From assembly GCA_934097015.1 (NCBI GenBank), contig CAKONF010000001.1:65082-129081 (forward strand): 64,000 nt of DNA, given 5' to 3'. Position 1 is the stretch's first letter, and every line of letters starts with the position of its first letter. Below, piece by piece: positions 1-64,000 of the stretch. A program made the position numbers and the translations under genes. The notes beneath the pieces were generated by a model. It was not told where the DNA came from. It saw nothing but the letters and a program-made list of their open reading frames with translations, and did not search any database. This stretch comes from an uncultured Bacilli bacterium (lineage in GTDB: Bacteria; Bacillota_I; Bacilli_A; RF39; UBA660).

Positions 1-319
1 AAATTTTAGGTATTTTTATACCCATACTAGTCCAATTTTCTAATATAGATATACCTTCGTTTGCGATAAACATATATATTACAATATTTCTGATATTACC
101 TGTACTATTTAATAATTTATCTAATAATGCTGCAAGTATTACTATAAATATATATCCTACTTTTTTTATTATACCTTTTGCTCCAATTTTACTACTTAAT
201 TTTTTTGTGTATATGGCCCTTAAAATGCCTGTAATATAATCTATTATTATAAACACTAATAATGTTTTAAATAGTATATCGCATCCGCCAATTATAAAAT
301 CTATAGAAAAGTTACTCAT
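1..319 (-). CDS. Holin, clostridial/TcdE-like family; partial because the C-terminus runs off the window start
   Basis: Minus-strand translation from the ATG (reverse complement of 317-319) reads MSNFSIDFIIGGCDILFKTLLVFIIIDYITGILRAIYTKKLSSKIGAKGIIKK... The 'DYITG..A..TKKLSSKIG.KG..KK' pattern is characteristic of this small 3-TM holin family. The ORF continues past position 1. Confidence 0.6.
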   Translation of the reverse strand, partial: MSNFSIDFIIGGCDILFKTLLVFIIIDYITGILRAIYTKKLSSKIGAKGIIKKVGYIFIVILAALLDKLLNSTGNIRNIVIYMFIANEGISILENWTSMGIKIPKI

Positions 320-469
320 AAAAATCATTCCTTTTCTAATATATAATATGTATAATATAAAATTGATTATATGCTTTTGACTTGGTTAAAATAACATATG
401 TTATTTATCTTATATAGTTGAATATATTAAAAAAATATAATATATTATTGTTATATAAAAGAGGTTGTT

Positions 470-2008
470 ATGAGTAGTAATAGTAGTATTAAAGAAAGAG
501 CGAAGAGAAAAATTAAATATAATTATTGGCATAGTGTAATTATTAGTTTTCTTTTTGTAATTGTAGTTAGTGGTGGATATAAATATAATAGTTTTATATC
601 TGATAGTTTTAGTAGTATTGGTAATGATATTTTAAGTAAGAATAATGTATTTATTTATAATAATATAATGAAGTCTGCTAAAAAAGTTATTAGTATTACT
701 AAAAATTATAAACCTACTAGAGGAGTATTATCTGTTTTCTTTAATAAAATGAATGGTAGTAGTTCTTTGGTATTAGGTTTTGTTGATGCCATATTAGAAT
801 TTATTACTATTAAATCTATACCTAAATTTTTTATAAAAATATTTGGATTTTTGTTATTTATTTTAATTTATATATTTATACAGAATATTATATTGGTTGG
901 TAAAAATAGATATTATTTGGAACATAGTAGATATAAAAAAGTTAATGTTGATAGAATAATGTTTGTTTATAAAGTTAAAAAGACTATTAATGTTGCTTAT
1001 ATAATGTTATGTAAAACAATTTATTTGTTTTTGTGGTTTTTAACTATTTTTGGTGGAGTTATTAAGTATTATTCATATTTTATGATAGATTATATTGTAA
1101 GTGAAAATCCTACTATAAGTAGAAAAGATGCTTTTATATTGAGTAATGAAATGATGAATGGTAATAAATTTAATTTGTTTAAAATACAATTTAGTTTTAT
1201 TGGATATATTATTTTAGGAGCTTTAACATTTAATATTAGTAATATATTTTATTTTGATGTTTATAGAGAAAGTATCTATTCAGAATTTTATTTTAATATT
1301 AGAAATGAATTTTTAAAAAAAAATAAAAAGAAATATAGAAAATATTTTAAAGATGAAATGTTAGATGGTAATAAGTATAATGATGGTTATTATCCTAATG
1401 ATAAGTATTTTATACCTGAAAAGAAAATGTTTAATTTTTTAAAGTTAGATTATAAGACTGATTATGATGTTTGGACTATAATAATGTTTTTCTTCACGTG
1501 TGCTATGATTGGTTGGTGTTGGGAAGTACTTTTAAATTTATTTGTTCAAGGAAAATTTGTTAATAAAGGTACGATGTATGGACCTTGGCTTCCAATATAT
1601 GGTTATGGTGCAACTTGTGTTATAGTTTTATTTAAAAAGTATAGAAATAAACCTTGGAAAGTATTTTTGTATTCAACTATCTTATGTGGTTTGATAGAAT
1701 ACTTTACTGCTGTTTATTTAGAAACGTTTTTACATAATAGATATTGGGATTATGATGGATTCTTTTTAAATATACAAGGTAGAATTTGTTTAGAAGGATT
1801 ATTAGTATTTGGACTTGGATGTATGGTATTTACATATTTTCTAGCGCCTTTATTAAATAATATATATAGTAAAATTAATTTGAAATCTAAGAAAATAATT
1901 GTTATTATATTGGTAGTGTTATATTTAATAGATTTATGTTTTACTAAAATAAGACCTAATAGTGGAGAAGGTATAACGTTTTATATAATGTTAAAGGAGT
2001 GGTTATGA
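470..2008 (+). CDS. Polytopic membrane protein; the C-terminal about 180 aa is a CmpB/DUF1113-like domain ('putative ABC transporter type IV')
   Basis: The long ORF is highly hydrophobic. Its C-terminal half ('WEVLLNLFVQGKFVNKGTMYGPWLPIYGYG...LIEYFTAVYLE') is paralogous to the next ORF, with the GP(W/Y)LPIYG(F/Y)G motif. Confidence 0.5.
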   Translation: MSSNSSIKERAKRKIKYNYWHSVIISFLFVIVVSGGYKYNSFISDSFSSIGNDILSKNNVFIYNNIMKSAKKVISITKNYKPTRGVLSVFFNKMNGSSSLVLGFVDAILEFITIKSIPKFFIKIFGFLLFILIYIFIQNIILVGKNRYYLEHSRYKKVNVDRIMFVYKVKKTINVAYIMLCKTIYLFLWFLTIFGGVIKYYSYFMIDYIVSENPTISRKDAFILSNEMMNGNKFNLFKIQFSFIGYIILGALTFNISNIFYFDVYRESIYSEFYFNIRNEFLKKNKKKYRKYFKDEMLDGNKYNDGYYPNDKYFIPEKKMFNFLKLDYKTDYDVWTIIMFFFTCAMIGWCWEVLLNLFVQGKFVNKGTMYGPWLPIYGYGATCVIVLFKKYRNKPWKVFLYSTILCGLIEYFTAVYLETFLHNRYWDYDGFFLNIQGRICLEGLLVFGLGCMVFTYFLAPLLNNIYSKINLKSKKIIVIILVVLYLIDLCFTKIRPNSGEGITFYIMLKEWL

Positions 2009-2730
2009 TGTCTTGGTTTTTATATTTTGTATTTATATTTTTTATAGGAAGTACATTTGGATATGTATTAGAATTGTTTTTTAGAAGAATAGTTCATAAA
2101 AAATGGGTTAATCCAGGTTTTTTAGTTGGACCTTATTTGCCTATATATGGTTTTGGACTTTGTACTTTAACCGTTATATATTTAATATTTTCTAAGTTGG
2201 TTGTTAATCCTTTTTTGATAATTATATTAATGGGGTTGTCTATGACTTTGATTGAATTAATTGGTGGATTAATGTTTATTGAAGCTGGTGGAGTTAAATT
2301 ATGGGATTATAGTGATATGCCTGGTAATTTTAAAGGAATTATATGTCCTCAATTTACACTTATATGGACTTTGTTAGGAGCTGTATATTATTACTTTGTT
2401 GCTGATAAGATTATGACTGCTTTAGATTGGTTTAAAGTTAATCAATCATTCTCATTTATTTTAGGAATATTCTTTGGAATAATAGTATTAGATTATATTT
2501 ATTCTACTAAAGTATTGGTTAAGATAAGACGTTTTGCTAAGGATAATGATTTAGTTGTAAAATATGAAGAATTAAAAAAACATATTAAAGATATACAAGA
2601 TAAAAATAGAGAAAAGTATTCGTTCTTGTTTCCTTTTAAACAAAGTAAAGCTTTAGGTGAATATTTAAATTTGTATAAGAAGAAAAAAGTTAATAATAAA
2701 AAAGGATTTTTGTTATTTGGTAAAAAGTAG
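1999..2730 (+). CDS. CmpB/DUF1113-like membrane protein, a tandem paralog of the C-terminus of the previous ORF
   Basis: 'VNPGFLVGPYLPIYGFG' and 'IELIGGLMFIEAGGVKLWDY' match 'GPWLPIYGYG' and 'IEYFTAVYLETFLHNRYWDY' upstream. It overlaps the upstream ORF by 10 nt, so the two are likely translationally coupled. Confidence 0.5.
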   Translation: MVMMSWFLYFVFIFFIGSTFGYVLELFFRRIVHKKWVNPGFLVGPYLPIYGFGLCTLTVIYLIFSKLVVNPFLIIILMGLSMTLIELIGGLMFIEAGGVKLWDYSDMPGNFKGIICPQFTLIWTLLGAVYYYFVADKIMTALDWFKVNQSFSFILGIFFGIIVLDYIYSTKVLVKIRRFAKDNDLVVKYEELKKHIKDIQDKNREKYSFLFPFKQSKALGEYLNLYKKKKVNNKKGFLLFGKK

Positions 2731-2813
2731 TACATTGTGTGCTTTTTTTTTGAATTATACTTTATTTTTATAATATATTGTAGTATAATCGATAATTCTG
2801 AAAGGGGATATTT

Positions 2814-3521
2814 ATGAGTTATACGACTTTTTTAATTAGAATTAGTGTTTGTTTTATATTAAGTTTATTAGTTGGATTAGAAAGACAATATAGACATAGA
2901 TTGGTAGGTTTGAGAACTAATGTGTTAGTTTGTTTGGGGGCATTTATGTTTGTTACTGTGTCTTTTGGTATTGGAGTAAATGATCATGCTAGAATTGCAG
3001 CTCAAGTTGTAAGTGGTATAGGTTTTTTAGGTGCTGGAGTTATTTTAAGAGATGGTTCAAAGATAAAAGGACTTAATACTGCTGCTACTTTGTGGTGTGT
3101 TGCTGCTATAGGTGTTTTGTGTTCTGCTGGAATGCTTTTTGAGGCTAGTGTTGGAACTTTATTTGTGTTGATATCCAATGTTGTTTTAAGAATTGTATCT
3201 ATTAAAATTATGGATGTTATTAAGAAAAATAATTTAGAATTATGTAGTATAAGAATTGAATGTAAAAAAGATGCAGAAATGGATATTAGAAATATTTTAT
3301 ATAATTCTTTAGAGAATAATAGATTAACTTTAGAAAGTTTAGAAAAGAATGAAATAACTAAAGATGAAGTTAAATTACGTGCTAATATTATTACTAATGA
3401 ACCTAATAGAGTAGAAAGTGTTGTTAATGTTCTTAGTTCTAATGTAAATATTATAAGTATAAAATGGGCTCACTTTAATTATAAAGATTTAAATAATGAA
3501 GATGAAGATGATAGAGATTAA
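2814..3521 (+). CDS. mgtC: MgtC/SapB-family membrane protein
   Basis: The N-terminal 'LLVGLERQYRHRLVGLRTNVLVCLGAFMFV' is the MgtC signature (GLEREWRHK.AGLRT..LV). It is followed by a soluble C-terminal domain. Confidence 0.8.
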   Translation: MSYTTFLIRISVCFILSLLVGLERQYRHRLVGLRTNVLVCLGAFMFVTVSFGIGVNDHARIAAQVVSGIGFLGAGVILRDGSKIKGLNTAATLWCVAAIGVLCSAGMLFEASVGTLFVLISNVVLRIVSIKIMDVIKKNNLELCSIRIECKKDAEMDIRNILYNSLENNRLTLESLEKNEITKDEVKLRANIITNEPNRVESVVNVLSSNVNIISIKWAHFNYKDLNNEDEDDRD

Positions 3522-3579
3522 AAAATAATTGCAATGTATGTTTATAGTTTTTGCAATTATTTTTTTATAGTGAATAATT

Positions 3580-4014
3580 TTATAATTTTGTTTTACATAT
3601 TTCATCCATTGATACGTTAAATTGTTTACAAAATTCAACTAAAAATATAGTTAATATTAAGGTTTTTCCATTTTCGTATGCGCTTATAGTTGAATGAGTA
3701 GTATTAAAAATACTTGCTATATATTCTTGATTTACATTATTATCTTTTCTTATTTTTTTTAAATTACTTCCTATTAATTTTTTATCTAATTCTTTTATAA
3801 TTGGATATTTTTTATTTTGTTTAGATAATCCCATTAAGTAATCCATACTTATATTATATTTATTACAAATAGTATTTAATTTTGTTAGAGGAATATATTG
3901 TTCTAATGTTTCCCATCTAGCGTATGTTGATTTACTTACATTTAATTCGTTTGCCATTGCTCTTTGTGATAGGTTTTTCTTTTCTCTTATTTCAATTAGT
4001 TTATTTAAAGACAT
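3580..4014 (-). CDS. XRE-family transcriptional regulator with two helix-turn-helix domains
   Basis: Two Cro/C1-type HTH segments are present: 'LSQRAMANELNVSKSTYARWE' and 'VNQEYIASIFNTTHSTISAYENGK'. The gene is divergent from the 4193 ORF. Confidence 0.75.
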   Translation of the reverse strand: MSLNKLIEIREKKNLSQRAMANELNVSKSTYARWETLEQYIPLTKLNTICNKYNISMDYLMGLSKQNKKYPIIKELDKKLIGSNLKKIRKDNNVNQEYIASIFNTTHSTISAYENGKTLILTIFLVEFCKQFNVSMDEICKTKL

Positions 4015-4192
4015 GTAATCACCAATTAAATTGTCCCATTATTTTTACATTTTTATTCACTTGCCCCTAGCATACGACAAAATATTTTGCTATAATTTAA
4101 TTGTAATGATAGGAGTGGTTGTGGAGAGTATTATGTTTTTAGGTTGTTTAGTGTGAATGATTTATTAAATTATAGGAAAGAAGGAAATAAAT

Positions 4193-4771
4193 ATGAATTT
4201 AGAAAATATAATAAAAAAGGAATTAGAGAAAAGAAATAGATTAATTGATTATGATATGAAATCTTTTGAAAAATTTACGAAAGATTATATAACAGTTGAA
4301 AAATTAAATGATGGAAATAAAACTACTCATTTAGATATTGATAAAATTAAAGCTGATGGTAAAGAAGATGAATATAATTTTATTATTTCTTGTTGTAATA
4401 ATTCTCAAATTAGAAGACAAATTTTGACTGATTTAATTAGAGAAAATTCCAATTTGGATTATAATTCAATTAATATTAACACTGTAACTGAGATGATTGA
4501 AAGGAATAAATATCGTGATTCGAGATATAGTGCATTTACTGATGTTGTTTCTATTAATGATCAAAGAGAATTTGCAATGTATTTTGGTAAAGAGATTGAT
4601 GTATCTAATTTAAAAGATTTAAGTTCTGAAGAGCAAGTAAAAACATTTACAAATTATCTTTTAAAAACAATATATGATATGGGATTTACTAATGAAGATT
4701 TGTATCAAGCTTGTAATAGTATTGGTATGGAATTTGGTGGAGTAGAAAAAGAGCATTCTAGAAGTTTATAA
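4193..4771 (+). CDS. Hypothetical protein
   Basis: Clean ORF with RBS 'gaaagaaggaaataaatATG'. No recognisable motif. Confidence 0.5.
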   Translation: MNLENIIKKELEKRNRLIDYDMKSFEKFTKDYITVEKLNDGNKTTHLDIDKIKADGKEDEYNFIISCCNNSQIRRQILTDLIRENSNLDYNSININTVTEMIERNKYRDSRYSAFTDVVSINDQREFAMYFGKEIDVSNLKDLSSEEQVKTFTNYLLKTIYDMGFTNEDLYQACNSIGMEFGGVEKEHSRSL

Positions 4772-4942
4772 TATAAAAGAATTAAAATTTTATTGTGATA
4801 TTTGATAAAATTTAATTCTTTTTCTATTTTATAAATTAGTTAGTTATTAGGTTAATACTTTTTGATTTTATTTTTATAAATCGTTTACTTGACTCTCCAG
4901 TTAGATGTAATGTTATATTACTTAACGAAGGGAGAGATTAAT

Positions 4943-5131
4943 ATGAAAAATTTAAAAGAAATTAAGAATATTATAAGTTCATTAATTTATAAAAATAATT
5001 TGTTAACCTCTATTAATCGAGAACAGAAAAGAATAATAGATGAATTAATGTATAAGAATGAACAACTAGAAAGTGATTTAGAATATAGTAAAGTTAATGG
5101 TGGAATTAAAAAGAAAATATTAAAGTATTAA
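4943..5131 (+). CDS. Small coiled-coil hypothetical protein (62 aa from the RBS-supported ATG)
   Basis: RBS 'agggagag' lies 7 nt before the ATG at 4943. The tracked ORF from 4889 has no RBS. Confidence 0.4.
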   Translation: MKNLKEIKNIISSLIYKNNLLTSINREQKRIIDELMYKNEQLESDLEYSKVNGGIKKKILKY

Positions 5132-5170
5132 CTTATTATGTTATACTTAATTTAGAGAGTGTGGGTTAAT

Positions 5171-5560
5171 ATGTATAAGATAGGAGAATTTGCAAATGTA
5201 GTTAAATCTAATATTAAAACAATTAGATATTATGATGAAATAGATTTATTAAAACCTAAAGTTATAGATAAATTTACTTCATATAGATACTATGATGAAG
5301 ATAATGTTAGAGAATACTATGCAATTATATTATTAAAACAAATGGGTTTTAGTTTAGAAGAAATAAAAATATATAAAGATGATTTAAGTGATGATATATT
5401 TTTAAAACAAAGAGAAAAATTATTAAATAATATAATTGAAATGAAAAATACAATAAAAATGATAGATAAAACAAGAAGTAATATTGTTAATGGTAAAATA
5501 AAATTAGATAATTTTGATTATGAAATAAGTAATATAGATACTAGAAAAAAGGAGAGATAA
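5171..5560 (+). CDS. MerR-family transcriptional regulator
   Basis: 'MYKIGEFANVVKSNIKTIRYYDEIDLLKP...YRYYDEDNV...LKQMGFSLEEIK' is the canonical MerR HTH plus the start of the coiled coil. The start is taken at the ATG giving MYKIGEF. Confidence 0.75.
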   Translation: MYKIGEFANVVKSNIKTIRYYDEIDLLKPKVIDKFTSYRYYDEDNVREYYAIILLKQMGFSLEEIKIYKDDLSDDIFLKQREKLLNNIIEMKNTIKMIDKTRSNIVNGKIKLDNFDYEISNIDTRKKER

Positions 5561-5563
5561 AAT

Positions 5564-6469
5564 ATGAAAAAGAAATTATATGAAGATTTTGAAAGTACTG
5601 GTAAAACAAATGCAATAAAGAAAAGAGTTAGTGAGTTAATAAATAAAAATAAGAGTATGGTAATACTTGATACTAAGAAAGAATATGAAGAATTATTTAA
5701 AAATACTAATTATGAAATAATTAAATTAGATATAAGTGATTTAAATAGCGATATTGCTTATAATCCTTTATATGATGCAGAAAAATTATTTAAAAATGGA
5801 AATATAGATGATTCAATAGAAAAGATAGTAAATTTTGGAAAACTATTAATTCATACTGAAGATAGTGTTGATCCTTATTGGGATAATGCTGCTAGAAGTA
5901 TGTTTACTGGAATATGTTTATATGTTTTAAATAATAATAGAAGTTTAAATTTAAAAGAAATAATAAAAGTAAGTATAGATGAAATGGATGAGATGACTAA
6001 ATATATTAATAATTTAGATGTTTTGAATTATATAAATATAATTACATCAAGTGTAATAAATGCACCTGTAGAAACTAAGGGTGGAATAATGTCTGTTTTA
6101 AAACAATATTTAGGACATTTTGCACATAGACCTAATTTATTAGATAAAATTAGTGTTGATAGAGGTATTGAATTAAAGAGTAAAAATCAAGTTATATTAT
6201 TAACTAATTTTAGTCAAAAGACTATATTTAATATTATTATAGAGAATGCTTTAATTAATATTATAAATGAAATGATTGATAGTAAAGAAGAATATGTAGT
6301 TGTGCTAGATAACTATGATAGTATAATGAATACTGAAGAATTTACTAAGTTATTTAAATCTTATTTATCTGATAACATAGAATGTATTGTTGGTGTAAGA
6401 GATAATAGTTTAGTTAAACCTTTAGATGAGTTTTTAGTTATGTACAGAAAAGGTAAATTAACTGAATAA
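5564..6469 (+). CDS. Soluble, degenerate TraG/VirD4-type coupling-protein-like ATPase domain protein
   Basis: 'VILDTKKEY...DIAYNPLYDAEKL...DPYWDNAARSMFTGICLYVL' resembles the T4CP core (vvDpKGE...NPL...DPFW..aA..Ll). The Walker A is degenerate ('STGKT'), a Walker-B-like 'VVVLDNYD' is present, and there are no N-terminal TM helices. Confidence 0.4.
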   Translation: MKKKLYEDFESTGKTNAIKKRVSELINKNKSMVILDTKKEYEELFKNTNYEIIKLDISDLNSDIAYNPLYDAEKLFKNGNIDDSIEKIVNFGKLLIHTEDSVDPYWDNAARSMFTGICLYVLNNNRSLNLKEIIKVSIDEMDEMTKYINNLDVLNYINIITSSVINAPVETKGGIMSVLKQYLGHFAHRPNLLDKISVDRGIELKSKNQVILLTNFSQKTIFNIIIENALINIINEMIDSKEEYVVVLDNYDSIMNTEEFTKLFKSYLSDNIECIVGVRDNSLVKPLDEFLVMYRKGKLTE

Positions 6470-6518
6470 TAACAAAAAAGCATTTGACAAAACTAATATC
6501 AAATGCTATTATTTGATT

Positions 6519-6602
6519 AAGTAGAACGTCTACCCCCTGTAGGTTAGATTGTCTACCTTTGTGTTAGTAGAAATCCGTCCTAACTGAGTGGCGGATGTTT
6601 TT
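6519..6602 (+). ncRNA. Predicted convergent antisense sRNA of module A (candidate antitoxin RNA)
   Basis: The TTGACA (6484-6489), a 17-nt spacer and TATTAT (6507-6512) sit inside the sense terminator hairpin. The hairpin 6573-6597 is followed by TTTTT. The RNA is fully complementary to the sense 3'UTR. Confidence 0.5.
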
Positions 6603-6610
6603 ATTTTAAT

Positions 6611-6688
6611 TTAATTATCTTTATCTAAGAAGAGTAATATTAAAATAACAATGATTCTATTCATAAATTTTTCTAAATTTTTGAACAT
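6611..6688 (-). CDS. 25-aa hydrophobic peptide MFKNLEKFMNRIIVILILLFLDKDN (candidate type I toxin)
   Basis: The peptide is conserved in all three repeat copies. The SD 'aaggtggtg' lies 5-6 nt upstream of the ATG. Confidence 0.6.
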   Translation of the reverse strand: MFKNLEKFMNRIIVILILLFLDKDN

Positions 6689-6854
6689 AATATCACCACC
6701 TTACTGCTTATACTCTTTAATAATTCAGTTAGTAAGGTAGACATCAAACCAGACGTTCGATTAGTTATACTAATATAAATTAATTTTAATTTAAAGATTT
6801 TCGACAATACTTCTAAAAACTTATCAAATTGTGACAAATATTGTCTTTTTTTAT

Positions 6855-6883
6855 TGCAATGTAGTTTAAAATGTAGTATAGTA
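6855..6883 (+). promoter_or_regulatory. Sigma-A promoter of the perR-rbr operon
   Basis: TTGCAA (6855-6860), a 17-nt spacer, then TATAGT (6878-6883). Confidence 0.5.
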
Positions 6884-6886
6884 TTA

Positions 6887-6903
6887 TTAGTAATCATTAC
6901 TAA
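6887..6903 (+). promoter_or_regulatory. PerR/Fur-type operator (7-1-7 inverted repeat)
   Basis: TTAGTAATcATTACTAA is a perfect palindrome, close to the Per box TTATAATnATTATAA. It lies just downstream of the -10 of perR. Confidence 0.55.
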
Positions 6904-6917
6904 TAAGAGGTGATTGT

Positions 6918-7286
6918 TTGAGAAATACTAAACAAAAAGAAGTAATACTTAATATAATAAATAATAGTTCTAATCATCTAAATGCAAATGGAGTTTATTT
7001 AGAGGCAAGAAAAGTAATTCCTAATATTAGTTTAGGTACTGTGTATAGGAATTTAAATAATTTGGTTGATGAAAATAAAATTATTAGATTAAAAATGAGT
7101 GATGGTGTTGATAGATTTGATAAAAATATAATTCATGCTCATGTTGTATGTAGTATTTGTGGTAAGATAGAAGATGTTATGTATGATTATATAAAAAAAT
7201 TACCTAATATAAAAGATTATGAAGTAATGAATTACGATTTACGTTTTATTGGAAAATGTAAAGAATGTTTAGAGAAGGAGAAATGA
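6918..7286 (+). CDS. perR: Fur-family regulator, PerR-like
   Basis: Fur-family length and architecture, with two CxxC pairs ('CSICGK...CKEC'). It is operonic with rubrerythrin. The start is TTG with RBS 'aagaggtg'. Confidence 0.7.
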
Positions 7287-7290
7287 AGAA

Positions 7291-7830
7291 ATGGAATTAA
7301 AAGGAAGTAAAACAGAAGCTAATTTAATGGCTGCTTTTGCAGGGGAAAGTCAAGCAAGAAACAAATATACTTATTATGCTAGTAAAGCTAAAAAAGATGG
7401 GTTTGAACAAATAGCAGAAATATTTTTAGAAACTGCTGATAACGAAAAGGAACATGCTAAAATGTGGTTTAAGGAATTACATGGTGGAGAAGTTCCTAGT
7501 ACTAGTGAAAATTTATTAGATGCTGCAAATGGAGAAAATTTTGAATGGACTGATATGTATAAAGAGTTTGCAGAAACTGCACGTGAAGAAGGATTTGATA
7601 GAATTGCTAATTTATTTGAAGGAGTAGCTGAAATTGAAAAACATCATGAAGAAAGATATAGAGCATTATTAAGTAATGTTGATAATGAATTAGTATTCTC
7701 TAAAGATGGAGATAAAATTTGGCAATGTAGAAATTGTGGACATATTTGTATAGGAAAAAAAGCTCCAGAAGTTTGTCCTGTATGTAGTCACCCACAAAGT
7801 TATTTTGAAATAAAGAAAGAAAATTACTAG
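7291..7830 (+). CDS. rbr: Rubrerythrin
   Basis: Ferritin-like N-domain ('[22 protein letters not shown]...EKEHAKMW...[10 protein letters not shown]') plus a C-terminal rubredoxin-like 'CRNCGH...CPVCSH'. Confidence 0.85.
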
Positions 7831-7864
7831 TAGTTTGGTTAACTACTTTTTTTCTTTAAATTAA

Positions 7865-7891
7865 TTAGCACAAACTATTGACAAGTGCTAA
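7865..7891 (+). promoter_or_regulatory. CIRCE (HrcA operator) overlapping the htpG promoter
   Basis: TTAGCACAA-actattgac-AAGTGCTAA matches the CIRCE consensus TTAGCACTC-N9-GAGTGCTAA. The embedded TTGACA and a downstream TATAT-rich region serve as -35 and -10. Confidence 0.7.
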
Positions 7892-7928
7892 AATATATTA
7901 TATAACTTAGATATAGGAGATGTTATAA

Positions 7929-9800
7929 ATGAAAAAAAGAGAATTTAAAAGTGAATCAAAAAGATTATTAGATTTAATGATTAATTCTATATATACTAAT
8001 AAAGATATATTTTTAAGAGAATTAATTAGTAATGCTAGTGATGCAATTGATAAATTATATTATAAAAGTTTAACTGATAAATCTATTAAAGTTAATAAAG
8101 ATGATTTAGAAATTAATATTAATTTTGATAAAGATTTAAAAACTATAACTGTTAGTGATAATGGTTGTGGTATGAGTGAAAGTGATTTAGAGAATAATTT
8201 AGGTACTATTGCTAAAAGTGGTTCTTTAGCTTTTAAAGAGATAAATGAAGTAAAGAATAAAGATATTGATATAATAGGACAATTTGGTGTAGGTTTTTAT
8301 AGTGCATTTATGGTTGCAGATGAAATAACTGTTATAAGTAGAGCATATGATAGTGAAGATGCTTATAGATGGAATTCTAAAGGATTAGAAGGTTATACAC
8401 TAGAAAAATGTGATAAGAGTAGTGTTGGTACTGATATAATTTTACATATTAAAGATAATACTGATGATGATAATTATGATGATTATTTAACTGAGTTCAA
8501 ATTAAAAGATTTGATTAAAAAATATAGTGATTATATTAGATATCCAATTAAGATGGAAGTAAGTCATAGTCATAAAAAAGATGATAGTGATGAGTATGAA
8601 ACTGTTAAAGAAATTGAAACTATTAATAGTATGATTCCTATTTGGAAAAAGAATAAAAAAGACGTTAGTAATGAAGAATATGAACATTATTATACAGATA
8701 CTTATTATGATTATGAGAAACCTTTAAAAGTTATTAGTACTAGTGTAGAAGGTGCTGTTAGTTATAAAGGGTTATTATTTGTGCCAAGCCATGCTCCTTA
8801 TGATTTTTATACTAAAGAATATGAAAAAGGATTAAGTTTATATTCTAATGGTGTATTAATTATGGATAAATGTAGTGAATTATTACCTGATTATTTTAGT
8901 TTTATAAAAGGTGTAATTGATACTGAAGATGTATCCTTAAATATAAGTCGTGAGATGCTTCAAAAAACTAAAGCAGTTAGTTTAATTGCTAAAAATATTG
9001 AAAATAAGATAATTAAAGAATTTAAAGATATGTTAGAAAATGACAGAGAAAATTATGTAAAGATGTTTAAGGTATTTGGAACTAATATTAAATTTGGTAT
9101 TTATAATAATTATGGAATGGATAAAGATAAATTACAAGATTTAATAATGTTTAATTCTAGTAAAACTAAAGATTTAATTACTTTAAAAGAATATGTTTCT
9201 AATATGAAAGAAGACCAAAAAGATATTTATTATGCTAGTGGTGAAAGTGTTGATAAGATAGATTTACTTCCTCAAATAGAACAAGTTAAAGATAAAGATT
9301 ATGAAATATTATATTTAACTGATTATGTTGATGAATTTACATTACAAGCATTAAGAGAATATGATGGTAAAAGTTTTAAAAATGTTAGTGATGCTGACTT
9401 AGATTTAGAAGATAAAAAAGAAGATATTGAAAAATTAAATACTGACAATAAAGATTTATTAACTTTAATGAAAGATACTATTGGTATTAGTGGTGTTAGA
9501 TTTACTGGTAAGTTAAAAAATCATCCTGTTTGTTTAACAAGTAAAGGTAATGTTTCTGTTGAAATGCAAAAGGTAATTAATTCTATGCCAGGAGATGAAA
9601 GTGTTAATGCAGAAATTGTGTTAGAAATTAATGAAAATCATCCTATTGCTGACAAATTAAAATCATTATATGAAACAGATAAAGAAGAATTAAAGAAATA
9701 TAGTAAAGTTTTATATAGTGAAGCAAGACTTATAGAAGGACTTGGAATAGATAATCCTACTGAGATAAGTAATTTAATATGTGATTTGATTTCAAAATAG
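7929..9800 (+). CDS. htpG: Molecular chaperone HtpG (Hsp90)
   Basis: 'ESKRLLDLMINSIYTNKDIFLRELISNASDAIDKL...GQFGVGFYSAFMVAD' is the Hsp90 N-terminal ATPase signature. Length 623 aa. Confidence 0.9.
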   Translation: MKKREFKSESKRLLDLMINSIYTNKDIFLRELISNASDAIDKLYYKSLTDKSIKVNKDDLEININFDKDLKTITVSDNGCGMSESDLENNLGTIAKSGSLAFKEINEVKNKDIDIIGQFGVGFYSAFMVADEITVISRAYDSEDAYRWNSKGLEGYTLEKCDKSSVGTDIILHIKDNTDDDNYDDYLTEFKLKDLIKKYSDYIRYPIKMEVSHSHKKDDSDEYETVKEIETINSMIPIWKKNKKDVSNEEYEHYYTDTYYDYEKPLKVISTSVEGAVSYKGLLFVPSHAPYDFYTKEYEKGLSLYSNGVLIMDKCSELLPDYFSFIKGVIDTEDVSLNISREMLQKTKAVSLIAKNIENKIIKEFKDMLENDRENYVKMFKVFGTNIKFGIYNNYGMDKDKLQDLIMFNSSKTKDLITLKEYVSNMKEDQKDIYYASGESVDKIDLLPQIEQVKDKDYEILYLTDYVDEFTLQALREYDGKSFKNVSDADLDLEDKKEDIEKLNTDNKDLLTLMKDTIGISGVRFTGKLKNHPVCLTSKGNVSVEMQKVINSMPGDESVNAEIVLEINENHPIADKLKSLYETDKEELKKYSKVLYSEARLIEGLGIDNPTEISNLICDLISK

Positions 9801-9823
9801 ACTTTATGGTCTATTTTTTTGAT
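9798..9823 (+). terminator. Intrinsic terminator of htpG
   Basis: Hairpin atagac-tttatg-gtctat followed by TTTTTTT. Confidence 0.6.
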
Positions 9824-9835
9824 GTTTGTTTTTTG

Positions 9836-9881
9836 TAGTGTGAAACTTTTTTTACAAAATACGAGAAAATAGTTTCACACT
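9836..9881 (+). promoter_or_regulatory. 11-bp perfect inverted repeat (TAGTGTGAAACT...AGTTTCACACT) in the ABC-F leader
   Basis: The arms are separated by 23 nt. The right arm overlaps a TTCACA -35-like hexamer, with TATAAT-like -10s downstream. It is a candidate operator or attenuator. Confidence 0.4.
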
Positions 9882-9920
9882 GTGGTAAAATATAATATAA
9901 TCGTTTTTAGAGGTGGAATT

Positions 9921-11504
9921 ATGTTAAAGGTTATAGATTTAGAATTAAGATTTACTACTAAAACTTTATTTAAAAATGTAAATTTAGAATTTTCAAAAGA
10001 TAATTGTTATGGAATAATTGGTGCTAATGGAGCAGGAAAAAGTACTTTTTTAAAAATATTAGATGGTAGGATAGAACCTACAAATGGAGAAATAATACTT
10101 GGTAAAGGTGAACGTATATCTACTTTAGTTCAAAACCATAATTTATATGATAATTATAAAGTAATTGATACTGTTATTATGGGTAATAAAGAATTATATT
10201 CAATTATTAAAGAAAAAGAAGAAATATATAGTAAAACTGATTTTACAGATGAAGATGGAATTAGAGTTGCAGAGTTAGAAGATAAATTTTTAAACATGAA
10301 TGGTTGGGATGCTGAAAGTGATGCTGAAAAATTATTAAATGGTTTAGGAGTTAGTAAAGATTTATTTTATCTTGAAATGAGTGAATTAAAAGATAGTGAT
10401 AAGGTTAAAGTGTTACTTGCGAGTGCTTTATTTGGTGATCCTGATGTTCTTCTTTTAGATGAACCTACAAATGGTTTAGATGTAAAAAGTAAGATGTGGT
10501 TAGAAGAATTTTTAATTAACTTTAAAAATACTGTGTTAGTTGTTAGCCATGATAGGGCTTTCTTAAATAAAGTTTGTACTCATATGGTTGATATAGATTA
10601 TGAAAAGATTACTATGTTTGTAGGTAATTATGATTTTTGGTATAAATCTAGTCAATTAATACAACAACAAATGAAAGATTCTAATAAGAAAAAAGAAGAT
10701 AAGATAAAAGAATTAGAAGATTTTATTCGAAGATTTAGTGCTAATGCTAGTAAGAGTAAACAGGCTACTAGTAGAAAGAAAGCGTTAGAAAAAATAAAAT
10801 TAGATGAAATAAAGCCTAGTAGTAGAAAATATCCTTATATTAATTTTGATATTGAAAGAGAATTAGGTAATGATGTTATTATTGTGGATAATGTTTGTTA
10901 TAAAGATATTTTACATAATGTTAAGTTTGTTATTAGAAAAGGTGATAAGATAGCACTTATTGGTAATAATGAGATTGCTAAAACTACTCTTCTTAATATA
11001 ATCAGTGGGGAATTAGAACCTGACTCTGGTAGTATTAAATTAGGTTCAACAGTTAAAATGTCTTATTTTGAAAAAAATCATGATAAATATTTTCAAAATA
11101 GTATGAATATGTTGGATTGGTTAAGACAATTTACTGATAGTACTGATGATACTTTTATTAGAGGATTCTTAGGTAGAATGCTATTTAGTGGAGAAGAAGT
11201 TTTTAAAGATGTAAAAGTACTATCTGGTGGAGAAAAAGTTAGATGTATGTTTGCAAAAGTTATGTTAAATCATGGAAATGTTTTGTTATTAGATGAACCT
11301 ACTAATCATTTAGATATTGAAAGTATAACAGCACTTAATGAAGGTTTAGAAAGATATAAAAGTTCGCTAGTTATAAGTACGTTTGATGAAGAAATAATTG
11401 ATACTGTTTGTAATAGACTTATAGAAATAAAAAAGGATGGTACAATAAGAGATAAAGAAATAAGTTATGAAGAATATATAGAAAGATTTGGGATAGAGAG
11501 TTAA
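9921..11504 (+). CDS. ABC-F family ATPase with two NBDs and no TMD (EttA/YfmR-like translation factor or ARE-type)
   Basis: Two Walker A motifs ('GANGAGKST' and 'GNNEIAKTT'), two LSGG signatures, and an inter-domain linker rich in K/E. The start is taken at the ATG with RBS 'agaggtgg'. Confidence 0.8.
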   Translation: MLKVIDLELRFTTKTLFKNVNLEFSKDNCYGIIGANGAGKSTFLKILDGRIEPTNGEIILGKGERISTLVQNHNLYDNYKVIDTVIMGNKELYSIIKEKEEIYSKTDFTDEDGIRVAELEDKFLNMNGWDAESDAEKLLNGLGVSKDLFYLEMSELKDSDKVKVLLASALFGDPDVLLLDEPTNGLDVKSKMWLEEFLINFKNTVLVVSHDRAFLNKVCTHMVDIDYEKITMFVGNYDFWYKSSQLIQQQMKDSNKKKEDKIKELEDFIRRFSANASKSKQATSRKKALEKIKLDEIKPSSRKYPYINFDIERELGNDVIIVDNVCYKDILHNVKFVIRKGDKIALIGNNEIAKTTLLNIISGELEPDSGSIKLGSTVKMSYFEKNHDKYFQNSMNMLDWLRQFTDSTDDTFIRGFLGRMLFSGEEVFKDVKVLSGGEKVRCMFAKVMLNHGNVLLLDEPTNHLDIESITALNEGLERYKSSLVISTFDEEIIDTVCNRLIEIKKDGTIRDKEISYEEYIERFGIES

Positions 11505-11566
11505 TTTAAAATAAATTGACTTTTCTTTTATATTAATATATAATCTCATTTGTTTGGAGGATATTT

Positions 11567-12409
11567 ATGAAAGATATAATAATTGATACTTTAGTTGATG
11601 CTTTGAAAATATTACCGTTTCTTTTTATAACTTTTTTGTTATTAGAACTTTTAGAACATAAATTAAGTAATAAAACTAAAAATGTTATAAGTAAATCTGG
11701 TAAAGTTGGACCTATAATTGGTAGTTTACTTGGAGTAATACCTCAATGTGGTTTTTCTGTTGTTGCAACTAATTTATATATAACACGTGTTATTTCTTTA
11801 GGAACTTTGTTTTCTATTTATCTATCTACTAGTGATGAAATGCTTCCTATTATGTTAAGTCAAAATGTTAGTTTTAAAACCATATTAGTAGTGCTTTTAA
11901 TAAAAGTTATTGCTGGTATGTTGTTTGGTTTTATTATAGATTTAGTTATTAGAAAAAATAATAAAAATAAATATGATTATCATATATGTGAGGAAGAACA
12001 TTGTCATTGTGATCATGGTATTGTTAAATCTAGTTTAAAACATACTTTTAATATAATAATATTTATTATTGGTGTTAGTTTTATATTAAATGTTGTATTT
12101 TTATATTGTGGTAATGATTTAATTAGTAAAATATTTATGAAAGATACTTTATTTGGTCCATTTTTAGGTTCATTAGTTGGTTTAATACCTAATTGTGGGG
12201 CAAGTGTTATTTTAACTGAAATGTTTTTAAAAGGTGCAATTAATTTAGGGACATGTATGGCTGGTTTGTTAACTGGTAGTGGGGTTGCTTTGTTGGTTTT
12301 ATTCAAATTTAATAAAAATATTAAAGAAAGTTTATGTATTTGTTTAACTTTATATTTAATTGGAGTACTCGTTGGTATATTTATTGAATTTATAGGTATA
12401 CTAATATAG
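11567..12409 (+). CDS. Membrane protein with duplicated half-domains and a Cys/His-rich central loop (putative metal permease, ArsP_2-like)
   Basis: Internal repeat 'GVIPQCGFSVVATNLY' and 'GLIPNCGASVILTEMF', with a central 'HICEEEHCHCDHG' loop. Confidence 0.35.
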   Translation: MKDIIIDTLVDALKILPFLFITFLLLELLEHKLSNKTKNVISKSGKVGPIIGSLLGVIPQCGFSVVATNLYITRVISLGTLFSIYLSTSDEMLPIMLSQNVSFKTILVVLLIKVIAGMLFGFIIDLVIRKNNKNKYDYHICEEEHCHCDHGIVKSSLKHTFNIIIFIIGVSFILNVVFLYCGNDLISKIFMKDTLFGPFLGSLVGLIPNCGASVILTEMFLKGAINLGTCMAGLLTGSGVALLVLFKFNKNIKESLCICLTLYLIGVLVGIFIEFIGILI

Positions 12410-12438
12410 GGTACTTTTTTAAATTTTTTTTAAAAAAC

Positions 12439-12465
12439 TTAGCACTTAGTATTGACAAGTGCTAA
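12439..12465 (+). promoter_or_regulatory. CIRCE (HrcA operator) overlapping the hsp20 promoter
   Basis: TTAGCACTT-agtattgac-AAGTGCTAA, nearly identical to the htpG CIRCE. It embeds TTGACA and is followed by GGTATAAT. Confidence 0.7.
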
Positions 12466-12505
12466 AATAGTGGTATAATTATAATTGTGAAAGGAAGAGA
12501 GATAT

Positions 12506-12898
12506 ATGAGTTTAATACCTAGAAAGTATTATTTAGATGATTTTTTTGATGATTTTGTTAGTTCAAAGGATGGGTCAGTTATGAAGTGTGACATTTATGA
12601 AAAGGATGGTAAATGTAATATTGAAGTTGATGTACCTGGATTTGATAAGAAAGACATTAATGTAGAATGTAAAAATGGTTATTTAACTATAACTGCTAAA
12701 AAAGAAGAAACTGAAGAAGATAGTGATAAAAACTATATTAGAAAAGAAAGAAGTTATGGTGAATATTCTAGATCATTCTATGTTGGAGATGTTGATGCTA
12801 ATTTAATTAATGCTAAATTTAATAATGGTACATTATGTATAACTGTTCCTAAAGAAGAAAAACAAGATAATAAAACTGTCATTGAAATCAATGATTAA
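12506..12898 (+). CDS. Hsp20/alpha-crystallin family small heat-shock protein
   Basis: 130 aa with an alpha-crystallin domain pattern ('DIYEKDGKCNIEVDVPGFDKKDINVE...GTLCITVPK'). Confidence 0.8.
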   Translation: MSLIPRKYYLDDFFDDFVSSKDGSVMKCDIYEKDGKCNIEVDVPGFDKKDINVECKNGYLTITAKKEETEEDSDKNYIRKERSYGEYSRSFYVGDVDANLINAKFNNGTLCITVPKEEKQDNKTVIEIND

Positions 12899-12961
12899 GG
12901 ACACTTTTGTCCTTTTTGTTTTGTAAAATTTTATTTTTTATATTATACTAATGGTGAAAGG

Positions 12962-13906
12962 GTGATCTATTTGAAACAATGTGTTATGATATACAATCCT
13001 AACAGTGGTCATACAATGAATGAAGAAAACTTAAAAAGTGCAAAAAAAATATTTCCAGAGTATGGATATAATTTAAAGATTATTCCAACACAATATGCAG
13101 GACATGCTAAAGAAATAGTAAGTCATTTGGAATATGTTGATTTAGTTGTTAGTGTTGGTGGAGATGGAACATTTAATGAAGTAGTTACTGGAAACTATTT
13201 AAGAACTAATAGGCTTTTAATTGCAAACATTCCAGTTGGAACGTGTAATGATGTTGGTACAATGTTTGGATATGGAAAGAATTTCGAAGCAAATTTAAAA
13301 TTACTTCTTGAGGGCGAAGTAAAGAAAATTGATATATGTATTGTAAATGAAAGACCGTTTGTTTATGTTGCTGGGCTAGGTAAATTTATTAATATTGCTT
13401 ATGATACTCCTAGATATTTAAAAAAGAAATATGGTTATTTTGCTTATTTAATAGAAGGTATTAAAGATTATTTTAGACCTATAAAATCTTATTATATAGA
13501 TTTTGAAGTTAATGGACTTAAAAAAAGTGGGTATTATTCTTTTATATTAGTTAGTAATGCTAATAGAATTGCGGGTATAAATAATTTTTATAAAGATGTT
13601 AAATTAGATGATAATCAGTTTGAAGTATTGTTATGTAATTTTCCTAGTAGAAGAAGTATTATAAAAGCATTAAGATTGTTAATAGATCATGATCCTAATA
13701 ACATTAGTGGTATAGAATTTTATAAAACTAATGAGATAGATTTTAAATTTTTACAATATCCTAAAAAGGCATGGTGTATTGATGGTGATAAATTAGATAG
13801 GGCAGTACTAGAATATAATTTTAGTACAGTTAATGATTTTGATGTAATGATGCCTAAAAAGAATGTAAAAAAACTCTTTACTAGAGATATTAATTTAGAT
13901 GATTAA
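12962..13906 (+). CDS. DAGK_cat-family lipid kinase (YegS/DagK-like)
   Basis: 'MIYNPNSGH...DLVVSVGGDGTFNEV' has the GGDGT catalytic motif. The exact start is uncertain (GTG at 12962, TTG at 12971 or ATG at 12986). Confidence 0.75.
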   Translation: MIYLKQCVMIYNPNSGHTMNEENLKSAKKIFPEYGYNLKIIPTQYAGHAKEIVSHLEYVDLVVSVGGDGTFNEVVTGNYLRTNRLLIANIPVGTCNDVGTMFGYGKNFEANLKLLLEGEVKKIDICIVNERPFVYVAGLGKFINIAYDTPRYLKKKYGYFAYLIEGIKDYFRPIKSYYIDFEVNGLKKSGYYSFILVSNANRIAGINNFYKDVKLDDNQFEVLLCNFPSRRSIIKALRLLIDHDPNNISGIEFYKTNEIDFKFLQYPKKAWCIDGDKLDRAVLEYNFSTVNDFDVMMPKKNVKKLFTRDINLDD

Positions 13907-13951
13907 TAAAAGATTATTGTATTTAAATAAAAAAAGTTTAGTTTTAATTTA

Positions 13952-16513
13952 CTAAGCCTTTTTTTGTTGTTTTTTATTGATTACTAAATAAGTTATAGTA
14001 ATTATTAATGTTGTTATACTTATAGATATACCTATATCTAAATTATTAGGAATATATTTTAATTCTATGTTGTTTTCTCCTTTTTTTAAATCAAATCCTA
14101 ATAGACTATCATTAATTTTATAAGTTTTTATTTCTTTATTATTTGAATATACTTTCCATCCTTTATCGTATGGTATAGATGTATATATTGAAGTATCATT
14201 TTGAAGTGTAATATTTCCTTTTATATTATTTTCTTTGAAATTAGTAATGTTTATTCTATTTGAATTTAGTATGTTATAGGCTTCTATAAATTTATTATTT
14301 TCTATAGTATAAATATCTATTTCTTCATTTAAGTATGTTTTATAAGATACATATATTTCTACATTGTTATCATTAGATGTTGTATTTATTATATATTCTT
14401 CATCATATGAATTACATTCTTTAAATGTTCTATTTAGTTTTATTTGTATATCATTTATATTGATATTATTTTTATAATATATTTTATCATTTATTATAAT
14501 ATAATTAATTTGTGTATTGTTTGAATATAGATATATATTATCAAATTCATTTATATAATTATATTTAACTATTGTTTCTTTTTTATTTTGTGTAATTATT
14601 TCTCTGTTGTCAAGTGTTAATCTATGAAATACATTTTCTATATTTGTTCCATAATTTATAAAATTATTTTGATATTCTATTGGATTTATAAAATTATTAG
14701 TCCATTTTTTTATTGATTTATTTACTCCAAACATTAATCCTGTTGTGTAATTAAATTTATATGTTAAAGTATTATTTTTGTTTAATTCTAAATTATATCT
14801 TTTATTATCATTGTTTTTTCCAATCGTATATTTTATATCAAACATTAAATCGTATACTGGTGTATTTTGTTTATAATAATAACTATTGATTCTATTACCT
14901 GGTTGTCCTAAATCATTATTTAATTCTGCTAGACTATTATATGCCATTGATGTAAATGTACTTTGTCCGTAATAGTTATACCATGCTCCATCATTAAGAG
15001 TTAGTATTGTGTTTTTTTCAGTTCTATAAAACAATTCATTATCTTTTTCTTTGATTTCACTTATACTTTCATGTACGTTATTGTATGTTGAATAAAATTC
15101 ATCAATGTATTGTAAAATATCCCAATTATGATTTACTGATATTACACATTCGATAGAGCATACAATTATAAATAAAAGTGTACTTAAATTTTTAAATCTT
15201 GGATAGAAATGATATAGGGTATAGATTAAGAAATAAGTTGATATTAATAAATAATTTATTGTTATCATATTTGATGTTATATTGTTATATTTTGTTAAGT
15301 ATACAAATGTTATGAATAATAGACAAATAACATATGTTATTAAAATTTTTGTAAAAGATATTTCTTTTATGTTTTTTAATGAATAAGCACATGTTAATAT
15401 AAGTATGAAACTATATATAAATGAATATCTATATGGCAAATCATTTGGTACATGGAATGCGTGCCATATATAATCTAAAGGAGCAACATAAAATGAAGTT
15501 AATAAGAATATAAGAATTAATGTGTATACTATTTTTCTTTTAATATTGATTTTTTTATTAAGTATGAATAATAAATATAAGCCTATAGATAGTATTCCGC
15601 ATGATACGTTTGGAGCATTTGATATGTCTGATGCAAATACTGTTTTTGTTATTCCAGTTAAATGATTTTTAAAAAAGTTAATTATAGTGAATGCATAATA
15701 TTGTTCTGTTGGAATAGTTCCCATAGTTGCATTTGTACTTTTTAAAGATTCATACATTGGTATTAGTTCAAATGCTAATAGTAAACCAGCAATTAAAGAA
15801 CATATTGCAAATTTTAAACATTTTTTTGATATTTTTTTAACGTTAAATTTTTTTGTTTTAATTATTAAATATGATAAGAAATATATACATGAATAAATAC
15901 ATATCATATATCCTATAAAATAATTTGTGAATAATATTAATATTAAAGATAGTGTATATAAAACTCCATTATCTTTATTAATTATATTTTCTATACCTAA
16001 CGTTATTAAAGGAAGAATGTACATTCCATCTAACCACATTATATTCCAATAGTATGCTGTAAAATATGCTGAGTATCCGTAAAGAAGTGATATTCCTATC
16101 ATATATAATTTGTTTGTATTAAATTTTTTATGTATATAATATGAGCATGTGATACAAGATAATATACTTTTTAAACCTATTATTATTGAATAAGACATTA
16201 TAATATTTCTTCTTTTGAATAAAAACATTATTATATTTAGTGGTGATGATAAGTAATTAAAAAAGTTTCTGAAATACGGTAGTCCTAATCCTGTATTAAA
16301 ACTATATATAATGTTTGTACCTTTTTTTATTCTGTCGTATAGTTCTGCTAGCATGGGTCCGTATTGATGAAAAAAATCTATTGTTAGAAGTGAATTTCTA
16401 CCAAATGGTGCAACATCTTGTAGTATATATATTGTAGATATTATTGATACTCCTAATATAAATACTACTATTAAATATCCATATTTTTTTAAAAAGTTTT
16501 TCATAAGTACCAC
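13952..16513 (-). CDS. YfhO-family polytopic membrane protein (putative glycosyltransferase)
   Basis: 853 aa with many TM segments. The N-terminal 'DVAPFGRNSLLTIDFFHQYGPML' matches the YfhO N-terminal signature. It has a large C-terminal extracytoplasmic domain. Confidence 0.6.
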   Translation of the reverse strand: MVLMKNFLKKYGYLIVVFILGVSIISTIYILQDVAPFGRNSLLTIDFFHQYGPMLAELYDRIKKGTNIIYSFNTGLGLPYFRNFFNYLSSPLNIIMFLFKRRNIIMSYSIIIGLKSILSCITCSYYIHKKFNTNKLYMIGISLLYGYSAYFTAYYWNIMWLDGMYILPLITLGIENIINKDNGVLYTLSLILILFTNYFIGYMICIYSCIYFLSYLIIKTKKFNVKKISKKCLKFAICSLIAGLLLAFELIPMYESLKSTNATMGTIPTEQYYAFTIINFFKNHLTGITKTVFASDISNAPNVSCGILSIGLYLLFILNKKINIKRKIVYTLILIFLLTSFYVAPLDYIWHAFHVPNDLPYRYSFIYSFILILTCAYSLKNIKEISFTKILITYVICLLFITFVYLTKYNNITSNMITINYLLISTYFLIYTLYHFYPRFKNLSTLLFIIVCSIECVISVNHNWDILQYIDEFYSTYNNVHESISEIKEKDNELFYRTEKNTILTLNDGAWYNYYGQSTFTSMAYNSLAELNNDLGQPGNRINSYYYKQNTPVYDLMFDIKYTIGKNNDNKRYNLELNKNNTLTYKFNYTTGLMFGVNKSIKKWTNNFINPIEYQNNFINYGTNIENVFHRLTLDNREIITQNKKETIVKYNYINEFDNIYLYSNNTQINYIIINDKIYYKNNININDIQIKLNRTFKECNSYDEEYIINTTSNDNNVEIYVSYKTYLNEEIDIYTIENNKFIEAYNILNSNRINITNFKENNIKGNITLQNDTSIYTSIPYDKGWKVYSNNKEIKTYKINDSLLGFDLKKGENNIELKYIPNNLDIGISISITTLIITITYLVINKKQQKKA

Positions 16514-16718
16514 CTAATTAAAATTATATAATATAGGTTATTTTTATTCAATTTTTTATTTGTCTTTTTTTGTTTTATTTTGATAAGTTTTTAGAAGTTT
16601 TGTCGAATGACTTTATTTTATTATTAGATTGTATTAGTATAACTAATCGAACGTCTGGGTTGATGTCTACCTTACGAACTGAATTATAAAAGAGTAAAAG
16701 TAGTAAGGTGGTGATATT

Positions 16719-16793
16719 ATGTTCAAAAATTTAGAAAAATTTATGAATAGAATCATTGTTATTTTAATATTACTCTTCTTGGATAAAGAATAA
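16719..16793 (+). CDS. 24-aa hydrophobic peptide MFKNLEKFMNRIIVILILLFLDKE (candidate type I toxin)
   Basis: ATG start with SD 'aaggtggtg'. It has a charged N-terminus, a 10-13-residue aliphatic core and an acidic tail. Confidence 0.6.
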   Translation: MFKNLEKFMNRIIVILILLFLDKE

Positions 16794-16802
16794 TTAAATT
16801 AA

Positions 16803-16885
16803 AATAAAAACATCCGCCACTCAGTTAGGACGGATGCCTGCAACCAAGGTAGACATCTAACCTACAGGGGGTAGACGTTCTACTT
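16803..16885 (-). ncRNA. Predicted antisense sRNA of module B
   Basis: Minus-strand -35 TTGACA (plus-strand tgtcaa, 16915-16920) and -10 TATTAT (plus-strand ataata, 16892-16897) with a 17-nt spacer. The terminator hairpin (plus-strand 16811-16836) is followed on the minus strand by a T-run. Confidence 0.5.
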
Positions 16886-17098
16886 GATTAAATAATAGCA
16901 TTTGATATAGTGATTGTCAAATGTTTTTTTTATGTAGATTTTACTAAAAATGTAGAAATATGATAAGTTTTTGGAAGTTTTGTCGAAAATCTTTAATTTA
17001 TTATTAGATTGTATTAGTATAACAAATCGAACGTCTGGGTTGATGTCTACCTTACTAACTGAATTATTAGAGAGTAAAAGTAGTAAGGTGGTGATAAT

Positions 17099-17173
17099 GT
17101 GTTCAAAAATTTAGAAAAATTTATGAATAGAATCATTGTTATTTTAATATTACTCTTCTTAGATAAAGAATAA
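17099..17173 (+). CDS. 24-aa peptide (V/M)FKNLEKFMNRIIVILILLFLDKE with a GTG start
   Basis: Identical to the copy B peptide except for the start codon. An upstream out-of-frame ATG gives MCSKI* only. Confidence 0.45.
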   Translation: MFKNLEKFMNRIIVILILLFLDKE

Positions 17174-17182
17174 TTAAATTAA

Positions 17183-17267
17183 AATAAAAACATCCGCCAC
17201 TCAGTTAGGACGGATGTCTTCCAACACAAAGGTAGACATCTAACCTACAGGGGTAGACGTTCTACTT
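17183..17267 (-). ncRNA. Predicted antisense sRNA of module C
   Basis: Minus-strand TTGACA (plus-strand 17298-17303) with a TATTAT-like -10. The hairpin 17191-17216 is followed on the minus strand by a T-run. Confidence 0.45.
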
Positions 17268-17322
17268 TATTAAATAATAACATTTATTATATATAGTTGT
17301 CAATTGATAATGGAGGGTTTTG

Positions 17323-17654
17323 ATGAAAAATAAATTGCAGATAATAAATAAAATGTATCATGATGAAAGTATTAGAACTTATATTGTATTAGAAGATAAA
17401 AAGTATTATATAAGTCTATATGATGTTGTATTAAAATTAACTAATTATAAAAATATACAATCTTTTATAGTACGTTTAAAAAAAAATTATTATTAGAACA
17501 AAATAAAGTTATTTATAATTTTAAAACTTTTAATTTAGTAAAAAAGGGAGAGGGTAGGTATAAAAGAACTGAAATGATAGATTTTGATAGTTTAATTATT
17601 CTATTAGATTATATTCCTGTTAGAAATAAAGAATATGTTAAAGATTTTTTATAG
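17323..17654 (+). pseudogene. Bro-N/KilA-N-like small ORF split by a frameshift at an A9 tract
   Basis: ORF 17323-17496 (MKNKLQIINKMYHDESIRTYIVLEDKKYYISLYDVVLKLTNYKNIQSFIVRLKKNYY*) continues in the -1 frame after A9 (17478-17486) as LLEQNKVIYNFKTFNLVKKGEGRYKRTEMIDFDSLIILLDYIPVRNKEYVKDFL*. RBS is 'ggaggg'. Confidence 0.4.
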
Positions 17655-17817
17655 ATTAAATAACTCTATTTTAAACGTGTTAATTTAATTGATAAGGGTT
17701 TAATATATAACGATACAAATAAATTCATTAAAAATATTTATTTAGATGGTAGAATATTTGTACTTGTAAAACGTTAACATTTATTATAAAATTATTTTAG
17801 AGTAGAAGGTGTTTCTA

Positions 17818-18069
17818 GTGGATAATAAAGTTAATGTTGATTTGATAGTTCCTAGTATTGGAGAGAGATATAATATATTTATTCCAGTAAATAAAACTAT
17901 TGGGGAAGTTATTGTTATTCTTAATAATACAATAAATAATATGACAGGTTATTTTCCTATAGTAAATAATTTATCTATTTTGGATGTTGTTAGTAATAAA
18001 ATATATGGAAGTAATGTAGATGTAAAAAGTGCTGGTATAAAAAATGGTGCTATACTTGCATTAATATAG
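17818..18069 (+). CDS. esaB: YukD/EsaB-like ubiquitin-fold T7SS protein
   Basis: 83 aa starting 'MDNKVNVDLIVPSIGERYNIFIPVNKTIGEVI'. It lies immediately upstream of essC. The start is taken at GTG 17818 with SD 'gaaggtg'. Confidence 0.7.
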   Translation: MDNKVNVDLIVPSIGERYNIFIPVNKTIGEVIVILNNTINNMTGYFPIVNNLSILDVVSNKIYGSNVDVKSAGIKNGAILALI

Positions 18070-18076
18070 GTGTAAT

Positions 18077-21000
18077 ATGAGGTTAGTATTAGAAAGTAAA
18101 GACCAATTAACTATTACTAAATTACCTAACACTGTATCCGGTAATTATTGGATAATTGATGATAATAATAAAAATCTACTTAATGTTAGTGTAGAAAATG
18201 ATAGTTGGGTATTGAATAGCAATACAGAGATAAAAATTAGCAACAACATTAATAATGATAAATTAAGTAATATTAATTATTTAGAAAAAGTTATTTTAGA
18301 AGAAAATAAATATTATTATATTACTAATATAATGACTAAAGAAAATTATATATTATATACTTTACCTAGTTATGAATATTATGAAAACTTTGTTATAGAT
18401 TATAATCAAAACAATAATATAATTATTGGTAATGGTAAAAATAGTGATATAGGAATTAATAATAGTTTGTTTAATGATAAAGATATTAGTATAGAATATG
18501 ATAAAAAAAGCAACAATATATTATTTAAAAACTTAAATGAAAAAAGTAATAGTTTTATAAATTATAGAAAATGTAATAGTTGTTATTTAAGTAATGGAGA
18601 TATTATATTTAAAAATGGTATATTTATTTATTATTTTGGTAGTTTATTGTTAGTTAGTAATAATAAACATGATTTAGTATTTAATTCTTTAAGAGTTAAT
18701 AAAAGATTAATTAAAGAAAATGAAAAAAAGGATTACAGTAATTTAATAGATAAAGATGTTAAAGTATTTGATAAAAATAGTATGTTTCAAAGACCTCCAA
18801 GGTTTAAAAGGAAGATAGAACATAAAGAATTTAATATTGATAGTCCTACACAAAAAGAAAATGACGAAGAAACTCCATTAATATTTACAATAGCTCCTAT
18901 GATGACTATGGGAATGATGAGTTTAGTAACTGGAATGAGTAGTTTAGGAAAAGTATTAAATGGTGAAAGTACAGTAAAACAAGAATTAGGTTCACTTTTA
19001 ATGTGTGGATGTATGTTGCTTTCTATGATAGTGTTTCCGTTAATTCAAAAGTTTTATGATAAAATGAAAAAAGCGCAAAAAGAAAGAAAACGAAGAAGAA
19101 AATATAAAAAGTATATTAGTAGTAAACACGATGAAATATTTAAAGAAATAAATTTTCAAAAACAAGTTATGATAGAAGATAATTTACCTATAGATAAAGT
19201 AAGAGATATAATTTTATCTAGAAGTAGAAATTTATGGGATAGAAAATTAGAACATGAAGATTTTTTAAATTTAAGACTTGGTATTGGAAATACTAAACCC
19301 GATATAGAAATTAAATATCCTGAAAGCCATTTTACTTTAGAAGAAGATGATTTAAAAGATATAATAGATGATTTAGTGAATGAAAGTAAAGATATTACTG
19401 ATGTCCCTATTACACTTAATTTTAGAACTAATAATAAGACTGGTGTAATAGGTGATAATAATAATTTATATAATATGTTAGATAATTTAATGCTACAGAT
19501 AATGGCTTATCATGGATATGATATGTTAAGAATTTGTATATTGACTAATAATAATGTTTATTGGGATAAGTATAGAAACTTACCTTATTTGTGGAATAAT
19601 GATAAAAGTATAAGATATTATGCTAGTAATAAAGAAGATATTAATAAAGTATGTAGTTATTTAATGGAAGAATATAATTATAGAAAAGAAGTATATGAAG
19701 ATGGTACTGTATTTAATCCATATTATTTAATTATTACTGATGATATTAATAGTGTTAAGAATAATGTATTTGTTAGTGAAATATTAAAGAATCGTAGTAA
19801 TTTGGGTTATAGTTTGCTTATGTGCGTTAATAAATTAGATTTATTGCCTAATGAATGTAATATGTTTGTTAATTTAAGTAATGAAGTATGTGGTATATTT
19901 ACTAATCAAATGACTATGGATAATCAAATTGCTTTTAAGAAAGATGTTGTTAATTTTTCTTTAAGAAATGCAATTGCTAATATTAGTAATATTCCTATGG
20001 ATATAAATAATGGTAAATTTGTTTTGCCTAAAAAATATGGTTTCTTAGAAATGTATGATGTTGGAAATGTGAATCAACTTAATATTGTTAATCGTTGGAA
20101 GAATAATGATGTTATCAATAGTTTGAGTTGTCCTGTTGGTATTGATGAACAGGGTGAATTATTCAATATTGATTTACATGAAAAGGCTCATGGACCTCAT
20201 GGATTAGTTGCAGGTATGACTGGTAGTGGTAAGTCTGAATGGATTATTACTTATATATTATCTATGGCAATTAATTATAGTCCTGAAGAAGTTCAATTTG
20301 TACTTATAGATTATAAGGGTGGAGGACTTGCGTTAACATTTGATAATAGAGAAAATAATATTAAATTGCCACATGTAGTTGGTACTATTACGAACTTAGA
20401 TATTGTTGAGATTAAAAGAAGTTTAGCCAGTATAGAGAGTGAACTTAAAAGACGTCAAGCAATGTTTAAGAAAGCTCGTGAAATACTAAATGAAAGTAGT
20501 ATGGATATATATAAATATCAAGATTATTATAGACAAGGTAAACTTAGTGATCCAATGAGTCATTTATTTATAATAAGTGATGAGTTTGCTGAATTAAAAG
20601 TACAACAACCTGAGTTTATGGATAAACTTATTAGTACAGCAAGAATTGGACGTAGTTTAGGAGTGCATTTGATACTTGCTACTCAGAAACCGAGTGGGGT
20701 TGTAGATGACCAAATATGGTCTAACTCTAAATTTAGAGTATGTTTAAAAGTACAAGATAAGAGTGATTCAAATGATATGATTAAATGTCCTGATGCTGCT
20801 ATGATAAAAGAAACTGGTAGATTTTTCTTACAAGTTGGATATAATGAATTATTTATGAAAGGACAAAGTGCTTATGCTGGAATGCCATATTATGAAAGTG
20901 ATAAAAAAATTACCGTTGTTAATTCTAGTATAGATTTTGTTGATGAAATAGGTAGTATTATAAAACGCGGTGATGTTAAAAAGAATAATACTCAATATGT

Positions 21001-22672
21001 TCATAAAGGTGAAGAGTTGCCAAATGTTTTAAATTATATTATAGATACTTTTAAAAATGAAAATTTAAATGTTAAACCATTATGGTTAAGTAGTATACCT
21101 AAAGTAATATATGTAGATAAATTAAAAGAAAAATATAATTATGTAAAAGAAGATTATGTTTTAAATCCTATTATTGGAGAATATGATTATCCTTCTAAAC
21201 AAACACAAGGTTTATTAACATTAGAATTAAGTAAAGAAGGAAATACAATAATATATGGTTCTAGTGGAAGTGGTAAAGAAAATTTAATTACGACAATACT
21301 TTATTCATTGATTAGCAATTACAGTGTATATGAAGTAAATAGTTATATATTAGATTTTGGGAGTGAAATATTAAATAATTTTGAAGCTGCACCACATGTC
21401 GGAGATATTATACATAGTGGTGATGATGAGAAAATAGAAAACTTATTTAAATTTATAAATAATGAGATTAAATTTAGACGTAAAAAGTTTATGAATAGCA
21501 ATGGAAATTATTTAGATTATGTAAAAAATAGTGAAGAAAAAATACCAAATATTGTTGTTATAATAAATTTATTTGAAGTGTTTAGTGATTTATATGATAA
21601 ATATATTGATAATATAGTTGAACTAACTAGAGATTCCTCTAAATATGGTATATTTTTCATTTTAACTAGTGCTAGTAGCACTGGAATTAGAACTAAGATA
21701 ACACAAAATTTTAAAAATTTGATTACTTTACAATTGAATGATGAAATGGATTATAGGAATGTATTGGGAAATACTAACGGTGTTGTTCCTAGCAAATACG
21801 TTGGTAGGGGATTAGTCAAGTTGGATAAAGTTGTAGAGTTTCAAACTGCATATTGTTATCCTAAAGAAAATTTATATGATAATGTAAAAATGCTATGTGT
21901 TAAATTATTTATGGATATGAAGATGAAAGCAAGAGCGATACCTGTATTACCTAATGTTGTAGAATTTAAAGATATTAATAAAAATGAAATAAACATAAAT
22001 AACATACCTATTGGTATAGTTAAAAAAACTTTAGATATTGCTAGTATTAATTTGAAAGATAACATTAGTTATTTAATGAGTAGTAGAAATTTTGATGATA
22101 TGTTAACTTTTATTGATAAATTATTATTTATATTAAATAGTTCTAGTAGTTTTAATACATTTGTATTTGATAGTAAGTTTGTTTATGAGGAAAATAAATT
22201 TAATAATATAACATATTTGAATAATGGATATAGTGATGTGTTAAAACAAATAAGTGAGTATGCAGATAACGTAGATGATGTATTAAAACAAAATAGTAAT
22301 AATAGGAAAAGTATTAGTAATGTAAAAGAAGTTTTAGTTGTATTATTAGGATTAGATAAGTTTGTTAAGTCTTTAAATGACGATGATAAAAAACTATTTG
22401 AAAATATTATTAATAAAACTAAAGATAGTATAAAAATACATTTTGTGTTTGTTGATGGTAGTAATAGTTTAAAGAAGAACGAATATGAATCTTGGTATAA
22501 AGATATAGTTGATTCTAGCAGTGGTTTATGGATTGGTGATGGTTTTGCAGAACAATATAGTATTAAACCTACAAAGATTCAACAATCGTATTATGAATTA
22601 ATTGGTAATAGGTTTGGATATATAGTTTCTAATGGAAACGTAGATTATATTAAAATTATAGAGAAAGAGTAA
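18077..22672 (+). CDS. essC: EssC, the T7SS FtsK/SpoIIIE-family ATPase
   Basis: 1531 aa with an N-terminal FHA-like region and two TM helices near residues 265-325. It has multiple P-loop domains ('GLVAGMTGSGKSE', 'IIYGSSGSGKEN') with Walker B 'FIISDEF'. Confidence 0.9.
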   Translation: MRLVLESKDQLTITKLPNTVSGNYWIIDDNNKNLLNVSVENDSWVLNSNTEIKISNNINNDKLSNINYLEKVILEENKYYYITNIMTKENYILYTLPSYEYYENFVIDYNQNNNIIIGNGKNSDIGINNSLFNDKDISIEYDKKSNNILFKNLNEKSNSFINYRKCNSCYLSNGDIIFKNGIFIYYFGSLLLVSNNKHDLVFNSLRVNKRLIKENEKKDYSNLIDKDVKVFDKNSMFQRPPRFKRKIEHKEFNIDSPTQKENDEETPLIFTIAPMMTMGMMSLVTGMSSLGKVLNGESTVKQELGSLLMCGCMLLSMIVFPLIQKFYDKMKKAQKERKRRRKYKKYISSKHDEIFKEINFQKQVMIEDNLPIDKVRDIILSRSRNLWDRKLEHEDFLNLRLGIGNTKPDIEIKYPESHFTLEEDDLKDIIDDLVNESKDITDVPITLNFRTNNKTGVIGDNNNLYNMLDNLMLQIMAYHGYDMLRICILTNNNVYWDKYRNLPYLWNNDKSIRYYASNKEDINKVCSYLMEEYNYRKEVYEDGTVFNPYYLIITDDINSVKNNVFVSEILKNRSNLGYSLLMCVNKLDLLPNECNMFVNLSNEVCGIFTNQMTMDNQIAFKKDVVNFSLRNAIANISNIPMDINNGKFVLPKKYGFLEMYDVGNVNQLNIVNRWKNNDVINSLSCPVGIDEQGELFNIDLHEKAHGPHGLVAGMTGSGKSEWIITYILSMAINYSPEEVQFVLIDYKGGGLALTFDNRENNIKLPHVVGTITNLDIVEIKRSLASIESELKRRQAMFKKAREILNESSMDIYKYQDYYRQGKLSDPMSHLFIISDEFAELKVQQPEFMDKLISTARIGRSLGVHLILATQKPSGVVDDQIWSNSKFRVCLKVQDKSDSNDMIKCPDAAMIKETGRFFLQVGYNELFMKGQSAYAGMPYYESDKKITVVNSSIDFVDEIGSIIKRGDVKKNNTQYVHKGEELPNVLNYIIDTFKNENLNVKPLWLSSIPKVIYVDKLKEKYNYVKEDYVLNPIIGEYDYPSKQTQGLLTLELSKEGNTIIYGSSGSGKENLITTILYSLISNYSVYEVNSYILDFGSEILNNFEAAPHVGDIIHSGDDEKIENLFKFINNEIKFRRKKFMNSNGNYLDYVKNSEEKIPNIVVIINLFEVFSDLYDKYIDNIVELTRDSSKYGIFFILTSASSTGIRTKITQNFKNLITLQLNDEMDYRNVLGNTNGVVPSKYVGRGLVKLDKVVEFQTAYCYPKENLYDNVKMLCVKLFMDMKMKARAIPVLPNVVEFKDINKNEININNIPIGIVKKTLDIASINLKDNISYLMSSRNFDDMLTFIDKLLFILNSSSSFNTFVFDSKFVYEENKFNNITYLNNGYSDVLKQISEYADNVDDVLKQNSNNRKSISNVKEVLVVLLGLDKFVKSLNDDDKKLFENIINKTKDSIKIHFVFVDGSNSLKKNEYESWYKDIVDSSSGLWIGDGFAEQYSIKPTKIQQSYYELIGNRFGYIVSNGNVDYIKIIEKE

Positions 22673-22717
22673 AATAATGAAAAATGTCAATTATTGTCAA
22701 AAATTACCAAAATAATG

Positions 22718-22746
22718 TTGCATTGGTGAAAAAAATATTTTATACT
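22718..22746 (+). promoter_or_regulatory. Sigma-A promoter for the WXG gene
   Basis: TTGCAT (22718-22723), a 17-nt spacer, then TATACT (22741-22746). It gives an about 180-nt leader. Confidence 0.55.
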
Positions 22747-22874
22747 TTAGTTAGAGTAGTGAGTACTCTAAAAGACAATTATTATTTATGAAAAAATTAG
22801 AGATTATATATAACTAATCTCTTCTCTGGTGAGAAACAAGAGTTTACGAACAAACGTATGCTAAAAAAATCGTC

Positions 22875-22884
22875 GGGGGGGGGG
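22875..22884 (+). repeat. G10 homopolymer tract in the 5' leader of the WXG gene
   Basis: 'cgtcGGGGGGGGGGttatat'. A G10 run is extremely improbable in a roughly 22% GC genome. It sits about 50 nt upstream of the start codon. Confidence 0.9.
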
Positions 22885-22933
22885 TTATATAGAAAATATA
22901 TAATTTTTTTGTTTGGAGAAGGGAGTGTTTTTC

Positions 22934-23542
22934 ATGAATATTAATGTTAGAGATTTGGATTTAGGTTATAGTCAATGTGAGGAATTAAATACTTTATCTA
23001 AGACTAGTGGAACTAATTTAATTAGTAATTTGTCAACTGATATAAACAATTTAAAGGCTCACTGGAAAGGCACTGATGCTACAGCACATATAAACAATTT
23101 AATTAAAGTTTATGATGCTTTGGTTGCCTTGGTGACTGATGCTAAGGTTATTACTTGCAATTCAGGTAGTGCAATAAGCACTATTCAAGAAGTTAGAAGA
23201 AGTAATGGTGGTTCTGGAAATATTGGAGGTCCTTTAGATGGCAATGCGCCTGATGCAAGTAGTTTACCTACTATTGAATCAACAAGCGAATACTTTTGTG
23301 ATCCATCAGCTAGAATAGATTATACGTTATTAGAACAAATTTGTTCTGATTATTCTAGCTTTATTAATAATTTTAGAAGTCAAAAAGATGCTTTAATGTC
23401 AAATTGGACTGCAGGTGCCAACAGAGAAAATGCTGTTAAAGTATTTGATGAATTTGATTCGAATTCTGAGACATATAATAAATATTTAACAGATGCTAAA
23501 GAAAATTTAGGAATTGCTGTAAGTAATTTATCACAATTATAA
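22934..23542 (+). CDS. Tandem (double) WXG100-like T7SS substrate
   Basis: 202 aa from the ATG with SD 'ggagaagggag'. The first half has 'LKAHWKGTDATAH', a W-x-G motif in a helix-turn-helix. The second half has 'LMSNWTAGANRENA', a W-x-x-G variant. A Gly/Ser/Pro linker (RRSNGGSGNIGGPLDGNAPDASS) separates the halves. Confidence 0.6.
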   Translation: MNINVRDLDLGYSQCEELNTLSKTSGTNLISNLSTDINNLKAHWKGTDATAHINNLIKVYDALVALVTDAKVITCNSGSAISTIQEVRRSNGGSGNIGGPLDGNAPDASSLPTIESTSEYFCDPSARIDYTLLEQICSDYSSFINNFRSQKDALMSNWTAGANRENAVKVFDEFDSNSETYNKYLTDAKENLGIAVSNLSQL

Positions 23543-23545
23543 GAG

Positions 23546-23577
23546 TAAGAGTGGCGTAATTGTGTCGCTCTTTTATT
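23546..23577 (+). terminator. Possible attenuator or terminator hairpin after the WXG gene
   Basis: 'aagagtggcgtaattgtgtcgctcttttatt' is an imperfect stem followed by a T-rich run. Confidence 0.35.
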
Positions 23578-23593
23578 AGAGAGGAAAATTGAA

Positions 23594-23890
23594 ATGAATC
23601 AAAAATATGAAAAGTACTTACCAATTGGTAGTGTTGTTTTATTGAAAAATGCAAAAAAAAGAATAATGATTACTGGATTTTGTATAAAAAGTAAGGAATC
23701 TGATTTAGATAAAGTTTTTGATTATATTGGCTGTCTATATCCAGAAGGAATAATAGATTCTGAAAAAAATTTGTTATTTGATCATAATCAAATTGAAACT
23801 ATTTATGCAATAGGATATAGCGATGATGAAGAAAGAGAGTTCAAAAAGAAATTACAAGAAGTTTTAAAAGAGGAAAATAATAATGTCTAA
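23594..23890 (+). CDS. DUF4176-family protein (LXG-associated)
   Basis: 'YLPIGSVVLLKNAKKRIMITGF...FDYIGCLYPEGI' matches the DUF4176 pattern (LP.GSVV.LK.......G......DY.GC.YPEG) from memory. It overlaps the next ORF by 8 nt. Confidence 0.55.
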   Translation: MNQKYEKYLPIGSVVLLKNAKKRIMITGFCIKSKESDLDKVFDYIGCLYPEGIIDSEKNLLFDHNQIETIYAIGYSDDEEREFKKKLQEVLKEENNNV

Positions 23891-24281
23891 ATCTTCTAAC
23901 AATAAAAATACTGAATCTCAATATTGGCGTCAAAAAGAAAGAGAATATCGTGAATTAAAAAAATCATATGAGAAATACAGAGACAAATTATCTTCTTTAA
24001 AAGAAGTTTTGTCTCCCTTAAGTATACATTTAGTTAATTCAAAAAAGTATTTTGAAGATGGTGGATATATTGAAGATAATGGTGAAACATTAGATAGAGG
24101 AAAATTATTAGAAATGAAGAATAGTTTAGAAAAGATTATTGAAAGATTATCAAGTGTTATTTCTGACACAAATTCTAAAATATCTTCTTTACAAGTATTA
24201 ATGAACGATTGTAATAAAAAAGCAAATCAAGCTGTTATAAACGCTTCTAGCAATTGTTATTTTGCTGTTAAACCTAAGTAA
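23883..24281 (+). CDS. Small all-helical protein, candidate Lap-type LXG-targeting partner
   Basis: 132 aa, coiled-coil rich and translationally coupled. Its position between DUF4176 and the LXG toxin is typical of DUF3130/DUF3958/DUF5082-like partners. Confidence 0.4.
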   Translation: MSKSSNNKNTESQYWRQKEREYRELKKSYEKYRDKLSSLKEVLSPLSIHLVNSKKYFEDGGYIEDNGETLDRGKLLEMKNSLEKIIERLSSVISDTNSKISSLQVLMNDCNKKANQAVINASSNCYFAVKPK

Positions 24282-24298
24282 AAGTATGGGTGGTGTAT

Positions 24299-26122
24299 AT
24301 GAAAATTGATGGAATTTTATTTTATAAAGCACAATTAGAAATAAAAAAAGTGTTTGATGTAATTGATGGTAATAAAAATAAAATAGATGATTTGATAAAT
24401 TCTGCTCCTCCTAAAGGTTATCCTTGGAAATCCAAAGTTAATGAGATATGTAATGATTTAGTATCTTTTAATTTAGATGTTTGTAATCTTTCAAAAGCGA
24501 TAGAGAATGCTAGATTAAATATTATTAGTTTACAAGGTAGTGAAAAATTTATAGAAGAGTATGGTAGTATGATTACTAATATATCATTTGGAAATGAGTT
24601 TGGCAATAATGTTTTTGGATTTAGTGGAAGTATTAATGAATCTATAATAAAACTTTCAGATGATGATTATTATGAATATTTGTATTCTTATTTAAAAAGT
24701 ATGGATGTAAAGTTGTTAAATGAAGATCAAAAAAATATTTTAGATCAACTTGAAGCTTCTAAAAAAGGTTTTAAGTCGGTTGAAGAAATGAAAAAATGGG
24801 AGCAAGCAAAGGTGGAATACGAACAAATGAATCTATTTCAACAGGCATTATCTGATACTGGTACTTTTCTGTGTTCAACTGCCTGTGGTATAATTTCTGT
24901 TGCTGAAGAAATTGTTGATGGTTATATTATGTTAGAAAGTTCAACTTTATTATATACTTCCCCTATTGGATGGGGAATTAACGCGATAAGTTTTTTTCAA
25001 GAAAAAAGTGGAATTTCTAAAGATAGAACTTTAAAATCTAAATATCAAGATGTAGTTCAGGATATTATTAATTATAATTTTTCAGATAATTTATATGATT
25101 CAATAGTAGATAGTACTGGATTAAATATATATTCAGCTTATGGCACTTGTCATACTGCTGGATTAACTTTGGGTAATATTGTAGCAGAGGTTGGGATACA
25201 ATTTATACCTGGGGGGAATATATCTTTATTTGCATTACACGCTTTAAAGGCTGCTGGTAAAACATCTCAGAAGGCAATAAAAGAGGTGAAAAAAGCTGAA
25301 AAATTGTATTTGAATGGTGATGTTTCTGCTGAAGAATATAATGATATTATGAGAAAAAAAAGTTTTGGTCATATTGCTTTAACTAGTGGGGCGAATGCAG
25401 TTTTAGAAGGTGGCATATCAACAATATTGTATGGTAAATTTGGATTCGCAAAAGAAACAGGTGGAAAAGCTGTAAATTTTGTTGCAAAAAAAATTCAACC
25501 TTTAATAAAATCTAAAAAGGCTTCAGAAGTTGTCGTTAAATCTGCTATATCTTTTAGTAAGGAATTTGCGAAGGAAGGTATTTCTAGTGTAGGTTATGGA
25601 AAGAAATATGATTTAAAAGAAACGATGAAAAGTGGTTTAACTAGTGTAGCCACTACCGTATTTAATGAAACTGTTGTAGCACCATTAACAGATAAGGTTA
25701 TTAACAAAAAGGGAATAAATTCAAAAAATACTTTTTATAAACAAGAAAATTCTAAATTAAAACATATTAATAGTAATGTAGAAGAAAATATTAAAACTAC
25801 TCAAGAAAAATTATCATTAATTGAAACTAAACGTGCTGCACTATTTGAAAGTGGCTGTGAAGGTAAAGAGAGTATTAAGGGAGCATTTGGTAATTATGAA
25901 CCTCCTAAAACTGATCATGTTGCTGCTTATGATGATGTAATTAAAAAATATACAGGAAAAATAACTATTCAACAGAACATTATTAGTCAAAATAATGATG
26001 CAATTGGAAGAAATTCATTAAATGTATTTGAAAAATTGATTAATAATGGTGCTATTACTAAAATATCAAAAAAAATTGCTTCTAAGTTTGAAAAAGATAT
26101 TATTGCTAATGCTATGAAGTAG
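24299..26122 (+). CDS. LXG-type T7SS polymorphic toxin with a C-terminal domain of unknown type
   Basis: 608 aa with a helical N-terminal about 200 aa ('IISLQGSEKF'). It has a glycine-zipper segment ('AGLTLGNIVAEVGIQFIPGG...ALTSGANAVLEGGISTILYG') like that preceding the toxin module in YeeF/TelE-type LXG proteins. The C-terminal about 200 aa has no recognisable catalytic motif. Confidence 0.55.
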   Translation: MKIDGILFYKAQLEIKKVFDVIDGNKNKIDDLINSAPPKGYPWKSKVNEICNDLVSFNLDVCNLSKAIENARLNIISLQGSEKFIEEYGSMITNISFGNEFGNNVFGFSGSINESIIKLSDDDYYEYLYSYLKSMDVKLLNEDQKNILDQLEASKKGFKSVEEMKKWEQAKVEYEQMNLFQQALSDTGTFLCSTACGIISVAEEIVDGYIMLESSTLLYTSPIGWGINAISFFQEKSGISKDRTLKSKYQDVVQDIINYNFSDNLYDSIVDSTGLNIYSAYGTCHTAGLTLGNIVAEVGIQFIPGGNISLFALHALKAAGKTSQKAIKEVKKAEKLYLNGDVSAEEYNDIMRKKSFGHIALTSGANAVLEGGISTILYGKFGFAKETGGKAVNFVAKKIQPLIKSKKASEVVVKSAISFSKEFAKEGISSVGYGKKYDLKETMKSGLTSVATTVFNETVVAPLTDKVINKKGINSKNTFYKQENSKLKHINSNVEENIKTTQEKLSLIETKRAALFESGCEGKESIKGAFGNYEPPKTDHVAAYDDVIKKYTGKITIQQNIISQNNDAIGRNSLNVFEKLINNGAITKISKKIASKFEKDIIANAMK

Positions 26123-26156
26123 TTAAAAAAATGGTATAATATAAAAGGAGGATACT

Positions 26157-26558
26157 ATGAATCAAGATAAAGAGAGATTTTTTTCTGGTATACAAAAATA
26201 TGTAGATGATGGATTATTAAGAACTATCTATTCTGATGATAACTTGGCGGTTGTTTGTGTGGGGGATTTATTTTACTTAATCTGTCCTTATTTTACTTTA
26301 GATAATGGTGATTACTTTGGTATGTCTATAAAAAAAGATAATATTCATATTGCAATTGAAGATCCTGAATTCTTTTTTAAATCTATTAAAGAAATGAATT
26401 CATCTTTATTCCTTAGTAAAATGTTTAATTTTTCTTATAAATATTATGATGTAGTAAAAGGTATAGTAGATGAATGTCATAAAAAAGGAGATACTGTCGA
26501 TTTAGATTATGAATTTGAAGAAAATTTAAAACAATTATATGTTAACAAAACAAAGTAA
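26157..26558 (+). CDS. Candidate cognate immunity protein (soluble, 133 aa)
   Basis: It lies immediately downstream of the toxin ORF with RBS 'aaaggaggatactATG'. There is no signal peptide or TM segment. Confidence 0.4.
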   Translation: MNQDKERFFSGIQKYVDDGLLRTIYSDDNLAVVCVGDLFYLICPYFTLDNGDYFGMSIKKDNIHIAIEDPEFFFKSIKEMNSSLFLSKMFNFSYKYYDVVKGIVDECHKKGDTVDLDYEFEENLKQLYVNKTK

Positions 26559-26575
26559 GGTGTGTAAAATAATTT

Positions 26576-26707
26576 ATGGAAAAGAAAAAGATTATAATTA
26601 ATGGAATTGAAGAAGAAATATATGTTGTTAGTGATAAAGAAAAGGAAGATAATTTGGATTTAATAAATTTAGAAGATACTGTTGATTTATCTGAGGTAAT
26701 TAATCAT
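26576..26707 (+). CDS. 43-aa acidic small protein overlapping the start of the next gene
   Basis: MEKKKIIINGIEEEIYVVSDKEKEDNLDLINLEDTVDLSEVINHE. Its stop overlaps the ATG at 26706 (ATGAATGA). Confidence 0.35.
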
Positions 26708-28034
26708 GAATGAGTTTTTAGAAAGAATAAAGATAATTGCTAAATATAATCCCGGTTTATTAAATGATGATTTTTATGATATAGTTTATACTGAATTAAT
26801 AGGTTTTAATTTAGGACATAATCAAGAAAAATTTAAAAATATAAGTAATATGTTTAGTAAATGGATTGATAGAAATAATGTTAATGAAAGATTACGTACT
26901 TTTATAGATAATAGATATCCTTATTTTTGTCAATTTGTTAACCGTGGTGCTAAACCTATAAATAAAGATGCAATTAAATTATATATTCCACTTGATGAAG
27001 AGCATTTATATGAGGGTGTTAATAAATTATTTACTTTTATTACTAATATGGGTATTGAACATAATTCTAAAGTTGGTAGTGAAATTAGAAACGATAATGT
27101 TGTTATTAGAGTTAGTAATATTAAGGATGCTGAAACAATTATTAATTATGTTAAAAATGATAAATATTTAAGTGAAGGTTTACTTAATGTTAATCCATTT
27201 ACAATTAATTTAAATGGTGTAGGAATTGCTATGGATGGTATGCGTTCATATAATATAGAATTATCTAAATCTATTGCTAATTTTACTAAAATATTAAGTG
27301 AAAAAAATAGATTGGAAGATTTAAATGTAGATACTTTTAATGAATATTTAAATAATGTGAGAAGTAATGATAGAGATTTAAATATGATTAATGATATTCA
27401 AAAAAGAGTGACTGCAGGTCAAAGTTTTGATATGAGTTATGTTAAAGATATATTTTCTAAATATAATGGAAATGTTAATAATATAAATAAAGAAGGTATT
27501 TTAAAAGAGGCAATAATTGAAACATATAATAAATATCAAAGTATAGATCATGTTATTCATGCAATTGCTAGGTTTAGATATAATGGTGATGCTTGTGGAT
27601 TTACTAGAAATAATGGAGCAAGAGCTAGATTAGAAATGGGTTTAAGTTTAGAAGATGTTAATAATATTTTAAATAATTATCCGTATTATGGTGATAATAA
27701 GATTGAAGCATATATTAATAATTGTATAGGTTTAAATAATACAAAAGATGATAAATATCAATATTTAGTAAATGCTTACAAAGATACATATAATAAATAT
27801 GGTGATAGACAAGCTGATCTTGCTTTAAGAAAATATATTCTTAATAAAGAAGTAAAATACATTACTAATAGTAATGGCGCTAGAACTAATTTAGAAATGT
27901 ATTTAAAAGATAGTGATATAATGCAAACTTTAAAAAATGGAATGAATATAGATAGTTATTGTTCTTTAGAAGATATATGTGAAACTTTTATAAATGAAAT
28001 GCGACAATTGAATATGAGTCGTGGTAGTTATTAA
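26706..28034 (+). CDS. Hypothetical 442-aa protein with internal 'NGAR(A/T)xLEM' repeats, associated with the T7SS island
   Basis: 'GFTRNNGARARLEMGLSLEDVNNIL' and 'YITNSNGARTNLEMYLKDSDIMQTL' are repeated about 95 aa apart. There is no signal peptide or TM. Confidence 0.5.
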   Translation: MNEFLERIKIIAKYNPGLLNDDFYDIVYTELIGFNLGHNQEKFKNISNMFSKWIDRNNVNERLRTFIDNRYPYFCQFVNRGAKPINKDAIKLYIPLDEEHLYEGVNKLFTFITNMGIEHNSKVGSEIRNDNVVIRVSNIKDAETIINYVKNDKYLSEGLLNVNPFTINLNGVGIAMDGMRSYNIELSKSIANFTKILSEKNRLEDLNVDTFNEYLNNVRSNDRDLNMINDIQKRVTAGQSFDMSYVKDIFSKYNGNVNNINKEGILKEAIIETYNKYQSIDHVIHAIARFRYNGDACGFTRNNGARARLEMGLSLEDVNNILNNYPYYGDNKIEAYINNCIGLNNTKDDKYQYLVNAYKDTYNKYGDRQADLALRKYILNKEVKYITNSNGARTNLEMYLKDSDIMQTLKNGMNIDSYCSLEDICETFINEMRQLNMSRGSY

Positions 28035-28062
28035 ATTCTCAATTTTGTTGAGAATTTTTTTG
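28035..28062 (+). terminator. Intrinsic terminator
   Basis: aattctcaa-ttttg-ttgagaatt followed by TTTTTTT. Confidence 0.65.
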
Positions 28063-28077
28063 TGTTTTTGAAAAAGT

Positions 28078-28162
28078 CGTTAGAAAAATGTGTAATTTAG
28101 AACGAAAAATCGTTAGAAAAACGTGATTAGAATTTGACAAAATTCATATTTTTTTGTATTAT
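28078..28162 (+). promoter_or_regulatory. ackA promoter with two upstream 15-bp direct repeats
   Basis: CGTTAGAAAAATGTG (28078-28092) and CGTTAGAAAAACGTG (28111-28125). TTGACA (28134-28139) is followed by a 17-nt spacer and TATTAT (28157-28162). Confidence 0.5.
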
Positions 28163-28191
28163 ATAGGGCAATTACTTAGGAGGGTTTGGTT

Positions 28192-29421
28192 ATGGATAAT
28201 AAGTATTTAGTAATTAATGGTGGTAGTAGTTCATTAAAGTTTTCTTTATATGATAATAATAAAGAAGAAATAGTTAATGGATATATACAAAAAATTGGTT
28301 TAGAAGATAGTTTTTACACATTAAAATATGATGGTAAAAAAGTTGAAAAAAATTGTAAAATTATGAATCATATTGATGCTTGTAATGTTATGATTAATGA
28401 GTTGTTAGATAATGATTTTATTTTTGATATTAATCAAATTGCTGGTGTAGGTCATAGAGTTTTACATGGTGCTGAATTTTATAATGAATCTGTTATAATA
28501 GATGATGAAGTAATAAACAATTTAAAGTCTTTAGTAGATTTAGGTGGACTTCATTTACCTGGGGAAATATCTGTTATAGAATGTATGAAAAATATTCTTC
28601 CTGATGTTAAACAAGTTGCTGTATTTGATACTGCATTTCATCAAACTATGAAGAATGATAGATATATTTATCCAATTAAATATGAATATTATGAAAAATA
28701 TGGCGTACGTAAATATGGTTTTCATGGTACTAGCTATAATTATATTAATAATGTCATGAAAGATAAATTGGGTGTTAATAATCCGAATTTAATAGTTTGT
28801 CACATAGGTAGCGGAGCAAGCATGTGTGCAATAAAAAATGGTGAGTGCGTAGATACAACTATGGGTCTTACTCCATTAGATGGATTAATGATGGGAACCC
28901 GTTCTGGTTCAATTGATCCTGCTATTATAGATTATTTAGTTAATAAAACAGGTAAAAATGTTAGTACTATTACTGATGAATTAAATAAAGAATCTGGTAT
29001 GGTTGGATTGTGTGGTAAGAGTGATTTAAGAGATGTTGATATTTTAATTAATAATGGTGATAAAAAAGCTATACTTGCTATGAAAATTTATATTAATTCA
29101 ATTATTAAATATATTGCAGAATATTATTTCTTATTAAAGGGAGATGTTGATGCGATTGTATTTACTGCTGGTGTTGGAGAAAATAATAGTTATGTTAGAC
29201 GTGAAGTTGTTAATTATATTTCTGATGTTATTGGCAGTAAATTAGATGATGATATGAATAATCAAATTGCTGGTTTTAAAGAAATAAAAGAAGGTATAAT
29301 AACAACTAGTGATTCTAAATGTCCAATATATGTTGTTCCAACAGATGAAGAAAGTATGATATTAACTGATACTATTAGATTATGTGAAACTAATAAAAAA
29401 TTAGTAAAAAAAAGAAATTAA
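28192..29421 (+). CDS. ackA: Acetate kinase
   Basis: 'KYLVINGGSSSLKFSLYD' and 'VGHRVLHGAEFYNESVIIDDEV' are the acetate/propionate kinase signatures. Confidence 0.9.
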   Translation: MDNKYLVINGGSSSLKFSLYDNNKEEIVNGYIQKIGLEDSFYTLKYDGKKVEKNCKIMNHIDACNVMINELLDNDFIFDINQIAGVGHRVLHGAEFYNESVIIDDEVINNLKSLVDLGGLHLPGEISVIECMKNILPDVKQVAVFDTAFHQTMKNDRYIYPIKYEYYEKYGVRKYGFHGTSYNYINNVMKDKLGVNNPNLIVCHIGSGASMCAIKNGECVDTTMGLTPLDGLMMGTRSGSIDPAIIDYLVNKTGKNVSTITDELNKESGMVGLCGKSDLRDVDILINNGDKKAILAMKIYINSIIKYIAEYYFLLKGDVDAIVFTAGVGENNSYVRREVVNYISDVIGSKLDDDMNNQIAGFKEIKEGIITTSDSKCPIYVVPTDEESMILTDTIRLCETNKKLVKKRN

Positions 29422-29446
29422 ATTAAATAAAAAGGGGTTGTTTTAA

Positions 29447-30166
29447 ATGGTAATTAATAATAATTTTGTAGATAAATATGGTCATAAATATGATGGTGTA
29501 ATAGAAAAAGCTTTAACAAAAGATGAATTAAACAATATTGGTATATTTGTAAATCAAACAAAAAGGGAAGAAAATATATTCATAAAAACTAATGGAGTCT
29601 ATATATATCAAGATAAAGATAATTCTAATATTGGCTATAGGATATATGATGAATATGCTGATTATGGTTTTAATGGTTATGGAGATGCTAAGCTTATTTC
29701 TAATTTTAACAAAATAAGAGATAATGTAAAATTGACTGATTTACCTATAGGTGTTGTTAGTTCTGATGGAAATGTAGTTGGTCAGATAATACCTTATTAT
29801 CCTAATTGTGAAAGCGTTTATGATTATGCAAAAAGAACAAAAAATATTAATGTAATCAAATATTATAAAAAAATGATTAATATATTAAAAGAATTATATG
29901 ATAATGGTATGATATATGTAGATACTCATGCTAAAAATTATTTGATAGTTAAAAATGGTATTAAATTAATAGATTTTGATAGTAGCTATATTGATTTTTC
30001 AGATACTAAGTTTAAATATGATAGTATGATTTATACATTTGTTAGAATGCTTAAAATATTAAATGAGTTGCTTGGAATTGATTTTAATATAAACAATAAT
30101 TTTGTTCGTGATTTACAAGATATAGAAGAAGTAGTTGAAGAAATGGAGAAAAAGCTAGTTAGATAG
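29447..30166 (+). CDS. Protein-kinase-like fold protein (APH/Kdo-kinase/RIO-like)
   Basis: 'MIYVDTHAKNYLIVKNGIKLIDFDSS' resembles the catalytic loop (HxDxxxxN) plus the DFG-like 'DFD'. Confidence 0.4.
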   Translation: MVINNNFVDKYGHKYDGVIEKALTKDELNNIGIFVNQTKREENIFIKTNGVYIYQDKDNSNIGYRIYDEYADYGFNGYGDAKLISNFNKIRDNVKLTDLPIGVVSSDGNVVGQIIPYYPNCESVYDYAKRTKNINVIKYYKKMINILKELYDNGMIYVDTHAKNYLIVKNGIKLIDFDSSYIDFSDTKFKYDSMIYTFVRMLKILNELLGIDFNINNNFVRDLQDIEEVVEEMEKKLVR

Positions 30167-30236
30167 CGTTTTTTCTTGCAAAATTAAGTGTTTTGTTGTA
30201 TGATTAACTAGTTATAAAAAAAGGGAAGTGTTTAAA

Positions 30237-32039
30237 ATGGATAAAATAATTAATGTTGCTGTCGTTGCTCACGTTGATGCTGGAAAAAGTACTTTAGTAG
30301 ATGCATTACTTGAACAAAATGGTGTTTTTAGAGAAAATGAAGAAGTTGTAGATTGTGTAATGGATTCTAACGATCTTGAAAGAGAAAGAGGTATTACAAT
30401 TTATTCTAAGAATTGTGCTATAAGATATAAGGATTATAAAATAAATATTGTTGATACTCCAGGACATGCAGATTTTTCAAGTGAAGTTGAACGTGTTATT
30501 AAAACTGTTGATACAGTTATATTGATAGTTGATAGTGCTGAAGGTCCTATGCCTCAAACTAGATTTGTTTTAAATAAAGCTTTAGAGCAAAATTTAAGAC
30601 CTATATTATTTATTAATAAAATAGATAAAAAAGATGCTAGACCAGAAGAAGTTGTTAATATGACATTTGATTTATTCTGTGATTTAAATGCTAATGATGA
30701 ACAATTAGATTTTCCAATTGTTTATGGTATTGCAAAACAAGGTAAATCTACTAGAGATTTAAATAATATGGAAGATTCTATTAGTCCACTTTTGGATACT
30801 GTTTTAGAACAAGTAAAACCATTTGAAGGTAATGAAAATGATGATTTACAATTACAAATAAGTCAATTAGATTATGATGATTATATTGGTAGACTTGGTA
30901 TTGGTAGAGTTAATAAAGGAATGATTAAAGCTGGAGAAAATGTTACTTTAATTAGTAATGATGGTAAAGAATCTAGTTTTAGAATTAGCAAATTATTTGT
31001 TAATGAAGGTATTAATAGAGTAGAGAAGAAAGAAGCATATTATGGTGATATAGTTACTATTGCTGGATGTAGTACTATAAGTATAGGTGATACTGTTTGT
31101 AGCTTAGGAAAACCTAATCCATTACCTCCAATACATATTGATAGACCTACATTATCTATGAATTTCTTAGTTAACAATAGTCCTTTTGCAGGACAAAGTG
31201 GTAAGTTCTTAACTAATAGACATTTAAGAGAAAGATTAGAAAAAGAACTTGAAACTAATGTTGGTTTAGAAGTAGAAGAATTAGAAAATAGTGATGGTTT
31301 TAAAGTTAGTGGTCGTGGAGAATTACATTTATCTGTACTTTTAGAAAATATGAGAAGAGAAGGATATGAATTATCTGTTTCAAAACCTCAAGTATTGATT
31401 AAGGAAATTGATGGTGTTAAATGTGAACCATTTGAAAAAGTAATTGTTAATACTCCTAGCGATTATGCTAGTACAATTATTAGTGATTTACAAGAAAGAA
31501 AAGGATTACTTTTATCAATGCAAACTACTGATGATAATTATACTCATATGGAATTTAGTGCTCCTACACGTGGTTTAATTGGTTATAGAAGTGCATTTAT
31601 AACTAATACTAAGGGTGAAGGTGTTATGGTTCGTAGTTTTGATGAATATAAACCTTATGCTGGTGATTTAACTACTCGTAAGAATGGTGTATTAGTTTCA
31701 ATGGAAACTGGTAAGACTTTAGGATATTCTTTATTTAATTTACAAGATAGAGGTACTTTAATTGTTGGACCAGCAACTGATGTTTATGTAGGTATGGTAG
31801 TTGGTATAAATAATCGTGATAATGACTTAAATGTAAACCCTTGTAAAAATAAAGAAATGTCTAATACAAGAAGTAAAAGTAGTGATGATGCTATTCAATT
31901 AGTACCACCAAAAACATTCTCATTAGAAGAGGCTTTAGAATTTATTGAAGATGATGAATATGTTGAAGTTACTCCTGATGCTATTAGAATAAGAAAATCT
32001 ATATTAGATCCTAAAGATAGATATAGAAATAATAGATAA
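30237..32039 (+). CDS. typA: Translational GTPase TypA/BipA
   Basis: '[22 protein letters not shown]...[13 protein letters not shown]...VDTPGHADF' is the G-domain. Length about 600 aa. Confidence 0.9.
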
Positions 32040-32200
32040 TAAAATGAGTTTCTAGTTTTTAGAACTCTTTTTTTATGCAAAAACATACAAGATAACATAC
32101 AAGATGATTGATAATTTAGTAGTTATTTTATAAAAAATTAGTGTAAAAATTAATTAATAAGTTTAAAGACTATAATAAAAGATGTTCAAGTAATTAAATT

Positions 32201-33445
32201 TTAAACATCTTTTTTCTTTGTAAATTCATTTGATAATAAATTGTTTTTTTCTACTCTTTTAAATCCCCATTTGTTGATTACTAGATCTAATTCTCCAATA
32301 TACTCAACTATTTCTGGATTAAATCCTATTTTAAATCTATTTAATCCTTTGAATTTAGATTCGTTTTCAAAATCATCTGCAATACCATTTATGTCGCATA
32401 TATTATAATCATTTTTATACATTTCAAATATTTTATGATGTAAGAAGTAATTTGGATTTAAATAATTATAATTTTTATCTACGCCAGCAATAAAGATACT
32501 AACTTTGTCCTTATATTTAACAGTAATTGCTCCAGCAATATAAGTGTCTTCACTTCTTTTCATTCCTTCTGTTGCAAATATAACATCTTGTTTAAACTGT
32601 TCTAATGCTCTATCTGAATTCATTTTTTCGTTCAAGTTTTTTTCACTAGTGTCTGTTCTTAAACGTGCATTTAATTCTTCATTTTTGACTTGTTCTTCTT
32701 CTACTCTTTTTTTTGCATTTATTAAATAAGTTTCATAATTTACTTTAACTAATAGTAAATCTGCTTTTTCTTCTCTTTTGAAAGCATTATAAAAATTTCT
32801 ATAATAATTTAAACTTCTATCTTTCATATTTTTAATGAATTCGTATAATATTTCTATTTTTGTTCCGTCTGCTACAACTAATTCTAATCCATTGTCTTCA
32901 CTTTTTAAAATATTACTTCTAAATTTTTTATCTAATTTATTAACATCATAGTCTTTCAAATTTACTAGTGCTGTTAATTTTGGTTGTAATAATTCAAGTG
33001 GATTTAATTCTTTTCTTTTTTTAAATCCTAAACTTTTTAAATTATCTAATATATTTATGTTTTCATTTGTTATTCTTTCAAAATTATTTTTATAATCTAT
33101 AGTAGCGATAGGTATTTCTGGATTAATTTTTAAGAATATTATTTTTTTTCTTTTATAATATTTTATTAGATTTCTTGTAAATTTTCTTACTAATTCAGTA
33201 TCTGTGTAATCAATAATATATCCTTTAGGGCAATATGCATAATAATATATTTTACCTATTTTTTTTGTTAAAAACATACCTGCTGCAAGAATTTCTAAAT
33301 CATTAGTAGTATAAGCAACGAATGAATAATCGAATCCTGTTTCTGACATAACCATACCGTAGCTTGCTGTTTGACAATAATTGCTATATGGATTTTTATT
33401 TGCAAATTCTTCAAATTTTTCTTTACTTATTTCTATCATTCTCAT
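32201..33445 (-). CDS. FemAB-family peptidoglycan interpeptide-bridge aminoacyltransferase
   Basis: 414 aa with FemAB-like N- and C-terminal acyltransferase halves and a central coiled-coil insertion (EEEQVKNEELNARLR...). Confidence 0.65.
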   Translation of the reverse strand: MRMIEISKEKFEEFANKNPYSNYCQTASYGMVMSETGFDYSFVAYTTNDLEILAAGMFLTKKIGKIYYYAYCPKGYIIDYTDTELVRKFTRNLIKYYKRKKIIFLKINPEIPIATIDYKNNFERITNENINILDNLKSLGFKKRKELNPLELLQPKLTALVNLKDYDVNKLDKKFRSNILKSEDNGLELVVADGTKIEILYEFIKNMKDRSLNYYRNFYNAFKREEKADLLLVKVNYETYLINAKKRVEEEQVKNEELNARLRTDTSEKNLNEKMNSDRALEQFKQDVIFATEGMKRSEDTYIAGAITVKYKDKVSIFIAGVDKNYNYLNPNYFLHHKIFEMYKNDYNICDINGIADDFENESKFKGLNRFKIGFNPEIVEYIGELDLVINKWGFKRVEKNNLLSNEFTKKKDV

Positions 33446-33608
33446 GCTTATTCACCTATATATAATTATAACAAATATGAAGCTTATTGACAATTTAATT
33501 TTTGTATGATAGATTAAATTTATATATTTATTATTTATTAGTTGAAATATTTTTTATTTTATGATAAATTAGTTATTGAAATTTGGTGATATAATGGAAG
33601 GTGATTAA

Positions 33609-33824
33609 ATGGAAACTGTATTAATGGTTGTTTCGATATTATTAATAGTATTAGTTTTATTACAAAGCAATAAAGCTAGCAATGGAGCACAAATAATAAG
33701 TGGTGGTAATGCTGATTTATTTTCTAAACAAAAAGAGAGAGGATCAGAATTATTCATTACTAGATTAACTGCTGTTTTAGGTGTTGTATTCTTTATAATA
33801 TCATTTATATTATATATTAAATAA
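33609..33824 (+). CDS. secG: Preprotein translocase subunit SecG
   Basis: 71 aa with two TM helices ('LLIVLVLLQSNKASNG...GG' motif). It sits upstream of rnr-smpB, as in other Firmicutes. Confidence 0.7.
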   Translation: METVLMVVSILLIVLVLLQSNKASNGAQIISGGNADLFSKQKERGSELFITRLTAVLGVVFFIISFILYIK

Positions 33825-33901
33825 GTTTACACTTTTAAGCATGAATATTATAGTATTTATGCTTTTTTAATGGTATAATTTTTAAAAGGGTATGTGATAT
33901 T

Positions 33902-36016
33902 ATGAAAGAACAAATAATTAATGTAATGAGTGACAGATATGAAGCACTTGATGTTATAGAAATTAATGATTTATTAGAATTAACTAGTCCAGAAGATTTA
34001 AGTAGATTAAATAATGTTTTATGTGAATTAGAAAAAGATGGTGTCGTTTATAAAACTAAAAAGAATAAATATATTTTATTTAAGAATTGTCCTAGTTTAA
34101 AATCTGGAGTATTGTCTTTGAATAAAAAAGGTTTTGGATTTTTAATTGTTAAAGATGGAGAAGATATATATATTGATAAAGATAATATTAATGGCGCTGT
34201 TAATGATGATAGAGTATTAGTTGAAATAATTAATAATCATGGTAAAACTGAGGGTAGAGTACTTAGGGTTTTAAATAGGGATTTAAGTAATTTAATTGGT
34301 GAAATATATTTTGCTGATAACAAACCTTTTGTTAAGTTGGAAGATAAGAATAAAAAGTTAGATATTAAGTTAGATTCTAAGAGTACTAATGGACTAGTAG
34401 AAGGTACTAAAGTTATTGTTAGCATAACTAAAGAGATGTCTAAGAATAAATATATGGGAAGAGTTACTACTGTTATAGGTCATAAAGATGATCCAGGTGT
34501 AGATATTAAGTTAGTTGCTTATAAATATAGTATTTATGAAGAATTTAGTAATAAAGCAATCGAACAAACAGAAGCTATACCTAGTGTAGTAAGTGATAAT
34601 GAATTAAAGGGTAGAACTGATTTAACTAATGAAGTTATATTTACTATTGATGGTGATGATACTAAGGATATAGATGACGCAATTAGTTATAAATTTGAAA
34701 ATGGTTTGCATATTTTAGGAGTTCATATTGCAGATGTTTCATACTATGTTACTGAAAATAGTTATCTTGATAAGGACGCTTTAAGTCGTGGTACTAGTTC
34801 TTATTTGGCAGATAGTGTTATACCTATGCTTCCTCATAAATTATCAAATGGTATTTGTTCTTTGAATGAAGGTGTTGTTAGACTTACTCAATCTTGTGTT
34901 ATGAAAATAAATAATGAAGGTAATGTTGTAGACTATGATATATTTCCATCATTTATAAAATCTAGAAAGAAAATGACTTATAAGAAAGTTAATGATATTA
35001 TTATGCGTAATATTGTTGATTCTAGTTATCAAGAATTTAGTGATATTTTAAAACAAATGAATGAGTTAGCTCATATATTACGTAGAAATAAAGTTAAAAG
35101 GGGTTATATTGATTTTGATTTAGACGAAGCAAAGATTATTGTTGATGAAGATAAGAATGTTGTTGGAATAGAAAAAAGAGTTAGAGAAGATGCAGAACGT
35201 ATGATTGAAGATTTTATGATTGCTGCTAATGAAACTGTTGCAACACATATTTATAATATGGATTTACCATTTATTTATAGAGTTCATGATGTTCCTAATG
35301 CTGATAAGATTGATAAATTCTTAAAATTAGTAAGTTTACTTGGATATAAAGTTAATGGAAAAGTTAAAGATTTAACTCCAGTAAGTATGCAAAAATTATT
35401 AAATCAATTAAAAGATGTTCCTCAATATAAAATACTTTCTAGTATGTTATTACGTAGCATGAGAAAGGCTGTTTATCAAAAAGATAATATAGGACACTTT
35501 GGATTAGGTAGCAAATGTTATACTCATTTTACATCACCTATTAGACGTTATCCTGATTTAGAAGTTCATAGATTGTTAAGAAAATATTTATATGAAAATA
35601 AAATTGATAATGAAACTATAGATTATTATAATGCTAACTTGGATTATATTGCAGGACAAGCTAGTGAAAGAGAACAGGCTAGCGTTGATGCAGAACGTGA
35701 AGTTGATGACATGAAAATGGCTGAATATATGGAAAAACATATTGGAGAAGAGTATGATGGTGTTATAAGTGGTGTAGAATCTTTTGGATTGTTTGTTGAA
35801 TTAGATAATTTAATTGAAGGCTTAGTTCATGTAAATAGTTTAAAAGGAGACTATTATAATTATGTTGAAGAACTATTATGTTTGATTGGACAAAATACTA
35901 AAAAACGTTATACTTTAGGAGATAAAGTTCGTGTAAAGGTTGTAGGCGCTAGCAAAGAGGCTAGAACTATTGATTTTGAGTTAGTGGGGGATAAAGATGA
36001 TGGAGATAAAGAATAG
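33902..36016 (+). CDS. rnr: Ribonuclease R
   Basis: RNB-domain motifs ('[16 protein letters not shown]', '[28 protein letters not shown]') and a C-terminal S1 domain. Confidence 0.9.
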
Positions 36017-36434
36017 AAAAGCATATTTTGATTATTTTATTGAAAGAGAAATTGAATGTGGTATAGTTTTATCTGGTACAGAAATTAAATCAATTAGAAA
36101 AGGTAGTGCCAATTTAAAAGATACATATGCTAGAATTAAAAATGGTGAAGTATTTATTATAAATATGTATATTGCCCCTTATGAAGAGGGGAATAGATAT
36201 AATGTTCCTGAAAGAAGAGAAAGAAAACTTTTATTAAAAAGAAATGAAATCGTTAAATTGAAAAGTGAAGTAATGAAAGATGGATATAGTTTGATACCAC
36301 TTAAATTATATTTTAAAGGAAATTATGCTAAAGTACTTCTTGGATTATGTAAGGGCAAAAAACTATATGATAAAAGAGAAAGTATTAAGGAACGTGATTT
36401 AAAAAGAGAAAATAAAAATATTAGTGTTTACTAG
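35997..36434 (+). CDS. smpB: SsrA-binding protein SmpB
   Basis: '[31 protein letters not shown]' is the SmpB signature. It overlaps the end of rnr. Confidence 0.85.
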
Positions 36435-36524
36435 TATTTTTTTTGGAAATTGAAATATTGTGTAAAACTTATTATTTATTAACAATATTTTTATGTTATA
36501 CTTATTATAGTATAGAGGTCTAAT

Positions 36525-39500
36525 ATGATAAAGGATGATGATTTAATAAAAATTATAAGTGAATTTAAAAGTGGAAATATTAATTATTTTATTAATAATT
36601 ATTCTTTTTCTGATAGAAAAATGTTTGTTGATAATATGTATCAATATAATGATGTTTTAGAAAATAATTTTGCGAAAGAACAAGATGTAATTATTTTTTT
36701 ATCATCAATATTTTCATATGAAGAGGCACGCAAAATATTAGTAGAAAATGAAATTAATTTTATTAATAGTGTTAATAGTATCTATATCTCATTATTTACT
36801 TTGCCGGATGAAGAAAAAAAGAAATATTTACATTATTTTAAGTATGATACTGAATTATTTAAAACTTTTGTAAATTCTTTTGCTGATGAGAATGTTTATA
36901 ATGAAAATGTTGTTAAAGGTGATATAAATTTAGAAAATATAAATAAATTAAATGATACTGAAAAAATAGACTTAATTAGACATTATTCAAAATATACTAA
37001 TATTGCAAAAATAATTAGTTCTATGAATGTTGTAAATATAATTACATACTTAAAAAATAATAAAATAGACAATAGAAGTTCTGAATATCTTTTAAAAATT
37101 ATAGATTTTGAAGTTTTAAAAAAAATATTATTTGATAGAGATATTTATGTGGAACAAAATTTTTTAGAATATATTATCAACAAACAAAGCTATTTACAAA
37201 AGATAGAATTATTGAAAAATAATAATATTTTAGAAAGACTAGATTCTTTATATTATTGTAAACTTTTATCTAATTTAAAAATTAATGATATTATACAAAT
37301 ATTAAAAAATATTGATTATAAAAAGCATTTATCAAAATATGATTTCCGATCTATTTTTAATAATAATGATATATATAAGGATAATAATGAGGATGAAGAA
37401 GATATTTCTTTTTTAATAGAGTTATATCAGGAAGGATATATTGATTTTAATACTTTTAAATATTTTCCTGATGATATTAAAGTTTTATGTTTTAACAATG
37501 ATAAATTATTGGATTCAGATAAAAAGATAATTTTATCTTTTATAGAAAATGATTTGATAAAAACTGATTTATATTTTTCTTTTAAAGGGAATAGATTAGC
37601 TAATTTTGATATTCAAGATCAGTATAATATTTTAAAAACATTAAATGATGATAATAAATTAAAACTTATTAAAATAGATAATTTAGATAATGATCTAAAA
37701 ATAAAATTAACAATGTCTTTAAGCGAAGATAATTTAAAATTTGATTATTTAGATTATATAGAACGTGAATATATGATTTCATCTATATTTAATGAGACTG
37801 ATGTATTAAACATTTTAAAAACATTAAATGATGAAAATAAAAGAAAATATATTCTTCAAAATAAATATGGTTTAAGTAAGACATTTATTAGTGATTTAAT
37901 AAGTTCTTTGCAATCAAGTGATATTAATGATAAGTTTATTATTGATAATTTTGAAATGTTTTTAAATCCAGATATAATGACAATGTCTGGAGTATATGTT
38001 TATTATAAAAATATTTTATTTCCTATAAAAGATGTTTCTGTAAAAATCAAATTATTAGAAATATTAAAGGATAAATTAGATGAACAATTTTTCATATCTT
38101 TAATTACAAATATTAAATATGATTATTTAGATGATTATAAAATAAAATTGATAAAAGAATCTTCATTTGAACTTACAGAATCTTATGTTGAATTATTAAA
38201 ATCTTTAAACAATGTATATAGGGGTATTGAAATTTTAGAAAATAATTCTATAGAAAATTCTAATATTATATATTTGAAATTGTTATATGAATTAAATAGT
38301 AAATATGATGAGTTAAAAATAAATTTTTTAAATAATAATATAGAATTATACAAAGATTCTCCTGATATAGTTGTTAGAGAACTTATTCAGAAAATTATTG
38401 ATAGCATTAATGTAGATAATGATATTAACAAGTTAAAATTGAAAATTAAATTTGCAATCAATTACAAGTTTAATAGTGATTTTATATATGATTTAATTAT
38501 ACACAATGAAGAGTTCATTGATAATAATTATGTATTTGATGATTTAATATTATATTGTTCTAAATGTTATAACTGTGACTATGAACGTTTATTAAATTTA
38601 ATTTCTAAATATGGAAATGTTGTTTTTAGATTTTTAAATAATAAAAATATAATTAGTTTTTTGAATTTAGATCAAGATAATTATAATAAAATAAAAAATA
38701 TGTTTGATTTTCAAGAAATGATAAAGACTAATGACCAACATATAGATAATGTATTAAGTGCTTTATTACAAAAAAAGTTTACATTAGATAATAAAGATAT
38801 GTTAGATATTTTTATTAGTATTAAAAATGCTATTATATCTAATAATATAGACGAAGTGTTAGTTATTTTAAATGATATTAGTAGTTATTTGTGTAATTGT
38901 TTATTAAAAAACATAAATTTAGATGATGATAATTATATTTCTAATATTCTTAGAGAATGTGCTTATAATGATATTAATGCTTTTATAAAAGACTTATATG
39001 ATAAGAATAAAATAGATAGTAATTTAAAAATAATAAATAAATTTACTAATAAATATATATTAGAAAAAAGAAATGATTTTGTTAAAAATAATTTTCATAG
39101 TTATAAAGGTAAATTATTGTTAGATGGTACATATGAAAAAAAATCTTTTATTAGATGTTTTATAGAACAAAAATCACAGTCTTTTATTATAGAACATTTA
39201 AAAAAACTAGATTTGAATAAGTTAACTTTAACTGAGAAAAAATTATTAGATAATGAAAAAATATTGTTTGATATAATTTCTTTAAAAAAGGGATTATATG
39301 TTGAAAATAAAGATAATATTTTAAAATTTATTAAAACATTTAATAGTGTTATGGATAAATATTATTTAAGTCATGATAAATTTTACATTAGTATTCAAGG
39401 GTGTAAATTATTATATAATATTCCTTATTCAAAAGAAGATATTTTATCTGTATTAAGTGGATTAGATATTAATTTGTTGAAAAATAAATTACTTAATGAT

Positions 39501-40814
39501 GATAAATTATATAGTGTATTAATTAAGTTATTGAAAAAATATAAACTTGTAGGTTGGGGCAATACTTTTTATAATTTATCAAATGAAGTTGATTTGGAAA
39601 TAGATAATGATACTATTAGTTCTTTCATAAATAATTTTTATAATATTTATCCGACTTTAGTTAAAAAAAACAATTTTGATAATCAAGAGAGAAAAATGAA
39701 TGGTATTATGGATCAGAGAGAAATTTCATTAACAAGCTTACTTAATGAAGCTTTAGTTTATGCTAGCTGTTCGTTTAAATATTCTAAGTTGCTTGGTAAA
39801 GATGATTTTAAATTAATTAAGAGTAATCCAACTCCAAATTCGGCACCTTTTACTAGTAAAGAAAGACTTAATGAGATAACAACTTTAATTAAAGATATGT
39901 ATTTGAGAAATAAAATTTCTATTCCACCATTAAATGAAAAAATAAATATATCTGGAAAAAATATAAATGTTTTAATAAGTAATAGTGTTGATATGACTAA
40001 TGTGACAATGGGTGAGAGAACTGGATCTTGTATGAGAATTAAAGGCCATGCTTATAGTTTGTTTAAATTTTGTTTAACAGATGTTAATGGTTTTCATATT
40101 AAATTTGTTAATGATAATGGTAAGTTTGTTAGTAGAGTAAGTGGTTTTAGGAATGGAAATACAGTATTTTTGAATCAATTGAGATATAGCTTAGATGAAA
40201 ATTATAGTAATGATGATTTAATAAGTTCTTTAAAAATATTTTCAGAGAAATTAATAGAAGAAACAAAAAATGATATTGTTCCTTTAGATAATGTTGTTAT
40301 TTCAAATGGTTATGCAATGGAGTCTTTGTCTAAAGAAAAAATTAATTTGGGTTGTAGTGATATAAAGAAAGGTCTATCGAGTGATTTTTATTCTGATATT
40401 GTTAGAAATGGTATTCTTCTTGCGACAAGTGGAGAAGATTTTATTCCTATTAGAACAACACAACATAATGAAAAATTATTTGATGTTAGTAGACAATCAG
40501 TTAATTATACTGATAACACTAATGAAATTATTGATAATATAGATAAGTTTAAAATGATAAGCGATGCTATTGGTGAAATGAATATTTCTTCCATGTCTGT
40601 TTTTAGTGAAATTTGTGAATATAAGAATGATATATCGTCTATGTATTTTGGAGAAGATTGGTATATAGTTTTTGATAAAAACAATAATATATTGGATGAG
40701 TTTATAATAGATAGAGGTTTTAACAAAGAATTTGTATATAATGAAATGAATGGAGTAAAAAATAATATAATGGGAGCTGTTTATGAGAAAAATAGGGATT
40801 ATAAAAAATTATGA
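36525..40814 (+). CDS. Giant 1429-aa repeat-containing hypothetical protein with no signal peptide
   Basis: A continuous ORF with a good RBS. It has internal repeats ('NILKTLNDDNK', 'NILKTLNDENK') and a less biased C-terminal about 350 aa ('GERTGSCMRIKGHAYSLFKFCL...'). Confidence 0.6.
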   Translation: MIKDDDLIKIISEFKSGNINYFINNYSFSDRKMFVDNMYQYNDVLENNFAKEQDVIIFLSSIFSYEEARKILVENEINFINSVNSIYISLFTLPDEEKKKYLHYFKYDTELFKTFVNSFADENVYNENVVKGDINLENINKLNDTEKIDLIRHYSKYTNIAKIISSMNVVNIITYLKNNKIDNRSSEYLLKIIDFEVLKKILFDRDIYVEQNFLEYIINKQSYLQKIELLKNNNILERLDSLYYCKLLSNLKINDIIQILKNIDYKKHLSKYDFRSIFNNNDIYKDNNEDEEDISFLIELYQEGYIDFNTFKYFPDDIKVLCFNNDKLLDSDKKIILSFIENDLIKTDLYFSFKGNRLANFDIQDQYNILKTLNDDNKLKLIKIDNLDNDLKIKLTMSLSEDNLKFDYLDYIEREYMISSIFNETDVLNILKTLNDENKRKYILQNKYGLSKTFISDLISSLQSSDINDKFIIDNFEMFLNPDIMTMSGVYVYYKNILFPIKDVSVKIKLLEILKDKLDEQFFISLITNIKYDYLDDYKIKLIKESSFELTESYVELLKSLNNVYRGIEILENNSIENSNIIYLKLLYELNSKYDELKINFLNNNIELYKDSPDIVVRELIQKIIDSINVDNDINKLKLKIKFAINYKFNSDFIYDLIIHNEEFIDNNYVFDDLILYCSKCYNCDYERLLNLISKYGNVVFRFLNNKNIISFLNLDQDNYNKIKNMFDFQEMIKTNDQHIDNVLSALLQKKFTLDNKDMLDIFISIKNAIISNNIDEVLVILNDISSYLCNCLLKNINLDDDNYISNILRECAYNDINAFIKDLYDKNKIDSNLKIINKFTNKYILEKRNDFVKNNFHSYKGKLLLDGTYEKKSFIRCFIEQKSQSFIIEHLKKLDLNKLTLTEKKLLDNEKILFDIISLKKGLYVENKDNILKFIKTFNSVMDKYYLSHDKFYISIQGCKLLYNIPYSKEDILSVLSGLDINLLKNKLLNDDKLYSVLIKLLKKYKLVGWGNTFYNLSNEVDLEIDNDTISSFINNFYNIYPTLVKKNNFDNQERKMNGIMDQREISLTSLLNEALVYASCSFKYSKLLGKDDFKLIKSNPTPNSAPFTSKERLNEITTLIKDMYLRNKISIPPLNEKINISGKNINVLISNSVDMTNVTMGERTGSCMRIKGHAYSLFKFCLTDVNGFHIKFVNDNGKFVSRVSGFRNGNTVFLNQLRYSLDENYSNDDLISSLKIFSEKLIEETKNDIVPLDNVVISNGYAMESLSKEKINLGCSDIKKGLSSDFYSDIVRNGILLATSGEDFIPIRTTQHNEKLFDVSRQSVNYTDNTNEIIDNIDKFKMISDAIGEMNISSMSVFSEICEYKNDISSMYFGEDWYIVFDKNNNILDEFIIDRGFNKEFVYNEMNGVKNNIMGAVYEKNRDYKKL

Positions 40815-41004
40815 TGGTAATGTAGGTAGTGTGATAGAATTAGATAATTTTGATGAAAAAAACATAAAAAAATATTTATTAATGAAAAAAGATATTCTTT
40901 ATAACTATGCAAAAAATGGTGATATTGTTAAATTTGATGCTGAGATGTTTTCATCTATTTGTGATGATGTTTTAGTAGCAAGATTTGTAAAAAAATTAAA
41001 ATAG
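40783..41004 (+). CDS. 73-aa hypothetical protein overlapping the 3' end of the giant ORF
   Basis: ATG within the last 32 nt of the upstream gene. The 'GIIKNYDGNVGSVIELDNFD' beta-rich start looks like a small domain. Confidence 0.4.
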   Translation: MRKIGIIKNYDGNVGSVIELDNFDEKNIKKYLLMKKDILYNYAKNGDIVKFDAEMFSSICDDVLVARFVKKLK

Positions 41005-41024
41005 AATGTATAAGATAGTACATT

Positions 41025-41303
41025 CTATTTGTTTGTAAATTCATAATAATTTCTTTCTGATAATTTATCTAATAAATCAACTAATTCTGGTATATCTTCT
41101 TCATAATCTAAAATATCTTCTATTTTTATCATTAAGTCTCTTAGACTATTTGATGTTTCGTAATCAATATTATATCTTTTTAATATTTCTATTTGATTAT
41201 TTGTTAAATACAGATTGTTATTTATTTTAATAAGTTTATTGTTGTCAAAGTCTATGTTATTTAATATATTTTTAATTTCTTCATTCATTTTTTTCACTCT
41301 CAA
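41025..41303 (-). CDS. Small helical hypothetical protein
   Basis: 92 aa. It overlaps the upstream minus-strand ORF by 23 nt. Confidence 0.4.
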   Translation of the reverse strand: MRVKKMNEEIKNILNNIDFDNNKLIKINNNLYLTNNQIEILKRYNIDYETSNSLRDLMIKIEDILDYEEDIPELVDLLDKLSERNYYEFTNK

Positions 41304-41697
41304 ACACTTTATTATTAATTATAATGTTGTAATTATTATCAATTTTTCCTGTTATGTCGTTGCTAAATATAACATTATTATTTTTGATTGTAATATTTCC
41401 TTCGTAATATTCTTTTTCACAATTATCATTTGTTATGTTCATTGTATATGATTTATCTTTATTTATTATTATGTAATCTTTAGTATTACATTCTGTAATA
41501 TTTATTTTCTTGCCTGTTATTTTATTTATATTTGTTGCATTTATATATGGTAATAACTTGTTATATGTTAAATGAATAACAAGTGTTATTAATATAATAA
41601 TTACTATTATTATGAGTATTTTTAATGGATTAGTTTTTTTCTTTTCTACATATGGTAGAGAATCAACAGTTTTTATTTTTTGTTTTAAAGTAGTCAT
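41281..41697 (-). CDS. Membrane-anchored (signal-anchor) Asn-rich hypothetical protein
   Basis: N-terminal TM 'ILIIIVIIILITLVIHL', then a beta-rich N/I/K domain containing two Cys. Confidence 0.45.
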   Translation of the reverse strand: MTTLKQKIKTVDSLPYVEKKKTNPLKILIIIVIIILITLVIHLTYNKLLPYINATNINKITGKKINITECNTKDYIIINKDKSYTMNITNDNCEKEYYEGNITIKNNNVIFSNDITGKIDNNYNIIINNKVFESEKNE

Positions 41698-41838
41698 ACA
41701 GTCACTTCCTAGAAATATTATAATATATATTTATTAAACAAACTAGCATTATATTTAATTTTGTAGAAACTTAGATAAAACAATTGTTTTCATGTAAAAA
41801 ATATGGTATAATTTTTATAGTATGGGAGGCTAGATATT

Positions 41839-42801
41839 ATGTATATCAATTCCTTTATAACAGAGTTATCTAAGAAAATAGATACTGTTGATGAGCAGTT
41901 AAAAGATTTTCAAAGTAAGATGGATAAAATAAATGATGTAAAAAATATGCTTACATTGAAAACATTAAAGGATATAGATGATTTAAAAGGGGAGGATTTG
42001 GCCTTACTTGATAAAGATGACTTCATGAAAATATTAGAAGTATTTAATTTTGATGAAAAAGAAGAAAAGATGAAAATTTTCTTTAATGCTAGTGTTAGTA
42101 TTAAAGTTAATCAAAAGTTGGTTAGTGATGGAGAAATTGATGTTGATAATAAAGAACAAGTTTCTACATATGTTAATTGGCTTAATGAACAAATAAAATA
42201 TATTAAAGAATATATAAAAGATTTTAATAATAATAATAAAGAATATTATAATAGTTTAAAAATAAGTGATACTTTATATAAAAAATATATAAGTTATTTT
42301 AAAAATGATAAATTAATTAAGCCTATATATGATATAGAAGAATTTAATGAAGTTCTTAAAAAGAGTGGAATTATAACTAGTGAAAAGTGGCAAATTTTAG
42401 AATATATTGGTGAAAAAAATATAGATTTTGCTAGAAAAAGTGAAGCTGATAAAAAGAATGACATTATAGAGTATAGTGATGAAGAAATATTATCATTTGT
42501 TGAAAGCATATTAATTAGAGAGAAAAATTTAATTAACAATATTACTGATGAAATACTAAAAACATCTTTAGAAATAATGGATTATGATGATGAAAAATTA
42601 GAAAAAATGAATTTAACTAATGATATGTTGGTTAAATATCAAAAAGTTCCTATATTAGATACAATGAATAAGATGTATAAGGAAACTAAAATGATGTTAA
42701 AGGAAGATAAAGATAGTGATGCTATTAAGATAGAGAAGAATTTAAAAGATTTACTTGAATTAGTAGATAGTTACGACGTTATTAAAAAAATTGAAAGTTA
42801 G
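41839..42801 (+). CDS. Hypothetical protein (first gene of a 4-gene operon upstream of pcrA)
   Basis: RBS 'atgggaggctagatattATG'. Acidic and helical. Confidence 0.5.
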   Translation: MYINSFITELSKKIDTVDEQLKDFQSKMDKINDVKNMLTLKTLKDIDDLKGEDLALLDKDDFMKILEVFNFDEKEEKMKIFFNASVSIKVNQKLVSDGEIDVDNKEQVSTYVNWLNEQIKYIKEYIKDFNNNNKEYYNSLKISDTLYKKYISYFKNDKLIKPIYDIEEFNEVLKKSGIITSEKWQILEYIGEKNIDFARKSEADKKNDIIEYSDEEILSFVESILIREKNLINNITDEILKTSLEIMDYDDEKLEKMNLTNDMLVKYQKVPILDTMNKMYKETKMMLKEDKDSDAIKIEKNLKDLLELVDSYDVIKKIES

Positions 42802-42812
42802 GAGGTTATATC

Positions 42813-43727
42813 TTGGAATTTATTAATGTATTATTAGAATATTTTTCTATGTTTAAAAAATATGAAGAGTCAAATGAAAATGATAAAATTATTTTGAAGA
42901 ATATAGATAATATTATTAATATTTTAAATAATGTTAAAAATCGTACTGATAAAATTCAATATATTACTAATTATAAAGAAGTTAGTAAGATTGCTACTAA
43001 ATGTGATTTAAGTAGTATATTGGATGATTATTTGAAAGAAAAATATGATATAACAAAGGATAGTGTTAGTGGTTATCTAAGAGATATTGTTAATAATATA
43101 AATAAAGGTATAGATTTTATTATGTATGATATTATGCTTAATTTAAATAGGTATAATATATATTTGATGAATAAGAAAGTTAAATCACAAGATATACCAA
43201 TTACTTCTGATATTAATTTTAATACTATTGATGTTAAATTAAAAGATGTATTAAGTTATTTAGAGGTTAGTGAAAACGATATAGATAAAGATTTATTAAG
43301 TGATTTAAGTAAATATGTTAATCTAGATAAATTTAAAGCTTTTGCTATAAGTATTAAGACTGATAGTGGTATGAGAAGAGTTTTATTTGATAAATTAGAA
43401 GATAAAAATGTTTTAATTAGTATTATGCTTCATTCAAGTTTAGAAAATGTTGATAATATTATTAAAATTTTTATGAGTGAAAATGCTAATATTAATAAAG
43501 TTATTTCAAATATTCCTTCTATATTTATTAAAGATTTGGTTAGCAGCAAATGCAAATATAATTGTGTTATGTGTAATTATGATAACTTTGTTAATAATTA
43601 TAGCTTGATTAAAGAAAATGGTGTAGATTTTAAGAAAATGCTTAATTTTGATATTTTCTTTATAAATGATTTTAATGTTAATAGGGGTTTAGTAGATAAA
43701 TTAAATAAAATGGAGGTAAGTAATTAA
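42813..43727 (+). CDS. Hypothetical protein
   Basis: RBS 'ttaggagg'. Contains 'CKYNCVMC'. Confidence 0.5.
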   Translation: MEFINVLLEYFSMFKKYEESNENDKIILKNIDNIINILNNVKNRTDKIQYITNYKEVSKIATKCDLSSILDDYLKEKYDITKDSVSGYLRDIVNNINKGIDFIMYDIMLNLNRYNIYLMNKKVKSQDIPITSDINFNTIDVKLKDVLSYLEVSENDIDKDLLSDLSKYVNLDKFKAFAISIKTDSGMRRVLFDKLEDKNVLISIMLHSSLENVDNIIKIFMSENANINKVISNIPSIFIKDLVSSKCKYNCVMCNYDNFVNNYSLIKENGVDFKKMLNFDIFFINDFNVNRGLVDKLNKMEVSN

Positions 43728-44401
43728 TGGGGGCAATATGTAAAAATGTTTTAGAACATGTAGGTGGGATTCTAGTTAGTAATCCTAATGTTGTTTTTGA
43801 AAATATACATGTTTTAAATAGATATGGTATTGATTTGACTAATGATAGTAATAATAATGGTTATGTAATACTAGGTATGCAATCTTTACCTCTTAGATTA
43901 GATTATTTAATTGAAAAAGGATTATGGAAAAAAAGTGATGGTATTACTTTAGATAATATAGATTTTATCAGAGGACTTAACATACAAAAGACTTATGGAG
44001 AAGCTAAGGCTTGCAAAGATAAATCACTTTATGGTAAAATAGATATTGCTTCGTCTGATGAAGAGGTTTTACTTGATAAAATGTTTGTCAATGAAAACTT
44101 TGACGAAGTACGTTTAGAAAATCTTTTTAATGACCATAATGTAATAAAGGATATAGTTTTAGAACTTGATAATAAATATTTAAATAAAGAAGGAACTTAT
44201 TCTTTTGGAGTACATGTAGTTAGTAGAGAGAGAGTATTACGTAATTTATGTAATTATAGAGGTAAAGAAAAAGACTTGGATATGTTTGTTAGTTGTTTAA
44301 AATATAAAAATAATGTGGCAGATATAGATGAAGTTATTAATGCTGTAAAACCTCTATTAGAAATGGGTGAGGAAAGTGTTAAGTTATCTCAAAGAATATG
44401 A
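43727..44401 (+). CDS. Hypothetical protein
   Basis: Translationally coupled (TAATG). RBS 'ggaggtaag'. Confidence 0.5.
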   Translation: MGAICKNVLEHVGGILVSNPNVVFENIHVLNRYGIDLTNDSNNNGYVILGMQSLPLRLDYLIEKGLWKKSDGITLDNIDFIRGLNIQKTYGEAKACKDKSLYGKIDIASSDEEVLLDKMFVNENFDEVRLENLFNDHNVIKDIVLELDNKYLNKEGTYSFGVHVVSRERVLRNLCNYRGKEKDLDMFVSCLKYKNNVADIDEVINAVKPLLEMGEESVKLSQRI

Positions 44402-44672
44402 TTTAAGTGATGATCAGATTAAAGATATAATTAATACTTATGATAATGTTCTTCTTAAGAATTTAAATTTTTCTAAGAGAAACGTTAAAGAAATTATAAA
44501 ATATTTGAAAGATTTTGGTGTGGAAGATATTTATAATGTAATTAAAAATAGAATAGATTTATTTTTCTTACCATTATCATTAGTTAAGCAAAATTTTACT
44601 AAATTAGATAAAAATATGCTTTTATATTTATTGAATAATTCTATAGATGATTTAATAAATTATAATATTTAA
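44367..44672 (+). CDS. Hypothetical small protein
   Basis: Overlaps the upstream gene. The start is uncertain. Confidence 0.35.
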   Translation: MRKVLSYLKEYDLSDDQIKDIINTYDNVLLKNLNFSKRNVKEIIKYLKDFGVEDIYNVIKNRIDLFFLPLSLVKQNFTKLDKNMLLYLLNNSIDDLINYNI

Positions 44673-44783
44673 ATAACTGCCTATGGTGGTTGTTTTTTTG
44701 TGAACAAATGTTTTTGTTTTGTTAAAAAAAGTATTTAATAATAGATTGATATTTGATATAATAGTTAATATGTGAGGTAGAAT

Positions 44784-46865
44784 ATGGAACTATTAAATAA
44801 TTTGAATAAACAACAGATAGAAGCTGTTAAACATATAGATGGACCATGCTTAGTAATGGCTGGTGCTGGTAGTGGTAAAACTAAAGTACTTACTACTAGA
44901 ATTGCATATTTGATTGAAAATGGAATAAGAGATTATAATATACTTGCAATAACATTTACAAATAAAGCTGCTAAAGAAATGAAAGAGAGAGTTAATAAAA
45001 TATTTGGATATGATATATCTAGTTTTATAGGAACATTTCATTCATTTGGACTTAGAATAATAAGAGAAAATTATATGTATTTAGGATTAGATAAAAACTT
45101 CACTATAATAGATAGTGATGATGTTTTAAGTATAATAAAAAAAATACTTAAAGATAAGAATTTAGACCCTAAACATTATAGTCCTTATTATATAAGAAAT
45201 AAGATTAGTTTGATTAAAAGTCAGATGTTAAGTGATATGGAAATAGAAAAGTGTTTTAATACTGATATAGATTTAGTTGTTAAAGAAGTTTATCATATAT
45301 ATTTAGATAAAATGATTAAGAATAATAGTATAGACTTTGACGACTTATTATGTAAACCTGTAATATTATTTAGTGAACATAGAGATATATTAGAACAATA
45401 TCAGAATAGATATAAATATATTTTAATAGATGAGTATCAAGATACTAATCCAGTACAGTATAAATTAACTAAGTTGCTTGCAAATAAGAATAAAAATATA
45501 TTTGTTGTTGGAGATATGAATCAAAGTATTTATGCTTTTAGGCAAGCTGATTATAGAAACATATTAAATTTTGAAAGAGATTATAAAGATTGTAAGGTTA
45601 TTAAGTTGGAAGAAAATTATAGAAGTACTAATAATATACTTAATGCTGCTAACTCTGTAATAAAAAATAATAAAGAGAGAAAAGATTTAAAATTATGGAG
45701 TGAAAAGGGTGAAGGTATTAAGATTAAGTATATGAGAGCCTATGATGAAAAACATGAGATAACACTTGTTATTGAAGAAATAAATAAGCTTTTAAATGAA
45801 GGATATGATAGAAAAGATATTGGAATACTTTATAGAACAAATGCACAAAGTCGTGTAGTTGAAGAGGGAATGCTTGCTAAAGGGATACCTTATAAAGTTG
45901 TTGGTAGCTATTACTTTTATAATAGAAAAGAAATTAAAGATTTAATTAGTTATTTAAGACTTATATATAATAATAATGATGAAGTTAGTTTGAGAAGAAT
46001 TATTAATGTTCCTAAACGTGGTATAGGAGATGCTGCTATTAAAAATTTAGAGAATGTTAGTATGTTAGAAGGTATAAGTATGTTTGATGCTTTATCTACT
46101 AATAAAGAAATTGAATTTAAGAATTTAATAACTGATTTAGTTAATGATAGCAATAACATGAGTTTGACAGAATTAATTGATAGTGTTTTAACTAAAACTG
46201 GTTTGAGACGTGAGTTAGAAGAAGATAAAACGTTAGAAAATGAATTAAGACTCGATAACTTGATGGAATTTAAAAGTATAACTGCTTCGTTTGAAGAGAG
46301 AACTGGTATGGTTAGTTTAGGTGAGTTCTTGGAAGAAATAAGTCTGATTAGTGATATGTCTAGTCATAAAGAAGATGGTGATGAAGTGACTTTGATGACT
46401 ATACATAGTGCTAAAGGTTTAGAGTTTGATGTGGTATTCTTAATTGGTATGGAAGAAGGATTATTTCCACATACAATGAGTTTGATGGAAAATGGTATTG
46501 AAGAAGAGAGACGTTTGTGTTATGTTGGTATTACAAGAGCTAGAGAAAGATTATATATCACTAATGCCAAAAGAAGGATGTTATACGGTAAAGATACAAT
46601 GAATATGCCTAGTAGATTTATAGATGAAATCGATAGCAATTGTATTGAAGAAAATGATGTTTGTGTCAAAGTAGAAAAGAAAATTGATGCTAAAAAAATG
46701 TATAACAAAAGTGAAAATGCAGAAATTAAAATAGGTGATATCATTAGTCATGAAAGTTTGGGTACTGGTGTTGTTGTAAATATGAATGGAGATTTAATTG
46801 ATGTTGCATTTAAAAGTGGAGTTAAAAAATTAATGAAGAATCATAAAAGTATTAGTAAATTATAG
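44784..46865 (+). CDS. pcrA: ATP-dependent DNA helicase PcrA/UvrD
   Basis: 'LNKQQIEAVKHIDGPCLVMAGAGSGKTKVLTTRIAYL' (motif I), 'ILIDEYQDTNPVQY' (motif II) and 'VTLMTIHSAKGLEFDVVFLIG'. Confidence 0.9.
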   Translation: MELLNNLNKQQIEAVKHIDGPCLVMAGAGSGKTKVLTTRIAYLIENGIRDYNILAITFTNKAAKEMKERVNKIFGYDISSFIGTFHSFGLRIIRENYMYLGLDKNFTIIDSDDVLSIIKKILKDKNLDPKHYSPYYIRNKISLIKSQMLSDMEIEKCFNTDIDLVVKEVYHIYLDKMIKNNSIDFDDLLCKPVILFSEHRDILEQYQNRYKYILIDEYQDTNPVQYKLTKLLANKNKNIFVVGDMNQSIYAFRQADYRNILNFERDYKDCKVIKLEENYRSTNNILNAANSVIKNNKERKDLKLWSEKGEGIKIKYMRAYDEKHEITLVIEEINKLLNEGYDRKDIGILYRTNAQSRVVEEGMLAKGIPYKVVGSYYFYNRKEIKDLISYLRLIYNNNDEVSLRRIINVPKRGIGDAAIKNLENVSMLEGISMFDALSTNKEIEFKNLITDLVNDSNNMSLTELIDSVLTKTGLRRELEEDKTLENELRLDNLMEFKSITASFEERTGMVSLGEFLEEISLISDMSSHKEDGDEVTLMTIHSAKGLEFDVVFLIGMEEGLFPHTMSLMENGIEEERRLCYVGITRARERLYITNAKRRMLYGKDTMNMPSRFIDEIDSNCIEENDVCVKVEKKIDAKKMYNKSENAEIKIGDIISHESLGTGVVVNMNGDLIDVAFKSGVKKLMKNHKSISKL

Positions 46866-46877
46866 GAGGAAAGATTT

Positions 46878-47762
46878 ATGACATTATTAATATTAGCTGC
46901 TGGAATGGGTAGCAGATTTGGTGGTTTAAAACAAATGGAGCCTATGGGTCCTAACGGAGAATTTATTATTGATTATTCAGTGTATGATGCTAAGAAGGCA
47001 GGATTTAATAAGATAGTATTTGTTATTAAAGAAGAAATGTATGAAGATTTTAAAAATACTATTGGTAAAAGAGTAGAAGATAAGATTGATGTAGAATATG
47101 TATTTCAAAAGATGGAAGATGTGCCAGTTAATATAGATTTTGAAAGAGTTAAACCTTGGGGAACTGGACATGCTATTTTGGAATGTAAAAATGCTATTAA
47201 TGAGCCTTTTGCAATTATAAATGCTGATGATTTTTATGGAAGAAATTCATTTGTTAAAGCTTATCAATTCTTGAGTGATGGAATTAGTGATAAAAAATTT
47301 GGTTTGATTGGTTATAGAGCATGTAATACTATAACAGAGAATGGTAGTGTTAAACGTGGTGTTTGTGAAATTGAAGACGGTGTACTTATTGGTATAAATG
47401 AGAGTAGTATAGAAAAAGTTGATGAACATATACATTGTAAGTCTCTAGTAAATGGTGAAGAATATGATGTAGAACTTAATAGATTAGTTAGTATGAATAT
47501 GTTATTGTTTACTCCTAAAATATTTAATTATTTAGAGAATGATTTTGTTAGTTTCTTAAATAATATTAAAGATAAAGAAAAAGACGAATTTTTAATTCCT
47601 GAAGTGGTTGATTTACATATCAAGTCTGGTGATATAAGTGTTAAAGTTATTGAAACAGATAGTGTTTGGTATGGAGTTACTTATAAAGAAGATAAAGATA
47701 GTGTTAAAAATGCAATAAATAATTTAATTAATAATGGTGAATATAGTAAGAATTTATGGTGA
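46878..47762 (+). CDS. Sugar-phosphate nucleotidyltransferase family protein
   Basis: The N-terminal 'LILAAGMGSRFGGLKQ' is the G-x-G-x-R nucleotide-binding signature of NTP_transferase enzymes. Confidence 0.6.
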   Translation: MTLLILAAGMGSRFGGLKQMEPMGPNGEFIIDYSVYDAKKAGFNKIVFVIKEEMYEDFKNTIGKRVEDKIDVEYVFQKMEDVPVNIDFERVKPWGTGHAILECKNAINEPFAIINADDFYGRNSFVKAYQFLSDGISDKKFGLIGYRACNTITENGSVKRGVCEIEDGVLIGINESSIEKVDEHIHCKSLVNGEEYDVELNRLVSMNMLLFTPKIFNYLENDFVSFLNNIKDKEKDEFLIPEVVDLHIKSGDISVKVIETDSVWYGVTYKEDKDSVKNAINNLINNGEYSKNLW

Positions 47763-47765
47763 TAA

Positions 47766-49748
<1,983 letters not shown>

Positions 49749-49845
49749 ATTTGCTTTTGTGAATCTATTTTAATTTGTCTAAGAAATGTTATAATTGAAT
49801 AAACATTAATTATATTGTATAATTATTTTATTAAAGAGGTGGATT

Positions 49846-50319
49846 ATGAAAAAATTTAAAGAATTTTATAAAAGAAATAGAGTATATTCTATTTTAATGA
49901 TTGTATCTTTAGTTTGTATTGTATCCATATTAGTTGGTGTTATTGTTTATTTTGTAGGTCAAACAACTAGAGACAAATATGGTAATAGATTAGAAGGTAT
50001 TGATAATGTAAAAATTAGTGATACTAAAAAAAATGAAGTGATAAATAAAATAAAAGAAAATGAATTGGTGGACAGTGCTGATATTGATATTAAAGGTAAA
50101 TTGATTTATGTTAATATTACTTTAAAAACTGGAAAACATACTGATAGTGAAGCAATATGTCAAACTTCATTAGAAGCATTTAGTGAAGATGAAAAGAAAT
50201 TTTATGATATTCAATATATAGTATCTAATAAAGATAATAATATAGAAGAAAATTTTCCAGTTATGGGCTATATTAAAGCAGGCAATTCTGTTATAAAATG
50301 GACTAATTATGTTCAATAG
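49846..50319 (+). CDS. Membrane-anchored hypothetical protein
   Basis: N-terminal TM 'ILMIVSLVCIVSILVGVIVYF'. Confidence 0.45.
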   Translation: MKKFKEFYKRNRVYSILMIVSLVCIVSILVGVIVYFVGQTTRDKYGNRLEGIDNVKISDTKKNEVINKIKENELVDSADIDIKGKLIYVNITLKTGKHTDSEAICQTSLEAFSEDEKKFYDIQYIVSNKDNNIEENFPVMGYIKAGNSVIKWTNYVQ

Positions 50320-50327
50320 GTGATGTT

Positions 50328-52358
50328 ATGAAAAAATTTAAAAAAATTATTATTATTTCTGTTATTGCTTTGTTATTTATATCTGGTATAGTTTTTGGTA
50401 TTTATAAAATATTTAAAGATGAAAATAGTTTAACTATAAGTGAAAAAACATGGATAAGTAATAATAAGAATAGTGTTTATACAATTAATGTTTTAAATGA
50501 TGTTAATGTTTTTGGAAAAAGTGGTAATGGAGTATTTTTTGATTTTGTTAATGATTTAGATGAAGAATTAGATTTAAAATTAAATAGTACTGTTTATTCA
50601 ATAGATAATAAAAATGATTCTTTTGGATTTAATGTTAGTACAAATTATGATAAACGAGATTTATTAATATATACTGATTACTATGTATTATTAAGTTTAG
50701 ATGATAATACAATTTATGATATTAAAGATATTAAAGAACAAAATGTTGGAGTTAATAGTTCTGATTTAAGTTATATAAGTAATTATTATAACATAAGTGG
50801 AACAATAAAATCATATGAAAATATGGATACTTTATTTCAAGAATTTAATGAAAATAAAGTTTCTTATATAATTGTTCCTTTAAATCAATATAAAGATAAA
50901 ATTATTAATAAAGGATATAATGTTTGTTATTTCTTTAATGATGCTAAAATTTATTATTATTTACATTTAGGTGGAGATGATACATTAAATTCCATTGTTA
51001 AAAAGTATTATAATAAGTGGATTGATAATAATTATTTAGATAGCTATAATGAAAACAATTATAAATTATTTATAGAAAGCTTAAATATTAGTGATGCTGA
51101 AGAAGATAAATTAACAGATAAAAATTATAAATTTGATTTTTTGGTTTATCAACCTTATCAATTATTATCTAAAGGAAAATTAACTGGTATAGTAAATGAG
51201 TATTTAAAATCATTTAATGAATTTAGTGATATTGATTTTGATTATAATAGAGTTAGAAAATATAAAGACTTAAAATTTGATATAGATAAAAATAAAATAG
51301 ATTTATTCTTTAATCAAAATGCTTATACTGGAAAATATAGTAAAATTAATACTAATTTATTAATTAATTATTATTTAATTAGTGATAGGAAATTAGGCAT
51401 AAATTTAGATTCTTTGAAATCTTATAATGGTGAAATATATGTTTTAGAAAATTCTAATTTGTATCAATATCTTAGTCAATATAATAATATTATTACTAAA
51501 ACATATAAAAAATCTGGTGATGTTAAAAGATTAATAAAAAAGGGTAATTTAGTTTTAGTTGATAAATATTATTATGATAGCTATTTAGTTGATAGTTTAA
51601 ATAATATTGATATTATTTTAGAAGATGTTGCTAAAGACCAAACTTATAGTTTTTATTATAAAAATAATAGTGATGTTTTTTATAGATTATTTAAGAATTA
51701 TGTAAATACTTTAAATCCTAATATAATTATTGATAGTGGATTAAATGAGTATTATAAAACTTATGAGACTGGTAGTAGAACAGTTAAACTTGCAAAATAT
51801 ATTATTTTGTTAGTTGTAGTTATTATTATTGGAATAATAATTTTGATTAGAAATAAGAAGAAGATAGTTTTAAATACAAAAATAAAAAATAATGAAAAAA
51901 TTAGATATGTAGATATGCTTACTAGTTTGAAAAATAGAAATTATTTAAATGATAGACTTGATATATGGAATCAAAATACTGTTTATCCACAATGTGTTAT
52001 AGTTATTGATTTAAATAATATTAAGTATTTAAATGATACTTTTGGACATGAAGAAGGAGATAAACAAATTAAGGCTGCTGCTAATGCGTTATTTAAAACT
52101 CAACTTGAAAATACTGAATTGTTACGTACTGATGGTAATGAATTTATGATATATATGGTTGGATATACTGAAAAACAAATTGTTAATTATATTAAAAAAT
52201 TAATTAAGGAATTTAAAAAGTTACCTTATGAATATGGTGTTGCAATTGGTTTTAGTATGATAAATGATGATTTAAAATTGGTTGAAGATGCTTTTAATGA
52301 GGCAACTATACAAATGAGAAAAAATAAGAGCGCTTTTGAGGATAATGATGATAAATAA
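50328..52358 (+). CDS. Membrane protein with a periplasmic sensor-like domain and a C-terminal degenerate GGDEF domain
   Basis: Signal-anchor TM, an about 450-aa extracytoplasmic region, a second TM, then 'LTSLKNRNYLNDRL...IDLNNIKYLNDTFGHEEGDKQI...RTDGNEFMIY'. The GGDEF motif reads DGNEF. Confidence 0.6.
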   Translation: MKKFKKIIIISVIALLFISGIVFGIYKIFKDENSLTISEKTWISNNKNSVYTINVLNDVNVFGKSGNGVFFDFVNDLDEELDLKLNSTVYSIDNKNDSFGFNVSTNYDKRDLLIYTDYYVLLSLDDNTIYDIKDIKEQNVGVNSSDLSYISNYYNISGTIKSYENMDTLFQEFNENKVSYIIVPLNQYKDKIINKGYNVCYFFNDAKIYYYLHLGGDDTLNSIVKKYYNKWIDNNYLDSYNENNYKLFIESLNISDAEEDKLTDKNYKFDFLVYQPYQLLSKGKLTGIVNEYLKSFNEFSDIDFDYNRVRKYKDLKFDIDKNKIDLFFNQNAYTGKYSKINTNLLINYYLISDRKLGINLDSLKSYNGEIYVLENSNLYQYLSQYNNIITKTYKKSGDVKRLIKKGNLVLVDKYYYDSYLVDSLNNIDIILEDVAKDQTYSFYYKNNSDVFYRLFKNYVNTLNPNIIIDSGLNEYYKTYETGSRTVKLAKYIILLVVVIIIGIIILIRNKKKIVLNTKIKNNEKIRYVDMLTSLKNRNYLNDRLDIWNQNTVYPQCVIVIDLNNIKYLNDTFGHEEGDKQIKAAANALFKTQLENTELLRTDGNEFMIYMVGYTEKQIVNYIKKLIKEFKKLPYEYGVAIGFSMINDDLKLVEDAFNEATIQMRKNKSAFEDNDDK

Positions 52359-53229
52359 AATATTAGATTTGTTAGCTAAAATATTTAATAAAAACAGGAA
52401 ATATTTTAAAGACTTTTTTAGTAAAGTATGGGAAATAATGTTTAAACCTGAAATGTGTTTTTTACCAGGACATCTTGCATTTTCTGTCATACTTAGTGTT
52501 GTTCCAATTTTATCTATTGTGACTGCTATTGCTAGTTCTTTTGGTTTAACAGTTGAAGATTTAAGCTCGTTTTTAAATAGAATATTTAGTAGTATTAATT
52601 TTGAAGTAATAGTTCCTAATATTATGGGACAAGAAATTAGCTTAAAATATATTAGTGTTATTTGTATTTTATTCTTTATAGCCGCTAATGGTGCAAGTAG
52701 TATTATAGTGGCAAGTGATCAGATATATGGTATTAAACAAACAGATTATTTTAGAAGAAGAATGAAAGCAATTGTAATGACTATGCTTCTTTGTATATTA
52801 TATATATTTGTGTTGTTAGTTCCACTTTTAGGTAATAAAATTATTTCTAGTTTTGATTATTTCAATTTTAAAAATATAATTGATCCTATTTTAACTATTA
52901 TTAGAGGACCAATAACTTGGTTTATTATATATTTCTTTGTAAAATCAATATACGTTATTGCTCCTGATAAAGAAGTTGATACTAGAGGTATGAATTTGGG
53001 AGCAATATTTACGACTGTGTTTTGGTTAATTGCAACTTATTTATATAGTGGATGGATTAATAATTTTACTGCTTATGATAAATATTATGGTAGTTTAAGT
53101 GGGCTTGCAATTTTGATGTTATGGATATATTGGCTATGTTATATATTTGTGATTGGATTATGTTTAAACGTTAAAGTTGAAAATCATGAAATGGAAAAAA
53201 CTGGTATTATAAAAGAAGTAAAAAAGTAG
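52336..53229 (+). CDS. YihY/BrkB-family membrane protein
   Basis: Multi-TM with the 'GHLAFSVILSVVPILSIV' start typical of YihY (ribonuclease BN-like) proteins. Confidence 0.55.
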   Translation: MRIMMINKILDLLAKIFNKNRKYFKDFFSKVWEIMFKPEMCFLPGHLAFSVILSVVPILSIVTAIASSFGLTVEDLSSFLNRIFSSINFEVIVPNIMGQEISLKYISVICILFFIAANGASSIIVASDQIYGIKQTDYFRRRMKAIVMTMLLCILYIFVLLVPLLGNKIISSFDYFNFKNIIDPILTIIRGPITWFIIYFFVKSIYVIAPDKEVDTRGMNLGAIFTTVFWLIATYLYSGWINNFTAYDKYYGSLSGLAILMLWIYWLCYIFVIGLCLNVKVENHEMEKTGIIKEVKK

Positions 53230-53357
53230 ATACTAAAAATGTACTCACGAGTATTATTTGAGTACCGATTGTTTACGATATTAAATTAATTTGATGTTTT
53301 AAATTAAAAAATATTGTAGAATAATATTCAAGGGATACATTCTAGTTAATGTGTTTC

Positions 53358-53374
53358 TTTTTTTTTTTTTTTTT
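53358..53374 (+). repeat. T17 homopolymer in the intergenic region upstream of the ORF6N gene
   Basis: 'gtgtttcTTTTTTTTTTTTTTTTTacaaa'. Confidence 0.9.
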
Positions 53375-53513
53375 ACAAATTTCAATAATTTATAGTGTAT
53401 GTAATTTTGTATTGATAAAGTATATAATGGATGATATAATAAATTTTAAAAGAAAATAATATGCAGTTATGAATACAGATATTTTAAGTTTGTAAATTTT
53501 AGGAGGGTTTTGA

Positions 53514-54725
53514 ATGGATATAAAAGATAAAATATATGAAATACGTGGTATAAAAATAATGTTAGATAGAGATTTGGCAGGTTTGATTGGCTATGAAACA
53601 CGAGTTTTAAATCAAATTATGAAAAGAAATTTATATAAATTTAATATGGAAGATTATTTTCAATTGTCATCTTTTGAATTTAATAATTGGAAATCACAAA
53701 TTGTGACTTCCAAAGAAGATAAAATAGGTCTTAGAAAACTTCCATATGCGTTTACAAAAAATGGAATTAAAGTGTTAAGTACTATTTTAAAAAAAGAAAA
53801 TTCTTTAAAAATTATTAATAAAATATTAGAAAATTTTGAAGATAAAAATGAATTGATTTTATCTGGCAAAACTTCTTTAAACTCCCTAAATATGGGAGAT
53901 TATATACAAAATAAGATATATGAAATTAGAGGACAACTTGTAATGTTTGATAGTGATTTGGCAAGAATTTATGAATGTACAAATGGAACAAAAACAATAA
54001 ATTTAGCAGTTAAAAGACATGCAAATAAATTTCCAGAAAGGTTTATGTTTCAATTAACGGAAAGTGAATATTATAGTTTGCGGTTTCAATTTGAAACCGC
54101 AAATACAAAAACTAGAAGTCTTCCATATGTTTTTACTGAACAAGGTGTTGCAATGCTTGCAACAGTATTAAGAACTAATGTTGCAGATGAGATAAGTGTA
54201 AAAATAATGGATGCATTTGTAAAAATGAGAAGATATATTTCTAATTCATTAATAGAACAAAAATACATTAATGAATTAGTATTAAAAGATAATAAAAGAA
54301 TAGAACTATTAGAAGAAACTTTTAATCAACTAGAAGTTAAGAAAGAACATTTATTCTTTGAAGGTCAGATATACGATGCTTATTCATTATTAATTAAAAT
54401 ATTAAGTGTTGCAAAAGAAGAAATAATTATAATAGATAATTATGCTGGCAGAGAACTATTTGATATATTAAGAGATGTAGAATGTAATATAAAAGTAATA
54501 ACAAAAAATATAAGTGAAGAATTAATAAAAAAATATAATAAACAATATAACAATGTTAGTGTAATAAAAAATGATGTATTTCATGATAGATTTATAATAA
54601 TAGATAAAAAAATATTATATCATTCAGGGTCAAGTTTTAAAGACTTAGGTAAAAAGTGTTTTGCAATAAATAAAATTCAAGGTAAAGATTTTTTAGAACT
54701 TTTGTTAAACAAAGTAAAGTTATAA
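53514..54725 (+). CDS. Protein with two tandem ORF6N (KilA-N-related) domains
   Basis: 'IYEIRGIKIMLDRDLAGLIGYETRVLNQIMKRN' and 'IYEIRGQLVMFDSDLARIYECTNGTKTINLAVKRHANKFPERFMFQLTESE'. Confidence 0.6.
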   Translation: MDIKDKIYEIRGIKIMLDRDLAGLIGYETRVLNQIMKRNLYKFNMEDYFQLSSFEFNNWKSQIVTSKEDKIGLRKLPYAFTKNGIKVLSTILKKENSLKIINKILENFEDKNELILSGKTSLNSLNMGDYIQNKIYEIRGQLVMFDSDLARIYECTNGTKTINLAVKRHANKFPERFMFQLTESEYYSLRFQFETANTKTRSLPYVFTEQGVAMLATVLRTNVADEISVKIMDAFVKMRRYISNSLIEQKYINELVLKDNKRIELLEETFNQLEVKKEHLFFEGQIYDAYSLLIKILSVAKEEIIIIDNYAGRELFDILRDVECNIKVITKNISEELIKKYNKQYNNVSVIKNDVFHDRFIIIDKKILYHSGSSFKDLGKKCFAINKIQGKDFLELLLNKVKL

Positions 54726-54788
54726 CGTGTAAATGGACATTGTCTATTTTTTTTGATAAAATTTAATTAGTTAGGGTGTGATGGTATT

Positions 54789-55532
54789 ATGGATATTAGT
54801 ATTAAGCATTTAGATATAAATATAAAATCTGGAGAACTTGTTGGTATTATAGGTACTAACGGGTGTGGGAAAACTATACTTTTAAAAATGATATGTGGAA
54901 AATTTAAGAATAATAGTATACTTATTAATGAAAAAAATATTAATAATTATAGTTTAGAATATAAAAAAAATAATATAGTTTGCGTATTTGATGATAATAT
55001 TTATAATACGGATAATCCTTTGAAAGAATTAAGATATTACTTAAATAAAATAAATATTAATACAGAAGAAATTGATAATAGAATAAGAGATTTTATAGAT
55101 TATTTTGTATTAGAAAATATTATAAATAAAAAGTTTATAGAACTAAATACTGAATCTAGAGTATATATTAAAATATTATCATTATTAATAATAAGTCCTT
55201 CTCTTATTTGTATAGATGATTTATTAACGTATTTAGATTTAGATAAAAAAACAAAAATATTAAATTATATAAAAGAAAAAAATATTACCTTAATTAATGT
55301 TAGTAGTGATATGGAAGAATTACTTTATATGGATAAAATTCTTATTATGAATAAGGGCAAGAAAGAAATATATGATAAAACTGATATAGTTTTAAGTAAA
55401 GAAGATATATTTAAAGAGTTAGGATTATCACTACCATTTATTTATGACATAAATAATTTGTTAAAGAGCTACGAGTTAATAAATGAAAATCATATAGTTA
55501 TAAAAGAATTGGTGGATTTATTATGGAAATAA
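54789..55532 (+). CDS. Degenerate ABC ATPase (EcfA1-like)
   Basis: Walker A 'GTNGCGKT' is present. There is no LSGGQ signature, and Walker B 'ICIDD' lacks the catalytic Glu. Confidence 0.5.
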   Translation: MDISIKHLDINIKSGELVGIIGTNGCGKTILLKMICGKFKNNSILINEKNINNYSLEYKKNNIVCVFDDNIYNTDNPLKELRYYLNKININTEEIDNRIRDFIDYFVLENIINKKFIELNTESRVYIKILSLLIISPSLICIDDLLTYLDLDKKTKILNYIKEKNITLINVSSDMEELLYMDKILIMNKGKKEIYDKTDIVLSKEDIFKELGLSLPFIYDINNLLKSYELINENHIVIKELVDLLWK

Positions 55533-56155
55533 TGTATAGTAATAAAAATAATGATATATTTAAAAATAATACTATTACTGGTGTTTATGGTGATAAATTA
55601 GATTTAATAAATAAAGGTTGTGAATTTTACGGAATAGAATATGATGATGAATGGACTGTAAAAAGATTTCTTAATGGATATAAATTAAAGATAGATAATA
55701 ATATATTAGAATTATTTAGTGAATTAGAAGTTAGTTATAGTTTGCTTAAAAGAAAAATAAAAGAATTAAGTAAAGGACAATTTAAGTTAGTATTGTTAAT
55801 ATATACAATATTAAATAAAAAAACGATTGTTATTTTAGATTATTTTGATAAAGGTTTATCTTACAAATATAAAAAAAGAGTAATTAATTATTTAAAGAGT
55901 AAATATAATGGAAGTTTAGTTGTTATTAGTAATGATTTAGTATTTTTAAATAATTTATGCAGTAAATTAATTGTATTTGATAATGGTGAAATAGTATTTA
56001 ATGATGAGTTAAAAAAAATATATAATAGTGATATAAAAATAGATTATCCTGCAATTATTAAATTTATTAAAATTGCAAATGAAAATAATGCAAAATTATC
56101 TTATACTGTTGATAATAAGGAATTATTAAAGGATATATATAGGAGTGTAAGATGA
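55523..56155 (+). CDS. Degenerate ABC ATPase (EcfA2-like)
   Basis: Signature-like 'LSKGQ' is present. There is no Walker A, and the Walker-B-like motif is 'IVILDYFD'. It overlaps the upstream gene and ends at the truA start. Confidence 0.45.
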   Translation: MEIMYSNKNNDIFKNNTITGVYGDKLDLINKGCEFYGIEYDDEWTVKRFLNGYKLKIDNNILELFSELEVSYSLLKRKIKELSKGQFKLVLLIYTILNKKTIVILDYFDKGLSYKYKKRVINYLKSKYNGSLVVISNDLVFLNNLCSKLIVFDNGEIVFNDELKKIYNSDIKIDYPAIIKFIKIANENNAKLSYTVDNKELLKDIYRSVR

Positions 56156-56874
56156 AGTATTTAATTACAGTTAGTTATGATGGTAGCAAATACTATGGAT
56201 TTCAAAGATTAAATGATTTACCTAGTATACAAAAAGAATTGGAAGATGCATTAAGTGTTATAAATAAAGATAAAGTAGAAGTAAAAGGTAGTGGTAGAAC
56301 AGATAGAGGTGTTCATGCTTTAGGACAAAGATGTCATTTTGAACTTAAATATGATATACCATGTGATAGACTTATTAATGCTATAAATAGTTTGTTAAGT
56401 AATTATGTTAGGGTAATTGATTGTATTAAAATTGATGATGATTTTCATGCTAGATTTAATGTTAAAAGAAAAAAGTATAAATATATAATTAATATGGGAA
56501 AATATGATGTTATTAAAGAAGATTATTTATATAATTATTGTAAAAAGTTAGATATTAAGAGTATGAAGAGAGCTAGTAAATATTTAATTGGTAAACATTC
56601 TTATAAGGTTTTTGTTAGTGGTGAAAGAGAAAATTATAATAGTGAAATATTTAATATTAATTTTAATAGAGATAAAGATATTTTAACAATAGAATTTACT
56701 GGTAAAAGTTTTTATAGATATATGGTTAGGAATATGGTTGGTGCTTTAATCTTAGTTGGATGTGGTAAAATAAGTGTAGAGGAATTTAGAAATATGATAG
56801 ATAATGAAAATAAAGAATATAGTTATTTAACCGTACCTGCAAATGGTTTATATTTAGAAAGTGTGGAATATTAA
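56152..56874 (+). CDS. truA: tRNA pseudouridine(38-40) synthase TruA
   Basis: 'YLITVSYDGSKYYGFQRL...GSGRTDRGVHALGQ' contains the catalytic Asp motif. Confidence 0.85.
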   Translation: MKYLITVSYDGSKYYGFQRLNDLPSIQKELEDALSVINKDKVEVKGSGRTDRGVHALGQRCHFELKYDIPCDRLINAINSLLSNYVRVIDCIKIDDDFHARFNVKRKKYKYIINMGKYDVIKEDYLYNYCKKLDIKSMKRASKYLIGKHSYKVFVSGERENYNSEIFNINFNRDKDILTIEFTGKSFYRYMVRNMVGALILVGCGKISVEEFRNMIDNENKEYSYLTVPANGLYLESVEY

Positions 56875-57245
56875 TGAATAAAAAAGGATTTACTTTAATT
56901 GAATTAATAACTGTTATAGCATTATTAAGTATTGTTGGAATAATTACTTTACCTAAAATAAATAAAGCTTTTAAAAGTTCTAGAGCAGATCAATTAGAAG
57001 AAGTAAGAGAAAACATAGTTAAAAGTACAGAAGTATACTTAAATAGTAGTTGTGGTAAAGATAATTATAATAAATTAATAAATGATGATAGTATAAGAAT
57101 ATATTTAAGTAGTATTAAAGATTGTGGATTAATTGATAATAAAATATATAATCCTGTTAGTGGTGACTATTTTAATATTGATAATGAATATGTTGATGTT
57201 AAAATAGATGAAGTTGGTATATTAGATTATAAATTAAGTTTTTAG
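56874..57245 (+). CDS. Type IV pilin-like protein (ComGC-like prepilin)
   Basis: 'MNKKGFTLIELITVIALLSIVGIIT' is the class III signal with a G/FTLIE cleavage-methylation motif. Confidence 0.75.
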   Translation: MNKKGFTLIELITVIALLSIVGIITLPKINKAFKSSRADQLEEVRENIVKSTEVYLNSSCGKDNYNKLINDDSIRIYLSSIKDCGLIDNKIYNPVSGDYFNIDNEYVDVKIDEVGILDYKLSF

Positions 57246-57287
57246 TATAAAATAGATATTATTTTTCATAATAATAATGGTGATATT

Positions 57288-57725
57288 ATGAATGAAAATA
57301 AAGAATTCTTAACTTATTTATATCAAGATAGTGATATGGCTTTAAATAATTTAACTTTGTTGATTAAGAAAATTAATAAGAAAGATAATAAAATTAAAAG
57401 AGTAATAGAAGATATTATTAAAGGATATGAAGAATACTTAAAAAAGATTAAGAAGTATATGAAAGATAATAAATATAGTATTGAAGGAAAAACTTTAATT
57501 AGTAAAATGGGTGCATATTTAGGAATAAATATGGAAATTATGAAAGATAATAGTGATAGTCGTATTGCTGATATGTTGATACAAGGTATGACTATGGGAG
57601 TACTTAGTGTTAGTAAGAAAATAGATAATTACAAAGATAGAATTGATAAAGAATTAATTAAATTAGGAGAAGAATTTAAAGAATATCAACAAAAAAGTAT
57701 TGATAAATTGAAAGTATATTTATAA
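57288..57725 (+). CDS. Hypothetical helical protein
   Basis: 145 aa with a good RBS. Confidence 0.45.
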   Translation: MNENKEFLTYLYQDSDMALNNLTLLIKKINKKDNKIKRVIEDIIKGYEEYLKKIKKYMKDNKYSIEGKTLISKMGAYLGINMEIMKDNSDSRIADMLIQGMTMGVLSVSKKIDNYKDRIDKELIKLGEEFKEYQQKSIDKLKVYL

Positions 57726-57842
57726 ATATTCGTTATCGAATAAGATGTCTTAAAAGTGATTGAAATATATCATTTTTTATTTTATAATTTTATTAGAGTA
57801 GTAGCCTACTTAAAAATAATATATGATAGGAGAGAGTCAATT

Positions 57843-59435
57843 ATGAATAGACTTCAAAAAATTATAGTTAGTGTAACAGGAATATTTTTAGTACTTTTAA
57901 TTCTTGTAGGATTAACTTACGCATATTTTCTAACAAGAATAAATGGAAATAGGAACGATAAAAGTATAAGTGTATCAACAGCAAACTTAGAATTAAAATA
58001 TGATGATATAGAACAAGTATTAATAAGTGAAGAGAATGTAGAACCAGGTAAAACATGGATTAAAAAATTTAGTGCAACAAATACAGGAAATAAAAAAGTA
58101 GAGTCATATGGAGTTGCACTCGAAAATGTAATAAATACATTAAAAAGAACAGAGGATTTAGTATATACATTAAATTGTACTAGTAGTTTAGGAACTACTT
58201 GCAATAAAGTAGAAGATGAACAAGAGTTTCCAACAATAGGAAAAATATTAATTACAAATTCAATAGAATCAAAAGAAGTACAAAGTTATGAATTAACTAT
58301 TACATACAAAGATCAAAATATAGATCAAAGTATAGATATGAATAAACAATTTAGTGGAAAAATAAATATAGTAAACCCAAGTACATTTAATCCATATGTT
58401 GGTTCAATGTTAAATAGTGTAATAATTGGAAGTGCAAAAACTGCAAGTGAAAGTAGTGACGCAACAAGAACAACATTTGGTAGTGAAGTGACTGAATTCA
58501 CATCAATATCAGGAGAAAATGAAAAGGTATTAAATAATGCCCCAGATGATTATGGAATAAGTTATTACTTTAGAGGAAATGTAATAGATAATTATGTATC
58601 ATTTGCAAACAAAACATGGAGAATCGTTAGAATAAATGGAGATGGAAGTATAAGACTTGTACTTGATGATGTGGCAAGAGATTCAAGTGGAAATATAATA
58701 AAATCATCATTTAATTCTAGTTTTAATGATAATGCATATGTAGGATATATGTATGGAACAGCAGGAAGTACAACATATGATGCAACACATAAGAATATTA
58801 ATGATAGTACAATAAAAACTAAAGTAGATAAATGGTATGAAGATAATATAAAAACAAATTATGCAAATTATTTATCAGATACATTATTCTGTAATGATAA
58901 AACTCTTGCATCAAATGGAATAGGTGGGGTAGCAACTCAATTGGGTTATGGAACTAGTAAAACATATTATGCATCAACAGAGAGATTACAATATAGCACA
59001 GGAACAACAGCGATAACAACATCAAAACCAACATTCAAATGTGCAGAAAATGCAACAAATACATATTCAAGATTTACAGTAAATGAAACAACATTATTAA
59101 ATGGAAATAAAACAAATGGAGATTTAACATATCCAATTGGTTTACTCTCAGCAGATGAAGTAGCATATGCAGGAGCATATAAATATAATCAAACAAATAA
59201 AACATATTATTTATATAATTCATCTATAACTTCTAATTGGTGGCTTTCGTCTCCGTTCGTCTCTAGTGGTTCGGTTGCTTACGGGTGGTGCGTTATTTAT
59301 TCGGATGTTGACTTCAACAACTTCTACGTCTTCGACACTTTTGCTTTCCGCCCTAGTTTGAGTCTAAAGGCTAGTGTGCTAATAAATGGTGGAGATGGAA
59401 CTAGTTCAAATCCTTACACAGTGAAGTTGAGTTAA
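57843..59435 (+). CDS. Secreted protein with a SipW-cognate-class signal peptide (TasA/camelysin-like N-terminus) and a C-terminal 'NWWLSSP' motif
   Basis: Start at ATG 57843 (SD 'aggagag'). 'IFLVLLILVGLTYAYFLTRINGN' matches the SipW-cognate signal consensus (...GTYAYF.D). The last about 70 codons use GC-rich codons atypical of this genome. Confidence 0.6.
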   Translation: MNRLQKIIVSVTGIFLVLLILVGLTYAYFLTRINGNRNDKSISVSTANLELKYDDIEQVLISEENVEPGKTWIKKFSATNTGNKKVESYGVALENVINTLKRTEDLVYTLNCTSSLGTTCNKVEDEQEFPTIGKILITNSIESKEVQSYELTITYKDQNIDQSIDMNKQFSGKINIVNPSTFNPYVGSMLNSVIIGSAKTASESSDATRTTFGSEVTEFTSISGENEKVLNNAPDDYGISYYFRGNVIDNYVSFANKTWRIVRINGDGSIRLVLDDVARDSSGNIIKSSFNSSFNDNAYVGYMYGTAGSTTYDATHKNINDSTIKTKVDKWYEDNIKTNYANYLSDTLFCNDKTLASNGIGGVATQLGYGTSKTYYASTERLQYSTGTTAITTSKPTFKCAENATNTYSRFTVNETTLLNGNKTNGDLTYPIGLLSADEVAYAGAYKYNQTNKTYYLYNSSITSNWWLSSPFVSSGSVAYGWCVIYSDVDFNNFYVFDTFAFRPSLSLKASVLINGGDGTSSNPYTVKLS

Positions 59436-59475
59436 AGTATGGATAAAGGATTCAAAAAGCATAGGCACATGCTGT

Positions 59476-59727
59476 TTGAGAGGATATCTAATGGCGAAGT
59501 CGCACCGTAGATGTGTGGGTGTAAATCTAAAAAAATTGGGTACTTCTAATTGGTGGCTTTTGTCTCCAAACAATTATAGTGGTTCAAACGCGAACGAATG
59601 GAACGTTAATGGTTTGAATGGAACATCGACAACAACAACGTCAACAACTCTAACGCTTTTCGCCCTAGATTCCTACTATGTAGAATATTTAATAATATTT
59701 GCTATACTGAGTATTAAAAATATATAA
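59476..59727 (+). pseudogene. Diverged, frameshifted partial copy of the 3' end of the upstream gene
   Basis: 'TSNWWLLSPNNYSGSNANEWNVNG' parallels 'TSNWWLSSPFVSSGSVAYGWCV' upstream. In another frame 'NNSNAFRPRF' parallels 'FDTFAFRPSL'. The same atypical codon usage is present. Confidence 0.5.
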
Positions 59728-60100
59728 TTTTTAATGAGATGAAGTAAATGCTATATGCATTAATCTAAATAGATTGGAAACAAGATTTATTCCCTGATTT
59801 AATTATAATTAAACTAAAAATAGAGTAAGTACACAATATAGTTTATTGTAATCTATGTTGTTATATGGCTTACTAATTTTTTTGTGAAAATATAAAAACA
59901 AAATTAGAATTAGAAGAAAATTAGACTATTTTAAAAAGTATGACGTTGATAAGTATAAAGTAGTTGTTAATAGTTATAAGGATATTTTTTAATGTGTAAT
60001 AGACAAAAATGGTTAAAAAAATATATTTGTTTAGTGTACCAAACAAAATCATCAAAAAAGGCAATTTTGTTTAATGTGCAAAACAAAATAGGATTAAATA

Positions 60101-60160
60101 TTCGTTATAACTCCAAAAAAGTATGAAAATATTTGATTTTTTTGGAGTTATAAAAAAAAA
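60101..60160 (-). terminator. Bidirectional terminator with a 16-bp perfect inverted repeat
   Basis: TTATAACTCCAAAAAA, a 16-nt loop, then TTTTTTGGAGTTATAA followed by A-runs and T-runs. It lies immediately 3' of the minus-strand LemA gene. Confidence 0.65.
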
Positions 60161-60709
60161 TCAAAGTTTAAAATCTTTGATTTCATCATCAAACATATTT
60201 TTTCCATCAAAATAGTTTCTAAGTTTTATTTTATGAAATTTAGCAATTATGTTTGTTGGAAATTTTTTTATTAATAAATTTATTTCTGTTGTGTATTTAT
60301 TATAAAATGCTTTTGCTGCTTCTAATATTTCATCACTATCTTTTAAATCATTTATTATACTGATATATTCTTCATTATCTTCTAAAGATTTATAATCATT
60401 TTTTACTTGATGAATTAAGTTTTCACCTTCTACAATTTTTCTATCTAAATCAAAATTTGATATATTATCTTTTTTTAATTTTTCTAAATCTTTAAAATAT
60501 GTAACTTCTTTTTTTAATAATTTATTTATTGTTGTAGAAGATTTCATTATTAAATCATATTTATTTCTTAATTCATTATCTATTATACTTTCTGATTCAT
60601 TAATTTTTATATTCTTTTCTTGTAAATTATTAAAATTATATATATAACTTATTATTAATATTCCTATAAGTATTATTGCAATTAAAATTATTATCATTAT
60701 TATATTCAT
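60161..60709 (-). CDS. LemA-family membrane protein
   Basis: N-terminal TM 'IIMIIILIAIILIGILIISYI' followed by an about 150-aa helical domain. Size and topology are typical of LemA. Confidence 0.5.
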   Translation of the reverse strand: MNIIMIIILIAIILIGILIISYIYNFNNLQEKNIKINESESIIDNELRNKYDLIMKSSTTINKLLKKEVTYFKDLEKLKKDNISNFDLDRKIVEGENLIHQVKNDYKSLEDNEEYISIINDLKDSDEILEAAKAFYNKYTTEINLLIKKFPTNIIAKFHKIKLRNYFDGKNMFDDEIKDFKL

Positions 60710-60765
60710 TTACATCACCTACTATATAAGTATAGCATAAATATTAAAAAAATTGTAAAATAATA

Positions 60766-61293
60766 TTGGTGATATATGTGAATATTAAAAAAGTTGTTGT
60801 TGGTGAATTAGAAACTAATTGTTATATTGTAGAAAATGATAATGAATGTTTGATAATAGATCCTGGTAGTGAAAGTGATAAAATAATTAAAAATATTGAT
60901 AAAAAAGTAGTTGGTATACTTTTAACACATAGACATTTTGACCATGTTGGAGCATTAGAAAACATTTCTAAGTATTATAAAGTTTCTGTATATGATATTA
61001 ATAATTTACATGAGGGTATGAATGTTATTGGTAGTTTTAAATTTGAAGTTAGATATAATTTAGGACATACTATGGATTCTATAAGTTTTATTTTTGATAA
61101 TATTATGTTTAGTGGAGATTTTATATTTAAAGGTTGCATTGGTAGATGCGATTTAGGTGGAGATTTTACTTTGATGAAGGAAAGTATTAAATCTATTTTG
61201 AAATCTAATGTAAATTATAAAATATATCCTGGACATGGAGATAGTACTTATTTATTTGATGAAAAAAATATGCTTGAAAGTTATATAAAATAA
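60766..61293 (+). CDS. MBL-fold metallo-hydrolase
   Basis: 'VGELETNCYIVEN...LIIDPG' and 'LLTHRHFDHVGA' (HxHxDH). The true start is possibly the GTG at 60778. Confidence 0.8.
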   Translation: MVIYVNIKKVVVGELETNCYIVENDNECLIIDPGSESDKIIKNIDKKVVGILLTHRHFDHVGALENISKYYKVSVYDINNLHEGMNVIGSFKFEVRYNLGHTMDSISFIFDNIMFSGDFIFKGCIGRCDLGGDFTLMKESIKSILKSNVNYKIYPGHGDSTYLFDEKNMLESYIK

Positions 61294-61312
61294 AAATGCT
61301 CTAGGGCATTTT

Positions 61313-61642
61313 TTAAATGGAATAATTTATTTTTTCTTCAAATTCTACATAGTTTAAATAAATCATTAGAATTAGATACCACTTACCTGTTGTTGGGTCA
61401 CTTATAATTAAGTGGTCTCTTCCTGCTTGTTCTATTATTCCTGTATATACAGAATCTTTCCAATCTATAGAATCAGGATAACTAACATATGCTTTTACTT
61501 TCTTTCCTTTATTTAATCTTAAAATATTTTCTATGTAGCTTTGTTCCATAGGTAAGTCATTTCCTACTGGTACAATTGTATCTTGATAGTTAGATGTTGT
61601 AGCAGCGGGAAAAGTTGGATTTTGATAATATGTTCCGTTCAT
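61313..61642 (-). CDS. gerQ: GerQ-like spore coat protein
   Basis: 'YIENILRLNKGKKVKAYVSY...GIIEQAGRDHLIISDPTTGKWYLILMIYLNYVEFEE' matches the GerQ/YwdL C-terminal conserved region from memory. Confidence 0.55.
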   Translation of the reverse strand: MNGTYYQNPTFPAATTSNYQDTIVPVGNDLPMEQSYIENILRLNKGKKVKAYVSYPDSIDWKDSVYTGIIEQAGRDHLIISDPTTGKWYLILMIYLNYVEFEEKINYSI

Positions 61643-61746
61643 TAATTTCACCTCTTTAAAATATATGAAATATATAATTTTATATTCTTTGTATTGATTT
61701 TTTTTTAGTTTATCGATATACTAGTTAACGAAAGAAGTTGATTAAT

Positions 61747-63213
61747 ATGCGTGAATATTCTGAGCAAGAACAAGTTAGACGTGATAAATTAAAAGAAATA
61801 GAAAAAGTTTGTAATCCTTATCCTGATAGTTTTAAAAGAACACATACTTTAAAAGATGCTTCTAAATTAGAAGATGGTATTACTGAAGTTAGTGTATGTG
61901 GAAGAATTATGTTTATGAGAAAGATGGGTAAATTATCTTTTATACGTATTCGTGATTTGGAAGGAAGTTTACAATTAGAATTAAAAGTTGATGAAGTTGG
62001 AGAAGAAAAATATGCATTCTTTAAGAAAATGTTTGATTCTGGTGACTTTATGGGTGCAACTGGTGAAATGTTTACAACTCAAACTGGTGAGAAAACTTTA
62101 AGAGTTAAAAGTTTTGAATTTTTAGGTAAAGCATTAAGACCTCTTCCTGAAAAGTTTCATGGACTTACAGATCAAGAAATGAAGTATAGACAAAGATATA
62201 CTGATTTAATAATGAATGAAGAATCTAGAAAAGTATTTTTAGGTAGAAGTAAATTTTATTCATTTTTACATAGATATTTAGGCGAAAATGGATTCTTAGA
62301 AGTTGAAACTCCTATACTTCAAAATGCTGTATGTGGTGCAAGTGCTAAACCATTCTTTACACATCATAATGCTCTTGATATGGAATGTAATTTAAGAATT
62401 GCTCCAGAAACTTATTTAAAACAATGTATAGCTGGTGGATTTGATAGAGTTTATGAACTTGCAAAATGTTTTAGAAATGAAGGAATGGATACAGAACATT
62501 TACAAGAATTTACACAAGTTGAATGGTACGTTGCTTATTGGAATTTTGAAGATAATATAAAATTTTATCAAGGATTTATTAAGAATTTATTATTAGAATT
62601 ACTTGGTACTACTACTATAGAATATCAAGGATATAGTTTAGATTTTGGAAAAGAAAATTGGAATAGAATAAATTATGTTGAAGAGATGAATAAAGTATTT
62701 GGATTTGAATTCTTAGATATTACTGATCCAATTGAATTAAAGGATAAAATAGTTGAAAAAGGATTATTTAGTTATGAAGATTTAGAAGATTATAAATCTT
62801 TAAGTCAAATAATTGATTTCTGTTATAAAAAGAAAATTAGAGAAGGTATAATGGAACCAACAATTATATATAATTATCCTGCAGTTATGATACCTTTAGC
62901 TCGTAGAAATGATGAAGATAAGAGAAGAATAGATGTATTCCAAGTACTTGCTGCTGGAACAGAGTTATGTAAAGCTTATTCAGAGTTAGTTAATCCAATA
63001 GAGCAAAGAGAAGCATTTATGGAACAATTAAAAGCTAAGGCTCAAGGTGATGATGAAACTATGGATATGGATGAAAGTTTCTTAATGGCTATGGAACAAG
63101 GTATGCCACCTATAAGTGGATTAGGATTTGGAATAGATAGATTAATGATGTTAATATTTAATCAACCATCTATAAGAGATGTTGTGTTATTCCCACAAAT
63201 GAAAAATAAATAG
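61747..63213 (+). CDS. lysS: Lysyl-tRNA synthetase, class II
   Basis: N-terminal anticodon-binding OB fold, class II motifs, and 'PPISGLGFGIDRLMML' (motif 3). Confidence 0.9.
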   Translation: MREYSEQEQVRRDKLKEIEKVCNPYPDSFKRTHTLKDASKLEDGITEVSVCGRIMFMRKMGKLSFIRIRDLEGSLQLELKVDEVGEEKYAFFKKMFDSGDFMGATGEMFTTQTGEKTLRVKSFEFLGKALRPLPEKFHGLTDQEMKYRQRYTDLIMNEESRKVFLGRSKFYSFLHRYLGENGFLEVETPILQNAVCGASAKPFFTHHNALDMECNLRIAPETYLKQCIAGGFDRVYELAKCFRNEGMDTEHLQEFTQVEWYVAYWNFEDNIKFYQGFIKNLLLELLGTTTIEYQGYSLDFGKENWNRINYVEEMNKVFGFEFLDITDPIELKDKIVEKGLFSYEDLEDYKSLSQIIDFCYKKKIREGIMEPTIIYNYPAVMIPLARRNDEDKRRIDVFQVLAAGTELCKAYSELVNPIEQREAFMEQLKAKAQGDDETMDMDESFLMAMEQGMPPISGLGFGIDRLMMLIFNQPSIRDVVLFPQMKNK

Positions 63214-63227
63214 TTTTTATAGTATAA

Positions 63228-63926
63228 ATGATAAATTTTACAAATTGCGTTGAAGAATTAAATAAATTTATTAGTTCTGAAAAGAAAAAAACTTTAATTT
63301 TTGAAGATAAAAGATATTTAGTAAAATTTCCGAATCCAATTTTAGATAAAAATATTTCTTATATAAATAATTCATTGTCTGAATATGTTAGTAGCAATAT
63401 ATTTAGATTAGTAGGTTTTGAAACTCAAGAAACTTTATTAGGCAAATATAAATTTAATGGTGTAGAAAAAAACAGTTTGTGCTTGTTTAGATTTTACAGA
63501 TGATGAAAATGAATTATATGAATTTGAAAGTATTGCATTAAGTGCTAATCCTGATAAAAAAATCGGTACTGAATTAGAAGATATTTTAGAAATACTTAGA
63601 AATAATAAATTATTTGATTATAATTTTATACAAGAAAAATTTTGGGACATGTTTATAATTGATAGTATTATTGGTATACAGATAGACATAATGGGAATTG
63701 GTGCTTTTTAGTTAATAAAAAGACTAAAAAAATTGAATTTTCTCCGATTTATAATTGTGGTTCATGTTTAAATCCAATGCTTGAAGATAGTGATATTGAA
63801 AAAATTGAAGATTTTATAAATGATGTTTTACGTATTTCTGATGTTAGAAAAGATTTTTATAAAAAAATAATTTCTATGAGAAATGATGTATTAAAAAAAG
63901 TATATAATGGACTAAATGATTGTTAA
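63228..63926 (+). pseudogene. HipA-like/CtkA-family Ser/Thr kinase pseudogene with at least 2 frameshifts
   Basis: Frame 0 (63228-63503) ends at TGA. It continues in frame +1 ('TDDENELYEF...FWDMFIIDSIIG'). It then shifts frame again and reads 'DRHNGNWCFLVNKKTKKIEFSPIYNCGSCL', the catalytic-loop signature of HipA-like kinases. It ends at 63926. Confidence 0.6.
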
Positions 63927-64000
63927 CTAGATGTGTTAGCAATCTTTTTATTTTAAAATAAGAATAGTACATTATATAACACATAAAAATTAAGTTGTTA

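What the first reader, a model, noticed from the sequence alone, without database searches (positions are those of the whole stretch)
59221..59727. Abrupt switch to GC-rich, atypical codon usage at the 3' end of the SipW-signal protein gene, plus a frameshifted downstream partial copy
From about 59221 the gene uses codons such as TCG, CCG, GTC, TAC, GGG, TGC, GAC and CGC, which are almost absent elsewhere in the window. The same composition continues through a downstream fragment (59476-59727). That fragment re-encodes the 'SNWWL(S/L)SP ... AFRP' motifs in two frames. This pattern fits a recombined, horizontally acquired C-terminal module with a leftover or silent alternative cassette. It may be a C-terminal switching system.
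Basis: seen in the sequence. Interest (0 to 1): 0.6.

Follow-up and report, generated by a model that had tools for sequence, protein, structure and literature searches.

The report
Decayed diversity-generating retroelement: variable and template repeats
The GC-rich gene end and its downstream "partial copy" are the variable and template repeats of a diversity-generating retroelement, a known reverse-transcriptase system that rewrites a protein's binding tip, but here the enzyme genes are deleted and the template is damaged, so it is most likely a fossil.

Summary
Window 59221-59727 is the most GC-rich 507-nt stretch of the 64-kb window (38.5% against 23.5%). A 128-nt segment at the gene's 3' end (59229-59356) recurs 185 nt downstream (59542-59668) with a 1-nt deletion.

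This is not a recombination cassette or a foreign module. It is the variable repeat (VR) and template repeat (TR) of a diversity-generating retroelement (DGR). 26 of 40 TR adenines differ in the VR, against 12 of 87 other bases (p=1.3e-8). In frame, the TR is rich in AAC/AAT codons.

Two related loci, syntenic where flanks are available, carry target-TR-MutS-like-Avd-RT. In the window those three genes are deleted; only about 55 broken codons of the RT's 3' end remain (59873-60070). The window's TR has five private GC-to-AT changes plus the frameshifting deletion. The VR no longer mirrors the TR, and near-identical strains share the same VR.

Best reading: a frozen DGR target beside a decaying template. 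It is a new member of a known kind, of modest interest. The open point is that one relative with the same deletion has a perfect A-only TR/VR pair, which hints at an RT acting in trans or a very recent loss.

The parts
57843..59435 (+). DGR target gene (530 aa). It has an N-terminal SipW/camelysin-type signal region, a beta-sandwich N-terminal domain, a DUF6273-like (C-type-lectin-like) C-terminal half that carries the VR, and a conserved tail.
   Evidence: The gene is called as 530 aa on 5 public contigs. Peptidase_M73 matches the N-terminal region at 22.4 bits against a cut-off of 22.5. Homologues P0024 and P0061 hit DUF6273, and P0024 passes the cut-off. In the AF2 model (pLDDT 72.5) the best BFVD matches include DUF6273 phage proteins at E 2.3e-5. 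There are 5726 homologues, hypervariable only in the VR.
59229..59356 (+). Variable repeat (VR), 128 nt, codons 463-505 (TSNWWLSSP...AFRP).
   Evidence: It aligns to the TR. 26 of 40 TR adenines are changed against 12 of 87 non-adenines. It is 46.9% GC and 13% A.
59343..59356 (+). GC-rich 3' end of the VR (GCTTTCCGCCCTAG). VR/TR homology stops exactly after it. The VR-specific flank follows (TTTGAGTCTAAAGGCT...), in the position of an IMH-type element.
   Evidence: No hairpin was predicted downstream.
59436..59541 (+). Conserved non-coding spacer upstream of the TR (39.6% GC). It is probably the 5' part of the TR transcript.
   Evidence: It is conserved at DNA level in L005, L006, L007, L009, L011, L013 and L042 despite frame-shifting 1-nt differences. 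Its function is inferred.
59542..59668 (+). Template repeat (TR), 127 nt, AAC/AAT-rich in the VR frame. It is decayed: five private GC-to-AT substitutions and loss of one base (near 59621) relative to six related TRs.
59669..59885 (+). Highly conserved AT-rich block downstream of the TR. It sits where the spacer region of the DGR RNA, which primes cDNA synthesis in the Bordetella phage, would lie.
   Evidence: It is nearly invariant among the window, L007, L013, L009 and L011. No Rfam family matches. Its role is inferred.
59887..59898 (.). Deletion junction. Sequence to the left matches L042 up to just before the MutS-like gene. Sequence to the right matches the 3' end of the L042 RT gene. The MutS-like gene, avd and most of the RT gene are missing.
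   Evidence: Window 59408-59898 matches L042 66-555, and window 59887-60067 matches L042 1587-1766. L042 genes are listed.
59873..60070 (+). Remnant of the RT gene's 3' end (about 55 codons), broken by stop codons and a frame change.
   Evidence: tblastn of P0122 residues 88-140 gives 53% identity, E 6e-16, with the alignment. It is 82% identical in DNA to L042 (E 1e-45). The two ends of P0122 align to full-length DGR-type RTs.

Best explanation
The region is a diversity-generating retroelement (DGR) locus that has lost its enzymes.

How the intact system works (established DGR mechanism):
- The non-coding template repeat (TR) is transcribed.
- A dedicated reverse transcriptase, helped by Avd, copies it into cDNA and misincorporates opposite template adenines.
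- The cDNA replaces the variable repeat (VR) at the 3' end of the target gene. This randomises AAC/AAT-encoded positions on the ligand-binding face of a C-type-lectin-like domain.

What the window holds:
- The target is a secreted, SipW/TasA-type-signal protein with a DUF6273-like C-terminal domain.
- The VR is 59229-59356. Its GC-rich rare codons are the product of adenine randomisation on an already GC-rich scaffold.
- The TR is 59542-59668.

Why it looks inactive:
- The MutS-like gene, avd and most of the RT gene, which follow the TR in the related loci L007 and L013, have been removed by one deletion. About 55 broken RT codons remain at 59873-60070.
- The TR has since picked up five GC-to-AT changes and a frameshifting 1-nt deletion.
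- The VR no longer matches the TR at non-adenine positions.

The VR is therefore a frozen record of past diversification and the TR is a decaying relic.

Shown: the adenine bias, the RT remnant, the deletion map, the intact cassettes in relatives and the lack of an RT in the 64 kb. Inferred: the present inactivity, the surface or ligand-binding role of the target, and the RNA roles of the TR flanks.
For: 1. Adenine-specific divergence: 26/40 TR adenines against 12/87 other positions, Fisher p=1.3e-8.
2. Read in the VR frame, the TR is a run of AAC/AAT codons, although the host uses AAC at only 6 per 1000.
3. The syntenic relative L007, and L013 (a short contig holding only the target's 3' part), carry target-TR-MSL-Avd-RT. 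Their scores: MutS_I E 1.3e-5; bAvd E 1.5e-9 and DivGenRetAVD E 1.2e-8; RVT_1 at 32.2 bits with an IGSYISQ motif. Their TR/VR pairs are almost purely A-specific: 20/39 against 1/89, and 19/38 against 3/90.
4. The window keeps the RT's 3' end as a pseudogene, and the deletion junction is mapped. Other decay states exist: L042 has an internally deleted RT of 143 aa, and L043 an avd::RT fusion of 87 aa next to LemA.
5. No RT in the window. No ORF of at least 150 aa hits RVT_1. tblastn with two DGR RTs finds nothing. No YxDD motif lies in an ORF that looks like an RT; the four YxDD hits fall in unrelated ORFs.
6. Window-private TR changes are all GC-to-AT plus one deletion, and the VR keeps the ancestral bases at those sites.
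7. The VR is identical in five other assemblies. One of them (L044) has two nonsynonymous SNPs elsewhere in the same gene.
8. The homologue family has 106 distinct VR peptides in 120 proteins, with conserved flanks.
9. DUF6273 is a described C-lectin-like DGR target domain (PMC10743442). MSL plus avd is a described DGR architecture (PMC5758913).
Against: Only 64 kb of the genome was visible, so an RT encoded elsewhere cannot be excluded. L009/L010 share the same RT deletion junction yet have a perfect A-only TR/VR pair (0/90 non-A). Four lineage-specific TR variants are mirrored in that VR. Either the deletion is very recent or was spread by recombination, or an RT acts in trans in that lineage. 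The strains sharing the window's VR are nearly clonal (0-3 SNPs in 8.6-16 kb), so the 'frozen VR' evidence is weak on its own. The window protein itself misses Pfam DUF6273, and the model of its C-terminal half is only moderately confident. Even against the best-fitting related TR, the VR has 7 non-A mismatches, so its actual template is not identified.
Confidence: 0.8

Rival explanations
1. The DGR is still active. The TR/VR module has lost its own RT but is served in trans by an RT, Avd and MSL encoded elsewhere in the genome. The downstream copy would then be a working template.
For: L009/L010 carry the same deletion but have 0/90 non-A mismatches, and TR-private variants are copied into the VR. 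Genome CAKOOU holds a complete cassette (L007) and also a second TR-like/VR locus with no RT in the 3.6 kb available (L006). The TR flanks remain highly conserved in RT-less loci.
Against: The window's TR carries a 1-nt deletion that would frameshift the target if copied in full. There are 12 non-A mismatches, and the VR retains ancestral bases where the TR has mutated, so no transfer has happened since those changes. No RT lies in the 64 kb. The VR is identical across six assemblies.
Confidence: 0.13
2. One reading: a recombinational C-terminal switching system, in which a silent downstream cassette is exchanged into the expressed gene by gene conversion, as in pilE/pilS-type antigenic variation.
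For: There is one expressed copy and one silent partial copy in direct orientation, sharing exact 18-nt and 14-nt ends. The whole target gene appears to recombine between alleles or paralogues.
Against: There is a single silent copy, not a repertoire. Differences concentrate on adenines of the silent copy (p=1.3e-8), which gene conversion does not produce. Converting from this copy would install a run of Asn codons and a frameshift. Relatives carry RT and Avd next to the silent copy.
Confidence: 0.03
3. A horizontally acquired GC-rich C-terminal module, with a decaying tandem duplicate left beside it and no diversification mechanism.
For: The GC jump is abrupt, and the downstream copy is frameshifted and non-coding.
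Against: The same GC-rich segment, flanked by conserved AT-rich sequence, is present in all 120 listed homologues of this low-GC lineage. The divergence is adenine-specific. The RT remnant and the intact cassettes in relatives explain the copy.
Confidence: 0.02

Closest known systems
Bordetella phage BPP-1 DGR (mtd-avd-TR-brt), the prototype of mutagenic retrohoming
   Same: A VR of about 130 nt at the 3' end of a target gene and a nearby non-coding TR. Differences lie at TR adenines. The TR has AAC-rich codons. The shared 3' end is GC-rich and homology stops after it. Related loci hold an Avd and a small RT with an SQ-containing motif 4.
   Different: Gene order is target-TR-MSL-avd-RT. The locus is chromosomal in an uncultured low-GC gut bacterium, not a phage. 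The target is a signal-peptide protein, not a tail fibre. In the window the RT, Avd and MSL are deleted and the TR is damaged. No hairpin was detected after the VR.
MSL-containing DGRs (architecture D of Wu et al. 2018, PMC5758913), which include the Legionella pneumophila DGR
   Same: Relatives L007, L013 and L042 have a small MutS-domain-I-like gene together with avd between the TR and the RT.
   Different: The paper files the Legionella VR under the DUF1566/DUF823/Fib_succ_major group, not DUF6273. The window itself retains none of the accessory genes.
DUF6273 / C-type-lectin-like DGR targets of gut phages (tentaclins and Faecalibacterium prophage targets; PMC10743442, PMC11792537)
   Same: The WWL-SP ... 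FRP motif family. Homologues hit DUF6273. The structure model matches phage DUF6273 proteins.
   Different: Here the domain is fused to a TasA/camelysin-type signal and a beta-sandwich N-terminal domain in a cellular protein. The hits are weak, and the window protein itself is below threshold.
Bacteroides DGRs that diversify pilus-tip adhesins (bioRxiv 10.1101/2024.11.15.621889)
   Same: A chromosomal gut-bacterial DGR aimed at a presumably surface-fibre-associated protein. A prepilin-type gene sits two genes upstream, and a paralogue lies beside Tad-like pilus genes.
   Different: A different phylum, pilus type and target fold context. The association with a fibre or pilus is only inferred here.

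Membership tests
Diversity-generating retroelement (DGR) | A TR/VR repeat pair whose differences fall predominantly at adenines of the TR | tested here: met
   26/40 adenines against 12/87 other bases differ, Fisher p=1.3e-8.
Diversity-generating retroelement (DGR) | A DGR-clade reverse transcriptase encoded with the TR | tested here: not met
   The window has no RVT_1 ORF and no tblastn hit to DGR RTs. Only a remnant of about 55 codons remains at 59873-60070. The feature is met in L013 (RVT_1 32.2 bits, IGSYISQ). L007 holds the N-terminal 116 aa of the same RT (95% identical to L013) at its locus edge.
Diversity-generating retroelement (DGR) | An accessory protein (Avd, and here MSL) adjacent to the TR and RT | tested here: not met
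   Absent from the window through the deletion mapped at 59887-59898. Present in L007, L013 and L042: bAvd E 1.5e-9, NF033474 E 1.2e-8, MutS_I E 1.3e-5.
Diversity-generating retroelement (DGR) | The VR lies at the C-terminus of the target, in a C-type-lectin-like (or Ig-like) ligand-binding fold | tested here: inconclusive
Diversity-generating retroelement (DGR) | In the VR reading frame, TR adenines are concentrated in AAC/AAT codons | tested here: met
   Once the 1-nt deletion is allowed for, the TR reads as a run of AAC/AAT codons (...AAC AAT TAT ... AAC GCG AAC GAA TGG AAC GTT AAT ... AAC AAC AAC GTC AAC AAC...). The host uses AAC at 6.2 per 1000.
Diversity-generating retroelement (DGR) | TR and VR of equal length and identical at non-adenine positions, as expected after recent retrohoming | tested here: not met
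   127 nt against 128 nt, with 12 non-A mismatches, so only 68% of substitutions are at A. Relatives show 0-5 non-A mismatches.
Diversity-generating retroelement (DGR) | A target-recognition element at the VR's 3' end (GC-rich IMH followed by a hairpin or cruciform), as in BPP-1 | tested here: inconclusive
   The GC-rich end CCGCCCTAG is shared, and homology ends exactly there with distinct VR and TR flanks. No stable DNA hairpin lies in the 45 nt after the VR in the window, L007 or L009 (z-scores +0.9 to +1.2).
Diversity-generating retroelement (DGR) | Ongoing VR diversification within populations | tested here: not met
   The VR is identical in the window, L001-L003 and L044. L044 differs by two nonsynonymous SNPs elsewhere in the gene. 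This is a weak test because the strains are nearly clonal. Read-level data could not be examined.

The most novel reading that the evidence does not exclude
In this clade of gut Bacilli, TR/VR modules that have lost their own RT, Avd and MSL may remain functional 'satellite' templates. An RT encoded elsewhere in the genome would serve them, so that one enzyme set serves several TRs. Supporting observations: L009/L010 keep a perfect A-only TR/VR pair, with TR-private variants copied into the VR, despite sharing the window's RT deletion. Genome CAKOOU has a full cassette (L007) plus a second, RT-less TR-like/VR locus (L006). The window would then be one such satellite, caught after its template broke.
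Probability: 0.15. Interest if true: 0.6.

Novelty: new member of a known kind. Interest (0 to 1): 0.3.

Why it matters
It replaces a speculative "switching cassette or horizontal transfer" reading with a specific, well-understood mechanism. It also shows that a sharp GC and rare-codon island at a gene's 3' end in a very AT-rich genome can be a DGR footprint. The set of related loci forms a natural decay series: an intact cassette, an internally deleted RT, an avd::RT fusion, and a full deletion with a mutating template. Such a series could be used to study how DGRs are lost and how long a "frozen" variable protein persists. The target is a secreted TasA/camelysin-signal protein with a lectin-like tip, next to pilin-like genes, in an uncultured human-gut lineage. 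That points to a variable adhesin-type function. If the RT-less loci of some relatives are still being rewritten, trans-acting DGR enzymes serving several templates would be a more interesting finding.

Tried and rejected
- RT in the window: a YxDD motif scan, Pfam on every ORF of at least 150 aa, and tblastn with two DGR RTs found none.
- RT N-terminus of L007 against 5.8 billion proteins: only two truncated relatives, P0121 and P0122. They turned out to be informative decay states, but no full-length copy was recovered.
- L007 ends inside the RT gene, so its integrity beyond residue 116 was not seen. L013 (95% identical) extends only to motif 4, at the contig end.
- PDB Foldseek of the full-length model: only weak N-terminal beta-sandwich hits (TasA fibre, archaeal pili, E at least 1.6e-3) and no C-lectin hit.
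- Hairpin after the VR: none.
- Rfam on 59300-60200: none. Terminator scan: none. Promoter-like sites at chance level.
- Direct tblastn of distant full-length RTs on the remnant: not significant. The remnant is recognisable only through the close relative P0122/L042.
- The idea that ORF 59476-59727 encodes a small protein was rejected: the frame is not conserved among relatives.
- The idea that the 1-nt deletion is an assembly error was rejected: it is identical in five assemblies.
Full report
**1.

The window is very AT-rich (23.5% GC). The flagged interval 59221-59727 is 38.5% GC. Only 0.06% of 507-nt windows reach that value, and the global maximum (38.7%) starts at 59159.

GC by sub-region:

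| Region | Coordinates | GC |
|---|---|---|
| Target gene before the repeat | 57843-59228 | 27% |
| Variable repeat (VR) | 59229-59356 | 46.9% (only 13% A) |
| Rest of the gene | 59357-59435 | 37% |
| Spacer | 59436-59541 | 39.6% |
| Downstream copy (TR) | 59542-59668 | 40.9% |
| After the TR | from 59669 | about 20% |

TCG, CCG, GTC, TAC, GGG, TGC and CGC are used at 0.2-2.1 per 1000 in 14 long ORFs, and GAC at 3.9. Eleven of the 42 repeat codons come from a class that makes up 2.3% of codons elsewhere.

The two copies share exact 18-nt and 14-nt ends that occur nowhere else in the window, against 0.04 and 0.02 matches expected by chance. The downstream copy is one base shorter, so its SNWWLLSP and NAFRP fall in different frames. 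The deletion is identical in four other assemblies, so it is real.

**2. What the two copies are**

With the single indel placed, 38 positions differ. Twenty-six fall on the 40 adenines of the downstream copy and 12 on its 87 other bases (Fisher p=1.3e-8).

Read in the frame of the gene, the downstream copy is a run of AAC/AAT codons, although AAC is used at only 6 per 1000 in this genome. The gene copy has mixed codons at those places.

This is the signature of a diversity-generating retroelement (DGR). The gene copy is the variable repeat (VR, 59229-59356, codons 463-505 of a 530-aa protein). The downstream copy is the template repeat (TR, 59542-59668).

The composition anomaly follows directly. 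The invariant scaffold of the repeat is GC-rich (TCG, GCG, GGT, TGG, CGC CCT). In the VR, most adenines were replaced by other bases.

**3. Relatives show the complete machine**

An exact-pattern scan of species-representative genomes returned five loci from uncultured gut Bacilli/'Tenericutes' MAGs. A protein scan of metagenomes returned 29 more.

- L007 is syntenic with the window: ORF6N, two ABC ATPases, TruA, a pilin-like gene, a 145-aa helical protein, then the target.
- L007 continues after its TR with a 154-aa ORF hitting MutS domain I (E 1.3e-5).
- Next comes a 116-aa ORF hitting bAvd (E 1.5e-9) and the NCBIfam DGR Avd model (E 1.2e-8).
- Last comes the start of a reverse transcriptase.
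- L013 is a 3.1-kb contig holding the 3' part of a target gene and the same cassette. It extends the same RT (95% identical) through motif 3 and an IGSYISQ motif 4. It hits RVT_1 at 32.2 bits against a cut-off of 29.6.
- More distant full-length RTs (365 aa, PIGNMTSQ, YMDD), most with an MSL-like match just upstream, occur in L014-L035.
- MSL together with avd is a described DGR architecture (PMC5758913).

TR/VR comparison across loci:

| Locus | TR adenines changed | Non-A positions changed | Gap columns |
|---|---|---|---|
| window | 26/40 | 12/87 | 1 |
| L007 | 20/39 | 1/89 | 0 |
| L013 | 19/38 | 3/90 | 6 |
| L009 | 17/38 | 0/90 | 0 |
| L011 | 17/40 | 5/88 | 0 |
| L006 | 24/38 | 9/90 | 0 |

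**4. The window has lost the enzymes**

- No ORF of at least 150 aa in the 64 kb hits RVT_1.
- tblastn with the L013 and L017 RTs finds nothing.
- No YxDD motif lies in an ORF that looks like an RT; the four YxDD hits fall in unrelated ORFs.

DNA comparison maps a single deletion. Window 59408-59898 matches L042 up to just before its MSL gene. Window 59887-60067 matches the 3' end of the L042 RT gene (82% identity, E 1e-45).

The residue of the RT is visible at 59873-60070. It covers about 55 codons, 53% identical to P0122, with stop codons and a frame change.

Other contigs show other decay states. L042 has MSL, avd and an RT lacking its catalytic core (143 aa). L043 has MSL and an 87-aa avd::RT fusion directly upstream of LemA.

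The window's deletion junction is shared with L009/L010 and L011, which are colinear with it over 59400-60800.

**5. The template is decaying and the VR looks frozen**

Against six related TRs, the window's TR has five private substitutions: C20T, G27A, C33T, G57A and C74T. All are GC-to-AT, as expected for unconstrained drift in this genome. It has also lost one base.

At those sites the VR keeps the ancestral bases, so no template-to-VR transfer has occurred since. Copying the present TR in full would frameshift the last roughly 45 codons.

The window has the worst TR/VR pair of the six compared. Its VR fits the L007 TR better (7 non-A mismatches) than its own (12). The VR also shares TAT, where all TRs have GGK, with the VRs of L012 and L005. 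This suggests it was written from a different TR allele.

The same VR is present in five other assemblies. One of them (L044) differs by two nonsynonymous SNPs elsewhere in this very gene. These strains are almost clonal, so this is supporting evidence only.

**6. The target protein**

- The N-terminus matches the camelysin/TasA-type (SipW-dependent) signal region, at 22.4 bits against a cut-off of 22.5.
- The AF2 model (mean pLDDT 72.5) has a confident beta-sandwich N-terminal domain. Its weak PDB neighbours include the TasA fibre and archaeal pilins.
- For the C-terminal half, homologues hit DUF6273, and the best BFVD matches include phage DUF6273 proteins (E 2.3e-5).
- DUF6273 has been described as a C-type-lectin-like DGR target domain (PMC10743442).
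- Among 120 close homologues there are 106 different VR peptides between conserved flanks.

I infer a secreted or surface protein whose lectin-like tip was diversified. A ComGC-like prepilin gene lies two genes upstream. A paralogue (L012) sits beside Tad-like pilus genes. A link to a fibre or pilus is possible but untested.

**7. Rivals**

- Active DGR served by a trans RT: not excluded, because only 64 kb was visible. L009/L010 share the deletion yet have a perfect pair in which four TR-private variants are mirrored in the VR. For the window itself, the broken TR and the unmatched VR argue against it.
- Recombinational cassette switching: does not explain the adenine bias. It would also install an Asn run and a frameshift.
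- Horizontal acquisition: contradicted by the presence of the same segment in every listed homologue.

**8. Comparison with known systems, and novelty**

In mechanism and parts this is a standard DGR of the MSL-plus-Avd architecture with a DUF6273-type target. The window's copy fails the membership features that require an RT, an accessory gene, and a clean, equal-length TR/VR pair. I therefore file it as a degenerate member, not an active one.

It is a new member of a known kind. Specialist interest is modest (0.3). It rests on the natural decay series and on the possibility that RT-less TR/VR modules in relatives are still served in trans.

Noticed in passing
window 57843-59435 compared with L007, L010, L011, L012: The whole target gene, not only the VR, is a divergence hotspot. 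It is 67-69% aa identical to syntenic orthologues, and the N-terminal beta domain only about 60%. The flanking pilin-like, 145-aa and LemA proteins are 95-99% identical. The window's allele is closest (84% overall, N-terminal domain 90%, tail 100%) to L012, a copy at a different locus with no TR nearby. This suggests allele or paralogue replacement by recombination.
   Followed up: partly
L009/L010 (TR 9747-9874, VR 9435-9562; RT remnant 10064-10243): These loci have the same RT/Avd/MSL deletion as the window but a perfect A-only TR/VR pair (17/38 against 0/90). Four TR-private variants are mirrored in the VR. Either the loss is very recent or was spread by recombination, or an RT acts in trans.
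   Followed up: partly
L006:1240-1551 (- strand) and L005:1997-2124 (- strand): These are hybrid repeat copies. L006 has a TR-like, AAC-rich copy with the TR-type 5' flank, inside a 104-aa ORF that keeps a coding-type 3' tail (…AFRSSINLKKDIKFIGTGTS…). L005 has a copy with the TR-type 5' flank, an A-diversified body and the VR-type 3' flank. They look like intermediates between a truncated target duplicate and a TR, or like a TR copy that became a target.
   Followed up: partly
L042 (1312-1743) and L043 (819-1082): These are independent decay states of the same cassette: an RT lacking motifs 3-6 (143 aa), and an 87-aa fusion of the avd N-terminus to an RT fragment, directly upstream of LemA.
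   Followed up: yes
window 58060 and 58090: The only two differences between the window and L044 over 15 kb are both nonsynonymous (I73T, N83S). They lie 30 nt apart in the N-terminal domain of the target protein.
   Followed up: no
window 59669-59885: The AT-rich non-coding block after the TR is almost invariant among five lineages whose target genes differ by about 30% in protein sequence. It is a candidate for the structured 3' part of the DGR RNA. There is no Rfam match, and the sequences are too similar to test covariation.
   Followed up: partly
window 56874-57245 and 57288-57725: A ComGC-like prepilin (N-terminal methylation motif) and a 145-aa all-helical protein with no family match sit immediately upstream of the target in the syntenic relatives L005, L007, L010 and L011. 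A possible functional link to the target was not tested.
   Followed up: no
window 18077-23542: A 1531-aa FtsK/SpoIIIE-family ATPase (EssC-like) is followed by a protein with a weak WXG100 C-terminal match (26.7 bits, cut-off 27.3). This is probably a type VII secretion locus.
   Followed up: no
window 36525-44401: A 1429-aa ORF and three following ORFs (320, 304 and 224 aa) have no Pfam match at E<=0.001. ORFs 24290-26122 (610 aa) and 26706-28034 (442 aa) also have none.
   Followed up: no
L004:5536-7998 (- strand): Two target-family genes lie in tandem in UMGS1124. The upstream gene has a matching VR. The downstream gene is only 32% identical and ends with WFRPSIILK.
   Followed up: no
L009 compared with L010, upstream of the target: An identical target protein and TR sit in two different upstream contexts: pilin genes, LeuRS and GyrA in L009, against the usual ABC-TruA-pilin block in L010. 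This indicates a rearrangement or a mis-join at the gene's 5' side.
   Followed up: no
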